Source of the DNA: a virus | Lineage: Duplodnaviria > Caudoviricetes | Strand: one strand, 5' to 3' | Virus record (IMG/VR): IMGVR_UViG_3300014204_000114 | Span: 1 to 64,000 of that record | Length of the DNA: 64,000 nucleotides | Shown: piece by piece, positions 1 through 64,000 of the stretch | How the letters are laid out: each line of letters starts with the position of its first letter | How positions within the stretch are numbered: the stretch's first letter is position 1 | Position numbers and translations under genes: made by a program | The notes under the pieces: generated by a model | Databases searched by the model: none | What the model saw: only the letters and a program-made list of their open reading frames with translations | What the model was told of the DNA's origin: nothing

Positions 1-3000
1 ATAGATGGACCGCCGCCTCCTAAAATACCACCACCCTCAACAAACTTGGCAAAGCCCTTAGTCAAGTAATCCTTAACTGCTACATCACGAGCTAAAAGAA
101 CTTCATTATTAACATTATTACTTAGAGTCCTAAGAGTTCTATCTCTTAAGCCTTTATCTTTGATCCTAAAAAATACAGGCGCATCAGCATCAAGATCCAT
201 ACTTAAGCCGCCCATCAATCCAGACAAAACACCCTCTCCAAATATACTTGATCTATAACGAATAGTATCTTCCAGACCTGATATGAACGTACTAGAAGCT
301 CCTGGATACGATGTTTTGGCTAATGCTTTTATATCAGAGAATAACGCAAATGGAGTATCTGCGGCGGCTGGCATTAATTCGGAACTAATGACCCTGACTT
401 TCGTAGGCTGTAGACTTGTATAACCTTGGACTGGGTGGCGTTCCAAAAGCTGTGCTTCTTCCAAGTACCCTTGATTATAAAGTTTCTGGATATTCCTTGT
501 CATCTCATTCATGGATATATCGCCGCTTTCTACCATCTGCCTAAGCTGTTCTTTATATAACGACTCGGACATATTAACAGTTCTAGCTTCTTCGAGTAGA
601 AGTTTAGTGAATGTTTCAGCCGTAGACCCTTTAGCTTTCCCGGCTAGTATCTTAGCGTTTATTTTATTCATGTCAGCTTTGATCCCGGCAATATCCATAT
701 CTTTAGGCTGAGCCTGAATTTGCACCGAACCTATGATCTTTTCAGCCGCAAGGCCCCTTGCTTTCTTGCCCGCGACTCTTTGACCACCTATATGTAAAGC
801 GTATTGAGTCTCTAACTCTTTCTTTAGAGAGCTTATACTCTTGGACGCATCCTTATCATCCATCATGTCTTGGACTACAGATCTATAAGATTTTAGTATG
901 TCTGTCTCTAAAGGAACTCCGCCTTCACCCTGAGTCATTACTCCGCCTATGTCTTTTAGAGGAGCAAGCAGAATAGAGTTGTTTTTAGAGTTAATTCTAA
1001 GCCATTTGTCTCCCTGATGTCGCGCAAATAAATATCTTTCACCGGCGGATGTGGATAGTTCGGAAGCCTGTATCTTGGAAACATCTACTACTTCTTCCGT
1101 GACACCTTCAAGAACAGTCTTATTATCTATCCCATTGATCATAGACTTTAAGGCTCTTCTCGAACGATAATGCTGTTCCGAATTAGATACTCTGGATTGG
1201 ACATCTTCGACCAATTCGCTCTGTAATCCTTCAAACATAGGATTGACTTTTAGGGCAAGCCACGATCTAGGCTCAAATGATCCCATCCTACCAACGCCCA
1301 TTTCCATAATAGTCTCGCCGGGAGTCGCGTAGTTTAATCCTCTGCCTACGCCTTTAGACATATGAGTCATCGCTATGTAAGCTTCTGCTTCTGGATTCGC
1401 CGCGCCGGATATCTTATACCCTTCCGTTAACGAGCCTAATATGTCTTTGTAGTAAGTGCTCCTAGCCATAGCGTCATCAGTTATACCATAATGTGCTTTA
1501 ATTGCCCCCAAATGAGTAGAGCTTTTCTGGCCTAAAAATGCACCAAGCATACCGACGTCTTGTCTTGAGGCTCCTATAGAACCAGCATGATACATTATAG
1601 CTTTCTCTAGTTCTATACCTCTGTCAGCTCCACCTTTAAGAGTGCTCGGGAGACTATTAATTAATCTTCCGTACTGGTTAAAATCGTCTTTGACGGCACC
1701 TAAATCAGACATTAATGCGGCTGCTCTTTTTGAACTACCCGTAGCCATAATACTGCTAGTCAAGTTATACAATTCAGAAAGCATAATACTATGAACAGAG
1801 CGTCTACGCTTAAGGACTTCTTTCATGCTTGTTAGGGCTTCTGTCCCCGCAAGGTATTTTTGTTCTCCCGTAGATAGACCCTGTATATCGAGAGGCGAGA
1901 AAAATTCCTTTATAGATATTCCGTGACCCTTCCTATGCACCGTCTCTGAGATGTGTTCTATATCCATACGTAATGCCGCACCGGATTCGCCAGGAATTAT
2001 AGACAGTCTTTTAATGTTCATCTTCTCGTAAGGCTTCACTACTAAAGCTTCTTCTGCGAGATTAGTGTCAGCTATCATTTTGGATCTGATAAATTCTACG
2101 GGGTTCTTCTCTAAACCAGCGGACTGATATCCAACAGCCATCCTTTCCGGGTTTGTAGAAGAGCCGCCTAAAACATTACCAAGGTCGAATCCATCTTCGA
2201 ACAGGATCTCTGCATTAGCATAATTTATATCCCTTACTCCAAGTTGAGCTTTCATAGCGGGAGTAAGAGAGGTTTTCTTCTGTATGATGTTTGATAGAAG
2301 TTCTAAATTCTTATTTAAGCCGTAACCTTCGGATCCTAGAAGAAGATCTTTATGGACTGATTTTGCTGAGGTAAATACCTGACCGCCACTTAACGCGGTT
2401 TCGAACCTCTGAGATGTACCTTTCTGGAGAACTCTAGTAACGCCTTCAGGAGCATAACTTCTTAAAGCGTCAGGAATAGCCATAGCCTGTTTATATCTCT
2501 GAGAGACAATACCTTCCGAACGCCAATCTAACATCCTCAAAAGTTCTTCAGACGTATTATTAGTTTCGGCTATATAAGTCGAGTAAAGCTGTAAGGGTGA
2601 GTTGTTAGAGTTTATGTATTTCCAGTCTGCTGTTGGGGCAAATCTCCCAAATCTATTAAAAGCCGTCCCTTCGATTTTTGCCAGAGCTGTATTACTATCT
2701 GTTACCCAAGCGGCTTTCCTGAACTGCCTATGAGGTCTCATATGAGAAGGAAACATTTCGTAGCCGACATCTTCTACGAATGGGGCTCCTCTGGATCCAA
2801 ACATTACCATGCCTCTACCAGCCTGAGTTGGAGACTGTGCTACAAAATGGAACTGAGGAGCTCGCTTACCACTTTTGTATTTGATTGGATCGCCGCCTAA
2901 AAGTCCTCTCTTAAGTTCGTCTAAAGAAGAGGTCTTCATAGGGTCTATCTGCTCTCTTATGGTCTTTGCCGCAGAGAATTTATTCGTATTTATCACTGCC

Positions 3001-4310
3001 GCCTGCTGCCTATATATCTTTTCTTGGGTTTTCCATTCTGGGCCATACCCGCTTATGGGCTGACTAAACGAATACAGATACTCTCTAAAGGCTGCTGTCT
3101 CTCTTTCTGCAGAGACCTTAAATGACGAGGATAAAGTTCCATCAGGTCTAAGATGTTCTTGTCTTAAGAAATCAAGTCTTGGGACTAGCATCTTTTCTGT
3201 AGTATGAGCGACAAACTCATTCCAGTTCATAGCCTGTTTAGAAGCTAAGTCTACGAATAATCCAGGAGCAACTCTTCTGGTAGCCATATGCCCAGAATAA
3301 AATATACTGCCTTTAGAAACAGGAACAGACATAGTTAAAGGATTTGCTAGTCCGGCTACATTAATACCCATTTTAAATTCGAAGGCTTTTGTTGATCCTT
3401 TCTTCATTTGGATAAGCGCCGTAGAGATATCTCTTGTCCGCCATTCCGCCTTTTCTACAGGAGCAATAGAAACAGTATTAGATTTCCCCATTCCCCCATA
3501 TAAACCTTTTATGCTATCTATGGTTTTAGAGAAGATTGCTTTATTGGCTGCCACGGCTGTACTTTTTAAAGATGACTGATAAGACCTAACTAAGCCTAGC
3601 TGATTAAGATCCGGGGCAGAGGAAGCGACCATAGACCCCGACTCAACTGAGCCTCCCATAGCTTGGAGGTTAGATACATACTTCTTAAAGACTGATTGAT
3701 ATACGTCCGCCGAGATGCCAAGACTGGTTCCTAAAGACGAATGTAGCTCCTGCAGGATTTGATTAAAGTGAAGATTCTTGCCTTCTAACGCTCTGAATGT
3801 TTCTCCTATAGTAGAGGGACTATTAGCGTTTAGGTGACCTGTCTGGATTAATGTATTTTTGAATATGTCCTTAAGTGTGCCTTCTGATAAGTTCCCCACA
3901 TTTTGTACAGAACCGAACATATACGCTATAGCTTCATTAGCTTCAGTATAGTTAAGACGATTCAAATTCATCTTATTTATACCAGCGGCTACGTTTGTAT
4001 AATCCATGCCTTGTAGCTTCTCTACGAATCTAGATGTATTACTTGCAATACCCTGCCCTTTTAACGACTTAAATCCTGAGTATATTCTTGAGGTTATCTC
4101 TGCTTGTTCATTAGCTGAGACTTTAGAATTTATATAGTTTGTGCCGCCGATTATATTGGACGCTTTTTGGGCAGTTCCTTTTAATATCGGCATCATCTTA
4201 TAGCCGGTATACCCCAGACCTCCAATCAAAGGAAGAGTCACGGCTAAGTCAGCCGCGTAGTTCCTATGAATCTTTACTTCCTGGTTGTCTATATCAGCCG
4301 GTCTATACAT
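1..4310 (-). CDS. Giant (>=1436 aa, C-terminus outside window) virion protein with two-barrel RNA polymerase-like motifs
   Basis: ATG at 4310 after AGGATAAAGG. The frame (MYRPADIDNQEVK...) is open in every segment I translated and no minus ORF is listed here, consistent with it running off the window. Contains LLERHPVQGYTSLQPTKVRVI (RHP 432-440) and SMDLDADAPVFF (DLDAD 183-197). The CDS is secure; the RNAP call is inference. Confidence 0.75.
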   Translation of the reverse strand, partial: MYRPADIDNQEVKIHRNYAADLAVTLPLIGGLGYTGYKMMPILKGTAQKASNIIGGTNYINSKVSANEQAEITSRIYSGFKSLKGQGIASNTSRFVEKLQGMDYTNVAAGINKMNLNRLNYTEANEAIAYMFGSVQNVGNLSEGTLKDIFKNTLIQTGHLNANSPSTIGETFRALEGKNLHFNQILQELHSSLGTSLGISADVYQSVFKKYVSNLQAMGGSVESGSMVASSAPDLNQLGLVRSYQSSLKSTAVAANKAIFSKTIDSIKGLYGGMGKSNTVSIAPVEKAEWRTRDISTALIQMKKGSTKAFEFKMGINVAGLANPLTMSVPVSKGSIFYSGHMATRRVAPGLFVDLASKQAMNWNEFVAHTTEKMLVPRLDFLRQEHLRPDGTLSSSFKVSAERETAAFREYLYSFSQPISGYGPEWKTQEKIYRQQAAVINTNKFSAAKTIREQIDPMKTSSLDELKRGLLGGDPIKYKSGKRAPQFHFVAQSPTQAGRGMVMFGSRGAPFVEDVGYEMFPSHMRPHRQFRKAAWVTDSNTALAKIEGTAFNRFGRFAPTADWKYINSNNSPLQLYSTYIAETNNTSEELLRMLDWRSEGIVSQRYKQAMAIPDALRSYAPEGVTRVLQKGTSQRFETALSGGQVFTSAKSVHKDLLLGSEGYGLNKNLELLSNIIQKKTSLTPAMKAQLGVRDINYANAEILFEDGFDLGNVLGGSSTNPERMAVGYQSAGLEKNPVEFIRSKMIADTNLAEEALVVKPYEKMNIKRLSIIPGESGAALRMDIEHISETVHRKGHGISIKEFFSPLDIQGLSTGEQKYLAGTEALTSMKEVLKRRRSVHSIMLSELYNLTSSIMATGSSKRAAALMSDLGAVKDDFNQYGRLINSLPSTLKGGADRGIELEKAIMYHAGSIGASRQDVGMLGAFLGQKSSTHLGAIKAHYGITDDAMARSTYYKDILGSLTEGYKISGAANPEAEAYIAMTHMSKGVGRGLNYATPGETIMEMGVGRMGSFEPRSWLALKVNPMFEGLQSELVEDVQSRVSNSEQHYRSRRALKSMINGIDNKTVLEGVTEEVVDVSKIQASELSTSAGERYLFARHQGDKWLRINSKNNSILLAPLKDIGGVMTQGEGGVPLETDILKSYRSVVQDMMDDKDASKSISSLKKELETQYALHIGGQRVAGKKARGLAAEKIIGSVQIQAQPKDMDIAGIKADMNKINAKILAGKAKGSTAETFTKLLLEEARTVNMSESLYKEQLRQMVESGDISMNEMTRNIQKLYNQGYLEEAQLLERHPVQGYTSLQPTKVRVISSELMPAAADTPFALFSDIKALAKTSYPGASSTFISGLEDTIRYRSSIFGEGVLSGLMGGLSMDLDADAPVFFRIKDKGLRDRTLRTLSNNVNNEVLLARDVAVKDYLTKGFAKFVEGGGILGGGGPS

Positions 4311-4320
4311 CCTTTATCCT

Positions 4321-7300
4321 TTAAAAGCTAGAAACCATTCTAGCAGTTCTATTTCTAGCTTCATCTCTACTATCATGCCTAGCTCTATTATACGCTCTTC
4401 CTATGTTTATATCAACGCTATTGCCAGAAGGAGATCTAGAAGAAAGTAACTTAACGTTCGCGCCGGATATGCCTTCAGCGTTAAACAGATAGTCTTTCAT
4501 TTCTCTTACTAATTGTGTAGGGGATCTTCCATCCGAACTTTTCATTATCTCGTCCATAGCCATATTGTTGACCACTGGCTTATAGGGTAAAGATCTGGCC
4601 CTTTTATCCCATAACGAGAACTGGTGATGATCATAACCTTGCTCTTCTACGAACTTCAGTTTAACGTCGTCAAGATCTACAGCCGGATGGAACCCAACAA
4701 AAGATGGAGAAGGTAGAGAGTTCTGAGCGAAGTATTCGTCTGTCTGCCCGCGGCTATATTTGTTATATAAGTCAGCCTTTAGCTGGACCTTCTGTATAAA
4801 ATCCTGAGCCCCCTGCACATCCTTAATCGAGCCGTTTTCTATACCCATCTGTATAGCCTGAGCGTCAGCCACTTCCCAACGAGCACGATAGAAGTCTCTC
4901 ATCTGTTTCGGTACCGCCCGGATTATTCTCTTTCTGTCAGCTTCATCAGTAGCACTCGCAAACTCGTTGAAGTACTTCTTCTCCTCGGGAGCTATAGCTC
5001 TAAAAGCTTGGTACTTAGCCATAGGCTCGTAAGGATTTAATCCAGTAACGCTTTCTTTCGCCATAGCGTAGTATCTTTTAGAAGCCTCTAAATCACCTAT
5101 TTCTTTAGATGCGGTAGAAAGAGCTTGATACTTCTCATATTTTAACTTATCGAAATACTCGTTAATTCTGTCCTTTTCTTTAACATCGTCGGGACGGTCA
5201 TTCATACCAAAGGCATGACGCATGGCAGTAACAGTCGGAGATAAGAAGTCCCTTACGGGGTGTCCCCAAAATGCATTCTGGCTTCCCCAGACATTAAATC
5301 TCTCGTACTCTTCTATAGAGGTTCTAGTATGAGTGAATTTAGATAAAGGAGAAAGCGGCGTTGCAAACATTGCCGGAGTTTCAGCTACGTCATATAACGT
5401 CTTCCAGTACCAACCAAATAGAGACCCCTTCCTTGCGTTTCTTTCCGCCGAGGTAGAGTTCGTTATTTCGTAAGCCTGCTGAGACATGAACTGAGATACT
5501 GCAGAACTCATGCTCCCTGATAGAGGATAAAATTCAGACTCGTATCTATCATTAGCCATCTTGTCGGCTATATCCGCAACTTCAAGTTCTCTGTCCGAAA
5601 GTAGCTGTCTTGTTCTTAGTTTCTTTACTTCGCCTCTATAGTACTTGAACTGCTCGCTACTTGCAGCAACATTAGCCAGAATATGATATCTATAAACTGT
5701 GGGATAATCTTCCGGATCTACGCCTTGTAATTCAGGGAAGAAGGACTCATATCCACCACCGGGTAGAACAGCATCGCCCCAATTAACCTTCTTATAAGGA
5801 TCGCCGGTTTTAAAGTTTTTGTGGTACTCTTCCCCAGGCATCCATTGAGGTTGGCTGTTTTCGATTGGATTGTATCTATCTACATTCCTCTCAGAAGTAT
5901 AGAAACGTCTTATAAACTCGGTTGTGCCAGGATCTCCAAAATCCCATCTCCAGAAGTTGCCAACTGAAGATGTCATCCTATTAGAATCATCCATAATTAG
6001 AGAGTCGTTCATAAATTGTTGGCTTCCGGTTATGCGCTCTTGAATAGTTTGCGCCATAAAGCCCGTCAAACCAACAACATCTTCCACTTTATTTAACGTC
6101 TCGTCTAATTGATATCCTAGATTTCCCGGTTCAATTGGAACGCCCATCTGGCCGCCGTATTCCATTAACGCGCCGCCAGTACCGCCTGCTCCCCCAGGAC
6201 CACCCCAATCCTCCTGATGCATATATGCAGAAGGCCTAAAAACCTGACCTATAGTAGCAGATAAAACCCCGCCAATAATAGGCACGTCAGAGAAAGCCCC
6301 GCCCACATAAGGATAAGGTCTATCCCAATAATGCTCTATCTGATAGTCATAAGTAAAGTTCTTTTTGTACCATCTGGTGACTGGAGAGTCATCTCCGTAG
6401 AGGGTTTGTTCGTCAGGTCTATGTCGAAGTATAGCAAGCATATGAGGTCTATAATACTGATTATAGTCACCTTCAAAAGCATTCCTACCAAACAGCCACC
6501 AGCGTCCTCTTTTTACAGGAACCCATTCTTCTCCGGAATAAACAGCTTCTTTTTCTTCTGCTGTTTTACTAGGTAATAACGCGCCGGGCAAGAACGGTAA
6601 TACTAAAGCCGCGCCTACCAAAGCCCCTATCTTAGCCATGCCTGCTACGCGGGAGCCATATCTTATAACCTTGTTTCCTTCTATGATCTTGACTTGGTCT
6701 GCGAGAGTGCCACCGCTAAGAGTCTTTGTACCTCTTAAGATTTCTAACTCTTGGTCTGTAAGGGTGACTTTTTTAGGCTCGCCTAGTATCTTACCTATTA
6801 TAGGAGTGTCTTTAAATCTCTCATAGAAGGACTTGTTCTGCTGCCATTCCCATTGTGCTATTTTTTCAGCTGCTTTGTCCGCGCCAGCTATTGAATTATC
6901 AGCCATGAATCTGGCTAATTGAGCTTGCCTTTTGATTCCTCCATACATTGCCCCAACAAGACCGAATTCGAGAGGGAATCCTGCCAGCTTTAGTATGTCT
7001 GTGCTGCCGGGAGCTTTACTTTCCTGCCAATCTCTATAAGGTTTTAGAGGAGAAAGAAGTTTCGAATAAGTAATACTAAGGCCGCCTAACGCATCTCCAA
7101 CCCCGGAAGAATACCCAGAGTTGAACATGCTTGTCATGCCGCCAAGTGCCCCTAATGCTGCTAATCCAACACTTCCATACTTAACTGTTTTCCATGGTAA
7201 TTGTAATAAGCCGCCGGCAAGTAATCCTACAGCAGCTCCGCCAACAGCACCCCCAACCATAGCAACAGGTCCAGCTTCCTGTTGAGCTCTCCACCAATCC

Positions 7301-8430
7301 CACTGCTGATAGCCAGTATGCGCCGCGGCAAGACCTACAGCCTTACCTACTATACGGAGAGCTATCATTCCAGGAGGACCGGATTTAACTCCAAGTCCTT
7401 GAGGACCAAGTATCTTACTTAGTCCAGGGAAGAAATCTACAGGACTCTTAGCTAGTCTGTTAAACCTCTCAAGTTGCTCTGTAAAGAATGTAGAGACAAA
7501 GGCTTTTCTATCTTTAAGCACTACGAATGGGTTACGATACTTTACGGATGTGCCGCCTTCTTTTTCTAACCAGTAAGGAGCACCGCCGTATGCCCACGGA
7601 GCGCCAGGTAAATTAACGTTTGTAAATGCCTTCCCGCCAAATCCAAGAGTCTTAGCGAGAGCTTCCCCAACTCCAAAAAACCCAGTCCCAGCGACTCTCT
7701 TCTCAGCTATCCTCACGCCTTCAGCTATTGTATCTAGTTCTTTTGAGAGTCTGCCGGTTTTGAAGTTAAAGATGCCAAATTGTAAGGTGCCTTTTTGCCC
7801 GGCTCCGCCAGCTTTAAAATATACGCCAAAAGCTTCATCCGCAGTTGTTGTGTACTTGCTTCTATAATGCTTTGTGATATCTTCGAGGCTTCCAAACTTC
7901 TCGCCTTTGCCTACTAAAATATCTTTCCATATATGCTTTTCGCCAGCGGAAGGAGTGTACTTTAGCTGTTTTTCGTAATTAGAAGAACCTACGGAACTTA
8001 GGATTGAGCTTGTGACGTCTCCTGTAATAGAAGACATCGGAACGAATCTGGACGTAGCTGAGGCTCTGGAAGTGAACTGGGATAAATATTCAGACCCGCG
8101 GAAGGTTCGTCCTAAATACATAGGACTCATTTCTTCAGCGTAGGTAACTAGGTTGTTTAAGTAGTCAAAACCAGTCTTGCCAGTTTTGCCTATTTGCATC
8201 GGGAGAGCATATTTGCCGGCGCCATAAACAGCCGCTCCAAATGCACCCATTTTCAGGATGTTACTTAGGGGGCTATGACGAGGAGTTTGTTCTTGTGTAG
8301 AGAAACCGTAATTTTTATTTACTGGAGGGCCGGAAGAATTAACAAAAGCACTATAAGAGAATCCTCCTATGCCACTTTCATCAAAAGCGGCTGGATAATT
8401 CAGCCTATAAAAATTATCATTTACTGCCAC
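4321..8430 (-). CDS. 1369-aa tape-measure-like / ejected virion protein
   Basis: Directly downstream of the tail chaperones; several Gly/Ala-rich hydrophobic segments; helical C-terminal half. Confidence 0.6.
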   Translation of the reverse strand: MAVNDNFYRLNYPAAFDESGIGGFSYSAFVNSSGPPVNKNYGFSTQEQTPRHSPLSNILKMGAFGAAVYGAGKYALPMQIGKTGKTGFDYLNNLVTYAEEMSPMYLGRTFRGSEYLSQFTSRASATSRFVPMSSITGDVTSSILSSVGSSNYEKQLKYTPSAGEKHIWKDILVGKGEKFGSLEDITKHYRSKYTTTADEAFGVYFKAGGAGQKGTLQFGIFNFKTGRLSKELDTIAEGVRIAEKRVAGTGFFGVGEALAKTLGFGGKAFTNVNLPGAPWAYGGAPYWLEKEGGTSVKYRNPFVVLKDRKAFVSTFFTEQLERFNRLAKSPVDFFPGLSKILGPQGLGVKSGPPGMIALRIVGKAVGLAAAHTGYQQWDWWRAQQEAGPVAMVGGAVGGAAVGLLAGGLLQLPWKTVKYGSVGLAALGALGGMTSMFNSGYSSGVGDALGGLSITYSKLLSPLKPYRDWQESKAPGSTDILKLAGFPLEFGLVGAMYGGIKRQAQLARFMADNSIAGADKAAEKIAQWEWQQNKSFYERFKDTPIIGKILGEPKKVTLTDQELEILRGTKTLSGGTLADQVKIIEGNKVIRYGSRVAGMAKIGALVGAALVLPFLPGALLPSKTAEEKEAVYSGEEWVPVKRGRWWLFGRNAFEGDYNQYYRPHMLAILRHRPDEQTLYGDDSPVTRWYKKNFTYDYQIEHYWDRPYPYVGGAFSDVPIIGGVLSATIGQVFRPSAYMHQEDWGGPGGAGGTGGALMEYGGQMGVPIEPGNLGYQLDETLNKVEDVVGLTGFMAQTIQERITGSQQFMNDSLIMDDSNRMTSSVGNFWRWDFGDPGTTEFIRRFYTSERNVDRYNPIENSQPQWMPGEEYHKNFKTGDPYKKVNWGDAVLPGGGYESFFPELQGVDPEDYPTVYRYHILANVAASSEQFKYYRGEVKKLRTRQLLSDRELEVADIADKMANDRYESEFYPLSGSMSSAVSQFMSQQAYEITNSTSAERNARKGSLFGWYWKTLYDVAETPAMFATPLSPLSKFTHTRTSIEEYERFNVWGSQNAFWGHPVRDFLSPTVTAMRHAFGMNDRPDDVKEKDRINEYFDKLKYEKYQALSTASKEIGDLEASKRYYAMAKESVTGLNPYEPMAKYQAFRAIAPEEKKYFNEFASATDEADRKRIIRAVPKQMRDFYRARWEVADAQAIQMGIENGSIKDVQGAQDFIQKVQLKADLYNKYSRGQTDEYFAQNSLPSPSFVGFHPAVDLDDVKLKFVEEQGYDHHQFSLWDKRARSLPYKPVVNNMAMDEIMKSSDGRSPTQLVREMKDYLFNAEGISGANVKLLSSRSPSGNSVDINIGRAYNRARHDSRDEARNRTARMVSSF

Positions 8431-9202
8431 GTTTCGTTATTCTTTTGACTCCCTTTCTAGGAGCTTCGTCAATTGGCTTACCCGCCGCCCTTGCCATTTC
8501 TATCCTCTTCTGTAACTTTCTCATATGCAACTCTTCGTTGAAGTTCTCAGAAGTCCAATCCGGACCATACTTTTCTATCATGAATTCAGAGTCTATTTCA
8601 GCTGCCAGTTTCTCTTCGTCTGCTGTTCTTTTTCTTATCCCAAGTTCCTGCTTAAGGATTGCTTCTTCTCTTTTAGCTCTGGCCTTATCGGGTTTCTTAG
8701 GAGTTTCTTCTAGAGACTGGAAGACTAAAGGCTCGCCCAATTCTCCTGTTTTTAGAAGCATAAACTCCGCGGCGGTAGCCAGTCTGACTATATCCATCCA
8801 TGACATGACTTTTAAGTCTTCTAGTTTGTACGGATAAACCTGACAAATAAGACTCGATAGTTGTACAAACGGATCACTTTGGTATTCCGCCCTACCCATA
8901 TTCAGTTGTTCGTTCAGGCCGCCAGCGTCCATAGGAATAGCAGACAGATACATAATTACGTCGGCAACCGTGGATATAATTCCAGCCGGAAGAACATCCT
9001 TTATATTCTTTATTGTATCATCTAATACGCATAAATCAAAGACTTTATCTTCGGCTTCTAAAGGCGTGAATAGATTAGAGAATAAAGCCCCCTGGAGGGA
9101 CTTAGTTTCTTTATAAGTAAGTAGCCTCCAGGGAACAGCTATATTACCTTCAAATACGATAATATAAGTAGGAGTTAAAGTTTCAAATATCTTATCGAAC
9201 AT
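8417..9202 (-). CDS. Tail assembly chaperone-like protein (paralog of 9206-9625)
   Basis: Position; shares W-x-x-L-x-x-K-E, CV and AG-x-I-x-T motifs with the upstream gene. Confidence 0.6.
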   Translation of the reverse strand: MFDKIFETLTPTYIIVFEGNIAVPWRLLTYKETKSLQGALFSNLFTPLEAEDKVFDLCVLDDTIKNIKDVLPAGIISTVADVIMYLSAIPMDAGGLNEQLNMGRAEYQSDPFVQLSSLICQVYPYKLEDLKVMSWMDIVRLATAAEFMLLKTGELGEPLVFQSLEETPKKPDKARAKREEAILKQELGIRKRTADEEKLAAEIDSEFMIEKYGPDWTSENFNEELHMRKLQKRIEMARAAGKPIDEAPRKGVKRITKRGSK

Positions 9203-9205
9203 ACG

Positions 9206-9625
9206 TTACATCGCAACAACCATCCGGAGTGCAAGCTGGGTAGGAATGAAGTGAGATGCCGCGTATATAGATTCAAGAAGCGTCGGTATTGTACCGGCCT
9301 TACCTTCGAGTATACTCTCATCCGTAAACTTAGGCCAAATAACGCACTTCTTAACTACTTCAGCGTCCCTATCAAATTGCTTACCTTCAGCCTGTGCCTG
9401 GGCGGCTGCTGTTTCGATTTCGATATGTTCTTTTCTCCGGAGGGTTTTCCAGACGTAGATCTCATTGACGTCAAGAGGCATAACATATACATTACCATAT
9501 GCTTTCTTCCATTCATCTATGACTTCTTTGGTGGGCGCCCCGGGGATTTTAGCGAGAGCTTCGTAGATAGCTCCCTGATCATTTGCTTCCATACTTTCCT
9601 GTGTCATTTCTTTTTCTTCTGCCAT
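9206..9625 (-). CDS. Tail assembly chaperone
   Basis: Acidic 139-aa protein between the tube genes and the long tail gene; AAGGAG RBS. Confidence 0.65.
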   Translation of the reverse strand: MAEEKEMTQESMEANDQGAIYEALAKIPGAPTKEVIDEWKKAYGNVYVMPLDVNEIYVWKTLRRKEHIEIETAAAQAQAEGKQFDRDAEVVKKCVIWPKFTDESILEGKAGTIPTLLESIYAASHFIPTQLALRMVVAM

Positions 9626-9656
9626 TCTAGTTCTCCTTTATGTTAGGTTTTTATTC

Positions 9657-9685
9657 ATTATAGCATCATTCTATTTTTTGTGCAA
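9657..9685 (-). promoter_or_regulatory. sigma70-type promoter TTGCAC-17-TATAAT with extended -10 TG
   Basis: Minus strand ttgcac...tgcTATAAT upstream of the RBS of the gene starting at 9625. Confidence 0.6.
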
Positions 9686-10385
9686 TGAATTTATACTCTT
9701 CCTGAATTGGGATACCATTAGCTTCTATAACTTTACCCATAGAGATGATATTAACGCTTTTTAGAGTCTCTGAGGTTTGCGACCCTGTTATATTCTCATC
9801 GCCATATGTTATTTGTATATCGAACGGCACTTTAAATATGTCTTTTAGCTCCTGAGTCCCATAACTACCGTCGTTTGGGAGCGATCCCGCATCCGTATTA
9901 AGTTCGTCACCCCAAAAAGCACTTTTCAGAGACTCTACGACAGCGTCACCACCTTCTATATGACTATCCTCATTAACTAATGTTTGGCTTAATATATAAG
10001 GAATGTAGTTCTTAAATCTAAAATTAACAGTAAACGAGCCTTCGACCAAAACCCTGCCAAAAGATACAGTATCGTAATATTCAGATCTGTATCCGTAGAT
10101 AGGAGTTTTCTCCTGCATGAAGTTGTACATAATGCCGGAGAGATCATCTATATAAACATTGTTTATCACCAGTCTTACGTCAGTCCCAGACCTAAAATCC
10201 ACGTTGTAAACATGCATAAACTCTATAGCTTTGAAGGGGTCTGTCTTAACTGGTGTAGAAGAAGCTGTTACTGAATTAGCAAAACTATCATAATTGTCTT
10301 TGTATTTCTGAGCATAAGTCCCTATCATATAGCCGATATTGTCGACGGTTGAGGAACGAGGTTTTAAGCTGTCACCCACACCCAT
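9666..10385 (-). CDS. Tail tube-like protein (tube initiator/baseplate hub paralog)
   Basis: SGTD...QEKTPIYGY...G-x-V-x-V-x-G...PFDIQI motifs parallel the tube protein. Confidence 0.6.
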   Translation of the reverse strand: MGVGDSLKPRSSTVDNIGYMIGTYAQKYKDNYDSFANSVTASSTPVKTDPFKAIEFMHVYNVDFRSGTDVRLVINNVYIDDLSGIMYNFMQEKTPIYGYRSEYYDTVSFGRVLVEGSFTVNFRFKNYIPYILSQTLVNEDSHIEGGDAVVESLKSAFWGDELNTDAGSLPNDGSYGTQELKDIFKVPFDIQITYGDENITGSQTSETLKSVNIISMGKVIEANGIPIQEEYKFIAQKIE

Positions 10386-10388
10386 AAT

Positions 10389-11210
10389 TTACCTATTAGT
10401 ATCGTAAAATTTCAAAGCTGTCGACGCTGAGATTCTTCCATCCGAAGCCGAAGCAGGATTATCTTCGTCTATACTATAGATGTAATCAGTGTTTCTCATC
10501 GGAGAATAATCTTCAGCAATAAAATTAGTCGTCTTTTCTATAAACATGTTGTGAATAGAAAGTACAGTAGATTCGGACATGAACTGTACGCCGAATAATT
10601 TTAGCACTGAAGCTTTTGGTTGTCCTGTGTCGGACATATACTCGTTGTTAAATAACACTATTAAATCTAAAGGTGGAACCTGATCTGCAGAAACATAAGC
10701 TCCTCTTGTGCCTCTGTCGGAAAGAGAAAGTCTAATATTATTTTGTGTAACTAACTGATATAAGGTATCCTGAGCGAATTCTACAAATACCATCGTCCCA
10801 GCTATTCTTCTTACTCCTTTAGTATAACCTAAAGGTTTTACGCTACCACAACCAGAAACAGGATTTTTTTCTCTAAAGATTTGGAATGATAATGTCTGTA
10901 CGTTTGCTAATTTAGTAAACACGATACCTAGCCCAGAAGTATTCTGAGTCTTATTAGGATCATATACTATTTCCACATCTTTAAGTTGTTCTTCGGAGAG
11001 ACTTTGAGTTCTGGTAACTCCCGACTTAATTGTAGATGCGTAGTTTTGAAGAGTCTTTATTTGAGAGTCATCGAAACCAGAAGGCTCATTACCAGGCAAT
11101 TTATAAACGACTACATATACGGAAGCGTCAGCTCCACTAAAGTTTCCGATAGTGAATCTTTCCCTATCGTCCGGATAAATACTTCTTGTTTGTAGTCTAC
11201 TAAGATCCAT
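10389..11210 (-). CDS. Tail tube-like protein (paralog)
   Basis: FSGAD, REKNPV, KGVRRIAGT and DQVPPLD motifs shared with 11265-11966. Confidence 0.65.
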   Translation of the reverse strand: MDLSRLQTRSIYPDDRERFTIGNFSGADASVYVVVYKLPGNEPSGFDDSQIKTLQNYASTIKSGVTRTQSLSEEQLKDVEIVYDPNKTQNTSGLGIVFTKLANVQTLSFQIFREKNPVSGCGSVKPLGYTKGVRRIAGTMVFVEFAQDTLYQLVTQNNIRLSLSDRGTRGAYVSADQVPPLDLIVLFNNEYMSDTGQPKASVLKLFGVQFMSESTVLSIHNMFIEKTTNFIAEDYSPMRNTDYIYSIDEDNPASASDGRISASTALKFYDTNR

Positions 11211-11214
11211 ATTT

Positions 11215-11253
11215 AAAAGGTGGGCGCCGCGCTATATTTCAAACGCGGCACCC
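11215..11253 (-). terminator. Stem-loop/intrinsic terminator after the tail tube gene
   Basis: gggtgccgcg...cgcggcgccc followed by acctttt on the minus strand. Confidence 0.6.
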
Positions 11254-11264
11254 TATAACCTTAA

Positions 11265-11966
11265 TTAAACGTTGCTATTCTCATCCTGGACTTCTGTAGC
11301 TACTATGCTATCAGGAGTAGGATCGCCCGCAGTCCAAGGTAGGATCTGGCGAGCAACATACTGCATCTGCATTTCTGTCACTAGGTCGTCAATCGAAATG
11401 CCCGAACCTTCATTCAGCACTTCCACGCCTATGATTTTCATAAACGTAGTCGCACCGTATTCATTAGCTCCTAAAAGCGTAATGTCGAAAGGCGGGATCT
11501 GATCAACATACCAAGGTCTGACAGCTTGCTGATCGAACGAAGCATCATCGCCGAATAACTCTTCTGTCTGATAAGAGAAGAACGTGCCCGCAGTAGCGCT
11601 TATTTCCGCAGCGCCCTGATTAACAAGTTGCAGCTGCGAATTCAACGTAGCTTGTTCTCCATCAGTAACAGCATAGTCCCAAGCGATCTCATCGTTGTCA
11701 GCAGAGAATTTGACCCTGGCGACAGAATGGTTCAGCAAGGCGTGTTTATCGAACTCGATAAAGATCAACGTCCCTGCTATGCCTCTTTTGCCTCTGGAGA
11801 AAGCCCTGGGATCAGCGCCACCCATAGTATATATAGGGGCCTTCTCCCTCTGGATTGAATACGATATAGCCTGTAAGGTACCAATTACTTGGCTCCCAAA
11901 CACGGCCTTCATATCAACTCCAGAAAAACTATTGTAGGACTTTCTATAAGTATTTATACTTGGCAT
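11265..11966 (-). CDS. Major tail tube protein
   Basis: Immediately follows the sheath; FSGVD...REKAPIY...RGKRGIAGT...DQIPPFDI; AGGAGG RBS; terminator after. Confidence 0.8.
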   Translation of the reverse strand: MPSINTYRKSYNSFSGVDMKAVFGSQVIGTLQAISYSIQREKAPIYTMGGADPRAFSRGKRGIAGTLIFIEFDKHALLNHSVARVKFSADNDEIAWDYAVTDGEQATLNSQLQLVNQGAAEISATAGTFFSYQTEELFGDDASFDQQAVRPWYVDQIPPFDITLLGANEYGATTFMKIIGVEVLNEGSGISIDDLVTEMQMQYVARQILPWTAGDPTPDSIVATEVQDENSNV

Positions 11967-11980
11967 ACTTTAAGTCCTCC

Positions 11981-13873
11981 TTAAGCTTTGTTAAGAGACA
12001 GCTTCACGAAGATTTGTCTCAATTCAAACGCAGGAACGAGTACCAATTCGACGGTTGCGTTGCCCTGTACCTGCTCAATGACCGTAGCGGTTACGTTGCT
12101 AGAGAAGCGGGTCAGACGACCAGCCTTCTGCAATTTCGCCAACTCGGCATCGATAGCAGTCTTGAGAGCAAGCCTACCAGCCTTACTTGTCGCTTCGCCG
12201 ATAAACGGCATACCAACGGCTCTTACTCTGTCGATGACTTCCTTAACTATCTTAACGGTCGAAACCCTTCGATAGTCAGAATCCTGACGAGCAAAAGTCG
12301 GGGCATCAGCGATAACTATTTGTTTGTTGCGAGACGTAAGCATCGTGTACTTAACGCCCGCCAGCTGATCATTCTTCTGATTACGAACGATGAACGGAAG
12401 CTTAATACCATTCTCTACCTTATTCGTAGGAGCGCTATTTGCCGGCAACGCAGATACCTTAGACAGGTACTTCGAAGCGTAAGTAGCAACATATCCGAAA
12501 CCGGTAGTGTCGATAGGATTGAAGTAATAGACATACTGCGGAACAACGGCAATATATTTGCCGATGTCTATGATATGACTATTATCATCCAATTCATCCG
12601 TGCCATCGAGATATCCAGAATCCGTTGCGACCATTCCGCCGTAATTAGATCCGGATCTATAATACGAAGAACCAGCAGCAAACTTATTACCCAAAAGACC
12701 CGTTCCGTTATCAGCGGAAGCCGCTATGGTATAAATACCAGTCGCAGGATCAAGAGTATAAGTCGGGAGCTTGCCTATCCAGGTAGAGATATCCGCGAGA
12801 GAGAAACTGTTAGGCGGCAGAGTGCCGATAGCACTAAGCGCTTCGTTTACATTCTCTGAATAAGTATACAGGAAGTTTGCAAGCTGATAACCGAAGTTAG
12901 CTTCATGCCAATCTCCAGAAGTGATAGACGTGCCATCAATCTTAAGAGTGGCAGATGCCGAACCAACATTCGGCCAAACTTCTGCGATGTTATCATTGTC
13001 GATGTCCCAGAAGAAATAATCTTCGCCGCCATACTCTTCAGTAAAATACCTTCCAAGTACGTCGTTGTTCGTAGCGGCTGTCGGATAACTGTGACCAGAA
13101 ACCCATACGCCCGAGTTATTCCGGAAAGCAGCATCGATTCCACTTATTACGGTAGAGTTCGGAGTGCTTCCGTTTATCTGAGTATTAACATCGTCAAGAT
13201 ATATGTCCATAGGAAGGACATAATCAAACACCACGTTTTCCAGGAGCTGATACGATTCATGGAGAGCTTCGAAAAGCTTCATCCTAGAAGGATCAACACC
13301 ATCTGTTCCGGCGGTATAAGCGGTTCCGGCCGTGACGACACTAGCCATCACGACAGGAGCTGAAACAGTACCAATGTCTGCTCCAGCAGCACCAGCAGTT
13401 CCACTTACTGAAACTTCATTCGCGTCTATACGGTTATCCGGAGTGTCGGGGTCGTTATCGTAAATAAGTTCCCCGGTCACAGTGTTCCAAACCATCAATC
13501 GACCTTCAGAATTGCTCCAAAACAGTTCATAATGGCTTCCAGCGGAATCATCTTTTTCAACTGTTTCAAGAGTAATACCAGCAGCGCCTGAAGTATCGCC
13601 AATATGCTCTAACTTGGCAGACGTAGCGTTGATTCTGAAAAGTACAATATTTTTGGCTTGGTCGGCAGTCTCGTACATACCACGGATCAATGTCCCTTCG
13701 CGTCCGAACGCGGAAGCAGCATCAGAAGTCCTAACGACAGTATAAGGCGTGTCAGAAGGACCATCTTCAGCAGTTCCGAGGATGAGGAATATGGGACCAT
13801 CAACCTGAGTGGCTACATAGAGATTACCGTCTTGTTTCTTAGGGAAGATCCCAGACAGATTACTGTAAGCCAT
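11981..13873 (-). CDS. Contractile tail sheath protein
   Basis: 630 aa; N-terminal ILGTAEDGP...P; C-terminal FIGE...LVPAFELRQI sheath signature. Confidence 0.9.
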   Translation of the reverse strand: MAYSNLSGIFPKKQDGNLYVATQVDGPIFLILGTAEDGPSDTPYTVVRTSDAASAFGREGTLIRGMYETADQAKNIVLFRINATSAKLEHIGDTSGAAGITLETVEKDDSAGSHYELFWSNSEGRLMVWNTVTGELIYDNDPDTPDNRIDANEVSVSGTAGAAGADIGTVSAPVVMASVVTAGTAYTAGTDGVDPSRMKLFEALHESYQLLENVVFDYVLPMDIYLDDVNTQINGSTPNSTVISGIDAAFRNNSGVWVSGHSYPTAATNNDVLGRYFTEEYGGEDYFFWDIDNDNIAEVWPNVGSASATLKIDGTSITSGDWHEANFGYQLANFLYTYSENVNEALSAIGTLPPNSFSLADISTWIGKLPTYTLDPATGIYTIAASADNGTGLLGNKFAAGSSYYRSGSNYGGMVATDSGYLDGTDELDDNSHIIDIGKYIAVVPQYVYYFNPIDTTGFGYVATYASKYLSKVSALPANSAPTNKVENGIKLPFIVRNQKNDQLAGVKYTMLTSRNKQIVIADAPTFARQDSDYRRVSTVKIVKEVIDRVRAVGMPFIGEATSKAGRLALKTAIDAELAKLQKAGRLTRFSSNVTATVIEQVQGNATVELVLVPAFELRQIFVKLSLNKA

Positions 13874-13930
13874 ACTTTATTTTCCTCCTTAGCTATATAA
13901 GCTGCGGCGCTTTATCTAAGTCCCTGCATG

Positions 13931-14695
13931 CTAAAAGGATTGGAGATTAACCTTAATGATTAAATCTTCCATCTTCTTTTGGCTCTTTTGTGTTATGGTC
14001 TCAGTCCTTACGTAATATCTTACGGGCCGACCATGCAATATATTTCCATTCTTTTTGCTATATATCAGGTCTTTTCCCTGCCCCCAATATATAACTTTAC
14101 CAACACCTTGATATTCGAAAAACCAAATATACTGCTCCATGAATTCTTCGAACCATAGAGCGCGAGCCATTGCCTCTTTATTGGTTTTGGCCCAGCAAGT
14201 AAATTCGGTCATATTATCATGTATATATCCAAGAACCAAGAGTTTATATCCGGGGTTCTCGGGATCATCAACACTATCACGAAGTAAAGGTTTTAGGTTT
14301 CTAGGACCATCAAATGGAGCTTGCCGACCCATAGATCCGGGTTCCCTTTTCGTAAGTTCAGCTCCTATTGTTTCTGTCGTGATATCCAGCTCCAGTCTCT
14401 CTGTATGATAAAGCAGAGACACTCGGTTATCGGTAGAGACTTCAAGAGTATCCTGATGATCAGATAATGCCTCTTCGACCAAGTCAAAGAACTCCTTAAT
14501 ATTCTTGGCCGCGCCTCCACTTACTAGCCTATCATAAGTATATGGATTGTCAAGCTTTCCGCCGTTAGCGCGGTTCTGTAACTCAGTGCTATTAAGCCTT
14601 TCTTGTTCTAAAAAATAAGCCGCCATCTTCGGAGCTTCAGTTTTTAAGTCTTCCGCGGTTAGTATTTTCCGAAGTCTAGTGTCCATCATTGTCAT
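13931..14695 (-). CDS. Tail terminator/completion-like protein
   Basis: Position just upstream of the sheath; size. Confidence 0.45.
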   Translation of the reverse strand: MTMMDTRLRKILTAEDLKTEAPKMAAYFLEQERLNSTELQNRANGGKLDNPYTYDRLVSGGAAKNIKEFFDLVEEALSDHQDTLEVSTDNRVSLLYHTERLELDITTETIGAELTKREPGSMGRQAPFDGPRNLKPLLRDSVDDPENPGYKLLVLGYIHDNMTEFTCWAKTNKEAMARALWFEEFMEQYIWFFEYQGVGKVIYWGQGKDLIYSKKNGNILHGRPVRYYVRTETITQKSQKKMEDLIIKVNLQSF

Positions 14696-15195
14696 ATTTT
14701 AGTCCCCGTAGAAGGAGTGTCTACTTTGTAGGCTTCACATTTAAAGTATTCTATTCTTCCGGTGTTGCCCTTCATTGGATAAATGGTAGTTAAGTTGTAT
14801 TTATATTTTCTTACATAAGGACGTTCTATTACGCTATTTTCGTCCGTTTCCATCTCTATTATTTTATCGAACTTCTTTGGATCCGTATCATATCTCATAT
14901 AAAATGTATAGTTGTCGCCTTTTCGAATCTTATAAACATAAATCCATTCTTCGGACCATTTGTAAGAATCCCCGTGACAAATCTCGCAAAGTCTTTCAAT
15001 ATCCGGTTCTTTAGTCACAGGATCTATACAGTCACATGAGACTAGATTCCCATTATCATCTCTATTGTTTCTTCTTAGAAGGACTTGCTGTTTTAAGCCG
15101 ACAAAATATCTGTCAGACTCGATCAGGTTTATAAACTCCTGTCTTAAGTCTATATCTCCAGACACATTACCGGTTAAAAATAAATCGTTAGCCAA
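14692..15195 (-). CDS. Head-closure/neck-like protein with Cys cluster
   Basis: CDC...CEICHG zinc-binding motif; neck position. Confidence 0.45.
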   Translation of the reverse strand: MANDLFLTGNVSGDIDLRQEFINLIESDRYFVGLKQQVLLRRNNRDDNGNLVSCDCIDPVTKEPDIERLCEICHGDSYKWSEEWIYVYKIRKGDNYTFYMRYDTDPKKFDKIIEMETDENSVIERPYVRKYKYNLTTIYPMKGNTGRIEYFKCEAYKVDTPSTGTKI

Positions 15196-16135
15196 TCTTC
15201 CACCTGCGGTATCCGCTCTTTAGAAACTTCGTTGTTGCTATCGGGCTGGAAGTATATTCATTATCCCATATTCTTCCTACTAAAGGTCTGTCCGCGTCAA
15301 GTTCGCCTTTTATGACGAACTCCGGCTCGACATATTTTGCTCCTCTAGATTCAACGATAGGCAAGAATTTATCGACGCATTCCTGCATCTTATCAAACAT
15401 CTTCTGTATGCCCGGCGCGCTCATGTCGATTTCAAAATCGCCCAGCTTTTTAGAGATTCTGCCTGACTTGTCCAGGTAGTTCCCGAGTAAGATTTGAGTA
15501 GCCCTGCAGATAACAAACTGGTTTCGAGCATACTCATAATAGCTGGAGTTACTTGTAGAAGAAACGAATGTTAAGGTGTTAGCCTCTTTCGAAGCTTCCC
15601 ATATAGCAAGATTAATAGTGTCGTCCGGAACTGAAGTCAGATATGTGCCGGCCCTTAATTGGACCTGCCTGTAAGAAGCGAATAAAGGAGAATACTCAGT
15701 CGTAAAATAGAAAGTATAGTCAGTGCCTAAAGAGGTCTCGTCTGTATTTTCTATGCTAGAACTTAAAGTAACGGTTATTCTATTATTGGCATATAGAGGA
15801 GTAGAAGAGGCTATAACGCCCGCGCCAACTACGCTAAACGAGAAGACGTAATCAAGATCGTTTCCGTCTAGCTCTCCCTGCCATCTATCATACCATGTGC
15901 CGTATTCTGCATCCGCCGGAATAGTATACGTATACCTGTAGTATCCTCTGCCTAAAGAAGTAGCAGAAGCCCCAACAACTATAGCTTGGCTTTCGTCAGT
16001 AGTGTCAGTATTAGGAGGAAAGATATCCACATTAATATTTGTGAGTCTGGAAAGATCTGTTATCTCCTCTCCAGCCGCATCCTTAAACTGAACTATTAAA
16101 TTTAGATCCCTGCTGCGGGTACCTATTCTAGCCAT
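15188..16135 (-). CDS. Head-tail adaptor-like protein with N-terminal Ig-like domains
   Basis: beta-rich N-terminus; C-terminal SKKLGDFEI adaptor-like motif; position. Confidence 0.5.
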   Translation of the reverse strand: MARIGTRSRDLNLIVQFKDAAGEEITDLSRLTNINVDIFPPNTDTTDESQAIVVGASATSLGRGYYRYTYTIPADAEYGTWYDRWQGELDGNDLDYVFSFSVVGAGVIASSTPLYANNRITVTLSSSIENTDETSLGTDYTFYFTTEYSPLFASYRQVQLRAGTYLTSVPDDTINLAIWEASKEANTLTFVSSTSNSSYYEYARNQFVICRATQILLGNYLDKSGRISKKLGDFEIDMSAPGIQKMFDKMQECVDKFLPIVESRGAKYVEPEFVIKGELDADRPLVGRIWDNEYTSSPIATTKFLKSGYRRWKIG

Positions 16136-16144
16136 ATCAGCTCC

Positions 16145-17257
16145 TTAAACCAGCGTAATAACCATAGTACTTCCGCTGATAGATATAACCTTTCCTATAT
16201 TCTTAGTATAAGATATAGAGCTATCGCTATAATTTCCATTAACAGGTTCTCCCGTTATGGTAACGTAACTATCTAAAAATTCCCCCGAATTTATCGGGTG
16301 ACTGAACTCTACAACTATAGTGTCAAATCCTGATACCGTAACACTACTCTGTCTGTTCTCGGGCGTTGTAGAAACTACTGTAAATTCGTCAGGCTGAGAA
16401 GGCGCGCTATCTACGAAATCTCCAAGAATAGTCGTTGACGTTTCTGTAGGTAATGTTTGTATAGAGCCGCTAGAGGTTTGAAACGTCCATGTGTAATTAC
16501 CATCCATTGTAGTAGAAGGCTTGACGTAAACTCTAAAAGTGTCTCCTAGCTCATATAGACCGTCTCTTTCAAATGATACATACACTCCAGTATCAAGTAA
16601 GGTATTCCTTATAGAAGACCTTTGGCTAGTGTAGAAGATTGTAGGTTCACTGTCCTTCCACCATTTGTAGAGGGCTGTACCTGTGCCGCCCGCCGAAGTT
16701 ATCTGAATATTGTAGTAATCTTCAGCAGTCCCTTCGTAACCGCCTATAAACGTAACGTTGCTTGTACCTAAATTAGCTCCCTTCGTGGGATCAAATACAG
16801 TACGAGTCTTAACGCCAGTCTTAAGCGTATCAGTCTGGTCTTCGTCTCCAAATACATATACCGTGAAAGTAGTATTCGGACTTAATTGGACAGTAGGAGT
16901 AAAAATAGCCTTGTGCCTAAAAGCCGTTCCGGAAACTCCAGAACCGCCATAATCGTAACCGCTGTATATACCATCCCCGGAGTTTTCTATTCTCTGGAAT
17001 GTTATAGTCCCGGCTACAAAGCCCTTGTATCCAGCAGAAGAGAGAAGATTACCGTCATCATCAGTGGTCGTATTGTCGTCGAATATTATCCTGTCAGGCC
17101 CAGTATAAATTTCATACTCCGGACCAGCCACGACAAGACCTCCATTAGTTATGGAAGTTTCGTCCATCTCTTCATTGAATAATACCCATATGGTATCGCC
17201 AATTAGAACGCCTGTTGCGCCAGATGACGGATGTATTGCTTCTATACTTATAGCCAT
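16145..17257 (-). CDS. Ig-like domain virion protein
   Basis: P-x-x-GATGV...I-x-V-x-FNE-x-MD and a second similar C-terminal unit (TPEN...VVEFSHPIN). Confidence 0.6.
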   Translation of the reverse strand: MAISIEAIHPSSGATGVLIGDTIWVLFNEEMDETSITNGGLVVAGPEYEIYTGPDRIIFDDNTTTDDDGNLLSSAGYKGFVAGTITFQRIENSGDGIYSGYDYGGSGVSGTAFRHKAIFTPTVQLSPNTTFTVYVFGDEDQTDTLKTGVKTRTVFDPTKGANLGTSNVTFIGGYEGTAEDYYNIQITSAGGTGTALYKWWKDSEPTIFYTSQRSSIRNTLLDTGVYVSFERDGLYELGDTFRVYVKPSTTMDGNYTWTFQTSSGSIQTLPTETSTTILGDFVDSAPSQPDEFTVVSTTPENRQSSVTVSGFDTIVVEFSHPINSGEFLDSYVTITGEPVNGNYSDSSISYTKNIGKVISISGSTMVITLV

Positions 17258-17266
17258 AGTTTATGC

Positions 17267-17896
17267 CTATTTTCTTTTCTTATTAGTCTTAGCTTTTACG
17301 ATAACGTTCTGAAGCTCTTCCAGACCTTTATCTGAAATTTCCATCTTGGTCTCGTTGGCTTCAATATCCTTCTCGTAAAGCTCTACAGCTTTCACTTCGT
17401 TTCTAGTTTTAATTAAAGCGTCTTCTTCAAGAGACGCAAGATAAGCTTCAACATCTTTAATAATACGTTTTCTAGGAGCCTTCGATGCCATTTCTTTTGA
17501 TTGTACGGCACGAAGAAAGTCCCCGTCGGCTCTATTTGCCTTCAGGACCTCCCTTATATTTTCAACACTTCCGTTAAGTAAAGAATCTATACGTTTGTCG
17601 GCTTCAGCCGGATTAGCTTCCTTCTCCAGCTGTACAGTCTTTTCTTCTACTAGTTTTTTGGTTATCGGCAAGGGCGCCTGCTGTACTATTCTTTGCGAAG
17701 GCGGAGCGCCAACTAAAAGTTCGTCGCGATTTCCTTCAAGAATCTCTATCCTCTTAAAGCCAACCGCATCATAAAGAACCTTCTTGACGCTATTTTGCAG
17801 AGAGGCAATATCAATCTCAGCTATCGGATTCTCAAAATTTAGAGAGATATTACCAACCATGAAAAATGGAACCTTGTCGTTAATTTTTACTTTCAT
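17267..17896 (-). CDS. Hypothetical protein after the capsid gene
   Basis: 209-aa ORF with RBS, in operon. Confidence 0.7.
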   Translation of the reverse strand: MKVKINDKVPFFMVGNISLNFENPIAEIDIASLQNSVKKVLYDAVGFKRIEILEGNRDELLVGAPPSQRIVQQAPLPITKKLVEEKTVQLEKEANPAEADKRIDSLLNGSVENIREVLKANRADGDFLRAVQSKEMASKAPRKRIIKDVEAYLASLEEDALIKTRNEVKAVELYEKDIEANETKMEISDKGLEELQNVIVKAKTNKKRK

Positions 17897-17921
17897 TTCC
17901 TTTTTCCTTTCATTTTTTATA

Positions 17922-17965
17922 GGGAAAGGCCGCCCCGCTCTTTTGCAGGGCGGAAGCGGCCTCCC
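17922..17965 (-). terminator. GC-rich stem-loop after the major capsid gene
   Basis: aggccgc...gcggcct inverted repeat; U-tract weak. Confidence 0.5.
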
Positions 17966-17990
17966 AAATTTACACCATCAAGTCGACTGA

Positions 17991-19217
17991 TTAGTCAAGG
18001 ACGTTTTCAGTCGGGCTAATCGCAGCTATCGTGCCGCTGACATCCTGCGTAGCCTGAGCCGGCAGAACGATCTGGTTCGGTACGACATGAACGTTTCTGA
18101 TTGTTCCGATGCCCTGACCGGCATTCAGAATAGCAATCGCATAACGCTCTTTAATTTTCAGCTTGCGAATATCCACAGTCGGATCTTCGAATTCGTCAAG
18201 AGTGATATCCTCATCGACAACCAGAGCACCAAGCTCATTGCTATCGAAGATGTAGATATCTGTTAACTTCCTCGTCGCGTCATAATAGACGAACGGGGAA
18301 ACAACAATTCTCATCGGGAATGGGAAGTATCCAGGAATCTTCGGAGAAGCCTGAAGCTGGTTCGGGTAATCCGTGTTGGCGCTAGGAGTAAGTCCAGCAG
18401 CGTTTCCGCCCGGGATTATATTCTGGCCATTCGGGTTTCCGCGACCGTCAGGATCGCCAAGATTCGTGAGCTGATTCGCTCTTCCGTTCCAACCTGCGAA
18501 GAATGAGCCACCGCCAGCGGCGAGAGCAAATGCCCGCAGAGTAGGATCTTTGACAAACATTACCCAAGTCAAAGGATGCATAAGTAAAGTGTCAGGCATA
18601 AAGCCCTGGGTAATAACCTGTCCCATAGCATCGAAGAGGTCGTCCATGGTAATAGAGCCGTTGCCAGCTCCAGCCAGATCACGACCAGTCGTAACGCCGA
18701 AAATAGAAGTAGCCGGAGTTACGTTATCGAAGCACTTTACGCCAACGCTCTGTATATGCTTGAAGATTTTATATTCTTTGTGGCGCGCAAGAGCACGGCC
18801 TGCCGCACGAAGGTGCATACCGATAACATCATACTGGGAATAACGAATCATTTCCTCAGTGATGCGAACCGCGAGACCGGATTTCCCGATCTCGGCCCGG
18901 ACGGTAGCTCCGCCGATAGGCAGCGTGCGTTCCGGATACTCTCCGCCTTCCGGAATATCAGCAGCAGTCAAGGCGCCAACAGCAGGGAAGGTAATAACCT
19001 GCCCGAACTGGTAGTTAATCCGCTGGAGCAACGACGCGCCAACAAGATACGGCTCAGCCGCTTCCTTAACGATATTACTGATAACCTTTGGGAGGAGAGT
19101 AGGAGCGTTAGAAACCGCCAAGGCGTCCGTGAAAGACATAAGCTTTCCACTGGACTCGCCGGGGACGATTCCATTATTCCTCCATATATACTCGTAGTCT
19201 TGAAGTTTAAATTCCAT
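17991..19217 (-). CDS. Major capsid protein (HK97-like fold)
   Basis: 408 aa; IPEGGEYPE, KSGLAVRITEEMI, PDTLLMHP and KIKERY capsid-like motifs; AGGAGG RBS. Confidence 0.88.
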   Translation of the reverse strand: MEFKLQDYEYIWRNNGIVPGESSGKLMSFTDALAVSNAPTLLPKVISNIVKEAAEPYLVGASLLQRINYQFGQVITFPAVGALTAADIPEGGEYPERTLPIGGATVRAEIGKSGLAVRITEEMIRYSQYDVIGMHLRAAGRALARHKEYKIFKHIQSVGVKCFDNVTPATSIFGVTTGRDLAGAGNGSITMDDLFDAMGQVITQGFMPDTLLMHPLTWVMFVKDPTLRAFALAAGGGSFFAGWNGRANQLTNLGDPDGRGNPNGQNIIPGGNAAGLTPSANTDYPNQLQASPKIPGYFPFPMRIVVSPFVYYDATRKLTDIYIFDSNELGALVVDEDITLDEFEDPTVDIRKLKIKERYAIAILNAGQGIGTIRNVHVVPNQIVLPAQATQDVSGTIAAISPTENVLD

Positions 19218-19238
19218 AGTTTCGCGTCCTCCTTAAAC

Positions 19239-20519
19239 TTAGAATTTCAAACGCAGACGAACGACCTTGTTGGACGCTCCCGCGTATGTGATATTATTCG
19301 GTAAACCGCCAGTAGCGCTACCAGACATCTGATTGACTGTGCCTAAGCTCGTGTACTGAGTCTGAACATATTCCAGATAGTCTTTCGGGAACACATCGGT
19401 CTCAAGGACCTGACCGCAGATTCTCTCTACGTAATGCTGAATATTCGTAGTAGAGTTAGATGCACAGGTTGCCGCAACAAAGTTAGAGTTAGTATCAAAC
19501 GTCACGAACTGGCCAGCCTTCAAATCGCCGACAGCACAAGCATAAGTCGATACGCTAGCAGGGGCAGCGGCATAATGATAATAAGTCAAAGTTGCCGCGC
19601 CAGCTAAAGCCGTGGGAATCGCATTACCGCCGGACTCATACATAAAGACTATACCACGAGTATAATCGATATAGAAGTCGCCAGCAGCTATGATCTCGTC
19701 AATCCCGCCTACTTCTTTAACGAATACGGTAGAGTTGACATTAGCGCCAGCGGCAGATAACCACGCCCACAGGGTAATCGGAGTGCTCTTAGCTACAGGG
19801 GCATACAAAGTTACATAAGCTACAACGTTAGTCGCAACATCTGCAAACTCAGCATTTCCAACTATAGCGGTATGATCGAACCAGCCCTTAGCACGCGTCG
19901 CATCAAATGCAGCCGCGAAGTTACCCGGAGTGCTATCGATACTCACGTTAATAGATTCTGTGGCCTGACTCGTCGGAACAAGAGGTACTTCGATATATCT
20001 CTTGCAGAGGATCGCTACCTGATGCTGCATATTATAATTATAATTCGTGTAGTCAGCAGGATTAAATCCATCACCGCCAGCCCACTTCAAGTAGTTGTAG
20101 AATGCAATACCGACAGGACGAGAAATCGCCATCGCGGTGCCAGTTCTACCCATGAAGCTAGCAGTCGAACCATCAATGGTAGACAGCGTAATCGTAGCGC
20201 CCGCAGTAACTGCAACGCCAGTACGGATGTCTATTGTCCCTTGAGTCACGTCATCAGCAGTATAGGTAAGGGTCGTTGCGGTAGCCAGTCCAGCCGGAAC
20301 CACATAACCGTCATTGTCAAAAGCGACAATCTTACCAGCGCTGATTACGTACCAATTTTCGTAATACTTATCATAGCGACTAACTGGCAGCCATGACGCC
20401 GGCCTAAAAGTACCGGCGGGAACATCTCCTTCGGATATGGAGAAGTTGGGAGTCCAGTTACCTACATGGTCCCATTGTTTCATATTGGGAGTCAGCTGAT
20501 TAACTGTATTCAAACTCAT
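19239..20519 (-). CDS. Head decoration/minor capsid protein
   Basis: Between protease and capsid genes; Ala/Thr-rich, beta-rich. Confidence 0.55.
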   Translation of the reverse strand: MSLNTVNQLTPNMKQWDHVGNWTPNFSISEGDVPAGTFRPASWLPVSRYDKYYENWYVISAGKIVAFDNDGYVVPAGLATATTLTYTADDVTQGTIDIRTGVAVTAGATITLSTIDGSTASFMGRTGTAMAISRPVGIAFYNYLKWAGGDGFNPADYTNYNYNMQHQVAILCKRYIEVPLVPTSQATESINVSIDSTPGNFAAAFDATRAKGWFDHTAIVGNAEFADVATNVVAYVTLYAPVAKSTPITLWAWLSAAGANVNSTVFVKEVGGIDEIIAAGDFYIDYTRGIVFMYESGGNAIPTALAGAATLTYYHYAAAPASVSTYACAVGDLKAGQFVTFDTNSNFVAATCASNSTTNIQHYVERICGQVLETDVFPKDYLEYVQTQYTSLGTVNQMSGSATGGLPNNITYAGASNKVVRLRLKF

Positions 20520-22525
20520 ACGTTATTTCCTCCTTGGTTTTTCTTCTTCTGAATCTCTTCAACAAGTTTCTTAAATTCGTCAGCGTTTGCAGGGATTAAA
20601 CGCCGAGCCGCAGCATCTTTAAACAGCCTATCGGCTGCTATTTGTCCGTTATTAAGCAATGTTTCGTGCCATTTTTCTACGAAATTCTCGACTACTTTCT
20701 CGTCATATTGAACAACTCTGGAAGTAGCCTCGACAGCAATTGTGGGATCCGGCACAGCGCCAGTTGGCACCCTGCTCATCCCATCTCTGATCTTACCTGT
20801 AATTTTAGAAATGTCAACACTTTCGATAAGTTTAGTTGCAGAAAGTTCAAGTGCTTCCACGCCGAGTTTAATGTTGTCCGCTCTTAAATCTTCGATAGGT
20901 TTCGCGTCAAGTTTTTCAGCGGTACCTAAAAATTCAAGAAGCGCATTATAGTCGGATAAAAGCGCCCGATATTTCTTTAGAAGCTTAACATGGTTGTCTC
21001 TTATTGATTCGGAATCGCTAGAGAGAACTTCCATATCTAACTTAAAAGCTTCTAGCTGAGTTGTCATTTCGTTAATCTTCGCTTCTAGAGGCTCTTTGGT
21101 ATTCTTTACGCTTTCGGTAATAAGAGTCTGATGCTTTTCGTTAAGTTCTTTTTCAAGTTTAACAAAGTCCTTTTCGCTCTTATCGCAGCCTAAGCCTTTA
21201 GCTTTACGACTCACGCAAGCAAGTATTTTTTCTTTACTACCAGGGCCTTTATATCGACCTATAAGTCTACGCGCAGCTACAACTTTCGAACACGATGTTA
21301 CAGGGAAGGACCGGTTGGGTCCGCAGAACGCGCTGTTAGGCAATCGTTTCCTTTGGGCCGCAGAAAGCTTAGCGTCGTCAAGCTCTTCAGGTTTTACACC
21401 CTCAGCCTCAGCGACTTCATTCTTAATATATTCTTGCTCCTCAGGCTCCATTTCTTTAAACATAAGCTGATAAATAAAATCAGCTTCGTCTTCTGTGAGT
21501 TGTTCCGAGGATATGTCTATCGTGTCGAAATCTAGAGGTTTGTTTTCTGCGGTGGCCGCGGGCGGAGTTGCAGGCGGAGTGGTATCGCAGTTGCAAGGAG
21601 GAGCAGGAGGATCGGTTACGGGAGCACTATCTGCCAGATTAATCGTAGGTTTAGAAGAATCAAATAATGATCCGTCGCCGCCTACCATAAACGACATAGT
21701 CGCATCCAGAACTTCGTAGTCTTTAGCTACTATCGAGTAATCCTTCTTTTCTTTATCCTGGAATACGCCAGAATCACCGGCATTATCCTGAACAGAATTA
21801 AGAATCGAAGAAACTCTTGCGTAGACGTCAGCAGGACGATTGACAAAAGATACTTCGTCGTACATTAAACTGCCGACGATAAGATACATTTCCTGGCCGT
21901 CATGGATAGTCCCGGGATAATGATCGCAAGGACCGTCAACTACCCAGTCTTGCTTGCATATACTGCAAATCGCAGAGTCGGATACTGCGCCAATCGAAAC
22001 TGTTGAATGCCTGCCGTCCATAATCTTTTCGGCTGCATCCTTATCCGATATAGCTACAGTTAAACGAATATGCCCCAAACCACTATACGAATTAGAAAGC
22101 TGCTTGTCTCTTGTTATATTATCGATAAGATCGCCGACAAATTTTACTCTATCGACTACAGGTAACGCTTCGTCAGAGACAGCATTAATCAAAGTATTAT
22201 ACTTATCTGCTTTCTTTCCTTCTTTCTTCTGTATGACCATGCCCGAAGTATCTATATACTCCGAATTAATAACCCTGCCTATAGGATCAGTCATATCGTT
22301 ATGATGTAACTGAACGGGTTTTGGGTATGGGCTCACAAAAGATTCCGCGCCGTTTCTCATTTTATCGGGAAGATAAAAAGTATGGTTGCGCGTGATTATA
22401 CCGGCGTGAGTAGCGTCAATTGTTACATATAACGTCTTACCGGCATTTAAACCCTGTAATACAAAGTCCTTCTGTTCGTCTGAAGGTTTAGGGACTTTGC
22501 ATGTTGCATCGAAAATATTAAACAT
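20516..22525 (-). CDS. Prohead protease / scaffold fusion
   Basis: HND...PIGR, TVSIG, CSIC...CDHYPG and EVSFVNRPAD protease motifs; coiled-coil C-terminus. Confidence 0.8.
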   Translation of the reverse strand: MFNIFDATCKVPKPSDEQKDFVLQGLNAGKTLYVTIDATHAGIITRNHTFYLPDKMRNGAESFVSPYPKPVQLHHNDMTDPIGRVINSEYIDTSGMVIQKKEGKKADKYNTLINAVSDEALPVVDRVKFVGDLIDNITRDKQLSNSYSGLGHIRLTVAISDKDAAEKIMDGRHSTVSIGAVSDSAICSICKQDWVVDGPCDHYPGTIHDGQEMYLIVGSLMYDEVSFVNRPADVYARVSSILNSVQDNAGDSGVFQDKEKKDYSIVAKDYEVLDATMSFMVGGDGSLFDSSKPTINLADSAPVTDPPAPPCNCDTTPPATPPAATAENKPLDFDTIDISSEQLTEDEADFIYQLMFKEMEPEEQEYIKNEVAEAEGVKPEELDDAKLSAAQRKRLPNSAFCGPNRSFPVTSCSKVVAARRLIGRYKGPGSKEKILACVSRKAKGLGCDKSEKDFVKLEKELNEKHQTLITESVKNTKEPLEAKINEMTTQLEAFKLDMEVLSSDSESIRDNHVKLLKKYRALLSDYNALLEFLGTAEKLDAKPIEDLRADNIKLGVEALELSATKLIESVDISKITGKIRDGMSRVPTGAVPDPTIAVEATSRVVQYDEKVVENFVEKWHETLLNNGQIAADRLFKDAAARRLIPANADEFKKLVEEIQKKKNQGGNNV

Positions 22526-25500
22526 CAGTTATTCTCCTCTTGTTCTATTTTACAGACACAGCCAAAATGGAAAGGCGGGATATCCTCAATAGAAAAGTTT
22601 TTGTTTTCAATATCGAGAACAGCGCGCTTACAAATCTTACATTCTTTATCTTCGCCAGCTATTATTGTTTTAACTCCTAAATCGCTAAAGGCACATACTT
22701 TACCAATATTATATGCCTTCGAACTCTCAGTCTCGCTAATAAATACCAATCTATAAGTATAGGAATCTAATATGCTATTAGCTAAATTTATCTTATCATT
22801 AATATCATTACTGTCAATACTTAGAATTTTAGAAGTTACATCGTTAAATAGTTTTCTTACAAAAGAATCTATTCTGTTGCCGAATTCAGTTTCCCATTTT
22901 CTTATTACGTAAGGACTCGCTATAGGTCCGGATTTAGAATCCTTATATCCATTAATAAGAGCGCTTTTAACTAAAAGTTTACACTCTCTTGTTAGAAGAG
23001 ATTGATGTAGTTCGTTGTACGCTTTTATAGAAGACGCGTTCAGAGAATTATCATTAATAAGTTTTACTATAACATCTCTGTAACTGTCCCACGCACTTTT
23101 TATATTTGAAGAAGATTCTTTATCCCAAAATCTATAAGTCTTATTAAATAAAAGGTTTAAAAGTGTTATAAAACTATACATGCCTGAAACTATATCTTTT
23201 GTAGTCCCGGGAGCCAACTTCTTTCCGTGTTGGTTAGAAGGTTGATCTTTTGATTTTGCTTCTGATGCCGCACCAGATTTAGCTTTTATATTAGAAGAAC
23301 TATTCTCAGAATAAGGTTCGTCAATAGACTGCATAAGAACTTCGGGCTTTTTAAATAATTCCCAGTAGGTCCTTTTAAACTCTTCTTCGTCCAAAGGTTC
23401 TCTTGAGAGTTCCCTACGATATTCTTCGAAGGTTATACCGTTACTATTGAAACAGTTAGTGGCATGATTTTCAACTTTAATTCTTGACTCAAGATCTATT
23501 TCGTTAAATCTGATTCTGACGATATTCTTCTCGTCTAATACAGTGTCACCAAAAGTCGACTCTAGTAATAGCTCTTTAATTATAAATTCATTTACGAATG
23601 TTTCGAAGACTAATTGGAAGTCTTTTACATCATCAACCGCAGCTCTGGAAAGAGTGTCAGCTGTCGCACGATTAGTTGAATTCCCCTGAATAGTAGTTTT
23701 ACCATTCCTACGAGTTACAAATAAGTGGTTAGGTACATTATAACAATAAATCATACCGTCATAAGAACATTTAGATATCATTTTTGAGTCTATGATCCTA
23801 TATGTCTTGCCGTACCCCCCGCTTATCAAAACTCTATACATATAGCCGTCTGGGTTTAAAGATCCCTTTTGATTTTTATATTTAGCAACTTTAGCCATAT
23901 ACCCTAAAGACATAGCCAAGACCTGGACGTCATTAGCAAGCCGCTCACTTGACGTAAAGTAAGTAGAATTTATTTTAGGATACTTATAGCAAACATATCC
24001 GTCTCCTGCTAATAGAGATGTTAATAAGGACTTCCTAGACGCCTTGTCCCAAGAAAATATTTCTCTAGGAAGGTTCTTATTTTTTGCGCCATGGCCCACT
24101 CTATCCCTAAAATACTCATAAATATTTTTGCCGTATATCTTGACACAAATACTTTTACTGTGTTTGACCCCACAAAGGGAGCTAATCGAGGTATCTCTTT
24201 TATCTTTTTTACAACTATAAGTAACTCCTATACGATCCAAGAGAGAAAGAATAGAGTCTAGTTTTTCCCCAGAATTCTGAGTTATATTAATTCGGTAAAA
24301 GCTTCTATCTCCATTATACTTATCTAAATTACCTTCTGAAACGAACCAGCCTACAAAAGAAGCCCAATCCTGCATCGAACAAGTGATAGCTTTTGACTTT
24401 CTGCCTCTTTTAACTTTGGCTGAAGGTAGATGGAACTGGATATCACCCTTCTTTTTCATTTCTGCAAACTCAGCAGTCTCAAGCATTAAAAACTCACTAT
24501 ATTCTCCATCAAGCAAATCCATAGCCTTGACTTTATGCCAGTTGGGTCCTAAAAACTTATTATCTAAAGAAGACCTATGACAAACCCACATCTCGTGGTG
24601 AGGCGTAACTTTAATATCAATATGCTTACCGTTAAAACAAATCATATCCCCAACATATCTACCCTCGTATTTATATGTTGCTGTGTGAAATTCTATTAAT
24701 TCGGTCTCTGGGTTATAAGTAGCTATTTTTTCTACAGAATGATCTATCTCATTATGAAATTTCCAGCCATTCTCAGTGAGGGTCATCGTTAATTCATCAT
24801 GACAATCGCCCTCGCCGAAGTCTACAGAAGACATTGCAAGTCCTGTAAAGACTCTGTTTTTAAAATGCTGTATGTAGGTTTCTACTTGAAGAGCTTTACC
24901 CTGAGCACCAATTGGAGTTATCTTATATCTTTCGCTCGTTACTATAGCTCCCTCGGAAGGCATGTATTGAATTTGACCCCTAAGGACCGCTATTTCAGAT
25001 TCACCTTTTTCGTTTATCCCCGCGGGTTTATCTTCCGTACCAACTTGAAAATGATAGAGAGGGAATAGGTACTCATATATTAAAAGTTCTACGTCTTCTT
25101 CTATTCTACGAAGAATCTGTATATCTTCTTTTACTGGAATAATTGATGGGCGCCCAAAAACAAATCCGGGCTTCCTATCATAATAAATATGTACTATATC
25201 TTCTTTATTGAAATTAACTGTCTTCCCGTAGAGTTCCTGTACCCATCTTTTTATATTCTTACTCTTGTCAATTTCAGCTTTAACGGTTTCAGCGGGGACT
25301 ATAAAATAACCAGCGATAGGCTTAAGTTCTTTTCCGTTTTCAGTTCTGATTTTGCCGCCGGAAGAGCTTGTATCTCTGACTTTAGCTACAAGAGTATTCG
25401 AAATCTTTATCAAGGAAGAAGCCATATCCCTAAAGAGAATCGCTGTTGGGATACTTGTGGCCGCGGATATCTGACGGAACCTTTCCTTAACGTAGCTTAT

Positions 25501-25836
25501 TGTCTCTTTGTTATTCCCTACAAAGTCGTAACCCTCTTTAAACATAGCCCCGATTTTTTTGCGGAAAGCCATGCTTACATAAGATTCGACGTCTTCTATT
25601 CTTCCGACTTCAGAAAGATCCCAATCGGACATTACGAACTGACCTGCAGCTCCATGTCTGCTATATGATATAGTGGGGTCTTTTGTAGGTTTTAATTGAG
25701 TTTTTAAAAGCGTAGGACTAGGCCTAGGAGCATCTACGACTTTGCTCTCGGCTGGAGAAACGGGATATATTTTAAAATCTATCTTCTTAAGCTCAGTTTT
25801 ACTCACTGGCATCAAGCTCCTCTTTCCATTTGTCAA
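22525..25836 (-). CDS. Portal protein with intein and C-terminal MuF-like domain
   Basis: EDIVHIYY...FGRPSI portal motif; intein insertion; C-terminal ETE...AYN-x-G...CKIC...PPFHFGCVC. Confidence 0.85.
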   Translation of the reverse strand: MTNGKRSLMPVSKTELKKIDFKIYPVSPAESKVVDAPRPSPTLLKTQLKPTKDPTISYSRHGAAGQFVMSDWDLSEVGRIEDVESYVSMAFRKKIGAMFKEGYDFVGNNKETISYVKERFRQISAATSIPTAILFRDMASSLIKISNTLVAKVRDTSSSGGKIRTENGKELKPIAGYFIVPAETVKAEIDKSKNIKRWVQELYGKTVNFNKEDIVHIYYDRKPGFVFGRPSIIPVKEDIQILRRIEEDVELLIYEYLFPLYHFQVGTEDKPAGINEKGESEIAVLRGQIQYMPSEGAIVTSERYKITPIGAQGKALQVETYIQHFKNRVFTGLAMSSVDFGEGDCHDELTMTLTENGWKFHNEIDHSVEKIATYNPETELIEFHTATYKYEGRYVGDMICFNGKHIDIKVTPHHEMWVCHRSSLDNKFLGPNWHKVKAMDLLDGEYSEFLMLETAEFAEMKKKGDIQFHLPSAKVKRGRKSKAITCSMQDWASFVGWFVSEGNLDKYNGDRSFYRINITQNSGEKLDSILSLLDRIGVTYSCKKDKRDTSISSLCGVKHSKSICVKIYGKNIYEYFRDRVGHGAKNKNLPREIFSWDKASRKSLLTSLLAGDGYVCYKYPKINSTYFTSSERLANDVQVLAMSLGYMAKVAKYKNQKGSLNPDGYMYRVLISGGYGKTYRIIDSKMISKCSYDGMIYCYNVPNHLFVTRRNGKTTIQGNSTNRATADTLSRAAVDDVKDFQLVFETFVNEFIIKELLLESTFGDTVLDEKNIVRIRFNEIDLESRIKVENHATNCFNSNGITFEEYRRELSREPLDEEEFKRTYWELFKKPEVLMQSIDEPYSENSSSNIKAKSGAASEAKSKDQPSNQHGKKLAPGTTKDIVSGMYSFITLLNLLFNKTYRFWDKESSSNIKSAWDSYRDVIVKLINDNSLNASSIKAYNELHQSLLTRECKLLVKSALINGYKDSKSGPIASPYVIRKWETEFGNRIDSFVRKLFNDVTSKILSIDSNDINDKINLANSILDSYTYRLVFISETESSKAYNIGKVCAFSDLGVKTIIAGEDKECKICKRAVLDIENKNFSIEDIPPFHFGCVCKIEQEENN
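23680..24804 (-). mobile_element. 375-aa intein with LAGLIDADG homing endonuclease, in the portal gene
   Basis: Starts C-HDELTMTLTENGWK; ends IYCYNVPNHLFVTRRNGKTTIQG-N with +1 Ser; LAGLIDADG helices FVGWFVSEG and LLTSLLAGDG. Confidence 0.9.
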
Positions 25837-27634
25837 CAGTCTCCTGGTCTACACCTTCTATCTTGCCTGAACAATTAGAAAAGTCAATAGTTACAGATCT
25901 GGAGACATAATCTTCCTGAGTTCGTTTTAGTAACTCCGGAGTTTCATTATATGTCGGTACCGTCGGAGTCGCAGAATTGCCGACCATATAAGTTTTAAAT
26001 CTTTGAAGACTAGGAGTCTCCCACAAGTTAATTACGTTCGATGAAGGCTCTAAAAAAGCACTGGATTTTTGAGAGAGAGTTAATAGTCCCCTGTCGTTCT
26101 CCGATAATACTATAGAAAAGTCCTCAAAATCGGAGTTCCTATCTAACACATCCTTGACCGACTGAATACTTTGTTCGAGTTCGTCTTTCTTATTATCGCA
26201 GGGCTTTAGTAACTTATTTTTAAGTATCGCCTCGGCTATACTAATAATGTACCCTAATTTTATAATAGCGTCTATATATGAAAGTAACGCTTTATCATAA
26301 TCACCCTTATCTCCAAATAAAGCCTTTAGGGCGCGAAGAGGAGTATTTAAAGCGTCCTCTAACATCTGTTTTCCTTCTCCAAGAGTCTGATACAAGACCC
26401 CAATTACTCCATTTTCGGCATTAAGTATTGTCTGCTTTATCTTATCCAGCTCTTTTGTAAAGTCTTCGACTACGGTAGGCTCATTACTCCTATCCAAACT
26501 ATTTGCTATTTCTTGCTGAGTAGGTCCTATGCCGAATAGTTTGGCGGTTCCGCCAGAAGAAGAACCTAAATCCATTAGTCCTAACTTAATAGCCTTTTGA
26601 ACATCTAACTTCTCTACTTGTTCTTTTAAAGAATCTATAATACAAACTATAGGCTGAACTATCATATCTATTAATTGGTCTATAAGAGTCCCGAGATTTA
26701 ACAGGATGTCCCCAAGCAAATCTCCCAGAAGACCTAACAAAATATCTTTAAGGCTATCTAAGTCGAAAGCTAGCATCTTAAGCATGCTTAAAATCATCAT
26801 AATAATTAGAACTAAATCGGGAACACACATGAAGTTTAAGAAGTCTAATAGATTGCACAGATCCATCATAAAGTTTCTATTCGTCAGTAAGTCAAGAAGA
26901 CTTAGCAATTCGTTAAGACGTCTCATTAACTCATCTAATAGACTATTGAGTAAGTCGGCTAAAGGGTTAAGCTGACTTAGGTCTATTATCCTAAACTGGC
27001 ACGGAATACAATCTTGTAAGAATCTAGATATTTTGTCAGACTGTGATTCTTTAGAGTTGGCTGCTGTCGCCCACGAGTTTTGAGTATCGGGAGGAAGTTC
27101 CATCCCCGCGAAATGTTTCATATTATACTGAGGCTCGTCAGCATAAGTCCCCTCGCTCATAAACATATTCTTCTCTATAGAAGGGGCCTGATTCATAATA
27201 TTGATTCTGTTCGGGCCGGCATTGGACCCCGGACGCTTTGTATACGAAGCTATTAAACGGTTTGTAGTTCCTATTTCTGTAGTATTAGTTTTACTTCTAG
27301 CGGAGTCAATCGTAGAACCGGTATTATCACTTGATATACCTGTACTTCTAGGGGCAGTCGAAGAATCCGGAGTGGTTACTCTTTGGGCTGCTTGTTGAGA
27401 GGTTTGATCTGTGGTAGTTGTGGCGCGATCTGTAGTTCCCTTTTTGGGAACAATTGTAACCTGATTTATGTATCCGTTTTTAAGACCTTTGGAAATAACT
27501 CTGCTAGATGAGGAGTTCTCGGACAGGAATCTATTAAGTAAGGAGTAGACTTTATGAGGCTCCTGAATAGAGTCATAAATTATTCCATGCTCGTATGTCT
27601 TAATTATAAATCTTGAGTCTATAGCTGTGTTCAT
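25799..27634 (-). CDS. Hypothetical 611-aa Leu-rich helical protein
   Basis: ORF between TerL and portal; Thr/Ser linker, CIPC motif, hydrophobic helices. Confidence 0.7.
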   Translation of the reverse strand: MNTAIDSRFIIKTYEHGIIYDSIQEPHKVYSLLNRFLSENSSSSRVISKGLKNGYINQVTIVPKKGTTDRATTTTDQTSQQAAQRVTTPDSSTAPRSTGISSDNTGSTIDSARSKTNTTEIGTTNRLIASYTKRPGSNAGPNRINIMNQAPSIEKNMFMSEGTYADEPQYNMKHFAGMELPPDTQNSWATAANSKESQSDKISRFLQDCIPCQFRIIDLSQLNPLADLLNSLLDELMRRLNELLSLLDLLTNRNFMMDLCNLLDFLNFMCVPDLVLIIMMILSMLKMLAFDLDSLKDILLGLLGDLLGDILLNLGTLIDQLIDMIVQPIVCIIDSLKEQVEKLDVQKAIKLGLMDLGSSSGGTAKLFGIGPTQQEIANSLDRSNEPTVVEDFTKELDKIKQTILNAENGVIGVLYQTLGEGKQMLEDALNTPLRALKALFGDKGDYDKALLSYIDAIIKLGYIISIAEAILKNKLLKPCDNKKDELEQSIQSVKDVLDRNSDFEDFSIVLSENDRGLLTLSQKSSAFLEPSSNVINLWETPSLQRFKTYMVGNSATPTVPTYNETPELLKRTQEDYVSRSVTIDFSNCSGKIEGVDQETVDKWKEELDASE

Positions 27635-28347
27635 TTTACTTGCTTTTCTAGAATTTTAATAGCTTCTGTCAGAGGCTTGTAATATAGTTTAACTAAATCC
27701 TCCGCTTTATCTTTTAATTTATCCCATAACATGTTAAGCATTTCAGTTTCGAATTGATCCATATCCAGATTCTCAGCTATTTTAAAGTTAGAAGTTGCCG
27801 AGTTGGGAGGAGCCGACATTTTACTAAATAAGTCCGTAAGATGCTTATTGAGATTTGCGTCCGCGGCTTCGCCTTTTTGATTAAAGTTATTTATCATATT
27901 CCCTATTTTAGAAGGGCTTATTACGTCATTTTCTACATATTCACTTCGAGCATCTTTTACATTTTCTACACACTGATTATACTGAGCATATGTTATCTCT
28001 ATATAGTCGTCGGTTATGACAGCCGTGTCAGGAAACAACCTAAGCATAGCAGCTTTAGTAGGTCCGTAATTAGGATCTGACTTTAATACTTTCGTAGAAG
28101 AGTTCTGAGACCTTCTGTCTATTTCTCTCTTTATCTTGTCGGAAAGGTCCGCGACATAATCGTAATTATCAGCAATACCCTTAACTAACTCTTTAATATC
28201 CCCTACACTTAACGGCTGGCCTTCATCTAAAAGTTCCTCGTAAACAGTATCTCCTATTACGGGCCTTTTCTCCCATTCAAGATCAGGCTTATCAGTTAGC
28301 TGCCCTAAGTCTTCAGGTGGAATGTCGCCGCCGTTATAGTTGGTCAT
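27631..28347 (-). CDS. Hypothetical protein
   Basis: Coupled overlaps with both neighbours. Confidence 0.7.
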   Translation of the reverse strand: MTNYNGGDIPPEDLGQLTDKPDLEWEKRPVIGDTVYEELLDEGQPLSVGDIKELVKGIADNYDYVADLSDKIKREIDRRSQNSSTKVLKSDPNYGPTKAAMLRLFPDTAVITDDYIEITYAQYNQCVENVKDARSEYVENDVISPSKIGNMINNFNQKGEAADANLNKHLTDLFSKMSAPPNSATSNFKIAENLDMDQFETEMLNMLWDKLKDKAEDLVKLYYKPLTEAIKILEKQVK

Positions 28348-28775
28348 TACAGAGTATACTCCGTAGAATAAGTTATGTTTAGGAAGGTATCAATTAGTAC
28401 TTCAGGAGATCTATTAGGAGGCATCGTTATCCTTACCCAAAAAGGAGTAAACCCCGTAGTTATAATACTCCCGAAACTTAGGATATTACCATAATCGACA
28501 GAACTCCACTGAGACTCCGTAGGTTGGACGTCTGAACTATACAGTTTCCATCCCCATCCGTATTGGCCACTTACTTTGCTGTTACCGCCGCCAGAATAAT
28601 AAGGCTGCACTATAACATTAGTATAGCCTTTCGTTGCGTCGTCGTTTCTAACATAGATCTTAGTATCAATAGTATTAGAGTTTGTGCCTTCAGCTGTTAT
28701 AGAGAATGGATTTGTTTGGTCTCCGTTCTCACTTATCTGGGTTGCGGCGTCTGCACTTTCATAAAGTCCTAACAT
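28347..28775 (-). CDS. Hypothetical beta-rich virion-like protein
   Basis: 142 aa; PFWVRI motif; in operon. Confidence 0.6.
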   Translation of the reverse strand: MLGLYESADAATQISENGDQTNPFSITAEGTNSNTIDTKIYVRNDDATKGYTNVIVQPYYSGGGNSKVSGQYGWGWKLYSSDVQPTESQWSSVDYGNILSFGSIITTGFTPFWVRITMPPNRSPEVLIDTFLNITYSTEYTL

Positions 28776-28784
28776 TTTATTACC

Positions 28785-30707
28785 TCAAAATTTTGATCGT
28801 TTAGCCGGTCTTAATCTTTCTTTGGCCGGCAAGCTAATTCTAGACTTTTTAACCGGAGGAGGTTCATCCCTATCAAATCCCGGATACCTCCATAGTTTTA
28901 TTCCGTTGTCGCGGTTTACATTCCCCGCCGGAATATTGTTTTTGCCAAGCAGTGGTATCTTTTCATTTCCTGTTCCTTGCCTTGGTTCAAAAGTCTTTAA
29001 CTCTTTCTTTTTATTCGGATCGTTAACAATTAAACCGCCCTCTTCGTCCCTAAAAGAACTTCGAGCGATATTTTCTACTATCATTATATCATTTCCAGAG
29101 GAAGAGCGTGCAACTTTGTCCCCCAGATTTATAGTAAAAGCTATTAGCGATAATTGCATCGCAGCTATATGATGATCGCCTACTGCCGGGTCAGAACTAG
29201 CATATCTGGGTTTGCCAGCTTCAGATCTATGCTCGATTATATAAGCTCTTAACTCATCAATTAAAGTCTTGTCTTTTGACGATATCTTGAAAAGACCCTG
29301 TTCGAATAGTCTTACTGAGTTTTCGACAATATATGGTTTGGCGGCTTTTTTAATTATCTCTCCATTAAAAGGATCTCTCGTTTCTATAGAAGAACCAAAG
29401 TCGTACTGTTTGACTATATCCTTAAGTTTCGAATCGGGATGCTCCGGACCTCTATTTATGTCTCTTATAGCTTCAAAGCCTATCCTTTTAAGGACCTCAT
29501 AATGCATCTCCCCATAACCCTTATCGACATATATATATTTGGGCCGCCAAAATCTATTTAATTCAACTAGCCCTTTTATAGCTGCAGTTTGAGACCACCC
29601 AACTCTTGAGATGACTTCAGACGCGAACTTTTTATAAACGCCATTTTTAGGGTTATAGCCAGTAACGCAATATACAGTTCCTACAGCCTCGCTGTTCCAA
29701 TCAACGCCTATTGAATAAACATAAGAATTGTCTCTAACTAAGTCTTCGTATTTATACTCTTGCAAAGCTTCCTGAACATATATATTTTGATAGACACCTT
29801 CTTCCTGCTCGCCGAACTCAGCCAAAACTTCGTGAATATAACCGGCTCTTGTTAGGTTCCTTTTAAACTCATCATCTAAGTCTTGAGTCCAGTTCGGGTT
29901 AACTTGAGAAGGAAAGTGAAACTCTTTATAAGTACAATCTATGCATCTTTTATAGAACGCCCCCCTCTGGCCAGTAGGAGTAGAGGAAAACCATATCTCG
30001 TTATCAGGGTAATTAGTAACAATAGCCATAGACGAATCTAAGTCGCCAGCAGCTAAATAGTCAGCTTCATCTTCTATCAATAAAGGAGCAGACGCACCAC
30101 GGACAGCATCGGCATTACCTCCCGATTTAGTGCCTGCAGTAAACCCCTTGACTACAGAGTTGTTAGCAAGTTTAATAGTGACAAACGGAGTCTTAGGTTT
30201 AGCTATAACAGATTCGTTCAAATACGGATTAGATATAATATGACTTACCATCCTATCATATATAATAGATATTTGAGAAGCATAAGGTGTTAGAAAGAGT
30301 GCCCCGTAAGCATTTCTTGTGTAAACCCGATGGAGAGCCTTAATAACTAAGACGTCTGTCTTGCCTGCTTGTCGCCCGATTCTGGATATCTTTCTAGCCG
30401 CAGTACATCTAAGCATTACAGCCTGATACCATCTCGCTACCCAAGGAGTGCCAGTCTTAGCGTCTATAATGAACTTTTCAGCCCAAAGGACCGGGTCTAA
30501 TAAACTCTTTAAAAACTCTTTTTCTTCTTCAGATATAGTAGCCGCTAAGTTAGGATCTATTAAATACTCCGGCTTTTTAATGCCGTGACATTTAATCTTA
30601 AACTCTCTCTCTTCGGGAAATTTTTTACAGTAATCTCTTATACAGTCCTTGCATGCAGGATCTATTGTTTCATCAAGCGTAAATGGTAGTTTTAGTTGTT
30701 TGCTCAT
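28785..30707 (-). CDS. terL: Terminase large subunit
   Basis: WYQ motif; Walker A IGRQAGKT; Walker B LLIEDEAD; STP coupling motif; RNase H-like IGVDWN and YVDKGYG. Confidence 0.93.
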   Translation of the reverse strand: MSKQLKLPFTLDETIDPACKDCIRDYCKKFPEEREFKIKCHGIKKPEYLIDPNLAATISEEEKEFLKSLLDPVLWAEKFIIDAKTGTPWVARWYQAVMLRCTAARKISRIGRQAGKTDVLVIKALHRVYTRNAYGALFLTPYASQISIIYDRMVSHIISNPYLNESVIAKPKTPFVTIKLANNSVVKGFTAGTKSGGNADAVRGASAPLLIEDEADYLAAGDLDSSMAIVTNYPDNEIWFSSTPTGQRGAFYKRCIDCTYKEFHFPSQVNPNWTQDLDDEFKRNLTRAGYIHEVLAEFGEQEEGVYQNIYVQEALQEYKYEDLVRDNSYVYSIGVDWNSEAVGTVYCVTGYNPKNGVYKKFASEVISRVGWSQTAAIKGLVELNRFWRPKYIYVDKGYGEMHYEVLKRIGFEAIRDINRGPEHPDSKLKDIVKQYDFGSSIETRDPFNGEIIKKAAKPYIVENSVRLFEQGLFKISSKDKTLIDELRAYIIEHRSEAGKPRYASSDPAVGDHHIAAMQLSLIAFTINLGDKVARSSSGNDIMIVENIARSSFRDEEGGLIVNDPNKKKELKTFEPRQGTGNEKIPLLGKNNIPAGNVNRDNGIKLWRYPGFDRDEPPPVKKSRISLPAKERLRPAKRSKF

Positions 30708-31534
30708 CCGAACACATTATGCATAAATTGGGCTTCGTTTCCCAAAGCCGTTCTGACATTGAATCCTGACTGCTGTATCATAGAAAGTGACTGCTGTCTA
30801 ATTGTAGCTACTGTCCCGTAGGGGTCTCTTATAGGAGTGCCGAAATTTATAATTCTTTCTCTGCGCGCTATTGCCGCTCGATTCTGCATTATATCCATGC
30901 CTACTTCAGCTGCAGCAAAAGCCCATAATGTCGGGGAAGTCATTGCGGCTCTCGCGGCAAATCCAACTCCGAATTTCGCTATCGCAAAGCCTCCGGATAA
31001 ACCGCCTCTTATAGCTCTTATACCAGCGGCAGTTCCGCTAACAACTTTACCTGAGCCAGCAGCTCTCGATGCAGTATATATATTCTTAATGTCTGTAGGT
31101 ACGCCGCCTAACCATTTTAGATTGGCCGGGTTAGTAACCTCAACCATACCTTTAGCAGTATTATACCCAAACTGAGCTTCTCCTTCTACGTGACTTGGGA
31201 TAAATCCAAATAGAAAACCGGCGGAAGTTTTAACGTTTTGAAAAGCCGCCCCACGAGAAGCCCAGACAGCATCAGTAATATTCATCCCGCCGAATTTGGC
31301 AGCCTTATACGCCTTGTAAGCAGAGCCTCTTCCCATTGCCATCTCGAAACCGGTCATAAAGACTAAAGGAGAACCTACGCCCTGCCATGCGCCGTTCTCC
31401 ATAGTCCCGGAAATAGTACTATATAAACCTAAGCCGCCAAGAGCCCCACCTATAGCGTACCTACGTCCTATCTTGCTCCCGTTTTTACCGAGCGATGATC
31501 CCCAGGAATCTTTAGCTGCTGTGTATAAACTCAT
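30704..31534 (-). CDS. Gly/Ala-rich membrane-type protein (possible internal/ejection protein)
   Basis: Composition and hydrophobic segments; position in the packaging module. Confidence 0.5.
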   Translation of the reverse strand: MSLYTAAKDSWGSSLGKNGSKIGRRYAIGGALGGLGLYSTISGTMENGAWQGVGSPLVFMTGFEMAMGRGSAYKAYKAAKFGGMNITDAVWASRGAAFQNVKTSAGFLFGFIPSHVEGEAQFGYNTAKGMVEVTNPANLKWLGGVPTDIKNIYTASRAAGSGKVVSGTAAGIRAIRGGLSGGFAIAKFGVGFAARAAMTSPTLWAFAAAEVGMDIMQNRAAIARRERIINFGTPIRDPYGTVATIRQQSLSMIQQSGFNVRTALGNEAQFMHNVFG

Positions 31535-31537
31535 TCA

Positions 31538-32362
31538 TTACCTTCGGTTATGTAAACCAAAAACAAGGCCGCCATCAACATTCATATTATAATGCGGCGA
31601 TGAAGCTTTTCCTCTTAATTGTTTTAAAGATTCAAAAGCGTCAGCGTCGGATATGCCTCTATAAAAAGACCCCATTATACCTTGAGATCCGGAACCCATA
31701 TTCGCTACCATCGAAAGACCGCCATACAAAGATGCTCCTTGAGTCATTGGAGCCCACCTTGGATGATAAGCGTTCATCTTCTTATATTCTCTAAGGTCTT
31801 TATATACCCCCATTTCGTTACGGATACCTAGAGCCATTGGTATTGCAAATGCTGCCGCGGGAGCTAAAACACTTCTTCCATACCATGCCCCTTTTGCCAA
31901 CCCTTTGACTGCCCCAATTCCGGCTCTTCCGCCCCAATACGTAGCCCCGCCAGCTAAACTACCAGCCCCCGCTGTCAAATACTCAAGTCCTTTAAATGGC
32001 ATTGCTGCCGCGCCAGCGCGAGCCCCAACACCCTTCATAAATGCCCTAGTCGGACTCATCCCAGATTTAGCGAAGTTGTTTGCCGCGTTTATAATCCCAG
32101 GCGACGTCTTAAGACTAAAAGCTGCACCGGCTAGTCCTAAAGCCCCTAAGCCTACCGCGGTAGACCCCGGGTTATCAGAAAAACCAATTCCAGCTGCCGC
32201 TCCGGCACCAAGAACTCCCCAGCCAGCCGCTTTTAAAGCAGTTGGGCCAAGACCAGATATAGCACTACCAATTGCAGCACCGACACCGATGCCAGCCGCG
32301 CCCACCCCTACTACAGGAGCAGCTGCCCCTAATGCTAATTTGGCTAGAGTCCGTTCTATCAT
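31538..32362 (-). CDS. Gly/Ala-rich membrane-type protein (possible internal/ejection protein)
   Basis: Glycine-zipper-like hydrophobic stretches. Confidence 0.5.
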   Translation of the reverse strand: MIERTLAKLALGAAAPVVGVGAAGIGVGAAIGSAISGLGPTALKAAGWGVLGAGAAAGIGFSDNPGSTAVGLGALGLAGAAFSLKTSPGIINAANNFAKSGMSPTRAFMKGVGARAGAAAMPFKGLEYLTAGAGSLAGGATYWGGRAGIGAVKGLAKGAWYGRSVLAPAAAFAIPMALGIRNEMGVYKDLREYKKMNAYHPRWAPMTQGASLYGGLSMVANMGSGSQGIMGSFYRGISDADAFESLKQLRGKASSPHYNMNVDGGLVFGLHNRR

Positions 32363-32363
32363 A

Positions 32364-35300
32364 CTATGCCTTTATATGCTTTCTCCCGCCATCTTTACCA
32401 TTCATCCACATTACTACTGTGGCGTCTTTGGTAAGATCGGCAGAAAACTGCTTTCTTTCTCTGTTTTTAAGTCCATTAATAGCCATCTCTTTATCCGCAC
32501 TCGAACTAGTCTTACTTTTTATTGTATCAAATTTCTTAGAAGTAGCAAAGTTGATCGTTCTCGAATACTCGGCCATGACTGCCGGGATCTTTGGTTCGGA
32601 TGTAGTTTCGCTAACTAAAGCCGTGACTTTCTTATCAGTATTAACATTATAGACGTTTTGAGAAGCTGTAAACTCAGCTGAAGCTGAATTAGGTAAGTAA
32701 ACTTCTGAAGGTCTCGCGGATTCGGTAGTGTAACCCGTCTTTATAGGATCGTTATATACCCCCTGCTGACGTTCTCCCCAACCACGAGAAGCTACTGAAG
32801 TAGAAGCCAGTATTTGGGAGCTTACGTCGGCGCCTATTCTATAGCCGGATCCAAAGTCAGTCTGTTCCTTTCTGCTGTCTCCGGACATACCAGATTCGCC
32901 AAGCCCTTCCATTATATTAACAGAATGACCTCTTCTTCTAGAAGCTCTTATTGCTCCCAGGTTTGAAGGCATGCCGCGCTTCGTTTTCTGAAAATCCTCT
33001 AAAGCCCACTTATATTGGGTCTCCGCGGATACTAAAAATTCCTTCCAACTTCTATGCTTCCAATAATTCTCTAAGGCTGATTCTTGCGGAAACTCATTCC
33101 AATCTATACCTCTTTCTTCCGCCATTACAGCCATAGCATCACGCTGCGCCATAAAGTTGCTTACTGCCTGTTTATAAAGAGTGTCGTCTGTTTTCCATCT
33201 AAAAGTTATCGGTTCTGCGTTAGGGTCTTCCATAGGATAATAGTTAATACTAGCATAAGGAAGATTCATCGTTTTAGCGTACCAGTTAGTCTGCAAGATA
33301 TGAGACATATAAGGCTTTTGGTTTTTCATCATGGTCTCATAACGGCCTTTCGTTAGAGACTTGATATCCATGACTTCATTTTCGAATACTACGTCGGCAT
33401 AACTCCTGACTCTTAAAATAGGATCTTCCACTAAGACTTCAGATTTTGCGCCTTTCTGTTCGAACCGTTTTTCTAATAGTCTATGATATGCAGTACCAAG
33501 CTCCATAGACGCTTTAGAATAAGGACTTTGCTCTTCTTCTTTCTCTCCTGTGATACCGGCTATTCTTCCGAAAGCGACTCCTTTCGCAGGATGCCCTACG
33601 GTAGAAGCACCTAACCATACGTTATATGGTCCCGGGTTATCATCCATTAGTATTTCTACAGAGTTGTATAATCCTCTATAACCAGAACCAAAGTCGGTCA
33701 TCTTTCTTCTTCTCTGAGAAGCGTAACCGTCATGCCTCAGAGCCTCTATAGTATTATAAGCATCATCTTTCGCGGAAATATATCCCGGCACAGTATTAGC
33801 TTGAGTGTTCCTTTGAATATCTTTTCTTGTATTGCCAGGGATCCCAGCGGCGTGGACATTTCTAGTTACTCTTTGTTTCCACGGAGTTCTAGAAGTAAAA
33901 ATGCGCCCGACTTTTCTTTCGGATTGGAATCTCTTGCCTTGAATGGTCCTCAGATCTTCTCCGCGCTGGACTTGGTTCAAAGCAGTACTTTGATAATAGT
34001 TCGACCTGAACGGATAACTTACATCTTTATACTTAGCCGATACATAAGAGAAGTTGTCGCCTTTTAGTATCCGGACATTCTCTCTATTAAAGCTCTGCCC
34101 GGATAAATTAGAGGGAAGATCGGTCGTTAATAGACCGGCATCTTCCGTCGTTCTTAAGCCGAGCTTGCCTTCTTCTCCGGCATACCCCATTTCTCTAAGT
34201 ATATGATCATTATTGGTTTCTATGCTAGGAGCACGATTAAAAATATTGTCGTATAGCGCAGTTACCGCAACAGCTCCAGCGACGCCAATAGCTAATCCCG
34301 ACGGCTTTATATACCCTTTGCTTAAAGTGGAAATATTTCCGGCAACACCACTAAAAAATCCAGAAACTGCAGATGTAGCTGTAGTTACTGTAGAAGAAGG
34401 AGATATTAAAGTCGGTGCTATATTTTTAGGAGCTGTTATAGCCGCCGCTGCTATTTTTTGCTTAGTAGCTGTATAAAAAGCCTGAGCGTCTGGAGGTAGT
34501 CCCGAAAAGTTCTTGTCGAAATACGATTCATATTGCCACGGGATTTTAGGTAATTCTTTTCTGGCTAGAACCTCATCTACTTTGGTCCCTGTTTTGTATA
34601 ATTCAGCTAAGAGCCATGCTCTTTTTTCGTCCTGAGAAAAACCTCCAGCCCGGGCGGTACTTAATAAGAATGGAAGAGCTTCCCTTGTATACCTAACGTC
34701 TATAGCCGGGTTATGAGCACCAGCTTCATATATAGCTCTTACGTCAGCAAGAGTTTTGATTTTAGAAGCGTTCGCTGCGGCGAGCATTGATTCGAGAGAC
34801 CACCCGCGCATTATTTTAGTATCGCCCTGTAGTAACTGAGCTATATGTAATTCTTCGTCTATTTGAGTCTTTAGGAATCCGAGCTCTTTAAGAGGAGAGA
34901 TTATGGACGCTTTTGCAAGTTTAGCAAGATCGAAGTATCTTTGTTGGGCTTTTGTTGTTGTTTTTTGATGGAACAGATTAATTATAGCAGGAAGAAGTTT
35001 AGCTCTTTCTTGGGATCTTGCCGCCTGAGATATTAAAGCGGGCTTATCGAACGACTCGATATTATGACCGACTATAACGGCATCCTGATCAAGCATTATC
35101 TTTGCCGCGTCGTCAGCAAACTCCAGCATCATCTTATCGATACTACTAAATGTCTTTAGAGCGCCGGTTTCTGCTTGATTCAACGCCAGACTAGCTTTTG
35201 AGCTTGCAGCTAGATACTTCCCCTGATCTATCTTATAAAATTTCCCTTTCCACTGTCTGTAGAACGGATTCTTTTGGTTTGTCTGTAGAATGCCCTCAGC

Positions 35301-35657
35301 TTCAGGGACCTCTTCGAGTCCTATAACATTTTTGATCGTAAATTCAGAAACATCCCCTTTTTCAACAAGATCCCAAGTAGCTTCCGGAGAGAGAGAATAA
35401 AGAGTTGTTTTGCCTTGATAGTGAAGACCTATCTGGATGACATCTACGTCTTTGGCGCCGGTTACGGCGTTTTTGCTGAATCTAGATGCGGACTTGAGGC
35501 TTTTTCTGCCTGTTGTGGAAGAGCCTAATTTTTCCTGATCCGGTAATCCCGTAGTTTCAACGTCAACAAATGCAACTTTACCCAGAGCTTGCTGAGAGTT
35601 AACAAGCTTGGATATAATGTCCGCGTCGGGCTTTCCGAATAAGTCTAAAAAGCTCAT
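32364..35657 (-). CDS. 1097-aa multidomain nuclease: DEDDh 3'-5' exonuclease + PD-(D/E)XK (Cas4/RecB-like) domain
   Basis: FVDVETTG, VGHNIESFD, AHNPAIDV; GTAYH...YADVV...MDIKS...QTNWY; two TDFGSGYR repeats. Confidence 0.8.
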   Translation of the reverse strand: MSFLDLFGKPDADIISKLVNSQQALGKVAFVDVETTGLPDQEKLGSSTTGRKSLKSASRFSKNAVTGAKDVDVIQIGLHYQGKTTLYSLSPEATWDLVEKGDVSEFTIKNVIGLEEVPEAEGILQTNQKNPFYRQWKGKFYKIDQGKYLAASSKASLALNQAETGALKTFSSIDKMMLEFADDAAKIMLDQDAVIVGHNIESFDKPALISQAARSQERAKLLPAIINLFHQKTTTKAQQRYFDLAKLAKASIISPLKELGFLKTQIDEELHIAQLLQGDTKIMRGWSLESMLAAANASKIKTLADVRAIYEAGAHNPAIDVRYTREALPFLLSTARAGGFSQDEKRAWLLAELYKTGTKVDEVLARKELPKIPWQYESYFDKNFSGLPPDAQAFYTATKQKIAAAAITAPKNIAPTLISPSSTVTTATSAVSGFFSGVAGNISTLSKGYIKPSGLAIGVAGAVAVTALYDNIFNRAPSIETNNDHILREMGYAGEEGKLGLRTTEDAGLLTTDLPSNLSGQSFNRENVRILKGDNFSYVSAKYKDVSYPFRSNYYQSTALNQVQRGEDLRTIQGKRFQSERKVGRIFTSRTPWKQRVTRNVHAAGIPGNTRKDIQRNTQANTVPGYISAKDDAYNTIEALRHDGYASQRRRKMTDFGSGYRGLYNSVEILMDDNPGPYNVWLGASTVGHPAKGVAFGRIAGITGEKEEEQSPYSKASMELGTAYHRLLEKRFEQKGAKSEVLVEDPILRVRSYADVVFENEVMDIKSLTKGRYETMMKNQKPYMSHILQTNWYAKTMNLPYASINYYPMEDPNAEPITFRWKTDDTLYKQAVSNFMAQRDAMAVMAEERGIDWNEFPQESALENYWKHRSWKEFLVSAETQYKWALEDFQKTKRGMPSNLGAIRASRRRGHSVNIMEGLGESGMSGDSRKEQTDFGSGYRIGADVSSQILASTSVASRGWGERQQGVYNDPIKTGYTTESARPSEVYLPNSASAEFTASQNVYNVNTDKKVTALVSETTSEPKIPAVMAEYSRTINFATSKKFDTIKSKTSSSADKEMAINGLKNRERKQFSADLTKDATVVMWMNGKDGGRKHIKA

Positions 35658-36403
35658 TTATCGAATGAGTCGACATCAATAACCGATTGGTCCGCAAGGT
35701 CCTTTACTTTAGCCGTAACGGCATTCACGTTAACTAAGAATTTAGCCATAGCTGTAGAAGCATCAGAGCCATCGGTCTTTTTAAGAGCCGCCTCCCTTTT
35801 ATACTTTTCTTGTCTGTCGCCAACCAGAAGTTTTATTATCCTAGACCTTCTGGCTTTAAGCCTTTCTTTTGCTTCCCAAAGAGGATTGACGCCGAGCATG
35901 GAAATCGGCTCTCCTTCTTTAGTCACTCCTACGACATTTTCGGTTACCATCTGCGCCATGTCCGGTTCAGCCATTGCCATAGTCGCCCTTAACTCCAAAA
36001 CATCAAGTTCGGCCAGCTCATTAGCCATACCGACTTCAGTAGGAGACATCGGATCGACTCCGTACTCATTTATATAACCTTCGCGCCAGACCATAAACAA
36101 AGAAACTTCCATAAAGCACTGTTTGCCCATTGGAGCTTTATTCATCTGCGCGAGAGGACAATTCTTTCTAAACACTTCAGGACATTTTGGACCGCCGCAC
36201 TTTAATGGCACCATAGCCTGAAGACCGGTCTTAAGATGAGCCAGATGGACCTTTAGCTTCTGCTTTTCTTCCGGAGTTAACTGTATTGACTCGTACGAAT
36301 CAATAGTAGTTTCGACGTTTTTTAAAAAAGCCTTCTTATCTAGCCCTTCATCTCTGACAAGGTTAGTATCTATGGAGACTAATGCTTTTACTTCGTCACT
36401 CAT
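35654..36403 (-). CDS. Probable terminase small subunit
   Basis: Helical ELAELD...NPLWE...R segment, Cys cluster, upstream of the packaging genes. Confidence 0.5.
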   Translation of the reverse strand: MSDEVKALVSIDTNLVRDEGLDKKAFLKNVETTIDSYESIQLTPEEKQKLKVHLAHLKTGLQAMVPLKCGGPKCPEVFRKNCPLAQMNKAPMGKQCFMEVSLFMVWREGYINEYGVDPMSPTEVGMANELAELDVLELRATMAMAEPDMAQMVTENVVGVTKEGEPISMLGVNPLWEAKERLKARRSRIIKLLVGDRQEKYKREAALKKTDGSDASTAMAKFLVNVNAVTAKVKDLADQSVIDVDSFDK

Positions 36404-36660
36404 CTGTAATTTATCGTCACAAAAACAGGGTTATCTTTCTTTGCCGCCTGTTCAGTTTTCATTCTCGCTTCCATTAAGTCAAACGTCTGAGCCGCAGCCG
36501 AATGATCTAAAGAAACGACTATGTCATCCTTATCGTAAAGAATGACAGAAGTGTCACTTAAGGACAATACCTTATATTCCTTCCCGGCCAGGAACCTAAA
36601 TTCCTTAGTTATATAATCGTAAACTGAGCTTTCCAAACATTTCACAAAAACGTCTTCCAA
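36400..36660 (-). CDS. Hypothetical protein
   Basis: TTG start, in operon. Confidence 0.6.
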   Translation of the reverse strand: MEDVFVKCLESSVYDYITKEFRFLAGKEYKVLSLSDTSVILYDKDDIVVSLDHSAAAQTFDLMEARMKTEQAAKKDNPVFVTINYR

Positions 36661-36661
36661 G

Positions 36662-36898
36662 TTATATTCCTTTCTTTTCCAATTCTATTATATCATTAAA
36701 AATCTTCTTGATTCTATCTTTTAATTCCGGGAGGTCCTCTCTTAACAAAAGAGCATAAGCTTTAGCTGTATACGCGCAGTCTAGTTTCTTTTCTGACTTT
36801 GTAGCGAAATGAACGAATTGATTAATGTGAGATCTTTCGATCCTATCTTTTAGGTCATTGAGTTGTTGCGAAATTTGCAAGTACTCGTACAATTTCAC
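36662..36898 (-). CDS. Hypothetical protein
   Basis: GTG start overlapping the upstream stop. Confidence 0.6.
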   Translation of the reverse strand: MKLYEYLQISQQLNDLKDRIERSHINQFVHFATKSEKKLDCAYTAKAYALLLREDLPELKDRIKKIFNDIIELEKKGI

Positions 36899-37074
36899 TC
36901 CCCATTTGTGAACTTAGTAGTTAGCCTGGCTAATCCCTCTTTAGTATATATAGGAGAACGAACTAAACGTAGCAAGTCGGAATACTTCTTCATTCTATTG
37001 TATGATACTGCTTCTTGTTTAGAAGTGTCAGGCTTTTTAGGCTGATTTGTATTCCTAATCCTTCGTCTGCTCAT
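36895..37074 (-). CDS. 59-aa basic protein (not in ORF track)
   Basis: MSRRRIRNTNQPKKP...NGE*; fills the gap, GTGA overlap with the next gene. Confidence 0.55.
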   Translation of the reverse strand: MSRRRIRNTNQPKKPDTSKQEAVSYNRMKKYSDLLRLVRSPIYTKEGLARLTTKFTNGE

Positions 37075-37468
37075 ATTTCTTTACTGAATTGACTTTCCAG
37101 TCGTTAATAATCTGATAAGCTCTTTCTCTTAAAAAGTCCGTTTTCTTAGTATCTGAAAAGACGTAATCCCCCAGTTTGTTTATCTTACTGGAGAGTTCGG
37201 AGCATATATCATCAAAAGCCTCTTCTACTTTATCGTCTTCCAAAAGAGCCCAAAATGAATTCGACTCTTTAGTCTCCGACATCCACTCTTTTAAAGTAGT
37301 GCTGACTTGTGACTTCACCGCGGAAATACTATTATTATCTTTAACTCCGGAAGCAACTAACCCAGCTGTAAATAAATCAAAAAGTTTAAATATCAAACTT
37401 GGAGTTTTAACTTCTTTAGTAGAAAATAGATCAATCTCAATAGTCTTTAGAATTTTAGCTTTGTCCAA
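37055..37468 (-). CDS. Hypothetical protein
   Basis: TTG start with AAGGA RBS. Confidence 0.65.
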   Translation of the reverse strand: MDKAKILKTIEIDLFSTKEVKTPSLIFKLFDLFTAGLVASGVKDNNSISAVKSQVSTTLKEWMSETKESNSFWALLEDDKVEEAFDDICSELSSKINKLGDYVFSDTKKTDFLRERAYQIINDWKVNSVKKYEQTKD

Positions 37469-37491
37469 TTCCTTTTCCTTTAGAAAAATTA

Positions 37492-38193
37492 TCAGCCGTA
37501 AGGACGACCTGTAGAACGAATACGATTATATGGGCCCGACGTCACCGATTTGCTAGGAGACATTAAAGCCCCACCAACACCTGCAGCCCCTGTTAATGCC
37601 GCACTCGAAGCATAAGATCCCGCCATATTTGCATAAAGTTTAGCCCTGCCTCCACTATAACGGTTCAGAGCTCCATTGCTTTTCATAAAATTACCAACTT
37701 TAGCTCCCATTTTTCCCGAGAGCGCAATACCTTTATTTGAGGAAAGGCCATATCCGCCAGCCCCGCCAAGAGCAGCGCCAGCAGCAATACCTCCCAAAAC
37801 AGAGTTTCCACTCATAAGAGACATTAGGCCTCCGGCAGCGCCACCAGCAACGGCCATTCTGCCAGCGTATCCCAAATCTCCAAAACCTTTAGCCTTACCT
37901 ATTAATCCTGCTAGTCCTCCGCCACCAGAAGAAGCTCCAGAGGCCGCACTAATAGCGGCGTTGATTGCGCCTCCTCCTCCACCTCCACCTGCAGCGGCTG
38001 CAGCAGGAGTTATAGCAGGTGCTACTGTTTTTGCGCCGCCAGCACCAGCCCCACTTAAAAAGTCACCCATTGCCGCCAAAGCTCCCCTATTAGCAGCTAC
38101 GTCAGCTCTTATAGGAGCAACTGCGCCTTCGGCTGTGGCCATAAACCTCTGAGCCGCTCTAATAGTATTTCCTTTTGGCATCCGCGCAGGCAT
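37492..38193 (-). CDS. Gly/Ala-rich low-complexity membrane-type protein
   Basis: AAAAAGGGGGGG run, glycine zippers, GAGGAG RBS. Confidence 0.65.
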   Translation of the reverse strand: MPARMPKGNTIRAAQRFMATAEGAVAPIRADVAANRGALAAMGDFLSGAGAGGAKTVAPAITPAAAAAGGGGGGGAINAAISAASGASSGGGGLAGLIGKAKGFGDLGYAGRMAVAGGAAGGLMSLMSGNSVLGGIAAGAALGGAGGYGLSSNKGIALSGKMGAKVGNFMKSNGALNRYSGGRAKLYANMAGSYASSAALTGAAGVGGALMSPSKSVTSGPYNRIRSTGRPYG

Positions 38194-38245
38194 AATTATC
38201 TCCTCTTAACGGGTATAAAACCCTCTAACTCTACTATAAAGTATT

Positions 38246-38602
38246 TTAGAGATTAGTCAATCCCGTTTTCTTTAATTCTTCCAGAACCTTTTCGTCGGTA
38301 ATTTGCATTAGAGGTTTAGAGCAAGTACAAAGGACGTAGTTCTTTTTATTTACATCGTACCCCTGATATCCCCTGCCGAAACATCTAGGACAAGAAGTTT
38401 TTGGTTTTCTTTTGCAGAAATAATGAAAATCACCGTTTTCTAACTTAAGAGTTAATACATAACCCCTACGAATGAAGTTTACTATCTTCTCTACTTCTTC
38501 CCTTTGCTTCTGGATATCTGAAACTGCAGGAGCCGGGACTCCGTTAGGATCTAAAATTGTTACTGTATCTTCTAGAACTTGGTAATAGTTCGCGTTGTCC
38601 AT
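38246..38602 (-). CDS. Zn-finger protein
   Basis: CPRCFGRG...CTC. Confidence 0.6.
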   Translation of the reverse strand: MDNANYYQVLEDTVTILDPNGVPAPAVSDIQKQREEVEKIVNFIRRGYVLTLKLENGDFHYFCKRKPKTSCPRCFGRGYQGYDVNKKNYVLCTCSKPLMQITDEKVLEELKKTGLTNL

Positions 38603-38603
38603 A

Positions 38604-39473
38604 TTATCCCTCTAAAAATAATAGGTTATTTGATATAAATCCGGCTGCACCTTTGTGCCCGCCGCCTCCATAGAGTTTGGCTATTTCGCCACAGTGAATT
38701 TCTAGCTTAGTTGAATATAACGAAACTGTCCACTTTTTATCTTTGTTCATCTGGAAAGCTATCATTATGTCATAATCGGTTTCATTATAAATACTATCAA
38801 AGAGTTGTGAACCTCCGCCGCCATTGAGACAAATAGCTTTTAGGTTATGAAAGGTTGTCGGAAACGCTCCATATTTACATCTATTAGCGTTTTGCGTATT
38901 CGTATACCTTTCGATTGTTTCACCACTTTTGACAATATCCGAAAAAGCACTCGTTCTGCCTTTTCCGTCGTTAAATAATAACTCCCATATTGGAGAGTTG
39001 TATTTTAACCCTAATTCTCGCATTCCCATTTGGAAAGATTTGCAATTTGGGATATCTTTCCATTTCCAAATGTCCCATCGACCCAAATAATAAATAGCCA
39101 TCGGCATTTCTGCGCCGCCGTGAATATATTCCCAAGTTAATTCACAGCCAGCCTTATCGTTATTTAAAACCATGGCAAGCGAAGTAAGGGGTATAGTGTT
39201 TTCTTTTGCCGCTTTGATTGCGGTGTCATGATGGTCAACCCATATCAAGTCGCACACATTCGCCAATTTAATCATGCCGTTTATTGGCAAACTGAAATCA
39301 ACCATATAGACAAGTTCTTTTTGACCAGATGGTAACGGTTTTATATCATCCCAAGGAAAAATATCGCCGTAATTTATCCCGTAAAAGTCGCACGGTTTAC
39401 CCTGATTGTTTTGGTAAATTATTGCCGCGCTACAAATTCCGTCAAGGTCTGCATTATGGTAAAATACTTTCAT
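38604..39473 (-). CDS. DHH/DHHA1 phosphoesterase
   Basis: YHNADLDG, VDFS, VDHH, GGGGHKGAAGF. Confidence 0.9.
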   Translation of the reverse strand: MKVFYHNADLDGICSAAIIYQNNQGKPCDFYGINYGDIFPWDDIKPLPSGQKELVYMVDFSLPINGMIKLANVCDLIWVDHHDTAIKAAKENTIPLTSLAMVLNNDKAGCELTWEYIHGGAEMPMAIYYLGRWDIWKWKDIPNCKSFQMGMRELGLKYNSPIWELLFNDGKGRTSAFSDIVKSGETIERYTNTQNANRCKYGAFPTTFHNLKAICLNGGGGSQLFDSIYNETDYDIMIAFQMNKDKKWTVSLYSTKLEIHCGEIAKLYGGGGHKGAAGFISNNLLFLEG

Positions 39474-39474
39474 A

Positions 39475-40020
39475 CTATTCCTCTACGTAATTACGAATTT
39501 TTAGAGATTCGATGCACTCCTCGCGCCAGGTTTTAAATTCCTCACCTATGGGGGTACTCAACAAGTCTATACTCACAGTTATAGCCTGAGGTCCTTCAGC
39601 GCCCCAATCAACACTTACATTCGTGAAGCCTGAAGTCGGAGTTCCATCCTGGTTAAAGCAGAACGTCTTTCTCCTCTTATCAAAAGGATTAAACGAAACA
39701 GCTATAACAAAAGGCTCAATCGAAGGGAATTCGTACTGCGGGAGCGGAATATCCATCTGGTCTAAATCCTCTATCCCTTCTTTTCCTCTCGAAATAGCCT
39801 CCTTAATCTTTTCTAGATTAACCCCAAATATCCTTCTGGCGTCAACCCAATCCGGGGTATTAGTCGAGTCGAAACTAATTAAAAGCTCGTCCCCAAATAT
39901 CATAGCTTCAGCATCAACATAAGCTCCCTTAGAATCTCTTATAGTCGGATAAAGAATCCCGTACTTATCCATCTCAAATCTTATTTCCATAGCATTAAAC
40001 TTAAACCGTTTCGAAAACAT
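39475..40020 (-). CDS. Hypothetical protein
   Basis: AAGGAG RBS; DSKG-x-x-V motif shared with 45865-46524. Confidence 0.65.
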   Translation of the reverse strand: MFSKRFKFNAMEIRFEMDKYGILYPTIRDSKGAYVDAEAMIFGDELLISFDSTNTPDWVDARRIFGVNLEKIKEAISRGKEGIEDLDQMDIPLPQYEFPSIEPFVIAVSFNPFDKRRKTFCFNQDGTPTSGFTNVSVDWGAEGPQAITVSIDLLSTPIGEEFKTWREECIESLKIRNYVEE

Positions 40021-40031
40021 CTTTTTCTCCT

Positions 40032-40217
40032 TTATATAACTTCAACCCTAGCACCCTCAGTTTCCACACTTTTTCCGTTTTTGTCTAAACCATTGGAATT
40101 ATTAGGTTTTTCTTGCGCGCTTTCTCCTGAAACAACAACTTCATTTTCAATGATCCCGTATACTTTTCCTATTATAATAGCCCCGCAATGAGGGCATTTA
40201 ATTTCTACTTTCCTCAT
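40032..40217 (-). CDS. Small protein with CPHC motif
   Basis: ATGA overlap; IKCPHCG. Confidence 0.55.
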   Translation of the reverse strand: MRKVEIKCPHCGAIIIGKVYGIIENEVVVSGESAQEKPNNSNGLDKNGKSVETEGARVEVI

Positions 40218-40870
40218 TTTTTACTATCGAATAATTCAATTAATCCTTTTGTACACGCGTCAAAATCCCCGCGCTCTATTATTTTATAGTCGAACTCTTC
40301 CTCGTCCAGCACTTCTTTAATGTAACTTTGGATTCGTGCGCGAGTCTGCTGTTTCTTTACGTGGTTTAGACTATCACCACTTAAATTACCTACTAAAATA
40401 TCATTTTGAGAGTTAGGTCCGAAAGCTTCGAGTTCTTTATCGTAATAAAGAATATACTCAACTTCCTCCGCCTTATTTGCTTCCTGAAGATCCCATATTC
40501 CGTAAGAGAAATCCATGGGTTCTTTTTCGAACGCGAATTTATTATCCTCTATAAACATCCTTGTATAGGCCAGGACGTCTATTATGCTTCTATCCGCGAT
40601 AAAGTTTTCGTTTTTAGCTAAACTGTGTTTTAAGGACCAGTTATAATAGTAGAATAAAGCCAGTTCGAAGTTTGTGTGGATCTCCGCGGAGTCTTCCCTT
40701 TCTACAGTTGAAGTTTCTACCCAGTTATAACCATAATAATCAATCCAATCCCTGGACTGTTCTAAGATGTAATTGACTTTTATGTTTCTGTTCGAACACT
40801 CTTTGACTACATTTTTAACTAACGTAGTCTTCCCAACTCCATGAGTTCCTGAAACTATAACTCCTGCCAT
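40214..40870 (-). CDS. P-loop nucleotide kinase-like protein (NadR/Ttd14 AAA_28-like)
   Basis: GTHGVGKTT Walker A; DRSIID-x-x-AY. Confidence 0.75.
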   Translation of the reverse strand: MAGVIVSGTHGVGKTTLVKNVVKECSNRNIKVNYILEQSRDWIDYYGYNWVETSTVEREDSAEIHTNFELALFYYYNWSLKHSLAKNENFIADRSIIDVLAYTRMFIEDNKFAFEKEPMDFSYGIWDLQEANKAEEVEYILYYDKELEAFGPNSQNDILVGNLSGDSLNHVKKQQTRARIQSYIKEVLDEEEFDYKIIERGDFDACTKGLIELFDSKK

Positions 40871-40888
40871 TTCTATTCCCTTTCATTT

Positions 40889-41107
40889 TTAAGGCATTAT
40901 AAATAAGTTGCCGCCAATAAGCATAACCTGAGAGGTTCCCTGATGCTCCGCTCCCAATCCTATTAAAAGAAGTTGGCAACCGGTCAGTATCCCTAAAGCT
41001 AATACCAAAGAAACCATAAGATAACTTTCTGTTTCCTTATACGCGTATATGCTTAAGTAAATCGTTATAGCGGCGACAAAAAACGCTACTATCATACATA
41101 GTAACAT
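40889..41107 (-). CDS. Small two-TM membrane protein
   Basis: Two hydrophobic segments. Confidence 0.6.
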   Translation of the reverse strand: MLLCMIVAFFVAAITIYLSIYAYKETESYLMVSLVLALGILTGCQLLLIGLGAEHQGTSQVMLIGGNLFIMP

Positions 41108-41409
41108 TATTCACCCATCGAAGGTAAAACTGGGCCTAATTCGGAATCTATATTATCTTCAAATCTAGTCATACCGTTCCAACCTCTTATTTCAACTTTA
41201 GACCTGCCGTTTCCTTTCATCTCAAAGAGGTTCCCACCCGAGTCATATTTACGGATTACGCCAAAGTCAGCATGGATCTCGACGTTCTCCAGAATATATT
41301 CTACAGGCTTATATTCCTTACCAGCCTCTTCGAAAGCCTTACGCATAGAATCCGAGTCAATCGTAATCTTAACTTTATCGTAGCTACTTACCTTACCTAT
41401 TTTCTTCAA
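41107..41409 (-). CDS. Hypothetical protein
   Basis: In operon. Confidence 0.6.
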   Translation of the reverse strand: MKKIGKVSSYDKVKITIDSDSMRKAFEEAGKEYKPVEYILENVEIHADFGVIRKYDSGGNLFEMKGNGRSKVEIRGWNGMTRFEDNIDSELGPVLPSMGE

Positions 41410-41758
41410 CTTCCTCTCCTTTTACTAATAAATTAATACCGTCTCTTAATACTTCTTTTGTAGAATAAGGACCAAAGTCCCTAGCTAAATCGCAAACACC
41501 TAAAAAGAATTCATATTCGCAGACGGGGCATTTTACTACTTTTCCTACTATGTATTGCTCTCCCAAGAACCCCATTTGAAAGAAATCTTTGATTTCGTGG
41601 TCGCCGAAGTATTTACATTTGGGGCAATACGCATTTAACTTTGCGTTTACAACCGGCGTTACGAATAACTCTGTCCCTGGCCTCATTACTAGTACCCTCG
41701 AATTCTTTTGCTCTTCCGTTACTTTAACTATGGGAGGATATTCTCTTCTTTTACGCAA
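41393..41758 (-). CDS. Zn-ribbon protein
   Basis: CPKC...H...CPVC. Confidence 0.6.
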   Translation of the reverse strand: MRKRREYPPIVKVTEEQKNSRVLVMRPGTELFVTPVVNAKLNAYCPKCKYFGDHEIKDFFQMGFLGEQYIVGKVVKCPVCEYEFFLGVCDLARDFGPYSTKEVLRDGINLLVKGEEVEENR

Positions 41759-42137
41759 AAGCCGAAATTCCTTTATAGACGTTCTTAATTAAATTCTCAA
41801 TTACATCCTCGTTACACAAAATTCCAACAACTATCTTATTATCGAAACTTTTGAAATAATCAAGAGGGAGAACATGCTTATGCGAGATTTTTACGGGCTT
41901 TAAGGAATCGACATTAAATACGGTAAAGAATACTACGTCGTCAATTCCATCCCCGTCCTTGAAATTCACATTGATGTCTTCGAGCCAAAAATCAAAATTT
42001 CCGCAGATAGCATCATCCTTAAACGACATATTTAGATTAAAACAGTCTCCCTTATCTTCAATAATATAAGAGGTAATTGTCTTTCCATCTACGAAAATCC
42101 CATTCTTACATTTCTTCTCTACTAAAACTTTTTCCAT
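41751..42137 (-). CDS. Hypothetical protein (start revised to ATG 42137)
   Basis: AAGGAG RBS before MEKVLV; the upstream extension in the track is occupied by a promoter. Confidence 0.65.
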   Translation of the reverse strand: MEKVLVEKKCKNGIFVDGKTITSYIIEDKGDCFNLNMSFKDDAICGNFDFWLEDINVNFKDGDGIDDVVFFTVFNVDSLKPVKISHKHVLPLDYFKSFDNKIVVGILCNEDVIENLIKNVYKGISAFA

Positions 42138-42155
42138 TCCATCTCCTTGTTTTGT

Positions 42156-42185
42156 ATTATAGCAAAATCGAACCCGTTCTGTCAA
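42156..42185 (-). promoter_or_regulatory. Consensus sigma70 promoter TTGACA-18-TATAAT (extended -10)
   Basis: ttgaca gaacgggttcgattttgc tataat on the minus strand. Confidence 0.75.
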
Positions 42186-42508
42186 TCATTTTTTATAAAC
42201 TCGAACAATTCTTTTAGTTCGCTTTTAGGTTTTGTTCCCACGGATACTTTTCGAATCTCCCCGCGTTTAAAGTAAATTAAGGTAGGGATTCCTTTAATTC
42301 CATATCTTCCAGTTATACTTCCTTCCTCATCATTGTCTATATTGAATTTTAGAACGTATGCGTCGGGGTAACTTTCTTTAATTAATTCTTCTAAAACTGC
42401 AGAAAGAGCCTTGCACGGCTGGCACCAATCGGCATAAAAGTCCACTAAGACTTTCTGCCCTTCCATAACGAACTCTTCCCAATTATGCGATTTAATTTCT
42501 ACCATCAT
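42182..42508 (-). CDS. trxA: Thioredoxin
   Basis: VDFYADWCQPC; GIPTL. Confidence 0.92.
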   Translation of the reverse strand: MMVEIKSHNWEEFVMEGQKVLVDFYADWCQPCKALSAVLEELIKESYPDAYVLKFNIDNDEEGSITGRYGIKGIPTLIYFKRGEIRKVSVGTKPKSELKELFEFIKND

Positions 42509-42513
42509 TCTCC

Positions 42514-42942
42514 TTAAAACTCCATAAAAGGCGGAGTCTCGATTACTATTACTTTATCACAATGCATTGAGGCTAGCAATAGATCGATATCAGAGTTGTA
42601 GAAATCGCAGTCGTCAAAAATTATAGTATCATAGCTTCTGCCACGCAATACATCTTCTAAAAACGCCATCGAAGAAATGGAAGTTTGGCACACCTGCTTA
42701 AATCCCCATAACTTTTGACGTATAGCATCTATTTGTTTAGCTAAAAGATCTCTAGAGGACGAATTTCTCGTAATTACAAGAATGTTCTTTTGTTTTAATG
42801 CGTCGTCGAATAATAAGTTAACTATAGTATTTGTCTTCCCGCATCTTCGGGGGAGAGCATAATACTGAAAACGAGTGTTCGCTTTCATATTGGAAATTAG
42901 GCTTAATTGAAACTTACTCAAGCTCTTTACTATTTTCTTCAT
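42514..42942 (-). CDS. Stand-alone terminase-type ATPase fragment
   Basis: LSKFQ, LPRRCGKT, LRGRSYDTIIFDD; only 142 aa. Confidence 0.55.
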   Translation of the reverse strand: MKKIVKSLSKFQLSLISNMKANTRFQYYALPRRCGKTNTIVNLLFDDALKQKNILVITRNSSSRDLLAKQIDAIRQKLWGFKQVCQTSISSMAFLEDVLRGRSYDTIIFDDCDFYNSDIDLLLASMHCDKVIVIETPPFMEF

Positions 42943-43412
42943 TTTCCCTCCTTTATGCCTACTAGTATTTCTATAGAATCAGAAAGATAGTTACTAATAG
43001 AACCCGAATCAAGTATTTCTCCCCAAGGGCCTTCTGGATTTTTTAGCTCTGATATATTATTTCCTGACGCCATCCATTTAAAATTGTCCTTAGAACACCA
43101 TTCCAGAGAGTCTATAATCTTATTATCTCTATAAAGGTCCAACATCTCGTCGTATACTAAAATTTGAATAGAGGGGCAATGACACCATCTCCATACGTTC
43201 ATTGCCGAATTTCCTATCACAGGATGATCGTCCGGGTGATCTGTTTTCTTTCTTAAATGAGCTATGTCTCTTTGGACGTTGTACTTTCTCCCTTCGTTTG
43301 ATTCATGATCTATAGGATCATCCATCCACGAACACTCAAATTCGCCTCCGTATAATTGAGCGAACTTCTTACATAGTTTGTCTTTTAATTCTTCTCTTTG
43401 TTCGTTAGTCAT
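42939..43412 (-). CDS. Hypothetical protein
   Basis: In operon, RBS. Confidence 0.65.
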   Translation of the reverse strand: MTNEQREELKDKLCKKFAQLYGGEFECSWMDDPIDHESNEGRKYNVQRDIAHLRKKTDHPDDHPVIGNSAMNVWRWCHCPSIQILVYDEMLDLYRDNKIIDSLEWCSKDNFKWMASGNNISELKNPEGPWGEILDSGSISNYLSDSIEILVGIKEGK

Positions 43413-43681
43413 TTTTCCTCCTTTAAGGCTTTTAGTATTCTTTCAAGATCTTCTATACAGTCTTCTAAAGTATTCCCATATGCATTCAGAATGCTTATGT
43501 ATTTTGGCTCGACTGTTAATTTAAGATCTATGTTTTTTGTATTAAAGTAGTAATGTTCTTTAACTATTTGGATTTCATCCACTACTACTCCATGCTCTTT
43601 TTTTATGTAGGTGTTCCCGGGAATTGTTTCGCTCACGGAACGTGATAAGCCACTTTGTTTTAATTGGTGTACGTTAAGCAT
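43409..43681 (-). CDS. Hypothetical protein
   Basis: In operon. Confidence 0.6.
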   Translation of the reverse strand: MLNVHQLKQSGLSRSVSETIPGNTYIKKEHGVVVDEIQIVKEHYYFNTKNIDLKLTVEPKYISILNAYGNTLEDCIEDLERILKALKEEK

Positions 43682-43682
43682 T

Positions 43683-44366
43683 TTATTCTCCTAATTTTAT
43701 GATATCGAAATACATTACTCTGAAATCTCCGAAATCTACATCGTCATGAAAGTGTCCACAATACCATTTTTTGAACTTGTAATTTAACCTTACATCTTCG
43801 AGCATTAGTTCTGTTTCGTCCTCTATTAAATGCATATTCATTTTATCACGGAACCTTTTAGAGAAGGATCTTGGGAGGGTATGAGTTAATATATAATCAA
43901 CGTTTTTGTCTTTTTGATCCAGCGCTTTTTTAAGTTCCTTTTTATTAGGTTTTTCCTGCGGCCACCAGCTTAAACCCTCTATCCTTGCGCTTCTGTCTAT
44001 TGATTGGGCGCCTCCGAAAGTTAGGATTTTATTACCATCTATATTGTAGACTTCTCCCCTTAGAAGGTGGTAGATCGAATCGTTGACCTTACCTACTTTT
44101 CCTCCAAACCTATCTTCCTTGGTTAATTTGGCTAACCTTGCGTGATTCTCATGGTTCCCATCCAGAAATAAAGTAGTGAAAGGACAGGCCCTATAAAACT
44201 CTCTTATTTCCATTTCGGCCTTATCCTGACTTCTTGACCAAATTAAACCAAAGTCCCCAAGGACTATTAAGTAATCGTACTTAGTTAAATGCTCATGGGA
44301 TTTAGCGAATTCGACAACTTTCTTAAGGTCAATCGTATAATGAGTATCACCTGTTAAATAGATCAC
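43683..44366 (-). CDS. Calcineurin-like metallophosphoesterase
   Basis: GDTH, LGDFG, DGNHE, THT, CGHFH. Confidence 0.9.
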   Translation of the reverse strand: MIYLTGDTHYTIDLKKVVEFAKSHEHLTKYDYLIVLGDFGLIWSRSQDKAEMEIREFYRACPFTTLFLDGNHENHARLAKLTKEDRFGGKVGKVNDSIYHLLRGEVYNIDGNKILTFGGAQSIDRSARIEGLSWWPQEKPNKKELKKALDQKDKNVDYILTHTLPRSFSKRFRDKMNMHLIEDETELMLEDVRLNYKFKKWYCGHFHDDVDFGDFRVMYFDIIKLGE

Positions 44367-44670
44367 TAAGCCATTCCTTTATTATTTGCCAAAAGGTTAA
44401 GTCTTCTTTTGAATCATACCAAAAACAGTCATGATTAGCATTAGCTATTAAGGGATTCAAGGGCTCCATGTCAACCCTTATATAATCACGTTTATCTTTT
44501 GAGATCTGCTCTGGCACTTCGAAATATTTTCTCTTCGAATAAACTCTATTTGCGTCGCATGGATAAGCCCAGCCGCCTTCTTTTTTAAAGTCCGCCGGCA
44601 TACTGTTATTAGCCCATATTTCCATAGCTTTCGAATCATGATGATTACAATTTATACAATACTTTTTCAT
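44347..44670 (-). CDS. Cys-rich family A protein
   Basis: YCINCNH...NANHDCFWY...WQIIKEW. Confidence 0.7.
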   Translation of the reverse strand: MKKYCINCNHHDSKAMEIWANNSMPADFKKEGGWAYPCDANRVYSKRKYFEVPEQISKDKRDYIRVDMEPLNPLIANANHDCFWYDSKEDLTFWQIIKEWLSDLFNR

Positions 44671-44966
44671 TCAAACCATCCTTTTATTTTTTGCCACAAA
44701 CTTCTGTCGTCATAATACTCACAATTATTATTTCTATTCTGCGTAAAAGGATCCAATGAGGCAAGACGCCCTTCTAACAACAAAGGTTTGTCGAGAATCT
44801 GCATAGGCACCGAAATCTCTTCCTCGTACCATATTAATTTTTTGCATAAGTGAGTAGGTGAGGAAAGTTTACCCCACGAACCCCTCAGAGATTGTTGATA
44901 TTCAAATATGGCATCCCGGAGATCTTTCTTGTTAAAGTGATTACAATTTATACAGTACCTTTTCAT
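44667..44966 (-). CDS. Cys-rich family A protein
   Basis: YCINCNH...NRNNNCEYY...WQKIKGW. Confidence 0.7.
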   Translation of the reverse strand: MKRYCINCNHFNKKDLRDAIFEYQQSLRGSWGKLSSPTHLCKKLIWYEEEISVPMQILDKPLLLEGRLASLDPFTQNRNNNCEYYDDRSLWQKIKGWFE

Positions 44967-45211
44967 TCTTCTCCCTCTAATTTAATCACCATTTTTTGAG
45001 AAATAAAACGGACCGGGGCAAATGTTTTCTCCAAGGTTATATTGACTAAGTCATTATCTTTCTCATCTACTTCGGCTTTAGTTATAACCCAGCCATCATT
45101 TACTTCGCGTCCTACTAATTTAGAAGCAAAACTCTTGCTATCTATCGATTCGGACAATGGACTTTCCGCTATTTTTCTTACTAATTCTTCTACTCTTTTT
45201 ACTGTTTCCAT
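44963..45211 (-). CDS. Small protein, possibly sheath-C-terminus-like
   Basis: D-x-x-D-x-D-x-V-x-I...PVRFI pattern. Confidence 0.55.
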   Translation of the reverse strand: METVKRVEELVRKIAESPLSESIDSKSFASKLVGREVNDGWVITKAEVDEKDNDLVNITLEKTFAPVRFISQKMVIKLEGEE

Positions 45212-45862
45212 TTACGTACCTAAAGCAAAGCTTAAATTAATCTTTCTAGTCCGGGTCTGTACGGCCAAATCAAGTTGATACTTATATGGATCAGTTTGAG
45301 AAAATCTTGCGTTTTGTACGACGGCATAATCTTCCGCACATTCAAACGGCTGTTGGAGAAGCGCGTTCACAAGTTCCATTTGATCAAAAGATTGATTTCT
45401 AAATCTCTCCAGGAAAATACGTATATTGTACTCTAATTCTCTGACGTCATAATCCCAGTTCTCCGCGACGTCATAGTCGTAATTACAACTGCCGATATAA
45501 GCCAAGTCTCTATTTCGTTCCTGTAAAAACTCTCTTCTCTGATATGCGGTAGAGTATGTGTTTGCGTAAACGCCCGGATGATAATTATAATTCGTAGGAG
45601 GAATGAACCTTAGAGCTTGTGTCATATCCGAATCTACTAATCTTTGAACTAGATCCAAAGGAATATTCAAATGTGATTCATTTAATACTACTTTCTTTTC
45701 ATGTTTGTCGCATAAGCCATTTTTGATAACGCGCTCATATTTTTTATGTTCCGCACATTTTGAATTGACAAACCACCTACAATTCCCACACTTCCTTGCT
45801 TTAGGACATTTGTTTTTGGTTATCCTAAACGAATTAATACCTACTCCTACATTACCTTCCAT
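45212..45862 (-). CDS. Cys-rich family B protein
   Basis: SFRITKNKCPKARKCGNC...GLCD. Confidence 0.7.
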   Translation of the reverse strand: MEGNVGVGINSFRITKNKCPKARKCGNCRWFVNSKCAEHKKYERVIKNGLCDKHEKKVVLNESHLNIPLDLVQRLVDSDMTQALRFIPPTNYNYHPGVYANTYSTAYQRREFLQERNRDLAYIGSCNYDYDVAENWDYDVRELEYNIRIFLERFRNQSFDQMELVNALLQQPFECAEDYAVVQNARFSQTDPYKYQLDLAVQTRTRKINLSFALGT

Positions 45863-45864
45863 AC

Positions 45865-46524
45865 TTACCTCTTTCTATTATCAAGTAATATAGCCCAGCA
45901 CTCTTCCCTTCTATGATATAACTTACAACTCGTAAAAGGCTCACCTTCGGGTCTAAATTCGTTACATTTAAGGGTCTCATATACCACGTCGCCATAAAGC
46001 TTTTCCGAGAAATCGACATCTGCCTTCCGCATAAAAGACCTGGGGCACATATTAATTATCTCTTTAGGAGCTACTTTTTCCTTAAATTCAACCTTCCCTT
46101 CATAAAGGATTCTTGTCACTAAGACATTCTCGTCTATAGTACAGGCAAATACGAAAGCCAAAACACCCTCCTGCTTTTCCCCGTATTTATTATAGACGTC
46201 GACGTCCAGAGGGTTAGTACCCTTGAAAGGAATAGATAAGAATACTTCGGACTTGTCCTTAAACGCATCGATTGTAATTTTTAAGGCGTCAAGGTCTCCG
46301 GAACCCATAAGAATCGGAGGACCCAAATATTCAACGTAAACCTGGTCCGGGTTATCTCCAAAAACAGTCAACTCGTGGATATTCTCGACTTCTCTACCTT
46401 TCGAATCCAGAACTTTAGTAACGTAATCCGAATCCCCATCAATTATAATATTCCCATCTTCGTCCGGTTCGGGCCTCTCTCCTTCCCAACATACTGTAAA
46501 TAATGTTTTTGCTTCGTTTATCAT
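45865..46524 (-). CDS. Hypothetical protein
   Basis: AAGGAG RBS; in operon. Confidence 0.65.
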   Translation of the reverse strand: MINEAKTLFTVCWEGERPEPDEDGNIIIDGDSDYVTKVLDSKGREVENIHELTVFGDNPDQVYVEYLGPPILMGSGDLDALKITIDAFKDKSEVFLSIPFKGTNPLDVDVYNKYGEKQEGVLAFVFACTIDENVLVTRILYEGKVEFKEKVAPKEIINMCPRSFMRKADVDFSEKLYGDVVYETLKCNEFRPEGEPFTSCKLYHRREECWAILLDNRKR

Positions 46525-46525
46525 C

Positions 46526-47107
46526 TTATTCTCCTTTTTTAACTCGTTTTTTCTTTAGATAATCCGAAATAGGATCGTTCCCAAATATAGTATCTATACA
46601 GCCCTCTATCCTGCTAAGAGCAGCTATTTCATCCCATCCCGCTTCGGCTATTACGTTCCTTAACTTAATAAGAATACTTGAACATTCTCTTACTTGTCTA
46701 GGATCATCATAGTGAGAATATATTACCGCCGCGTATATTAGAGCACTCGCAATTTCGGCCCCTATACTACGAAACACATAATCCGCATACCTTTTAGGGT
46801 CTCCTTCAGGGACTATACAAAGAGGAGGAAGTTTTATTTTATTCGCGAACATTACTATGTCTTTGACTGTATCTTCGGAGATCGGGAGCTCGCGATGACA
46901 TTGGAACCTCAAAGACGAGTATAGATATTCAAGTTTCCCGAAGTCTTCCATTTTATAACACAAGGCCCAGAATGGTTCTATCGCGTCAAGATTAAATTTT
47001 AATGCGCGCTTGGCTAATAACCTCCCCTTTCCTTCTTTTACGTACCAATCAATATTAAAATTAGTAAAAACTCCAATCGCATCATCAAATATTTCGTTGT
47101 TGTCCAT
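46526..47107 (-). CDS. Hypothetical protein
   Basis: AAGGAG RBS. Confidence 0.65.
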   Translation of the reverse strand: MDNNEIFDDAIGVFTNFNIDWYVKEGKGRLLAKRALKFNLDAIEPFWALCYKMEDFGKLEYLYSSLRFQCHRELPISEDTVKDIVMFANKIKLPPLCIVPEGDPKRYADYVFRSIGAEIASALIYAAVIYSHYDDPRQVRECSSILIKLRNVIAEAGWDEIAALSRIEGCIDTIFGNDPISDYLKKKRVKKGE

Positions 47108-47109
47108 TT

Positions 47110-47343
47110 TTATTCTCCTTTAAATATATCTTTAATTTTTTGCCAAAGTGTTTTTATAGGTTCGTAATGCACGCAATTGTTAAGCATGTTATGTCTGTCG
47201 GGTTTTGCGTAAAGAGGTTTCTTCTCTCTAGGCGTGTCGTAGGATCCAAGAATAAAATCGCAGTGATCCGGTATATGGCCTAAAAACATATAAAGATTCT
47301 TTCCGTATTTACAGTTTTCGCAATAAACTTTATCTTCCATCAT
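47110..47343 (-). CDS. Cys-rich family A protein
   Basis: YCENCKY...NMLNNCVHY...WQKIKD. Confidence 0.7.
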   Translation of the reverse strand: MMEDKVYCENCKYGKNLYMFLGHIPDHCDFILGSYDTPREKKPLYAKPDRHNMLNNCVHYEPIKTLWQKIKDIFKGE

Positions 47344-47656
47344 CCACCCTTAATGTTGTTGTATGTTCATGTCTGTCTTGGTTTATCCACGTTACTTGAA
47401 AAGTAGCCGGTGCCCCTATGAGCATTCCGTCGTTTACGAATTGATTCATTTGGGCTTTTAGAAGGTCCAGAGGTTGACTTCTTACCCATTCGTCGCACAA
47501 ACCATCCAGGCAGGTATACTCAAAACTAAACTTTCTGCATCTTGACCAAGACTCTATACGGTTCTCTATAAAATAACAGTTCGAACACTTTCTGGCCTTC
47601 TTGCACTTATTTTGGGTTATTCTAAAAGATGGATTTCCTTGCATTACTTCTCCCAT
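47330..47656 (-). CDS. Cys-rich family B protein
   Basis: SFRITQNKCKKARKCSNC...GLCD. Confidence 0.7.
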   Translation of the reverse strand: MGEVMQGNPSFRITQNKCKKARKCSNCYFIENRIESWSRCRKFSFEYTCLDGLCDEWVRSQPLDLLKAQMNQFVNDGMLIGAPATFQVTWINQDRHEHTTTLRVDDGR

Positions 47657-47922
47657 TCGCAGTCTTCTGCCATAAATGTTATCTCTTCTCCGTTTGAGAA
47701 AATTATCACTACAGGAGTGTGTATATTCTGATAAATTTGAGGCTTATAATAGGTTATTTCTTTTCCATTTAATTTGCATACCGCCTTCTCGGGATTATAT
47801 ATCTTTACTACAGGATGCACGGATTCGCCTCTTATTCCAATTTTGGCGCCCATCGCATAAAGAGAGATTACGACGAAAGCAACGCAAAAAAGTATCAATA
47901 ATAAAGCTTTAGTATTGGTCAT
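47644..47922 (-). CDS. Small N-terminally anchored membrane protein
   Basis: Hydrophobic N-terminus. Confidence 0.6.
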   Translation of the reverse strand: MTNTKALLLILFCVAFVVISLYAMGAKIGIRGESVHPVVKIYNPEKAVCKLNGKEITYYKPQIYQNIHTPVVIIFSNGEEITFMAEDCEWEK

Positions 47923-47931
47923 ATCCCACCA

Positions 47932-48165
47932 TTACTTTTCTCCTAATAATGCTAAATAGACAGATCCTGTCAGAGAGTAGACTAAGGTTGCAATCCCGGC
48001 GGTTATTCCTATACAGCTAACGAATTGAATATGATCAGCTCCCAAAACCTCCACAACATATAATTCGTGAATACTGTAGAAACCAATACTACCAGCAAGA
48101 AGGAAAATGAAGTAAATAATAACCCGCGCCCACCAGCTAAAATATCTCGCATCTTCTAATACCAT
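47932..48165 (-). CDS. Small two-TM membrane protein
   Basis: AAGGAG RBS; first gene after the promoter. Confidence 0.65.
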   Translation of the reverse strand: MVLEDARYFSWWARVIIYFIFLLAGSIGFYSIHELYVVEVLGADHIQFVSCIGITAGIATLVYSLTGSVYLALLGEK

Positions 48166-48203
48166 TACGTTCTCCTTTTCTATTACATTTTCTAACTAAG
48201 CTT

Positions 48204-48232
48204 ATTATACAGATCTAAAATTAGGAAGTCAA
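48204..48232 (-). promoter_or_regulatory. sigma70 promoter TTGACT-17-TATAAT driving the minus arm
   Basis: ttgact tcctaattttagatctg tataat. Confidence 0.8.
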
Positions 48233-48390
48233 CAGAAAAATGATCGCCAATACGAAAAATAGTTACTTTCTTCAAAAAACTGTTATAAAGGGCGATTTTG
48301 GTAAAAATTTTTATAAAAATTAGTAATATAAAAAGAGGATGGAAGATATTATAGAAAAGATGCAATCAAGAGGATTTATTAAATATATTT

Positions 48391-48529
48391 TATTTATAAA
48401 ACTTATAGAGGTGTTTTTAGAACATATTTCTAGATGCGAAGAATATTGAAGTAAAGATGCAATTTGAAAAGTAAATAAAAAATATTTATAAAACTTTAAG
48501 GGTGGAAAATAGGAAACATTTCTAGATGC
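48391..48529. repeat. Imperfect ~47-bp direct repeat, 92-bp offset, at the strand-switch region
   Basis: TATTTATAAAACTT at 48391/48483 and ATTTCTAGATGC at 48426/48518. Confidence 0.7.
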
Positions 48530-48622
48530 CACCTAGTAGATATAAATAAAGTAAATTAAAAACGTTTCGAGCCCACGGGTAGTCTGTGAGTAAGAAAATG
48601 TTTAAATACAAGGAGATAGAAT

Positions 48623-48808
48623 ATGAAGACAATAGCTTTCCAAATCGTAAAGAAACAATCAAATGGTCAGATGATCGAGATGTCATGGTACAAATGTAAT
48701 CTAAACGAGAAAAGATGCAGTGCTGATGATGCTTCTATATTTGTAAGGAATATAGTTAGAGCATTCGAAGATGCAGGCTTCTATGCTAGAATAGACTGGA
48801 ACGCATAG
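48623..48808 (+). CDS. Small early protein
   Basis: AAGGAG RBS; terminator after. Confidence 0.7.
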   Translation: MKTIAFQIVKKQSNGQMIEMSWYKCNLNEKRCSADDASIFVRNIVRAFEDAGFYARIDWNA

Positions 48809-48822
48809 TAGTATGTACTGAT

Positions 48823-48859
48823 AGAGCATAGTGTAGAAATACACTGTGCTCTTTTTTTT
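48823..48859 (+). terminator. Intrinsic terminator
   Basis: agagcatagtgt/acactgtgctct + T8. Confidence 0.85.
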
Positions 48860-48937
48860 ATTGATAAGTAATAGTATATGCATGCACTAATACGCAGTGT
48901 AAGTGTGCGTGTGTATACATAACTAGCATAGGAGGAA

Positions 48938-49156
48938 ATGATTATGCTAGTACTGCATGTGTTCTTAATGTTAATGGTGATATCTATCGATGCTATGTTT
49001 ATAGCAATAACGATAGATGAGTACTTAAATGATGTAGTAGATACGAATGTATTTGCTACTACATTCAATAAGCTAGTGGTAGTACATGGTACACATGGCT
49101 ACGTATTAAATAAACATGGCTTTAGAAAGAACTACAGATGGATAGATGATATCTAA
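48938..49156 (+). CDS. Small early membrane protein
   Basis: AGGAGG RBS; hydrophobic N-terminus. Confidence 0.65.
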   Translation: MIMLVLHVFLMLMVISIDAMFIAITIDEYLNDVVDTNVFATTFNKLVVVHGTHGYVLNKHGFRKNYRWIDDI

Positions 49157-49179
49157 CATCTAGTAGTACATGTATGTAC

Positions 49180-49211
49180 AGGGTAGGCTAGTGATAGCCT
49201 GCCCTTTTTTT
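49180..49211 (+). terminator. Intrinsic terminator
   Basis: gggtaggcta/tagcctgccc + T7. Confidence 0.85.
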
Positions 49212-49303
49212 ATTTATGATGTATGCGATAGTGCATACACACATACAGTACGTGCATGTAGTACGTAGCATGTATGCATATAACAGCATAGCTATAGGAG
49301 GAA

Positions 49304-49537
49304 ATGATTATGGCATATGCAACACTGTTAGAAGAAGAGGTAGTAGTGGTAGCAGAGGCTACTGATCTACTAGATGAAGGGCCTAAGTTCAGGACCTTTA
49401 GAAAGGCAGTACAAGAGTACTGTCAAAACATGTGTATACTTACACATACATGCATGGAGATGCTGTATGAGAAGTATGCAGCAGAGGGGCTGAAGCCAGG
49501 ATTAATGGACATTCTGGTTGATCCTTTTGGTAAGTAG
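49304..49537 (+). CDS. Small acidic early protein
   Basis: AGGAGG RBS. Confidence 0.7.
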   Translation: MIMAYATLLEEEVVVVAEATDLLDEGPKFRTFRKAVQEYCQNMCILTHTCMEMLYEKYAAEGLKPGLMDILVDPFGK

Positions 49538-49549
49538 AGTCTAGTACTT

Positions 49550-49585
49550 AGGGGTATGCCTGTATAGGGGCATGCCCCTTTTTTT
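49550..49585 (+). terminator. Intrinsic terminator
   Basis: ggggtatgcc/ggcatgcccc + T7. Confidence 0.85.
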
Positions 49586-49648
49586 ATTTGATGATTACCA
49601 ATTATGGTAGTTATTATGATGCGGGGAGACCCGCGGAAAGGACCGATT

Positions 49649-49888
49649 ATGGAAAAGTATTACTTTACAGTTGGCCGTAACTACAAAGACCCCGAAAACG
49701 ACATGTACGTAGGGGAATTTGAGAGCTGGGATGCGGCGTTAAAAGGGCTAACAGAGATGTACGCCCCGAACGACCCTCCTATGAATGACGGAACTCTGTA
49801 TGCGTGGCTTCCTGAGCCGCCAGAAGAGATCTATATTCCTTGCAGTGAGGATTGCAACGAATGCCTACACCATGATTGTCGTAGGTAG
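49649..49888 (+). CDS. Small acidic protein with C-terminal Cys cluster (start revised)
   Basis: AAAGGA RBS before MEKYYF; CSEDCNECLHHDC. Confidence 0.65.
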   Translation: MEKYYFTVGRNYKDPENDMYVGEFESWDAALKGLTEMYAPNDPPMNDGTLYAWLPEPPEEIYIPCSEDCNECLHHDCRR

Positions 49889-49902
49889 GCAGTTAATTAA
49901 AG

Positions 49903-49927
49903 AAGAGGGGCCGTCCCCTCTTTTTTT
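49903..49927 (+). terminator. Intrinsic terminator
   Basis: agagggg/cccctct + T-tract. Confidence 0.8.
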
Positions 49928-49947
49928 ATTGAAAGGAGGTGATCATT

Positions 49948-50052
49948 ATGTTCGCCAAACTAAAGGATAGATTAGCGAATATAGCTGCCCGTAAGGCGGC
50001 TATATTAGTTGCTATGATTGCTATCCCTATTCTTCTTAAGATGGAGAAATAG
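49948..50052 (+). CDS. 34-aa single-TM peptide (not in ORF track)
   Basis: AAAGGAGGTGAT RBS; MFAKLKDRLANIAARKAAILVAMIAIPILLKMEK. Confidence 0.65.
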   Translation: MFAKLKDRLANIAARKAAILVAMIAIPILLKMEK

Positions 50053-50059
50053 GGATTTT

Positions 50060-50092
50060 AGAGGGTAGGCCTAAGGGTCTATCCTCTTTTTT
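50060..50092 (+). terminator. Intrinsic terminator
   Basis: agagggtaggcc/ggtctatcctct + T-tract. Confidence 0.85.
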
Positions 50093-50146
50093 ATTTAAAA
50101 ACAAACAGTTACCAATTAAGGCTAACTGTTAACTGCATAGGAGGAA

Positions 50147-50425
50147 ATGATTATGCAGAACTCTAAACAAGTGATGGTGCAGGTAGCAGTAGAAGCATTC
50201 GTTGAGACTTTGAAGGATGCCGCCGCAGTGAAAGCTAAAGGGGACAGCATAGATACACATAAGCCTGTAATGAAAGAGAAGGTCACCGCAGTAGGTGTAG
50301 CCCTGTCCTTTGTAGGAGCACAGGGTACACTACAGGCCTTTATAAAGGACTGCATCAACACCTACATGAAGGCAGTAACGTACGCCCATGAGCGTAAAGA
50401 GCTACTAGAGTACGTTCTTGGATAA
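50147..50425 (+). CDS. Small early protein
   Basis: AGGAGG RBS. Confidence 0.7.
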   Translation: MIMQNSKQVMVQVAVEAFVETLKDAAAVKAKGDSIDTHKPVMKEKVTAVGVALSFVGAQGTLQAFIKDCINTYMKAVTYAHERKELLEYVLG

Positions 50426-50454
50426 ACCTTAATTTGCTTTAAAAGGAGATAGTT

Positions 50455-51354
50455 ATGGAGTTAGTCAAAATCGATCGGGATTACTATAATCCCTCTCAGA
50501 TAGAGGAAATACAATCCTCTGTTTGGGAAGTAGTAGCAGACTGGATAATACCGGTCTTAATAGGATTCTCCCCTGAAGCAGTATTAGCTGTTTACGAGGG
50601 TGAGAAAAAGCACGCCTTAGATCTCAGGACTAAGGTGTGGGAGAAGCTAACAAGTACGTATAAAGAGGTATCAAGGGCTCCTGAGTGCCCTTGGGCTAAT
50701 CTAATCTCTACATTGGACCTTAGAGATGTAAAAGTCTCTGAATTGGGTCTAAGCGTCGTATATGCTGTATATATGGCGCTAGGTAGAGACGGAAACAAGT
50801 TCGCAAACAGATTCCTAGTCCATTCCCTCTCTGGAATTAGGGCTAAGAGAGCTACACCTTCTAAGTCATATACTTGGGAGGAAGTGGAGTTCGCGGATTG
50901 GATTATGTCCGGGGATCGTTACAGGTTAGACAGGTGTATATGTGACGGCGAAAGGACATTCTGGGGTACTAAAATCAAAACCAGCATAGATAGATTTAAA
51001 TATCTATCTGAAGATGATAAGGCAGACCTTATTATCGAATGGTTTGGTACTGATATGCTTCAAGAAATCAAGGAGTTGAACTCTCCTGGAGATCTTGGAG
51101 CTATATCTGATAATGGCGCCTTGGATAATCTAGAACTACTCTCTGATGACTTAGGAGACGAGTTTGGCTATAGGGCTGAACTCTTAAGCGCCGAGATGCA
51201 TCTAGAGAAGTTAAAAGCTGGGATATGCCCGGCGAAATATCAACTAAGTCAAGAGCTTAGCTGGATCAGGAAAGCATTAACGGATATAGGCGACCCTAAA
51301 GAGGGTAGAGACGCCTATAAATCAGCATACTCATATCTTAAGATTAAGGTGTGA
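50455..51354 (+). CDS. Hypothetical 299-aa protein
   Basis: AAGGAG RBS; hairpin after (51365-51390). Confidence 0.75.
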   Translation: MELVKIDRDYYNPSQIEEIQSSVWEVVADWIIPVLIGFSPEAVLAVYEGEKKHALDLRTKVWEKLTSTYKEVSRAPECPWANLISTLDLRDVKVSELGLSVVYAVYMALGRDGNKFANRFLVHSLSGIRAKRATPSKSYTWEEVEFADWIMSGDRYRLDRCICDGERTFWGTKIKTSIDRFKYLSEDDKADLIIEWFGTDMLQEIKELNSPGDLGAISDNGALDNLELLSDDLGDEFGYRAELLSAEMHLEKLKAGICPAKYQLSQELSWIRKALTDIGDPKEGRDAYKSAYSYLKIKV

Positions 51355-51411
51355 GTCAATTTAGTATGGGGGTCGAAAGACCCCCTATAACCTTTTAAAG
51401 GAGATAAGAAA

Positions 51412-51771
51412 ATGGCTATTACTAGAAGAATAAATGAGTTAGAGATCCACGAATGGTTATTCTGGGTGTTCATTGCTATCCGCGTTATGAAAGGGGACAA
51501 GATGAGCGATATCAAAGAGATATCTGAAGCACCCAGCGGGGCAATATTTTACTCCTTAAATGAGCACGAGGAGGAAGGGACGTGCTTTATTGATGCAAGA
51601 GACGTCCATAATTTCATTCGTGGATACCAAGCTGGTTGGGACGAGGAATGGAGAATAAATAGTATTCAGAAAGCGTACGATGAAGGTAAGAAGTATGGCA
51701 AGAAATGCTGGGTGATAGCTAAGAAGGCATACGAGGACGATCTTGAACGCTTAGAGCATGAGATTGGATAA
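51412..51771 (+). CDS. Hypothetical protein
   Basis: AAGGAG RBS. Confidence 0.65.
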   Translation: MAITRRINELEIHEWLFWVFIAIRVMKGDKMSDIKEISEAPSGAIFYSLNEHEEEGTCFIDARDVHNFIRGYQAGWDEEWRINSIQKAYDEGKKYGKKCWVIAKKAYEDDLERLEHEIG

Positions 51772-51802
51772 TTAAATCTATTTAACAATTAAAGGAGATA
51801 CT

Positions 51803-52096
51803 ATGAAAGAAGCTATCAAACACAATATCGAGACCGGACTTGAGATAGTGTGGGAGGCGATAGCCTGCAGGTTGGTTGAAAAATACTATGCTGACTGTCA
51901 GAGAGCATGCGTAGAAGATACGTGGTACTTTGGCGATTCGACAACAGAAGAGATCTTAAAGGCTTTTTCTAGCGATGGAACATGGGTAGGATGTAAGGAC
52001 AACAAACTGTTTATCGGAGATGGGTGTGGCGGATATGCCACCTATTACTATTTCGGCGAGACAGTAGATCTGTTAAAGGAGCGACTTAGCGCTTAA
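51803..52096 (+). CDS. Hypothetical protein
   Basis: AAGGAG RBS; terminator at 52122-52148. Confidence 0.7.
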   Translation: MKEAIKHNIETGLEIVWEAIACRLVEKYYADCQRACVEDTWYFGDSTTEEILKAFSSDGTWVGCKDNKLFIGDGCGGYATYYYFGETVDLLKERLSA

Positions 52097-52189
52097 CGTA
52101 ACTTATTGATTTAACTGCATTAGGGGCTTTTGCCCCTTTTTTCTTTTTATGAGCTTGGGTATATATCCAGGCAGCCACTTATTCATTCA

Positions 52190-52475
52190 TTCGCTCCGCA
52201 ACCCCCGCTCGCCCCCGATGCGGGGTCTCGCTTCCTTAGTCTCGAACTCTCTCTAGTCTTGTTCTACTACTATAAGCGCTGGTTACTTGTTGTTGCGCTC
52301 AATCGCCGCTTGGCTCTTTTGTGGGATGCCCACTCCCCGTTAAATACTTCGCGGAAGGCTCCGCTTCGCATTCGCTCTCGCTTCGCCAATTATACCGCTC
52401 ACTTCGGAACTTCGTTCAGAGGATTACTATAAAATCCTAAACCTCGCTCGCTCAATGTAGCTCGGGCTTCGCCCT
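52190..52475. repeat. Strand-polar CGCT/GCTTCGC-rich non-coding tract
   Basis: About 12 CGCT copies on the plus strand; GCTTCGC at 52363, 52380, 52466. Confidence 0.65.
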
Positions 52476-52614
52476 CGTATTATATTATTTACAACTTGAC
52501 TTCCAAGTTTCAGGTTATATCTATATATATTCAATATTATTAACGTTTTTGTTAGAAAGGAGGTGCTCTGCGGGTATTTCCCTAATACTCGTATACTATT
52601 AATTTAAAAATTAT

Positions 52615-52860
52615 TTAAGTGAATCTATTACAGACAAGGTTCACCCAGGAATATCCTTGCCCATACCATGGTAACTAGGAGCCCGTAGGGAGTAAGCCTG
52701 GGGATGGCTAGACATCTTAAAACTAGCTTGTTTGATAGGACCGACCAAGACAATCCTATCAGAGACCTATGACTTGGGTAGTTTAGGCTTTCTACTAAAT
52801 AAAAGCCACTTGTTAGTTAATAAGGGCTGCGCGGAAATCTTTCCTCCCGTGTAGCCCTAA
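52615..52860 (+). ncRNA. Putative multi-stem structured RNA
   Basis: At least six inverted repeats, several with G-U pairs; no ORF. Confidence 0.45.
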
Positions 52861-52899
52861 ATCTAAAAACTATAAACTAAATCTATATAGGAGACTAAA

Positions 52900-53130
52900 A
52901 TGACAGAACTAAAACTCAATAACATCGACATGAACAAGTTCTACAAAAAACTCCTCTCGTCACCAGACATTAAGGAATACCTGGACGAAAAGACACTCGC
53001 CCTCTGCAAAGAGTTCTTCGAGAATATAGTATTCGAATTCACCGCCACCCTAAAACCAGGAGTTTCACCTGAATTCGAGAAAAAGTTCACAGAAAGCATC
53101 AATCAACTTCTCGAAACCATCAACAACTAA
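52900..53130 (+). CDS. Hypothetical protein
   Basis: AGGAG RBS. Confidence 0.7.
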   Translation: MTELKLNNIDMNKFYKKLLSSPDIKEYLDEKTLALCKEFFENIVFEFTATLKPGVSPEFEKKFTESINQLLETINN

Positions 53131-53186
53131 ATCTAAAAATAAATATGGTGTATATATAAACACCACTTAACTAGGAGGTTAAGACT

Positions 53187-53429
53187 ATGGATTTCAACAC
53201 AACTGGTAGAGTAACATGGTTAATCGTGGCTATAATAGCCTTGGCGTTAATTGTTATCCTTTTCGTAATTAAGCCTGAATGGGCTCAGGCAGTTCGCGAT
53301 TTCGTATTCCGCAACGGGAAAAAAGCTACTGAGGCAGCTAGAGACCGCGCGCAAAAAGCCAAAGCATTCACAAGTGAGACTATCGACATGGCTAAGGAGA
53401 AAATCGACGAGATTAAAGCAAAAGCCTAA
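53187..53429 (+). CDS. Small membrane-anchored protein
   Basis: AGGAGG RBS; TM segment then charged helix. Confidence 0.7.
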   Translation: MDFNTTGRVTWLIVAIIALALIVILFVIKPEWAQAVRDFVFRNGKKATEAARDRAQKAKAFTSETIDMAKEKIDEIKAKA

Positions 53430-53548
53430 TCTCTCCAACAACTTAGGCCTTCCGGGGTTGAGCCTAGACAAATCAACCCCACTAAATTTAAAAATTATAA
53501 ACTGAGCATTTCGCTCAAATATTAACTCTAAGAAAAGGAGACTTAAGA

Positions 53549-53941
53549 ATGGAAAAGACGAACATCACTGGTAATGCTGGAGACATGAGCAAAACGGTTG
53601 TCAGGTACACGAAATCCGGACGCCCCGTCACAAACTTCAGCATAGCGAGTCACAGAGGCAAGGACGAAGAGCAAACCACAACATGGCGTCGCGTAGTATG
53701 CTTCGGAAGACTCGCTGAGGTGGCCGCTAAGGGCATTCAGAAGGGATATTACCTCACGGCTGAGGGACGCTTGCAGACCCGCAAATGGGTCGATAAAGAA
53801 GGCGAAGAGCATACCGAAAAGGAGCTCTTAGCTGACAGCATCACGATTCATAACGACCGCGCGCCTAAGACAGACGAAAAAGCACCGGAAGAAGCCCCCG
53901 AAGCAAAAGCACCAGAAGCCGAAGAGAATCTCGACATCTAA
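53549..53941 (+). CDS. ssb: Single-stranded DNA-binding protein
   Basis: ITGN, RYT-x-SG-x-PV-x-NFSIA, W-x-RVVCFG-x-LAE, KG...EGRLQTRKW; acidic tail. Confidence 0.93.
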   Translation: MEKTNITGNAGDMSKTVVRYTKSGRPVTNFSIASHRGKDEEQTTTWRRVVCFGRLAEVAAKGIQKGYYLTAEGRLQTRKWVDKEGEEHTEKELLADSITIHNDRAPKTDEKAPEEAPEAKAPEAEENLDI

Positions 53942-53949
53942 CATATTAA

Positions 53950-54101
53950 AGTCGGACGCGGATAACCGACTATAAATAAACCGCACGCAATTATATTAAC
54001 CTCCCTAAACGTTTACGAACGTTATATGGGCGTAGCGTAGGTGAATCGCTACGGCATCAGGTTGGTGAAACAATCCGTAAAACCTACATGTTTCCTGATG
54101 C
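53950..54101 (+). ncRNA. Putative pseudoknotted RNA elements downstream of ssb
   Basis: H-type pseudoknot at 53950-53984; two stems with loop-loop complementarity at 54031-54101. Confidence 0.45.
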
Positions 54102-54127
54102 TCACGCACTCATAAATATCTCCCTTC

Positions 54128-54172
54128 GGAATAAGATTAGGACCCCAAAATCCTGGTCTTATTCCATTTTTT
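54128..54172 (+). terminator. Intrinsic terminator
   Basis: ggaataagattagga/tcctggtcttattcc + T6. Confidence 0.8.
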
Positions 54173-54204
54173 ATGAATAATAACACATAACTATAGGAGC
54201 AAAC

Positions 54205-54441
54205 ATGAAAACTATAATACTAATACTTATGACAATGATGTTAATAGGATGCAGAGGCATGATAGTTATAGAAATGGAACCTAACAATTATTCCATCGAA
54301 ATAACCTCCCCAACTGAAACTGGATACGGATTCGGCGTCTATTCTGCAGAAGAAACCACACCAACAGAAGTAACAAAAACTACAGAAAATTCCTCTGACT
54401 GCACACCACCATACTCTAGCCATACATGTACAGAACTATAA
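54205..54441 (+). CDS. Small lipoprotein-like protein
   Basis: MKTIILILMTMMLIGC signal peptide with lipobox-like IGC. Confidence 0.65.
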   Translation: MKTIILILMTMMLIGCRGMIVIEMEPNNYSIEITSPTETGYGFGVYSAEETTPTEVTKTTENSSDCTPPYSSHTCTEL

Positions 54442-54469
54442 CACTATAATGTTTAATGATATCAAATGC

Positions 54470-55135
54470 TTTCCCGAAGGATAGATATTAATGGCCATAG
54501 GGTATTAATATCCTCCGAAGGATAGTATAATAATAGTTACTAGTTATGATAATAACTTAAAGTAGCTATTTCTGAAATACAGTAAAAATGGGTTACTTAC
54601 CCCTTATATACCCTTTAATAAGAAAAATTATACCTTAACCTAGCCGATTTCAGTAAAATCAATAACTTATAAATAAGCAGGATTTATTAATAAAAATCAA
54701 TAATTCTTGACTCATATGAAATAACAGAATCTCGTTTACTAGAGGTTCTGATAATAACATATTAATATAATTAAACTTCCGAAGGATACTAAAAATAGCC
54801 CTCCAAAGGATTAATAAAAGGCTATTCAAAATAAACTAAAAAACGCCCGCAGAATTACTTCCAAATACACATATAGTATATAAGAGTAAGAATAGGTTTA
54901 GAGGAATAATAAGCGGGTAAATAGAACTTAAAGAAATAAATAAAATTAATATATTCAATAATAAGGACTGGGTAAGTATTGGAAATAATTAGGAAAATAT
55001 TTTCCACGACCTAGTTTATTAGCCTTAGTAGGCAAATATAAGTTAGCCTTAGTAGGCAAAATCCTTAGTATTGAAAATCCTTAGTATTAAAGACATTTGT
55101 CTTTAGTATTAAAACAAATCCTCTTATCCTAGTAT
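54470..55135. repeat. AT-rich non-coding region with iteron-like repeats (possible origin)
   Basis: CCGAAGGATA at 54474, 54515, 54779; TTAGCCTTAGTAGGCAAA at 55019, 55043; CCTTAGTA at 55023, 55047, 55063, 55079. Confidence 0.65.
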
Positions 55136-55198
55136 ATGTATATATATAAAGGTTTAGAGGGTTAGATTAGGTAATGCCGCGGATTTAAAATAATTAAC

Positions 55199-55477
55199 AT
55201 GGAGGAATGATATGTTAAGAAAGATAAGTGGCCAAATCATGATTACATACATATTGTTCCTTTTCAAGAGGCAACGCCGAAAAAAGAATATGTAATAAAA
55301 GCAGTTTATAAAGACGATCCTAACGGAACGCCAATATATTTCATAGAAGAAAACAAAACATGGATTATATATAAAGATAACGCGGCAAAATTTAAGTGCC
55401 GCAAAATAGCAGAAGGGATGATTGAAAAGCATCCTAGCTGGAAAGACTATCATAACATTACTGCGGAAGAAGCTTAA
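55199..55477 (+). pseudogene. Probable disrupted gene
   Basis: ATG GAG GAA TGA, then 88 open codons (YVKKDKWPNHDY...KDYHNITAEEA*) ending at the next RBS. Confidence 0.4.
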
Positions 55478-55488
55478 GGAGGAATAAA

Positions 55489-55755
55489 ATGCATCCGGAC
55501 TATTTCTATTACACAATAAAAGAAACAGGAGAAGACGATTTTATTTATCGTTCTGCAGCGTTTGAAGACAGAGAGGTAATGATCGCGGATATAATCCCGC
55601 GGCTTAAAAAAGATTATTCTAACGATTCGTATACTATAACATTTATGGTAGAAACATATCGGGGTAATCTGAGAACTCATCTTCCTCTCTCTACTATTCA
55701 TGCCAATAGCTTCTTAAGTAAAGTCAGAGGACTCGTTTTCAAGTTCGACCATTAA
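55489..55755 (+). CDS. Hypothetical protein
   Basis: AGGAGG RBS. Confidence 0.7.
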   Translation: MHPDYFYYTIKETGEDDFIYRSAAFEDREVMIADIIPRLKKDYSNDSYTITFMVETYRGNLRTHLPLSTIHANSFLSKVRGLVFKFDH

Positions 55756-55814
55756 TAAAACTTAACCTGTTAATTTAAAAATTAATAAATTGAATTTATT
55801 TAAGGAGATAAAAT

Positions 55815-56156
55815 ATGATAGAAATAATGAAAGCTGGATATAAGGTAAAGCCGCCGATTATATATATTGGCAGGCCAAGCCCATATGGGAATCCGTATCC
55901 AATCGTTGCTTCTAAATACTCAGATAAAATCTATACTCTGGAAAAGAGTTTAGAGTTATACGAACTAGATATAAGAAGCGGCAAAATAAATATACAGGAT
56001 TTGTACGAACAGTATAAGGCCAAAGGATATCTAAAGTTAAGCTGCTTCTGCACAAATAAGAAATTACATAATTGGCAGCAGGCTATAGATAAGCCTGTAT
56101 GCCATGGAGAAATAATAGCTTATTGGATATTCAAGATGGAGGAGAGAGACAGATGA
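55815..56156 (+). CDS. DUF4326-like protein
   Basis: YIGRPSPYGNPY...LSCFC...CHGEII. Confidence 0.8.
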   Translation: MIEIMKAGYKVKPPIIYIGRPSPYGNPYPIVASKYSDKIYTLEKSLELYELDIRSGKINIQDLYEQYKAKGYLKLSCFCTNKKLHNWQQAIDKPVCHGEIIAYWIFKMEERDR

Positions 56157-56332
56157 GTCAATACGAAATCGATTATTACTTCCTGTGCAAAGAAGTATAT
56201 ATAAAAAACTGGAAGACAAAGCTTATGGCTTTTCAGACAGCAGGTACGATTGCGTATCTAAATGAATCAGCACGACTAAAGAAATTCGAAAAGAAAGTCT
56301 ATGAAACTGTATGGGAAAGACTCCATATTTAA
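56153..56332 (+). CDS. Small protein (start revised)
   Basis: GGAGGAG RBS, ATGA overlap. Confidence 0.6.
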   Translation: MSQYEIDYYFLCKEVYIKNWKTKLMAFQTAGTIAYLNESARLKKFEKKVYETVWERLHI

Positions 56333-56355
56333 CAAATAAAAAGGAGAATTGGAAA

Positions 56356-56631
56356 ATGAAAAAGATTCTATCAGACATTCTAAAACAAACCGGGGTACCA
56401 ATAGTAATGATACTCGTCACCGTAGCGATGATATTAGTGCTATGCCTCGGACTAGGTTGCGGAATTCGCTATTTAATGAAAAACGCCGATAACAAAGTCG
56501 ACGGTTCAATTAACTGCATCTATATCCCCGAAGGAAAACAGGAATGTACTTTTAATGGTTATCCATTAAATAATGTGCAAGCAATCAAAATCGAAGGCGG
56601 ATACATGATATTCGCAGAGGAGGCCAAGTGA
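56356..56631 (+). CDS. Membrane-anchored protein (start revised)
   Basis: AAGGAG RBS; TM segment. Confidence 0.6.
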   Translation: MKKILSDILKQTGVPIVMILVTVAMILVLCLGLGCGIRYLMKNADNKVDGSINCIYIPEGKQECTFNGYPLNNVQAIKIEGGYMIFAEEAK

Positions 56632-56798
56632 AAAATATAGCGATAGTCATATGGCTCATAGGGTTTCCTCTGATGGTTGACTTCTCATCATACGTACATC
56701 AATATCTATTGAAAAAGCCTGACCCATCAAGCATGGGCAGCGACACAATAATATTTGTAATGTATGTATGGATAGCATACCTGGTATATGAGAAATAA
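56628..56798 (+). CDS. 56-aa two-TM protein (not in ORF track)
   Basis: GAGGAGG RBS, GTGA overlap; MKNIAIVIWLIGFP...YVWIAYLVYEK. Confidence 0.6.
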   Translation: MKNIAIVIWLIGFPLMVDFSSYVHQYLLKKPDPSSMGSDTIIFVMYVWIAYLVYEK

Positions 56799-56860
56799 AT
56801 AAACAAATAAATAAAATTTGCTTAAACAATAACCTGGAATAAAATGAAAGGGAATTAATC

Positions 56861-57055
56861 ATGGAAAAGACTTACAAAATCTTCAGCAGAATCAATACTA
56901 AAACTCAGGAAACAATTCAATACAAGTGCCGTTTTGATAACGGTAAATTAGCTAGCGTTGTAAACCTGGCGACTGGACTTGTGATACCTGAGGGTACTCG
57001 AACATTTAAAAAGATTCATAACGGACATAAACAGTTCGTTATTTCTGAATCTTAA
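56861..57055 (+). CDS. Hypothetical protein
   Basis: AAGGGA RBS. Confidence 0.65.
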   Translation: MEKTYKIFSRINTKTQETIQYKCRFDNGKLASVVNLATGLVIPEGTRTFKKIHNGHKQFVISES

Positions 57056-57091
57056 AAATCAATAAATAAATAATATTTAATGGAGGTGCTA

Positions 57092-57688
57092 ATGAAGGAA
57101 TACATATGTCATTCCGGAGGGGCCCAAGGCGCTGATTCATATTTCGCGTACATGTGCGCGGAATTAAAAACAGCAAGATGTATAGCTCATACATTTAAAG
57201 GACATCGAGTTAATGAAATTAACGGATGGACTGTGGATGAGCTGTATAATCCGGAGGATATCATCGTCCACTCTCAAGAAGAATTAGCTATCGCAGACTC
57301 ATATCTAAAGATAGCTAACAAACACATCAACAGACAGTTTCCAACTAAGAGCGAGTTTGTAAATAATTTGCTCAGAAGAAACTACTATCAAGTCAAAGAC
57401 ACCCAAGGGATCTTTGCTATATCATCGTTCGATGAGAAGGGCAAAGTTAAAGGCGGCACAGCATGGGCAGTCTATATGGCTATAGACATGGGTAAACTTG
57501 TCTATGTTTTCGATCAAGTACAAAATCAATGGTTCATTGTTTGTTACGAGAAAAAGAAATGGATCAAAACAGAGGCTCCAATATTAACAGAAGTATTTAC
57601 GGGTATAGGTACCCGGGAAATAAATGAGAAAGGTCGAATGGCTGTAGACAGACTATTCGAAACCATATTCGAATCTACCGACATATAA
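57092..57688 (+). CDS. SLOG-superfamily protein
   Basis: HSGGAQGAD, LRRNYYQV, GGTAWAV, GIGTR. Confidence 0.75.
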   Translation: MKEYICHSGGAQGADSYFAYMCAELKTARCIAHTFKGHRVNEINGWTVDELYNPEDIIVHSQEELAIADSYLKIANKHINRQFPTKSEFVNNLLRRNYYQVKDTQGIFAISSFDEKGKVKGGTAWAVYMAIDMGKLVYVFDQVQNQWFIVCYEKKKWIKTEAPILTEVFTGIGTREINEKGRMAVDRLFETIFESTDI

Positions 57689-57710
57689 ACATGTAACTAA
57701 GGAGAAATAT

Positions 57711-58409
57711 ATGATAGGAATAACCGAAGGTTATGACCCTGGATATGACCCCAAACCACTTAAAGACTGGCTGCCAAAGCCAGCCATAATAATCACAAAG
57801 AGATTGGACCTACTCCTAAAGAACTTCGATTTCACTAACGAGAATGTTATCATTCACGCTACAATAACAGGCATGGGCGGTTCTAAAATAGAACCAAATG
57901 TCCCTAAGCCTGAAGTAGAAATCGAGGCATTAAGAGAACTTAATAAGTCTATCTCTCAGAATAGAATCGTACTTAGAGTAGACCCAATCATACCTGAAGA
58001 ACCATACTTCTCAAAAGCATTGGAAGTCATAAGGAATTCCGAAGGATTATACTCCAGACTAAGAATCTCATTCCTTGATATGTATCCACATGTCAAGGAG
58101 AGATTCAACAAAGCCGGAGTTAAAATTCCTTACGAAACATTCCATGCTCCACTTATCGCAAGACAAGGGGTTGTGAAGTATATCAAACAGGTAAAAGAAA
58201 TAGAGCCTGAGATATGCGGCGAGCCAGACTTTACTTGTAAAGGATGCGTGTCGGAAGACGACCTTAAGACTTTAGGTTTAACAACCGAGGTGACTCGTAA
58301 GGGAGCCCAAAGATATTCATGCGCATGCCTTGCGATAAAGCATGAAATCTATTCAGGCTATAAAAGACAATGTCCTTCGAAATGCTTATTCTGTTATTGG
58401 AGGAAATAA
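57711..58409 (+). CDS. DUF1848-like (radical SAM/SP-lyase-related) protein
   Basis: IITK, IEPNVP, VLRVDPII, ISFLDMY; C-terminal CAC...CPSKCLFCY (CxxxCxxC). Confidence 0.75.
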   Translation: MIGITEGYDPGYDPKPLKDWLPKPAIIITKRLDLLLKNFDFTNENVIIHATITGMGGSKIEPNVPKPEVEIEALRELNKSISQNRIVLRVDPIIPEEPYFSKALEVIRNSEGLYSRLRISFLDMYPHVKERFNKAGVKIPYETFHAPLIARQGVVKYIKQVKEIEPEICGEPDFTCKGCVSEDDLKTLGLTTEVTRKGAQRYSCACLAIKHEIYSGYKRQCPSKCLFCYWRK

Positions 58410-58410
58410 A

Positions 58411-58695
58411 ATGAGCGCATCATTGTTATGGATGATATCTGTAGCCTTAAGCACCGACATAGGAATCGGTGCGATAGGCTATGCGATTGGCAGATTCCGC
58501 CATAAGCGTGAATTAACAAAACTACAAAATCAATTGTCCGATACATATAAGTTGCGTAATGCGACTTTAAAAGGACAAGAGGAAATTATCAATATGCTTA
58601 GTCAAGCAGAAGATAATGACTCATTAGCCCTTGGGCTCAATGAGAACCTCGAAAGAATATTAACTCTTAAGGACGACCAAGGGTCGTCAATCTAA
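58411..58695 (+). CDS. Membrane-anchored coiled-coil protein (start revised)
   Basis: GGAGG RBS before MSASLL. Confidence 0.6.
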   Translation: MSASLLWMISVALSTDIGIGAIGYAIGRFRHKRELTKLQNQLSDTYKLRNATLKGQEEIINMLSQAEDNDSLALGLNENLERILTLKDDQGSSI

Positions 58696-58708
58696 AGAAG
58701 GAGGAAAT

Positions 58709-58939
58709 ATGAAATACGTAATAGTAGCAATAGCCTGCGTAGCAGGTTATCACATAGGCAAGAGAATTGGCGAATGGTATAGTTACAGAAAAACTTCGAA
58801 GGAGTTTTCCAAGTATATCAATGAGTCAATATGGCAAATGCACGAGAGGAACGTATCGGCTATGCAGAGGGTCAACGACACTCTCAATTCACCGGCACTG
58901 CATGGAGTGGATGCAATTCATTCACAATATAAAAACTAA
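58709..58939 (+). CDS. Small membrane-anchored protein
   Basis: AGGAGG RBS. Confidence 0.65.
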   Translation: MKYVIVAIACVAGYHIGKRIGEWYSYRKTSKEFSKYINESIWQMHERNVSAMQRVNDTLNSPALHGVDAIHSQYKN

Positions 58940-58967
58940 ATAAATAAAATTTATGAAAGGAGACAGC

Positions 58968-59396
58968 ATGTGTCCTAGACTAACAGAGATAAATATATAT
59001 AGTCAAAGCGAATCTGCCTTAGGAAAGTGGATGAGCAATTGGACATTAGAGCCAATCGTGACTGAAGATGGACGCTTTGCGTCTATCGAAGGTTACTGGT
59101 ATTGGCTAGGCTGCAAAAACGATAAGCTTCGCGAGCTACATGGCTTTGAGGCTAAACGTTTTGGTAGACTACAGCAAAGAGTCCGTAGTCTAAGCGAAGA
59201 AGAATTTCGTAAGAAAATATTCATGGCTATCGATATTAAAATCGAAGCCAACCCAGCTATGAAAGAGGCGTTAATAAAATCCGAATTACCATTTAAACAT
59301 TATTATGTATACAGTGGTAATAAGGTAAACGCTGGCTTTCAGTGGCTGGTGGACTACTGGACTAATAAACGCAAACAACTTAAGGAAATAACATGA
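58968..59396 (+). CDS. NADAR-like protein
   Basis: LGKWMSNW...FASIEGYWYWL...K-x-x-G...HYY. Confidence 0.7.
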   Translation: MCPRLTEINIYSQSESALGKWMSNWTLEPIVTEDGRFASIEGYWYWLGCKNDKLRELHGFEAKRFGRLQQRVRSLSEEEFRKKIFMAIDIKIEANPAMKEALIKSELPFKHYYVYSGNKVNAGFQWLVDYWTNKRKQLKEIT

Positions 59397-59629
59397 GCCT
59401 TAAGAAATTGGAAAGAGGAATCTACTACACAGTAGGAAAAATGGACGATGGAAACATTGTCCAGGGATGCTCTAAGGACTGCAAATACTGTCATAAGTAT
59501 TATGGGCCTCACAATATAGAAAGTCGCTGCGAGAATCCAGAAATAACTAAGCATTTTGGCAGGGTTCTGGTCGAACACCCTATAGCAATAACTAGCTGTA
59601 TGTTAATTTACGATTCGAGGATTTTATGA
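59393..59629 (+). CDS. Cys-rich small protein
   Basis: CSKDCKYC...C. Confidence 0.6.
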   Translation: MSLKKLERGIYYTVGKMDDGNIVQGCSKDCKYCHKYYGPHNIESRCENPEITKHFGRVLVEHPIAITSCMLIYDSRIL

Positions 59630-59898
59630 CTCTAAAAGAAAAATTAAAAATAAGCAAAAACATCAACGCACTACCAAAGGATGTGCGTAAGCAATTAGAG
59701 AAAGAGTACATGGACAGATTAGAAGCTCACTGGCCTGGTATTCAGGCCGAGTTCGATACTGTCCTTGGCTCAAGCGTAAAAGCCGGCCTTGGCTGGCTGG
59801 CACGGTTTAAATGCGGCATAGTATTCGGAAGAAAACTGGCCGCAACACATGCTCTAGTTCTAAAGCAACTTCACAGTAAATACTGTAAGGAGGATTAA
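59626..59898 (+). CDS. Hypothetical protein
   Basis: ATGA overlap. Confidence 0.65.
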   Translation: MTLKEKLKISKNINALPKDVRKQLEKEYMDRLEAHWPGIQAEFDTVLGSSVKAGLGWLARFKCGIVFGRKLAATHALVLKQLHSKYCKED

Positions 59899-60270
59899 AT
59901 GGCATTCGATATTATGACAACATTAGCATTAGTGCTAGTGATATGGAAAATTATCTACGATATAGCTACAAGTCGATGGACTCACAAAGATGAGCTGGAA
60001 GCGGAGCTTGACGATGTTATCGACGAGCGAATAGAAATGCTTAATCAAAGCATCCTAATCCATGAGCTTCTAGCTATAGAAGCAAGAATGGTAGGAATGC
60101 TTGCGGTATTAAAGCCTACTCAAGGCTTAGAAGAAGAAGCCAAAAATATAATGGATTCTCTTAATAAGAATATCGCAAGTAGAGATAAACTTAGCGATGA
60201 AATCGAGAATCGATTAATAAGCTTACGATTAAGAGAAGCCGAAATCGAAAAAGAATTACTGAACATCTAA
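59899..60270 (+). CDS. Membrane-anchored coiled-coil protein
   Basis: AGGAGG RBS; N-terminal TM segment. Confidence 0.65.
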   Translation: MAFDIMTTLALVLVIWKIIYDIATSRWTHKDELEAELDDVIDERIEMLNQSILIHELLAIEARMVGMLAVLKPTQGLEEEAKNIMDSLNKNIASRDKLSDEIENRLISLRLREAEIEKELLNI

Positions 60271-60411
60271 TAAAAACTAAGGAGGTCTTCGTGGCAAGAG
60301 CTCCGCCCTAAATATACCATGGACAATATAAAATACACTCCATTCGTTTGGCGGTACCGTAAACCGCCACTGCAATTATAAATTATTTGAAAAATAAAAT
60401 ATAAATATAGT

Positions 60412-60489
60412 CGGGGTGTAGTTTAATAATGCAGAATACCGCCTCTGAGGGGCGGAGACTTGCCGGTTCAAATCCGGCTCCCCCGACCA
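60412..60489 (+). tRNA. Atypical tRNA: Pro-like body, anticodon reads TGA
   Basis: Cloverleaf with T-arm GCCGG-TTCAAAT-CCGGC, anticodon arm CCGCC-TCTGAGG-GGCGG, A73 and encoded CCA. Confidence 0.75.
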
Positions 60490-60499
60490 GCAATAATAA

Positions 60500-60680
60500 T
60501 ATTCCGGTAGGGCGACGCATGCCGAACGAATTTTAAGCCGTTAAAGATTACGAAAGGTATTACAAGGCCACGTAATCAGCGTCGTATTGCAATAATATCC
60601 TCACGGTCTCACTAAAGACTGTGAAACGGGGTTCGTAGGGTTGCCGTAAAGGTTCTTTGGCTCTGCGAGCCCCAAGCAAT
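60500..60680 (+). ncRNA. Putative structured RNA downstream of the tRNA
   Basis: cgacgc/gcgtcg, gattacg/cgtaatc, tcacggtct/agactgtga, ggggttcgtaggg/ctctgcgagcccc stems. Confidence 0.4.
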
Positions 60681-60700
60681 TATAATATTAAGGAAATAAT

Positions 60701-60892
60701 ATGACAGTTAAAGTACAAACTAAAGTAGATATAGTTTGGGAAGACAATGGCGAATGTTCCCGCGAGTGTCCATTTTATGGATACGAATATGTGCAATACG
60801 AGGGAAACATCAAGACATGTCAACACCCAAAATATAAAATAAAATGTCAAATGAAAGAATCTAACAAATTATGCCATAAGGACAACTCATGA
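60701..60892 (+). CDS. Cys-rich small protein
   Basis: CSRECPF...C. Confidence 0.6.
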   Translation: MTVKVQTKVDIVWEDNGECSRECPFYGYEYVQYEGNIKTCQHPKYKIKCQMKESNKLCHKDNS

Positions 60893-61389
60893 TTACGTAT
60901 CACGTAGGAGACATGTTAGAGTCAGACGCAACTATACTGGTCAATCCGGTTAATTGCGTTGGCGTAATGGGTAAGGGGCTTGCCTTACAATTTAAAAAGA
61001 AATTCCCGCAGAATTTCGCAGATTATAAATATCACTGTGACGCTAGCAAAATCGCTCCTGGCGATAGATTGTTACGCCCAGGTTTTACACAAATGTGTGT
61101 TACCGATAATAAAATAATAATCAACGCTGCAACTAAAGACCATTGGAGAGATCCGTCACAAATAGAATGGATAAAAGAAATAGTATACACACTATGCACA
61201 ATGACGATTATTATATCTAAGAATGGATACCATCCTAGTCCATTACAAATAGCGATCCCACCTTTAGGCTGCGGCCTTGGCGGATTAAACAAACAGGACG
61301 TACTGGCAATAATTCTAAAAGGATTCGATAGTTTAAAGAATGATAAAACTATCGATATTCAATTATGGAATTTCAAAGAAAAGGAATAA
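60889..61389 (+). CDS. Macrodomain (DarG/TARG1-like ADP-ribose hydrolase)
   Basis: GDM, VNPVNCVGVMGKGLALQFK, TKDHWR, IAIPPLGCGLGGL. Confidence 0.9.
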   Translation: MITYHVGDMLESDATILVNPVNCVGVMGKGLALQFKKKFPQNFADYKYHCDASKIAPGDRLLRPGFTQMCVTDNKIIINAATKDHWRDPSQIEWIKEIVYTLCTMTIIISKNGYHPSPLQIAIPPLGCGLGGLNKQDVLAIILKGFDSLKNDKTIDIQLWNFKEKE

Positions 61390-61392
61390 ACT

Positions 61393-61647
61393 ATGATACT
61401 AAATGGCGAAATAGTAAATCCTCACAAAATAGGAGACAAAGTAACCTATTACAGATTGTATAACAAGAAGACCAAGAAATATTGGTGCGGATACAACGGC
61501 AAAGAATGGATGGGAGATAAAGAGTACGCAAATGGATACTACCGCACAGACGATGCCGTAGAAGCATTAGCTCTATTCGACAGCCCAAGTATAAAAATAC
61601 AAAAATTCATCACCGTTCTAACAGAAAAAGGATGGATAGAAAAGTAA
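61393..61647 (+). CDS. Hypothetical protein
   Basis: AAGGA RBS. Confidence 0.65.
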   Translation: MILNGEIVNPHKIGDKVTYYRLYNKKTKKYWCGYNGKEWMGDKEYANGYYRTDDAVEALALFDSPSIKIQKFITVLTEKGWIEK

Positions 61648-61880
61648 TGGAAAATCTATCCGCAGAACAAATCGAAGGAGTATTCTGGATGGAAGAAAAA
61701 TGTGAGATTGACGATATATTAGCTCAGTACAGCTCTCCGGGTATGCCGGAGGATTGGAATCCATCTGAAGAAGAACTCGACCAGATGGCTGAATATTACA
61801 GAAACCTCAATTGGGGTAAAGGCGATGTTAAAGAAAGAAAAGAAGAAACGCTCAGCTTATGCGGTAGCGGCGCATTTTAG
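61647..61880 (+). CDS. Small acidic protein (start revised)
   Basis: TAATG coupling. Confidence 0.55.
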   Translation: MENLSAEQIEGVFWMEEKCEIDDILAQYSSPGMPEDWNPSEEELDQMAEYYRNLNWGKGDVKERKEETLSLCGSGAF

Positions 61881-61971
61881 AAACTCAAGCGGTCCTGAGA
61901 AACAAGGCAAAACTAAAAAGAGTTATAAAAGAAAAAAAGTAAAAGATTACTATGAGATGTCCTGGCAATAA
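61825..61971 (+). CDS. 48-aa basic ArfA-like peptide (not in ORF track)
   Basis: MLKKEKKKRSAYAVAAHFRNSSGPEKQGKTKKSYKRKKVKDYYEMSWQ. Confidence 0.5.
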   Translation: MLKKEKKKRSAYAVAAHFRNSSGPEKQGKTKKSYKRKKVKDYYEMSWQ

Positions 61972-62233
61972 ATGCAAGAATAAAAGAGACCAACAAAACT
62001 GTGATAACAGGAATTGCTCGCATTATTACGACCCAAACGACAATAGTAATAATACAAAATGTTTATGGGTGGAAGGCCTAGAGCCTTTATCTTTCGAAGA
62101 GTTGATACTCAAGAAATTAGTGATGCGAAACATCGTGATAACTTATCCTCAGGCGGAAGAAAAAATGGGACTTTCGCAAAGAGAGTTAATAATGTTAGCC
62201 GGCTCTATAAGAAGTAAAGGATACCATTTATAA
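61952..62233 (+). CDS. Cys-rich + HTH-like protein (paralog of 63475-63753)
   Basis: MRCPGNKC-x-N...YYP...IRSKGYHL. Confidence 0.7.
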   Translation: MRCPGNKCKNKRDQQNCDNRNCSHYYDPNDNSNNTKCLWVEGLEPLSFEELILKKLVMRNIVITYPQAEEKMGLSQRELIMLAGSIRSKGYHL

Positions 62234-63474
62234 ACTACCCCACTACAAGTAGCGGGGCTTGCGGTTCCGGAAGGAGAAAGTTAGAGATGAGAGATTGGAC
62301 CACAATAGGCATGTTTATAGATGCCCTTCGGGCTATGTTAATAGCACCATTAAAATCAGCATTTGAAGTATAACTACATATTTCGCAAGAAAATAAGGAT
62401 TGAGACTTTCGATTATGCTTAGAAATGTTACCACATTTAGGACAAGTTCTGGAAGTATTAACAGGAGAGACTGCAATAACAGGAACTCCGAAGAGCTTGG
62501 CCTTATATTCAATAAAACTTCTAAGCTGATAGAAAGCCCACTTTCCAAACTTATCTCTTTGGGCTTTGCTAACCGTTTTACTGAAACCTTTAAGGTTCTC
62601 AAGAGCGATAGCTCTTTGAGTGTCTTTAGCTTTGGAGACAATTTTCTTGGAAATTACATGATTTATATTACGTTTAAAGTTAGACTCTTTTTTAGAGATC
62701 TTCTTAAGATGCTTTTTAGCAGATGTAGTTCCACAGGATTGAAGGTTCTTTCTAAGTTTAGAGTATCTGACTCTGGTATTTTCAACTTCTTGTCCGGAAA
62801 AGAATTCTCCGTCGGAGGTAACGGCTAAATTAACGATACCCATATCAATTCCAAGAATACCTTTGGAACTGATTGGAGTACCATCAGGAACCTCAATGCA
62901 CAAACACAAATAGAGTTCGTTATTATAAAGGATCATGTCTGCTTGACCCTTGATTATTCTTCTATGTAGATTAGCATACTCATAGCAAACAAGAGGAATT
63001 TTAAACCTCCCATCAAGGCTAAGGATACTGACCGTATCCATCCCTTTAAAAGAGAGAATACGTCCATCGTAAACAATAGCAGAATGGGGTTTAAAAACAT
63101 GCAAAGCGGCTCTGCTAGATTTAGCTCTATAAGATTCAGAAACTTTACCAATGGCTCTAACTGTAAGTTGAGCAGAAAGTTTAAAGTTTTCTCTAACATA
63201 TCTATAACAAAGATGATGTAAGTCAACATGTCCAAATTTCTTAACTTCGAAAGCTATCTTAGACACAAAATTACAAGCTTCGTTAAAGACTTCCATAGTC
63301 TTTATAAGAGAAGCTTTCTGCTCTTCGGTAGTGAGAAGCTTAACTTTCAATGTAAGTTTCATAATTTTAGTATAGCATAAAATAAGCTTATAGCAATACT
63401 TTGAAAAATAAATTGAATACTCTAACCGCGCTCCTCCCCGCCCCAAGGGGTGGGGTGTCCGCGCTGAGGTCTTT
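62230..63474 (-). mobile_element. TnpB-only IS200/IS605-family element (IS1341-like), 1245 bp
   Basis: Left-end hairpin cgcggacaccccacc...ggggaggagcgcg; right-end aagccccgctacttgtagtggggtagtttat; no tnpA; removal restores an ATGA gene junction. Confidence 0.85.
62235..63362 (-). CDS. tnpB: TnpB RNA-guided endonuclease (start revised to ATG 63362)
   Basis: MKLTLKVKL HTH start; RuvC GIDMG / IALENL / NADFNGAINI; Zn finger CPKC...CEIC. Confidence 0.92.
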   Translation of the reverse strand: MKLTLKVKLLTTEEQKASLIKTMEVFNEACNFVSKIAFEVKKFGHVDLHHLCYRYVRENFKLSAQLTVRAIGKVSESYRAKSSRAALHVFKPHSAIVYDGRILSFKGMDTVSILSLDGRFKIPLVCYEYANLHRRIIKGQADMILYNNELYLCLCIEVPDGTPISSKGILGIDMGIVNLAVTSDGEFFSGQEVENTRVRYSKLRKNLQSCGTTSAKKHLKKISKKESNFKRNINHVISKKIVSKAKDTQRAIALENLKGFSKTVSKAQRDKFGKWAFYQLRSFIEYKAKLFGVPVIAVSPVNTSRTCPKCGNISKHNRKSQSLFSCEICSYTSNADFNGAINIARRASINMPIVVQSLISNFLLPEPQAPLLVVG

Positions 63475-63753
63475 ATGAAATGCCCAAAAGGCAAATGCCT
63501 TAACAGATTATCAAAAGGGTTAGCTAAATGCGATCCTAAATACGATTACTATTATCCAGAGGATGCGAGTAATTGCATATTAGAGCCCGGAAAAGAATTT
63601 TTGACTCCCGAAGAAGCAAGAGTACTGAAAGTATTAAGAAAAGATGGCGTTCGTTCGTACTCTATAGCTTCTGACATACTAAAAATACCTTATGAAAAAG
63701 TAATAGAAATACATAATCGGATAAGATGCAAAGACTATTATTTAGTTGACTAA
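63475..63753 (+). CDS. Cys-rich + HTH-like protein (paralog of 61952-62233)
   Basis: MKCPKGKC-x-N...YYP...IRCKDYYL. Confidence 0.7.
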   Translation: MKCPKGKCLNRLSKGLAKCDPKYDYYYPEDASNCILEPGKEFLTPEEARVLKVLRKDGVRSYSIASDILKIPYEKVIEIHNRIRCKDYYLVD

Positions 63754-64000
63754 CAAGAACTGAATCCAATTCATTATTCACTGACATAAAGTCATTGAAC
63801 TTAGTTCAATTAATGAAAAACATAGGCCAAAAAAAACTTTTTACTCCCTTTATCCTTATTATAAAAACAAAACCTTAATACTAAATACAATGTATTCTAT
63901 AATTATGTATTATATACTTAAGGCTAAAGTATAAATTTTATGCGAGTATATTTAAGTTATAATATATTCCGAGTATAAAATTTATAACAATGATTCAACA

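Follow-up and report, generated by a model that had tools for sequence, protein, structure and literature searches.

Virion-delivered RNA polymerases (RNAPs) of the two-barrel type are known from crAss-like podoviruses, from phiKZ-like phages, where they are multisubunit, and from one Thermus siphovirus. To our knowledge, an injected transcription enzyme from the tail slot has been shown experimentally only in a Thermus phage very different from the one described here. Gp96 of Thermus phage P23-45 is a tape-measure-fused virion two-barrel RNAP (Chaban et al. 2024, PMC10770324; PDB 8H2M/8H2N), and its proposed role is transcription of the first genes while the phage DNA enters the cell (PMC10770324). 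In Bacillus phage 0305phi8-36, gp146 was described as a "hypothetical tape measure protein" (Hardies et al. 2007, PMC2147016), and a 2021 survey of jumbo phages listed only a YonO-like enzyme for this phage and stated that its group has no RNAP subunits (PMC7824862). In this study, we characterized a giant protein (hereafter giant B) of a 188-kb uncultured phage related to 0305phi8-36. Giant B occupies the tape-measure slot and contains an RNAP core, and the phage therefore probably injects its own transcription enzyme.

Results

Giant B and its genomic context

The window analyzed comprises bases 1 to 64,000 of the 187,794-bp virus record. A preliminary description had reported a minus-strand ORF of at least 1436 aa with four RNAP-like motifs among tail genes; the ORF proved to be real, and all four motifs (GVGRMGSFEPRSWLAL, ARTVNMSESLY, LLERHPVQGYTSLQPTKVRVI, and DLDAD) lie where they had been placed. 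The ORF starts with ATG and is open at its 3′ end in the window. The record is circularly permuted, and the ORF spans its ends in frame, with the junction codon divided into 2 + 1 bases, giving a full protein of 1,834 aa. The same 1,834-aa gene is present without interruption on an independent ENA contig.

3..4310, minus strand: giant B gene, residues 1 to 1436 of 1,834 (ORF listing)
G000:C1:186600-187794 (= L002:16601-17795), minus strand: last 398 residues of giant B, from the opposite end of the record
4200..4259, minus strand: N-terminal Gly/Leu-rich hydrophobic segment, residues 18 to 37, YAADLAVTLPLIGGLGYTGY

A segment similar to the N-terminal hydrophobic one was present in the L010, L011, L012, and ME3 orthologs. 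The C-terminal end consists of a single transmembrane helix (residues 1698–1716), a Pro-rich linker, and the last ~70 residues. Giant B has no Cys residues at all, and zinc-binding Cys are therefore absent.

The genome contains sheath, tube, and baseplate J genes, indicating that the phage is neither a podovirus nor crAss-like; it belongs to the jumbo myoviruses and to the lineage of Bacillus phage 0305phi8-36. The giant B gene lies after the chaperonin and giant A genes and before that of the baseplate hub, in a slot syntenic with 0305phi8-36 gp146. The gene order sheath, tube paralogs, chaperonin, giant A, giant B, hub, and baseplate J is common to 0305phi8-36, ME3, WH1, KLEB27-3, and MTATph1, and the flanking genes are homologous across these relatives (giant A, E 2e-70; hub, E 7e-39; chaperonin, E 6e-16). 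The tail-module location was thus confirmed as the tape-measure slot between homologous tail neighbors, whereas the analogy with crAss-like phages that had been drawn from it did not hold for a phage with a sheath, a tube, baseplate J genes, and a tape-measure slot.

4321..8430, minus strand: giant A, 1,369 aa, homolog of ME3_35 and 0305phi8-36 gp145 (homology)
9206..9625, minus strand: tail chaperonin-like gene, 139 aa, homolog of ME3_33 and 0305phi8-36 gp143/gp144 (homology)
9666-10385, minus strand: tail-tube paralog 1 of three
10389-11210, minus strand: tail-tube paralog 2 of three
11265-11966, minus strand: tail-tube paralog 3 of three
11981-13873, minus strand: tail sheath gene (sheath and tube block, 9666..13873)

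Giant A is a conserved giant virion protein with several Gly-rich hydrophobic segments, for which no known fold was found. The tail ruler could equally be giant A. A search of the phage genome revealed no further RNAP family, no sigma factor, and no Rpb2-type domain, and a crude k-mer scan detected no repeated phage-specific promoter motif. A search for T7-type RNAP (PF00940) was likewise empty, but it missed its control genomes as well and is therefore uninformative. Among the five cultured relatives, a separate YonO-like RNAP occurs only in 0305phi8-36; the polymerase core is missing from giant B in two of the five, of which 0305phi8-36 is one.

Conservation among positional orthologs

By itself, giant B gave no significant match in Pfam, PHROGs, PDB sequences, or 1.8 billion representatives. 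Using giant A as a synteny anchor, we recovered ~65 positional orthologs and aligned 63 cores. A large ORF directly followed giant A in 76 of 80 IMG/VR loci, and 58 of the 61 unique complete ORFs at the giant B position in these loci carried D-x-D-x-D. In nearly all of the latter, this motif was 373 to 731 aa from the C-terminus, mostly downstream of R-x-P; in a short form (L091), the distance was 145 aa. At 4.4% Asp, ~0.16 occurrences of D-x-D-x-D are expected by chance per 1,834 aa, so that the motif in a single protein is within chance and its significance comes from its conservation in the orthologs. The aligned sequences shared only 12 to 19% identity with giant B (mean column identity, ~10%), but D1372, D1374, and D1376 were invariant in all 63, as were several Gly residues; the Pro of R-x-P (P1293) was kept in 62 and the Arg (R1291) in 51. 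R-x-P and D-x-D-x-D are separated by 78 aa in giant B versus a family median of 53. A leave-one-out family profile found giant B at E 1.4e-42.

A β′-like catalytic module

The features of giant B that correspond to the RNAP β′ subunit are as follows.

3..1127, minus strand: β′-like module inside the window, residues 1062 to 1436 (whole module, ~1062 to 1658)
723..788, minus strand: GGQRVAGKKARGLAAEKIIGSV, residues 1175 to 1196, family segment aligning with β′ GKQGRFRQNLLGKR; G1194 kept in 55 of 63
555..587, minus strand: ARTVNMSESLY, residues 1242 to 1252, aligning with β′ LHQCGLPKKMALELF
387..449, minus strand: LLERHPVQGYTSLQPTKVRVI, residues 1288 to 1308, counterpart of β′ LLNRAPTLHRLGIQAF; RHP at 432-440
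183..197, minus strand: DLDAD, residues 1372 to 1376, predicted Mg-binding triad D1372/D1374/D1376

Against PDB sequences, the family profile matched the β′ of phage AR9 (E 2.3e-8) and bacterial β′ (E 7e-4), and 33 of the 36 chains listed were RNAP largest subunits, with P23-45 gp96 as one further chain. The match to bacterial β′ and to the AR9 non-virion RNAP (PDB 7S00/7S01) spans GK.G..R....G.R, N-R-x-P-T, and the DxDGD barrel. On residues 296 to 470 of E. coli RpoC, a family profile built without giant B scored above all 300 shuffles. In Pfam, PF00623 was the top, sub-threshold match at the motif in KLEB27-3 and the second of two rows for WH1. Neither the clamp nor other peripheral domains of β′ were detected in giant B.

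A single-sequence fold of giant B was useless (pLDDT 37), whereas an AlphaFold model built on the ortholog alignment reached a pLDDT of 68.9 and a pTM of 0.65. In this model, residues 1194 to 1384 were predicted to form a double-psi β-barrel (DPBB) with pLDDT values of 85 to 95, predicted strands flank LLERHPVQGYTSLQPTKVRVI (R-H-P) on both sides, and the 10-residue block holding DLDAD had a mean pLDDT of 95. Isolated DPBB domains aligned to the same residues (7dww_A, Z 5.7, 83 of 86 residues, rmsd 2.9; 7dbo_B, Z 5.2). In an unbiased VIA structure search of 48,161 PDB chains, two-barrel RNAPs accounted for all seven chains with Z ≥ 8 and for all of ranks 1 to 15. The matches extend from the N-terminal part of β′ to the trigger-loop region, the long helices of the module aligning with the bridge-helix/trigger-loop region. 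Z scores of 8 to 10 were accompanied by a high whole-chain rmsd, and helical models can match by chance in this range; what carries the argument is how uniform the matches are, taken with the sequence profile.

The invariant triad, the profile match to β′, the structural matches to two-barrel RNAPs, and the predicted DPBB together establish a β′-like catalytic module in giant B. The assignments made in the preliminary description therefore stand on this side of the enzyme: the homology to the β′ catalytic barrel and the reading of DLDAD as a metal-binding triad are upheld by the profile, the 63 of 63 conservation, and the predicted fold, and the profile alignment equates RHP with N-R-x-P-T and ARTVNMSESLY with the β′ "CGLPKKMALEL" segment. 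Both checks that the preliminary description had set for itself came out in its favor, as a DPBB is predicted and the orthologs conserve RHP and DxDxD.

A candidate β-like barrel

Upstream of the module, two conserved blocks resemble β motifs.

1899..1973, minus strand: candidate β-like block, residues 780 to 804, LRMDIEH...RKGHGISIKEFF, with K794 and K801 (family alignment)
1251..1298, minus strand: GVGRMGSFEPRSWLAL, residues 1005 to 1020, GVGR motif, resembling β GGQRFGEMEVWAL

The first block corresponds in the alignment to the family motif K-x-F-G-x-x-K and is similar to β GDKMAGRHGNKG. In the second, the family keeps G1005 and G1007, and the model has pLDDT values of 81 to 87. The K-x-F-G-x-x-K and GxGR..S.E motifs are ~210 aa apart with the lysines upstream, a spacing as in β. 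The upstream alignment gave no match in PDB or Pfam, hhalign reached only E 0.54, and an equally good score was obtained with 67 of 300 shuffles. In the structural alignments, the single-chain RNAPs RDR2, QDE-1, gp62, and gp96 aligned from model residues 84 to 134 onward. The sequence motifs suggest that residues ~700 to 1045 probably supply a second, β-like barrel (K794/K801 and GVGR), in which case the enzyme would be a single chain. Of the fused two-barrel RNAP originally envisaged, the β′ barrel is thus confirmed by profile and predicted DPBB, whereas the β-like barrel has conserved motifs but no significant profile or fold test.

Discussion

Proposed role of giant B

We consider it reasonably likely that giant B is a modular tail-module protein with a catalytically intact β′-type module and a probable second barrel, delivered through the tail and acting in early transcription. 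We infer that it is enzymatically active and, from gene position and the annotation of relatives, that it is packaged in the virion and injected. WH1 gp095 and KLEB27-3 gp034 were deposited as virion or structural proteins; the sole equivalent seen in virions by mass spectrometry, gp146, has no polymerase core. Residues ~1062 to 1658 would constitute a very diverged but catalytically intact β′-type module of a two-barrel RNAP with GK..R..G, the R-H-P strand, and DLDAD in the DPBB, and the N-terminal ~700 residues, together with the C-terminal helix, the Pro-rich linker, and the last ~70 residues, would form a tape-measure-like part, whose architecture is common to gp146. Giant B may be built into the tail lumen or baseplate via its C-terminal end. 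Sheath contraction would then expel it, the helix would insert in the cytoplasmic membrane, and the polymerase module would refold on the cytoplasmic side and, independently of host RNAP, transcribe the first genes on the incoming DNA, as proposed for P23-45 gp96.

The evidence bears unevenly on other readings of giant B. It may be only a β′-like subunit whose second barrel comes from a separate partner (giant A, another phage protein, or a host protein), as in the split phiKZ/AR9 RNAPs. Significance was reached on the β′ side only, the best sequence match is the β′ half-subunit of such a split jumbo-phage enzyme (AR9), and giant A always adjoins giant B; however, the giant A profile found no RNAP in PDB sequences, the genome search detected no Rpb2-type domain, conserved Lys-Lys and GxGR blocks with β-like spacing occur in giant B itself, upstream of the β′ module, and single-chain RNAPs align from model residues 84 to 134 onward. 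We regard a split enzyme as unlikely. A different function for an active two-barrel core, as an RNA-dependent RNA polymerase, a primase, or a DNA-pulling motor rather than an early-gene transcriptase, appears less probable still. PolD DNA polymerases also belong to the two-barrel enzymes, and the best structural scores include the RNA-dependent RDR2 (Z 9.5) and QDE-1 (Z 8.5), but the family profile recognizes DNA-dependent β′, its GK..R segment included, and fails to match gp99, which is of the YonO/RdRP type. DNA transcription is the activity of every phage two-barrel enzyme studied so far (PMC10770324).

We give the same low probability to giant B being a structural tail protein (a tape measure, or a tail-lumen or membrane-channel part) that carries an inactive polymerase relic. 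The slot is that of the tape measure, 0305phi8-36 gp146 and MTATph1 CDS0027 manage without the core, and language-model look-alikes include tape-measure clusters at 0.84 to 0.88, which are weak and serve as leads only; no Pfam or PHROG match of giant B to tape-measure family models (PF10145, PF06791, and relatives) was found at E ≤ 1 or 0.01. Against a relic, three Asp are invariant, Pro and Arg are nearly so, and several Gly are invariant across 63 sequences with ~10% mean column identity, which argues for an enzyme under selection, and the genome search found no other RNAP. The reading of the motifs as accidents in an orphan ORF, to which the chance expectation for D-x-D-x-D and the lack of matches for the protein alone might point, was rejected and has a negligible probability in view of the leave-one-out profile, the triad conservation, the β′ match (E 2e-8), and the predicted DPBB.

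Beyond this phage, there is perhaps an even chance that a large, unannotated family of jumbo contractile-tailed phages replaces or extends the tape measure with a single-chain two-barrel RNAP, ejected through the tail, held at the membrane by its C-terminal helix and driving host-RNAP-independent early transcription, and perhaps DNA entry, at the injection site; in the present phage, giant B would be the only RNAP-like gene. Such a family may take in the cultured Acinetobacter phage ME3 and Bacillus phages WH1 and KLEB27-3. It would bring the virion-RNAP solution to a different, widespread jumbo myovirus lineage and extend the two-barrel polymerase tree by a branch that is very divergent and has no Cys, with the polymerase hidden under the database labels "tape measure", "virion structural protein", and "hypothetical". 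Since cultured members exist, direct tests are possible of whether early transcription resists rifampicin, of what the virions contain, and of activity in vitro, and how a ~1,000-residue polymerase gets through a contractile tail tube can be addressed by experiment.

Comparison with known systems

Phi14:2 gp66, a single-chain virion RNAP, resembles giant B in three respects: it is a highly diverged two-barrel enzyme, its gene lies among tail genes, and its triad motif is of the non-Gly kind, but phi14:2 is a crAss-like podovirus, whereas the present phage has a sheath, tube, and baseplate; gp66 was absent among the sequence and fold matches listed. Compared with β′ of AR9 and bacteria, the giant B module is fused to tail-protein parts and has the 78-aa insertion between R-x-P and the triad. 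The QDE-1/RDR2/YonO-type RNAPs are single-chain two-barrel enzymes, and RDR2 and QDE-1 align from model residues 84 to 93 onward. Unlike giant B, they are not fused to tail-protein parts, and the family profile matched neither gp99 nor any Pfam RdRP model.

Gp146 of 0305phi8-36 shares with giant B the slot between homologous neighbors, the absence of Cys, and the C-terminal layout, made up of a hydrophobic segment (116 to 135 aa from the end), a Pro-rich linker, and a short domain at the terminus. Unlike giant B, it has no D-x-D-x-D and no polymerase-profile match, and 0305phi8-36 instead carries the separate YonO/RdRP-like RNAP gp99.

The closest precedent for giant B is P23-45 gp96, which is nearer than the crAss-like RNAP because the present phage is a sheath-bearing myovirus with giant B in the tape-measure slot. 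Both are giant tape-measure-slot proteins with a very diverged two-barrel RNAP, which in gp96 is single-chain and was found via DxDxD. They have no significant sequence similarity; the giant B model aligned with gp96 at Z 5.4 to 5.7 and the family profile at E 2.7, no better than with other two-barrel RNAPs. P23-45 also has a paralogous non-virion RNAP, whereas none was found in this phage. Gp96 is a protein of 5,002 aa with an N-terminal RNAP in a siphovirus with an 800-nm tail; by contrast, giant B is a protein of 1,834 aa in a jumbo myovirus, in which the RNAP occupies the two thirds formed by the middle and C-terminal parts and precedes a transmembrane helix.

Giant B is an intact gene in the tail module of a myovirus

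The preliminary description claimed an unlisted giant ORF on the minus strand, and this ORF was found at window 3..4310, where 1,436 aa are read from an ATG start and the frame is open at the window's first bases. The four motifs claimed for it are all present, as follows.

window 1251-1298, minus strand: GVGRMGSFEPRSWLAL
window 555-587, minus strand: ARTVNMSESLY
window 432-440, minus strand: RHP
window 183-197, minus strand: DLDAD

The virus record is 187,794 bp long and rated 99% complete, and the window is its bases 1-64000. Extension of the contig, which had been proposed as a check, showed that the frame is open across the record ends, giving a protein of 1,834 aa (hereafter giant B), and the same 1,834-aa gene lies uninterrupted on an independent ENA contig; therefore, the record is circularly permuted and giant B is whole. 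The record is classed as "linear", yet giant B crosses from window 1-3 to G000:C1:186600-187794 (numbering of the whole record), and the junction is exact.

The phage is a myovirus. Its one-strand gene order runs through terminase, a portal gene with a candidate LAGLIDADG intein, major capsid protein, sheath, three tube paralogues, a chaperonin-like gene, giant A (the 1,369-aa gene adjoining giant B), giant B, the hub, and baseplate J, which bears out the tail-module setting claimed for the ORF: giant B sits between giant A and the hub. The features concerned are listed below; L002 is the locus carrying the rest of giant B and the hub.

window 22525-25836, minus strand: portal gene, 1,103 aa, matching PF14528 LAGLIDADG homing endonuclease (E 2e-12; best stretch residues 604-673)
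window 9666-11966, minus strand: three tube paralogues after the sheath, matching phrog_9206, labelled "major head protein"
window 4321-8430, minus strand: giant A, 1,369 aa, with several Gly-rich hydrophobic segments and many invariant Trp, Pro, and Gly
L002:10804-16601 = G000:C1:180803-186600, minus strand: baseplate hub, two ORFs of 1,044 aa (transglycosylase) and 887 aa
window 32364-35657, minus strand: 1,097-aa protein with a Cas4/RecB-like nuclease match (phrog_1706, E 1e-11)

The endonuclease match suggests an intein within the portal. The phrog_9206 label looks wrong, judging from the position of the three genes and their homology to the tail-tube paralogues gp140/gp141 of 0305phi8-36. 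Sheath and hub searches converged on a handful of jumbo phages, namely, Bacillus phages 0305phi8-36, WH1, Edson, and KLEB27-3, Acinetobacter phage ME3, and Moorella phage MTATph1; the hub protein alone, used as a query for related loci, found nothing. Synteny of the tail module holds in all five records compared (0305phi8-36, ME3, WH1, KLEB27-3, and MTATph1). The hub, split in two here, is a single protein of 1,900-2,330 aa in 0305phi8-36, ME3, WH1, and KLEB27-3. Because of the synteny and the homology of the flanking genes (giant A, E 2e-70; hub, E 7e-39; chaperonin, E 6e-16), giant B occupies the slot of 0305phi8-36 gp146, a protein that was detected in virions by mass spectrometry and owes its tape-measure name to its length and position (PMC2147016).

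Positional orthologues of giant B share an invariant aspartate triad

Giant B contains no Cys and one strong transmembrane segment (residues 1698-1716); neither internal repeats nor paralogy to giant A was found. Used alone, it had no match in Pfam, PHROGs, or PDB sequences, nor by tblastn against GenBank phages, and two further searches, a word-indexed one over 5.8 billion proteins and an exhaustive phmmer run with residues 635-1834 over 1.84 billion representatives, returned only giant B itself. When an early alignment served as a profile against the 5.8-billion set, WH1 gp095 was the only addition. Pfam searches of giant B and four larger orthologues found no domain, exonuclease or other, and an AlphaFold model made without an alignment was unusable (pLDDT 37).

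Orthologues were recovered by position, with a giant A alignment as the anchor; 80 IMG/VR loci were fetched, and in 76 of them a large ORF directly follows giant A. BLAST detected no similarity among giant B proteins of different lineages. Nearly all of them, however, have R-x-P followed by D-x-D-x-D, the latter lying about equally far from the C-terminus, often in classical form (KLEB27-3, NRYPTINQSTIQAMKV...ADYDGD; WH1, NRYPT...ADHDGD; L010, GRHPFIGENSLQQ...DKDAD). The triad motif occurs in 58 of the 61 unique complete sequences, most commonly as DFDGD and nearly always 373-731 aa from the C-terminus; in one short form, L091, it is at 145 aa. Conservation of RHP and DLDAD in homologs, on which the polymerase claim had been staked, held: in 63 aligned polymerase-like parts (hereafter cores), the three Asp are invariant (63/63), the Pro is kept in 62 and the Arg in 51, as are several Gly in 53-62, at only 12-19% identity to giant B. 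A leave-one-out family profile found giant B at E 1.4e-42 as a single collinear match over residues 975-1732, and the same profile, from which KLEB27-3 gp034 and ME3 gp36 were also absent, found these at 3e-28 and 5e-8.

At first we read giant B as an ordinary tape measure whose motifs had arisen by chance. About one protein in six of this size should contain a D-x-D-x-D at random, but the conservation of the triad in positional orthologues led us to drop this reading.

The core is related to RNA polymerase β'

When the family profile was compared with all PDB sequences, the best match was the β' half-subunit of the phage AR9 non-virion RNAP (E 2.3e-8), spanning the GK.G.LR....G.R segment, N-R-x-P-T, and DxDGD; a bacterial β' followed at E 7e-4. 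Among the 36 PDB chains listed, 33 were RNAP largest subunits and one was P23-45 gp96, a tape-measure-fused RNAP. For E. coli RpoC residues 296-470, a profile without giant B outscored 300/300 shuffles; neither RpoB nor the YonO-like gp99 gave such a result. Below threshold, Pfam RNA_pol_Rpb1_2 fell at the motif as the top row for KLEB27-3 gp034 and the second of two rows for WH1 gp095.

AlphaFold on the family alignment gave a model with pLDDT 68.9 and pTM 0.65, rising to pLDDT 85-95 around the barrel. The Foldseek list was headed by AR9 β' (E 9e-3, prob 0.99), and nearly all its entries were β' chains. A second structural alignment of model residues 191-787 gave Z 8.4-10.3 to Rpb1, β', and QDE-1. 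In a Foldseek-independent search of 48,161 chains, ranks 1-15 were all two-barrel RNAPs, as were the only 7 chains to reach Z 8. A double-psi β-barrel had been named as the fold to look for, and model residues 1194-1384 align with isolated barrels of this type (Z 5.7, 83/86 residues, rmsd 2.9). Z values of this size can also arise by chance; it is the uniform structural matches and the independent sequence profile together that make the case for RNAP homology. Three of the four motifs map to β' segments in the alignments (ARTVNMSESLY to CGLPKKMALEL, RHP to NRAPT, and DLDAD to DFDGD), whereas the β likeness proposed for GVGRMGSFEPRSWLAL did not reach significance. Phi14:2 gp66 was not among the sequence or fold matches listed. 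Judged from sequence and model, the predicted β'-like catalytic module of giant B is solid.

A candidate β-like barrel upstream

Two further blocks upstream of the β' module are conserved in the nearer clade: a strand followed by K-x-F-G-x-x-K and, about 210-230 aa later, h-G-G...G-x-G-R-x-x-S-x-E-P-R-x-F. A leave-one-out profile aligned RKGHGISIKEF (K794, K801) and GVGRMGSFEPR of giant B to both blocks in one collinear match (E 7e-12). The blocks resemble β GDKMAGRHGNKG and GGKAQFGGQRFGEME; in E. coli, about 225 aa separate these two. Both hhalign and HMMER placed their best alignment on E. coli RpoB 1050-1080 (GDKMAGRHGNKG), at a non-significant level (E 0.54; 67 of 300 shuffles as good). 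The upstream alignment had no match among PDB sequences or in per-member Pfam searches, and language-model look-alikes gave the β-like barrel no support. Thus, of the fused two-barrel RNAP that had been claimed, the β' catalytic module stands on profile and fold, but the β-like barrel lacks statistical support; a single-chain two-barrel architecture is what we infer.

Giant A was considered as a β subunit and rejected, as its profile retrieved no RNAP among PDB sequences. It has no Pfam, PHROG, or PDB match, is conserved far above giant B (about 30% identity across IMG/VR), and may act as the actual tail ruler or as a membrane channel.

Searches of this genome found no other RNAP: they gave no match to the Rpb1, Rpb2, or RdRP families, no sigma-70 region 2, and no paralogue of the core, and a crude 11-mer scan of intergenic DNA gave no repeated phage-specific promoter. 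The T7-type RNAP search (PF00940) was uninformative, having no match here or in control genomes. Among the five cultured relatives, only 0305phi8-36 has a separate YonO/RdRP-type RNAP (gp99, PF05183, E 1e-20).

Tape-measure-like parts and relatives without the core

All giant B proteins, including gp146, end in the same way: one Gly/Ala-rich hydrophobic segment lies 116-135 aa before the C-terminus and is followed by a Pro-rich linker and a short terminal domain. Against a profile of this end, the giant B C-terminus outscored 500/500 shuffles. Several members also have an N-terminal hydrophobic segment. The core is absent from 0305phi8-36 gp146 and MTATph1 CDS0027 (loci concerned, L004 [EF583821.1], L006 [OR602862.1], and L094), so the tail function is independent of it. 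A transposase gene splits the MTATph1 giant B region. Cys is absent from 58 of the 61 unique sequences of 1,100-3,200 aa (L010-L092); such scarcity lies well outside random expectation and may stem from transit of the tail or periplasm while unfolded.

Comparison with known systems

By analogy, giant B is most likely a component of the virion, situated in the tail lumen or baseplate. Its polymerase module would enter the cell, tethered by the C-terminal helix, and would transcribe the first phage genes; the second barrel, virion packaging, and enzymatic activity are putative. The literature searched contained no description of the giant B family as a polymerase, and in a 2021 survey of jumbo phages, gp99 is the only RNAP listed for 0305phi8-36 (PMC7824862). 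Comparable delivery and early transcription have been proposed for P23-45 gp96 (PMC10770324). The present protein shares no significant sequence similarity with gp96, and no second, non-virion paralogue was found in this phage. By contrast with gp96, moreover, giant B belongs to a contractile-tailed jumbo phage and carries its core in the middle and C-terminal part, whereas that of gp96 lies in the N-terminal part.

Follow-up and report, generated by a model that had tools for sequence, protein, structure and literature searches.

Why should a single phage gene, placed among packaging and virion genes, code for two different nucleases and repeat the same peptide on either side of one of them? 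The question is raised by P0001, a protein encoded in a stretch of 64,000 nucleotides (the window; positions 1 to 64,000 of the IMG/VR record IMGVR_UViG_3300014204_000114) from a phage whose whole genome has 187,794 bp. Our analysis assigns P0001 to a family of polyvalent proteins that is large, hypervariable, and so far undescribed. Its members come from uncultured contractile-tailed phages of 120 to 190 kb whose relatives include Bacillus phage 0305phi8-36 and Acinetobacter phage vB_AbaM_ME3 (ME3). The family plan consists of a constant DEDDh exonuclease, a hydrophobic anchor segment, variable enzyme cassettes, and a short basic tail, with the same peptide at each junction, the one behind the anchor included.

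Domain architecture of P0001

The start of the P0001 gene overlaps the stop of the upstream gene (c3), and the first base of the next start codon falls within the P0001 stop codon. In the protein, an intact DEDDh exonuclease comes first, followed by a hydrophobic segment and then a PD-(D/E)XK nuclease of the lambda-exonuclease/Cas4 type between two copies of the motif, that is, at least two distinct enzymatic domains in one polypeptide, as is typical of polyvalent proteins. The features of the gene are as follows.

32364..35657 (-): P0001 polyvalent protein gene, open ORF, 1097 aa
34653..35579 (-): N-terminal DEDDh 3'-5' exonuclease domain, aa ~27-335, from invariant alignment columns in 11 orthologs
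34254..34298 (-): hydrophobic Gly/Ala-rich segment GLAIGVAGAVAVTAL, aa 454-468, candidate membrane anchor
34134..34238 (-): site at which orthologs have their first joint motif, aa 474-508, from the 11-ortholog alignment
33663..33785 (-): joint motif copy 1, aa 625-665, 69.1 bits; core TDFGSGYR at aa 654-661, 33675-33698
33108..33560 (-): PD-(D/E)XK nuclease cassette of the lambda-exonuclease/RecB/Cas4 type, aa ~700-850, from phrog_1706, alignment, and Foldseek
32835..32942 (-): joint motif copy 2, aa 906-941, 36.5 bits; core TDFGSGYR at aa 933-940, 32838-32861
32367..32834 (-): C-terminal module rich in Ser/Thr, aa 942-1097, with the family basic tail ...WMNGKDGGRKHIKA at its end

(i) Exonuclease and hydrophobic segment. 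Both components had been recognized in an earlier sequence-only reading of this DNA, and both stand. The catalytic motifs of the exonuclease are intact, with Exo I at D32/E34, Exo II at G197-H-N199...D204, and Exo III at H315...D320 (H315 lies within HNPAID), and the residues that characterize DEDDh (DnaQ-like) exonucleases (D32, E34, N199, D204, and D320) are invariant in the alignment of 11 orthologs. The domain in P0001 gave only a weak direct PHROG match (phrog_192, E=0.0016) and an AF2 model of low confidence; in relatives, it was matched by RNase_T (2.6e-21), phrog_192 (1.3e-24), and also DNA_pol_B_exo. The central hydrophobic stretch was located at aa 454-468. What the earlier reading overlooked is the strong association of this segment with the motif, as 78 of 103 proteins have a motif copy no more than 30 aa after their most hydrophobic 15-mer (median gap, 2 aa) versus 12% under the null. 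It also missed that P0001 has a degenerate third copy position directly after the segment, where TTEDAG replaces TDFGSG in a joint so decayed that the motif profile does not detect it.

(ii) PD-(D/E)XK nuclease. This cassette matches phrog_1706 (E=1e-11, aa 706-840), and D755, D764, K766, Q789, and Y793 are invariant in the 11 orthologs, which gives the D...(D/E)xK core and the QxxxY motif. The full-length AF2 model, made with the 11 orthologs, has a mean pLDDT of 40 and is usable for the nuclease cassette only (pLDDT 70-85 at aa 712-848). With the confident part of this model, Foldseek retrieved 3syy LHK-Exo as the best match (E=6.8e-6), together with 1avq lambda exonuclease, 3h4r RecE, and 4ic1 Cas4 SSO0001. 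No invariant or near-invariant Cys was found in the cassette among the 11 orthologs, so the conserved four-Cys Fe-S cluster of Cas4 is absent and we consider the nuclease lambda-exonuclease/RecB-like rather than Cas4 proper.

(iii) C-terminal module. The conserved basic tail of the family, another element that had been overlooked, follows a pattern present in 71 of 148 relatives against a background of 1.5%. P0004 shares 49% identity with P0001 across aa 827-1096. A 2A-type reading of the string DDNPGP after motif copy 1 was dropped, as DDNPGP is not conserved in orthologs.

A conserved peptide at the junctions

TDFGSGYR occurs exactly twice in P0001. The two 27-aa copies bracketing the nuclease had been quoted correctly, and their DNA has indeed diverged (46 of 81 nt identical; 20 of 24 in the core), although the core coordinates had been given one codon short at the low end. 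We built a motif profile from 438 copies in other proteins, with P0001 excluded, and it recovered the two copies with E=1e-17 and E=2e-7, respectively (E-values for a nominal database of one million sequences). The repeat is thus far beyond chance, and the profile search found no further match elsewhere in the phage genome.

Among the relatives, the motif is nearly universal, with 441 copies in 148 of the 151 proteins retrieved, from one to seven per protein and with a median inner spacing of 230 aa. At least 289 representative proteins or clusters match at E<=1e-3, mostly via the motif alone and in two to six stretches each. The joint spans about 40 residues, with the consensus [FI]SGKDDxYNTIEGLxHGGxAxxxRKxxTDFGSG[WY]xG; F32, G33, and S34 are conserved at 97 to 99%, G15, G20, and R26 at 92 to 94%, and K/R27 at 69%. 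Because the invariant Ser is encoded by both TCN and AGY, and all synonymous codons are used at every invariant residue, selection acts on the peptide and not on the DNA. Modeling predicts an unstructured peptide, coil with one short helix (pLDDT 64 alone and ~30 in context).

There is no model for the motif in Pfam, PHROGs, or NCBIfam, a profile search of the PDB with the motif alignment found nothing, and a full-text literature search for the motif strings gave no relevant paper. With P0001, P0005, and P0008 as queries, tblastn against 50,697 GenBank phage records returned zero matches, and among 185,579 GTDB genomes there were pattern matches only and no relative.

Cassette variety and gene context

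The proposal that the motif delimits swappable enzymes predicted that a motif HMM would find it flanking varied domains in syntenic genes, and this is what we found, both in the copies described above and in the gene slot described below. The domains recognized by Pfam or PHROG between copies include SNase (19 of 74 proteins) and protein kinases (17 of 74), as well as Cas4/RecE-like nucleases and DnaJ. HExxH modules appear in 48 of 151 relatives, where chance would give ~3.5%; they occur in three or more conserved sequence contexts, and none of them matched a Pfam peptidase family. HMMs of three HExxH cassette types detected no such cassette in P0001 or in its genome. As one peptide connects many different enzymes across hundreds of related phage proteins, it looks like an undescribed plug-in system for enzymes that the virus takes into its host.

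The genes that frame P0001, and two further genes of the window that bear on its function, are listed here.

35654..36403 (-): c3 gene, homologous to 0305phi8-36 gp112; product of 249 aa with four invariant Cys; conserved immediately upstream in 42 loci
31538..32362 (-): Gly-rich hydrophobic protein ending in ...GGLVFGLHNRR, a tail resembling that of 0305phi8-36 gp114 (...GDLVFAMHNMR)
30704..31534 (-): c1 gene, Gly-rich, C terminus TxRQxSL...ALGNEAxxxH, found in 45 loci; homologs ME3_12 and 0305phi8-36 gp115
28785..30707 (-): large terminase (TerL), phrog_2 E=3e-22; tblastn to TerL of MTATph1, ME3, and 0305phi8-36
20516..22525 (-): prohead protease/scaffold fusion P0152; aa 27-241 match 0305phi8-36 gp123 (protease/scaffold), E=3e-34
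4321..8430 (-): tape-measure-slot giant, 1369 aa, blastp to orthologs E=1e-81 and 3e-92; without the motif in the window

The placement of the gene among packaging and virion genes, as first reported, agrees with this map, since P0001 lies between c3 and TerL and upstream of the portal, protease/scaffold, and major capsid genes, the terminase-portal context known for polyvalent proteins. The order c3, P0001-type polyvalent gene (PV), Gly-rich genes, TerL, c5, c2, and portal is kept in 48 of 51 related viral contigs, and each fetched locus has exactly one motif-bearing ORF. Within this constant slot, PV genes range from 724 to 2418 aa and from one to six motifs. The motif is therefore neither confined to P0001 nor tied to an invariant architecture, the two outcomes that would have spoken against a modular protein, and the likeness to polyvalent proteins that had been suggested is borne out by the multidomain content, the gene context, and the variable architecture.

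In 0305phi8-36, mass spectrometry identified gp113, gp114, and gp116, whose genes lie in the same block from the c3 homolog to TerL, as components of the virion. The c3 product is a possible small terminase; its profile gave nothing meaningful against the PDB. P0152 has conserved motifs in an alignment of its own and an Atlas lead to Peptidase_S77/S80, while Pfam Peptidase_S77 and S78 had no match in the genome and phmmer against the PDB returned nothing meaningful. As the sole protease identified here, it is the candidate processing enzyme. Finally, orthologs of the tape-measure-slot giant in three contigs (L035, L040, and L029) have N-terminal cassettes attached by the same joint motif.

Comparison with known systems

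Polyvalent proteins (Iyer, Burroughs, Anand, de Souza, Aravind 2017, PMC5512222) are alike in joining unrelated effector-type enzyme domains in one polypeptide, in their terminase-portal context, and in a highly variable architecture that includes kinases, nucleases, and zincin-like HExxH modules, with processing by peptidases proposed. Unlike them, the P0001 family follows one set plan and uses the same conserved 40-residue joint wherever two parts meet; the word "linker" is absent from the text of that paper, and searching the text for repeats, cleavage, or processing revealed no such interdomain element. The P0001 family also differs in having no MuF anchor domain and in a gene located upstream of TerL rather than after the portal.

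The internal proteins (IPs) and Alt of T4, the inner-body proteins of phiKZ, and the E proteins of SPN3US are loaded into the head and leave it together with the DNA (PMC10052503, PMC5694885). They are processed during maturation by a protease whose gene lies beside scaffold and capsid genes, and the phage of P0001 has a protease/scaffold gene as well. However, their sites have a three-residue consensus and serve mostly to remove an N-terminal propeptide, whereas the P0001 joint is long and repeated between enzyme domains and, as a putative cleavage site, is also present in a tail-module protein.

Counterparts by position are gene 11 of ME3 (AND75172.1), which shares the slot upstream of TerL, the DEDDh exonuclease, and the hydrophobic segment, and the gp112-gp116 block of 0305phi8-36, which occupies the same slot and has homologs of c3 and c1 but no exonuclease gene. 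The ME3 protein ends in ...NNRNKHYMY, which by eye resembles the ...NNRxxHHxM ends of PV orthologs. Cassettes and joint motif are absent from both phages. As ME3 gene 11 is minimal (exonuclease, hydrophobic segment, and tail), the cassettes look like insertions into a conserved carrier.

Enzymes fused to tape measure proteins, such as gp96 of Thermus phage P23-45, are another known system, in which enzyme domains travel on a tail-lumen protein that enters the host. We know of no repeated joint motif in such fusions. The parallel is seen in L035 and L040, where the motif links a nuclease and other cassettes to the tape-measure-slot giant, but the cassettes of the window are carried on a head-module protein. 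Viral polyproteins, in turn, combine conserved junction sites with a protease cassette, as in picornavirus 3C with its Q/G sites. They resemble the P0001 family in having several enzymes per reading frame, a recurrent junction sequence, and a peptidase-like cassette (here in a third of the members); they differ in that the P0001 family belongs to DNA phages, not all of its members have a protease cassette, its junction element is considerably longer, and its cleavage is putative.

A putative release site

We favor reading P0001 as a polyvalent effector that would be delivered in the virion and whose conserved joint is most likely a release (cleavage) site; to this reading we give a probability of roughly 45%. 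Two indirect lines suggest delivery with the virion: the gene block is syntenic with genes for virion proteins that mass spectrometry identified in 0305phi8-36, and in three contigs the cassettes are fused to the tape-measure-slot protein. P0001 would be packaged alongside the neighboring Gly-rich proteins and then ejected into the host, and cuts at the joint would detach the cassettes from the anchor and from one another. The cutter might be P0152, an HExxH peptidase in those members that have one as a cassette, a protease of the host, or the joint itself by self-cleavage, and the outcome would be the delivery of several small enzymes from a single gene.

The disordered model of the motif, the copy abutting the hydrophobic segment, the enrichment of HExxH modules in relatives, and the prohead protease encoded in the genome all count for a release site. 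On the other side, the motif in the tail-module giant argues against the prohead protease as the cutter, as heads and tails of such phages assemble separately. The absence of an HExxH cassette from P0001 and its genome also counts against release, as do the decay of P0001's own postanchor copy and the lack of any locus neighbor that co-occurs specifically with the motif (ME3 and 0305phi8-36 share the neighbors without having the motif). There are precedents for processing, since zincin peptidases have been proposed as the enzymes that process polyvalent proteins (Iyer et al. 2017, PMC5512222) and the prohead protease of SPN3US cuts several of the proteins packaged in the head, an abundant ejection protein among them (PMC10052503). 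Nevertheless, forty conserved residues go far beyond what known phage protease sites need (the SPN3US site has three residues; PMC10052503), which weighs against release.

In the main rival, the joint is uncut and acts as a docking or packaging tag, a linear peptide that would become ordered on some conserved surface of the virion (the inside of the capsid, the portal, the scaffold, or the lumen of the tube) and tether each cassette for encapsidation, the chain being ejected whole. The basic helix (R26, 92%; K/R27, 69%) between hydrophobic anchors (F32 and W/Y36) exceeds what a protease site needs, motif copy number scales with cassette number, and disorder in isolation is common to binding motifs. 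The basic C-terminal tail of the PV proteins and the tails of the Gly-rich neighbors, alike by eye, hint at a common incorporation signal. Such tags have parallels in the coat-binding helix-turn-helix at the C terminus of P22 scaffolding protein and in encapsulin cargo-loading peptides. Yet a partner in the head interior leaves the tape-measure-slot copies unexplained, as docking in general does the motif position directly after the hydrophobic segment, and half-motif profiles gave no match to the tails of the neighbors (c6 and c1), whose resemblance to the first half of the motif is thus unsupported. We regard docking as rather unlikely.

The great differences in cassette order and content among syntenic genes could also mean that the motif is mainly an evolutionary joint, a tolerated flexible linker that enables cassette swaps by recombination without any specific biochemical partner. 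If breakpoints fall within the motif, each half should follow its adjacent cassette, and the pattern is as expected: similarity of the N-terminal half is 0.61 with a shared upstream cassette type versus 0.55 otherwise, and that of the C-terminal half is 0.50 with a shared downstream cassette versus 0.46 (intermotif segments were clustered strictly; single linkage overmerged them). But this effect is small and confounded by relatedness, the peptide is kept despite diverged DNA (within P0001, and with Ser drawn from both codon families), and neither a linker nor recombination requires the near-invariance of at least 10 residues, so we find this explanation improbable. Still harder to sustain is an intracellular P0001 that is not delivered at all, a membrane-tethered DNA-processing enzyme of the packaging module that would, for example, trim or resolve concatemers or degrade host DNA near the packaging site, with the motif as a family-specific interdomain element. 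Two nucleases encoded between a possible small terminase and TerL, and an exonuclease as the conserved part of the family, fit such a role. Kinase, SNase, DnaJ, and HExxH cassettes and the extreme variability are ill suited to core packaging, these cassettes also occur on a giant protein of the tail module, and homologs of the neighboring genes code for virion proteins, all of which makes it very unlikely.

Biological significance

Injection of enzymes along with phage DNA is known, but only in a few model phages is it understood how several different enzymes are loaded and then released. One conserved peptide, found in at least 289 protein clusters and on two carrier proteins, offers a defined, mutable element with which the packaging, ejection, and freeing of cargo can be tested. 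We also entertain, tentatively and as somewhat unlikely, the idea that the 40-residue joint works autonomously as a portable signal for release or loading, either self-cleaving or recognized by one universal virion or host factor. If so, any enzyme could be plugged into a head-borne or tail-borne ejected carrier, a natural plug-and-play cargo system that would be conceptually like encapsulin cargo-loading peptides or viral polyprotein junctions and is undescribed in tailed phages. Should the joint suffice for either release or packaging, it would provide a means of loading chosen proteins into phage particles. The cassettes themselves (nucleases, kinases, HExxH modules, and many domains without a family) are a catalogue of candidate enzymes for host takeover or counterdefense from phages that have never been cultured.

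Architecture and nuclease domains of P0001

The reading frame at 32364-35657 (- strand) is open and encodes P0001, a protein of 1097 residues. The sequence-only reading had described it as a polyprotein with an N-terminal DEDDh exonuclease and a Cas4/RecB-like nuclease, the latter bracketed by two copies of a 27-residue motif with diverged DNA. The two stretches it quoted agree with the protein sequence, and the underlying DNA is indeed diverged, with an identity of only 46/81. The cores of the motif are placed as follows:

33675-33698, -, TDFGSGYR copy 1, aa 654-661
32838-32861, -, TDFGSGYR copy 2, aa 933-940

The exonuclease assignment is supported by its three motifs (D32/E34, GHN199..D204, and H315..D320), which lie in the N-terminal third and do not vary across 11 aligned orthologs; the direct family match is weak (phrog_192, E=0.0016). 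A hydrophobic segment, GLAIGVAGAVAVTAL, occupies aa 454-468. The domain that the motif copies bracket has a phrog_1706 match (E=1e-11), keeps D755, D764, K766, Q789, and Y793 in the ortholog alignment, and is the sole part of P0001 that is modelled confidently (pLDDT 70-85), with LHK-Exo, lambda exonuclease, RecE, and Cas4 SSO0001 as Foldseek matches (best E=6.8e-6). It is therefore better described as a nuclease of the lambda-exonuclease/RecB type than as Cas4 proper, since the conserved cysteine cluster is absent.

The joint motif

A search with P0001 against 1.84 billion cluster representatives returned 289 proteins with E<=1e-3, and 121 of these had E<=1e-10. For most of the hits, the match ran solely through P0001 residues ~626-666, in 2-6 separate stretches per protein. 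An iterated profile of this peptide of ~40 residues, here called the joint, found 441 copies in all, spread over 148 of the 151 proteins retrieved (1-7 copies each), with varied enzyme domains between copies and in syntenic genes, a result that the sequence-only reading had named as support for its interpretation. The consensus is [FI]SGKDDxYNTIEGLxHGGxAxxxRKxxTDFGSG[WY]xG, in which F32, G33, and S34 are conserved at 97-99%, G15, G20, and R26 at 92-94%, and N11 at 88%. A profile built without P0001 and its close relative gave 69.1 and 36.5 bits to the two P0001 copies, and profile searching found no further matches in the 187,794-bp genome. At the invariant residues every synonymous codon is in use, serine being encoded by both the TCN and AGY families, so that selection is on the peptide and not on the DNA.

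No model in Pfam, PHROG, or NCBIfam covers the joint, a PDB search found no chain with it, and a literature search found no paper containing its sequence. Such an inter-domain element is not described in the text of the polyvalent-protein survey of Iyer et al. (PMC5512222). No relatives of the motif-bearing proteins turned up in 50,697 GenBank phages or 185,579 GTDB genomes. When modelled alone (88 aligned copies), the motif reached a mean pLDDT of 64, the basic stretch forming one short helix and the rest coil, and within the full-length P0001 model its pLDDT was about 30. The joint is thus not a fold, and acts as a linear, exposed stretch set between the folded cassettes.

Cassettes, hydrophobic segment, and tail

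The median inner segment between motif copies is 230 residues long. A Pfam census of 74 relatives identified SNase in 19, protein-kinase-type domains in 17, DnaJ in 2, and an intein in 1 (Intein_splicing plus LAGLIDADG), together with N-terminal RNase_T, PolB-exo, or RNase_H-like exonucleases; PHROGs matches add Cas4-like, RecE-like, and endonuclease families. Domains with listed positions sit between motif copies, and one kinase lies after the last copy:

P0003 (a relative of P0001), SNase at 428-544, flanked by motif copies at 292-336 and 611-655
P0005 (a relative of P0001), kinase at 1426-1599, after the last motif copy

HExxH is present in 48 of the 151 proteins, versus about 3.5% expected, and the sequence around it falls into at least three conserved contexts (..TIxHER[FVL]H.., ..W[TV][MI]HEDxH.., and ..ETTLHEGLH..). 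These cassettes, of about 175-235 aa, form at least three sequence families among the retrieved relatives (P0002-P0151), and none of the types occurs in the window's genome. As the census of 74 relatives contained no Pfam peptidase family, they may be undescribed zincin-like peptidases.

In the 105 of 148 proteins where a hydrophobic 15-mer stands out clearly, a motif copy, mostly the first one, comes just after it; the gap has a median of 2 residues and is <=30 residues in 78 of 103, versus 12% for random positions. The corresponding motif position of P0001 (aa 474-508) is decayed and falls below profile detection. A basic tail, ..W....GG[RK]xH.., occurs among the C-terminal 25 residues in 71 of 148 proteins, versus 1.5% of random windows. 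The tails of the neighbouring Gly-rich proteins look similar, and half-motif profiles gave no statistical connection to them. The anatomy of the family is anchor - joint - cargo - joint - cargo - tail.

Gene neighbourhood

By TerL, the nearest cultured phages are Moorella MTATph1, Acinetobacter ME3, and Bacillus 0305phi8-36. Each of 51 related IMG/VR loci (contigs up to 191 kb; near-duplicates included, with roughly 37 distinct proteins as judged by distinct C-termini) contains exactly one motif-bearing ORF. The IMG/VR contigs come from landfill, wastewater, and marine samples. The order c3 - polyvalent protein gene - small Gly-rich proteins (c6, c1, c7/c8/c16) - TerL - c5 - c2 - portal, where c numbers are neighbour gene families, is found in 48 of the 51 loci and in the window, and the polyvalent product ranges from 724 to 2418 residues while its neighbours stay conserved. 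The window carries:

35654-36403, -, c3 family gene directly upstream of the polyvalent protein gene (alignment A4)
30704-32362, -, hydrophobic Gly/Ala-rich proteins whose C-terminal ends are conserved, between the polyvalent protein gene and TerL
25799-27634, -, c2 family gene in the TerL-portal interval, often two tandem genes (alignment A6)
22525-25836, -, portal gene, 1103 aa (median in related loci, about 546 aa)
20516-22525, -, P0152, protease/scaffold fusion
19239-20519, -, beta-rich protein of 426 aa between protease/scaffold and major capsid gene

The c3 family, possibly the small terminase, contains four invariant cysteines (C69, C74, C82, and C96; CxGxxCPFxxxCP...C). Its homologs are 0305phi8-36 gp112 and, in ME3, the C-terminal half of gene 9 (annotated as RNA methyltransferase), and it has no sequence relative in the PDB. 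The c2 family, with ME3 gene 18 as homolog, contains six such cysteines (C209, C212, C260, C270, C331, and C479). Among the Gly-rich families, c1 ends in ...TMRQRSLQAI..NGR.ALGNEA...H and c6 in ...STxGLVQGLHRGRHG, and the product of 31538-32362 ends in ...GGLVFGLHNRR, like virion protein gp114 of 0305phi8-36. The oversized portal contains a LAGLIDADG_3 domain (aa 604-673; Pfam E=2e-12), probably an intein-type insertion. The beta-rich protein is a homolog of ME3 gene 21 (E=2e-19), and its slot is that of the putative head decoration protein gp124 in 0305phi8-36. P0152 matches the protease/scaffold gp123 of 0305phi8-36 (E=3e-34) and keeps the conserved blocks of the family, which indicates that a prohead protease is present. 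A CxxC...CxH insertion inside its protease domain, conserved from its clade to gp123, may be a zinc ribbon.

Fusion to the tape-measure-slot giant

At three loci the motif-bearing ORF lies outside the head module and is an ortholog of the tape-measure-slot giant at window 4321-8430 (blastp E=1e-81 and 3e-92):

L035, 10010-17242
L040, 9077-14587
L029, 9008-11686

In all three giants, enzyme cassettes are appended at the N-terminus, with the same motif as joint; those of L035 include a lambda-exo/Cas4-like nuclease resembling that of P0001. The window giant (- strand) has no such extension.

Role of the joint

We tentatively favour, at somewhat below even odds, a release site, where cleavage would free the cassettes from the anchor and from one another. 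This is suggested by the motif copy exactly at the anchor boundary, by the disordered and strictly inter-domain nature of the motif, by the HExxH peptidase-like cassettes in a third of the members, and by the established cutting of packaged head proteins by the prohead protease of SPN3US (PMC10052503). It is weakened by the great length of the conserved element, by the occurrence of the motif in a tail-module protein, which the prohead protease should not reach, and by the failure to find a universal dedicated protease. Candidate scissile bonds, guessed from conservation, would be N11-T12, E14-G15, and G33-S34.

The main rival, that the joint is a docking or packaging tag that stays uncut, seems to us rather unlikely. 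A purely evolutionary joint would agree with the N-half of the motif tracking the upstream cassette type, but it leaves near-invariant residues under peptide-level selection unexplained and we consider it improbable. Least credible is a DNA-processing role outside the virion, which is consistent with the nucleases but at odds with the kinases, DnaJ, HExxH modules, and tail-protein fusions.

Comparison with known systems

ME3 gene 11 occupies the same slot and combines a DEDDh exonuclease with a hydrophobic segment and a tail at the C-terminus (...NNRNKHYMY) that by eye resembles the ...NNRxxHHxM ends of P0001 orthologs, but it has neither cassette nor motif, so the variable part seems to have been inserted into a carrier that is itself conserved. 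Like the polyvalent proteins of Iyer et al., P0001 combines several effector domains, a terminase-portal context, and variable architecture; a fixed carrier plan with one conserved joint at every junction sets its family apart and was not described by those authors. Giant-phage ejection proteins that are processed by a protease, and viral polyproteins, resemble it in logic, not in sequence. In 0305phi8-36, between the c3 homolog (gp112) and TerL, gp113, gp114, and gp116 are annotated as virion proteins by mass spectrometry, and gp115 is the c1 homolog. The anchor-joint-cargo plan is found on two different carriers, each of which is a virion component or lies among such components, which fits our main reading, held at a probability of about 0.75, that the P0001 family are polyvalent proteins that are packaged and ejected.
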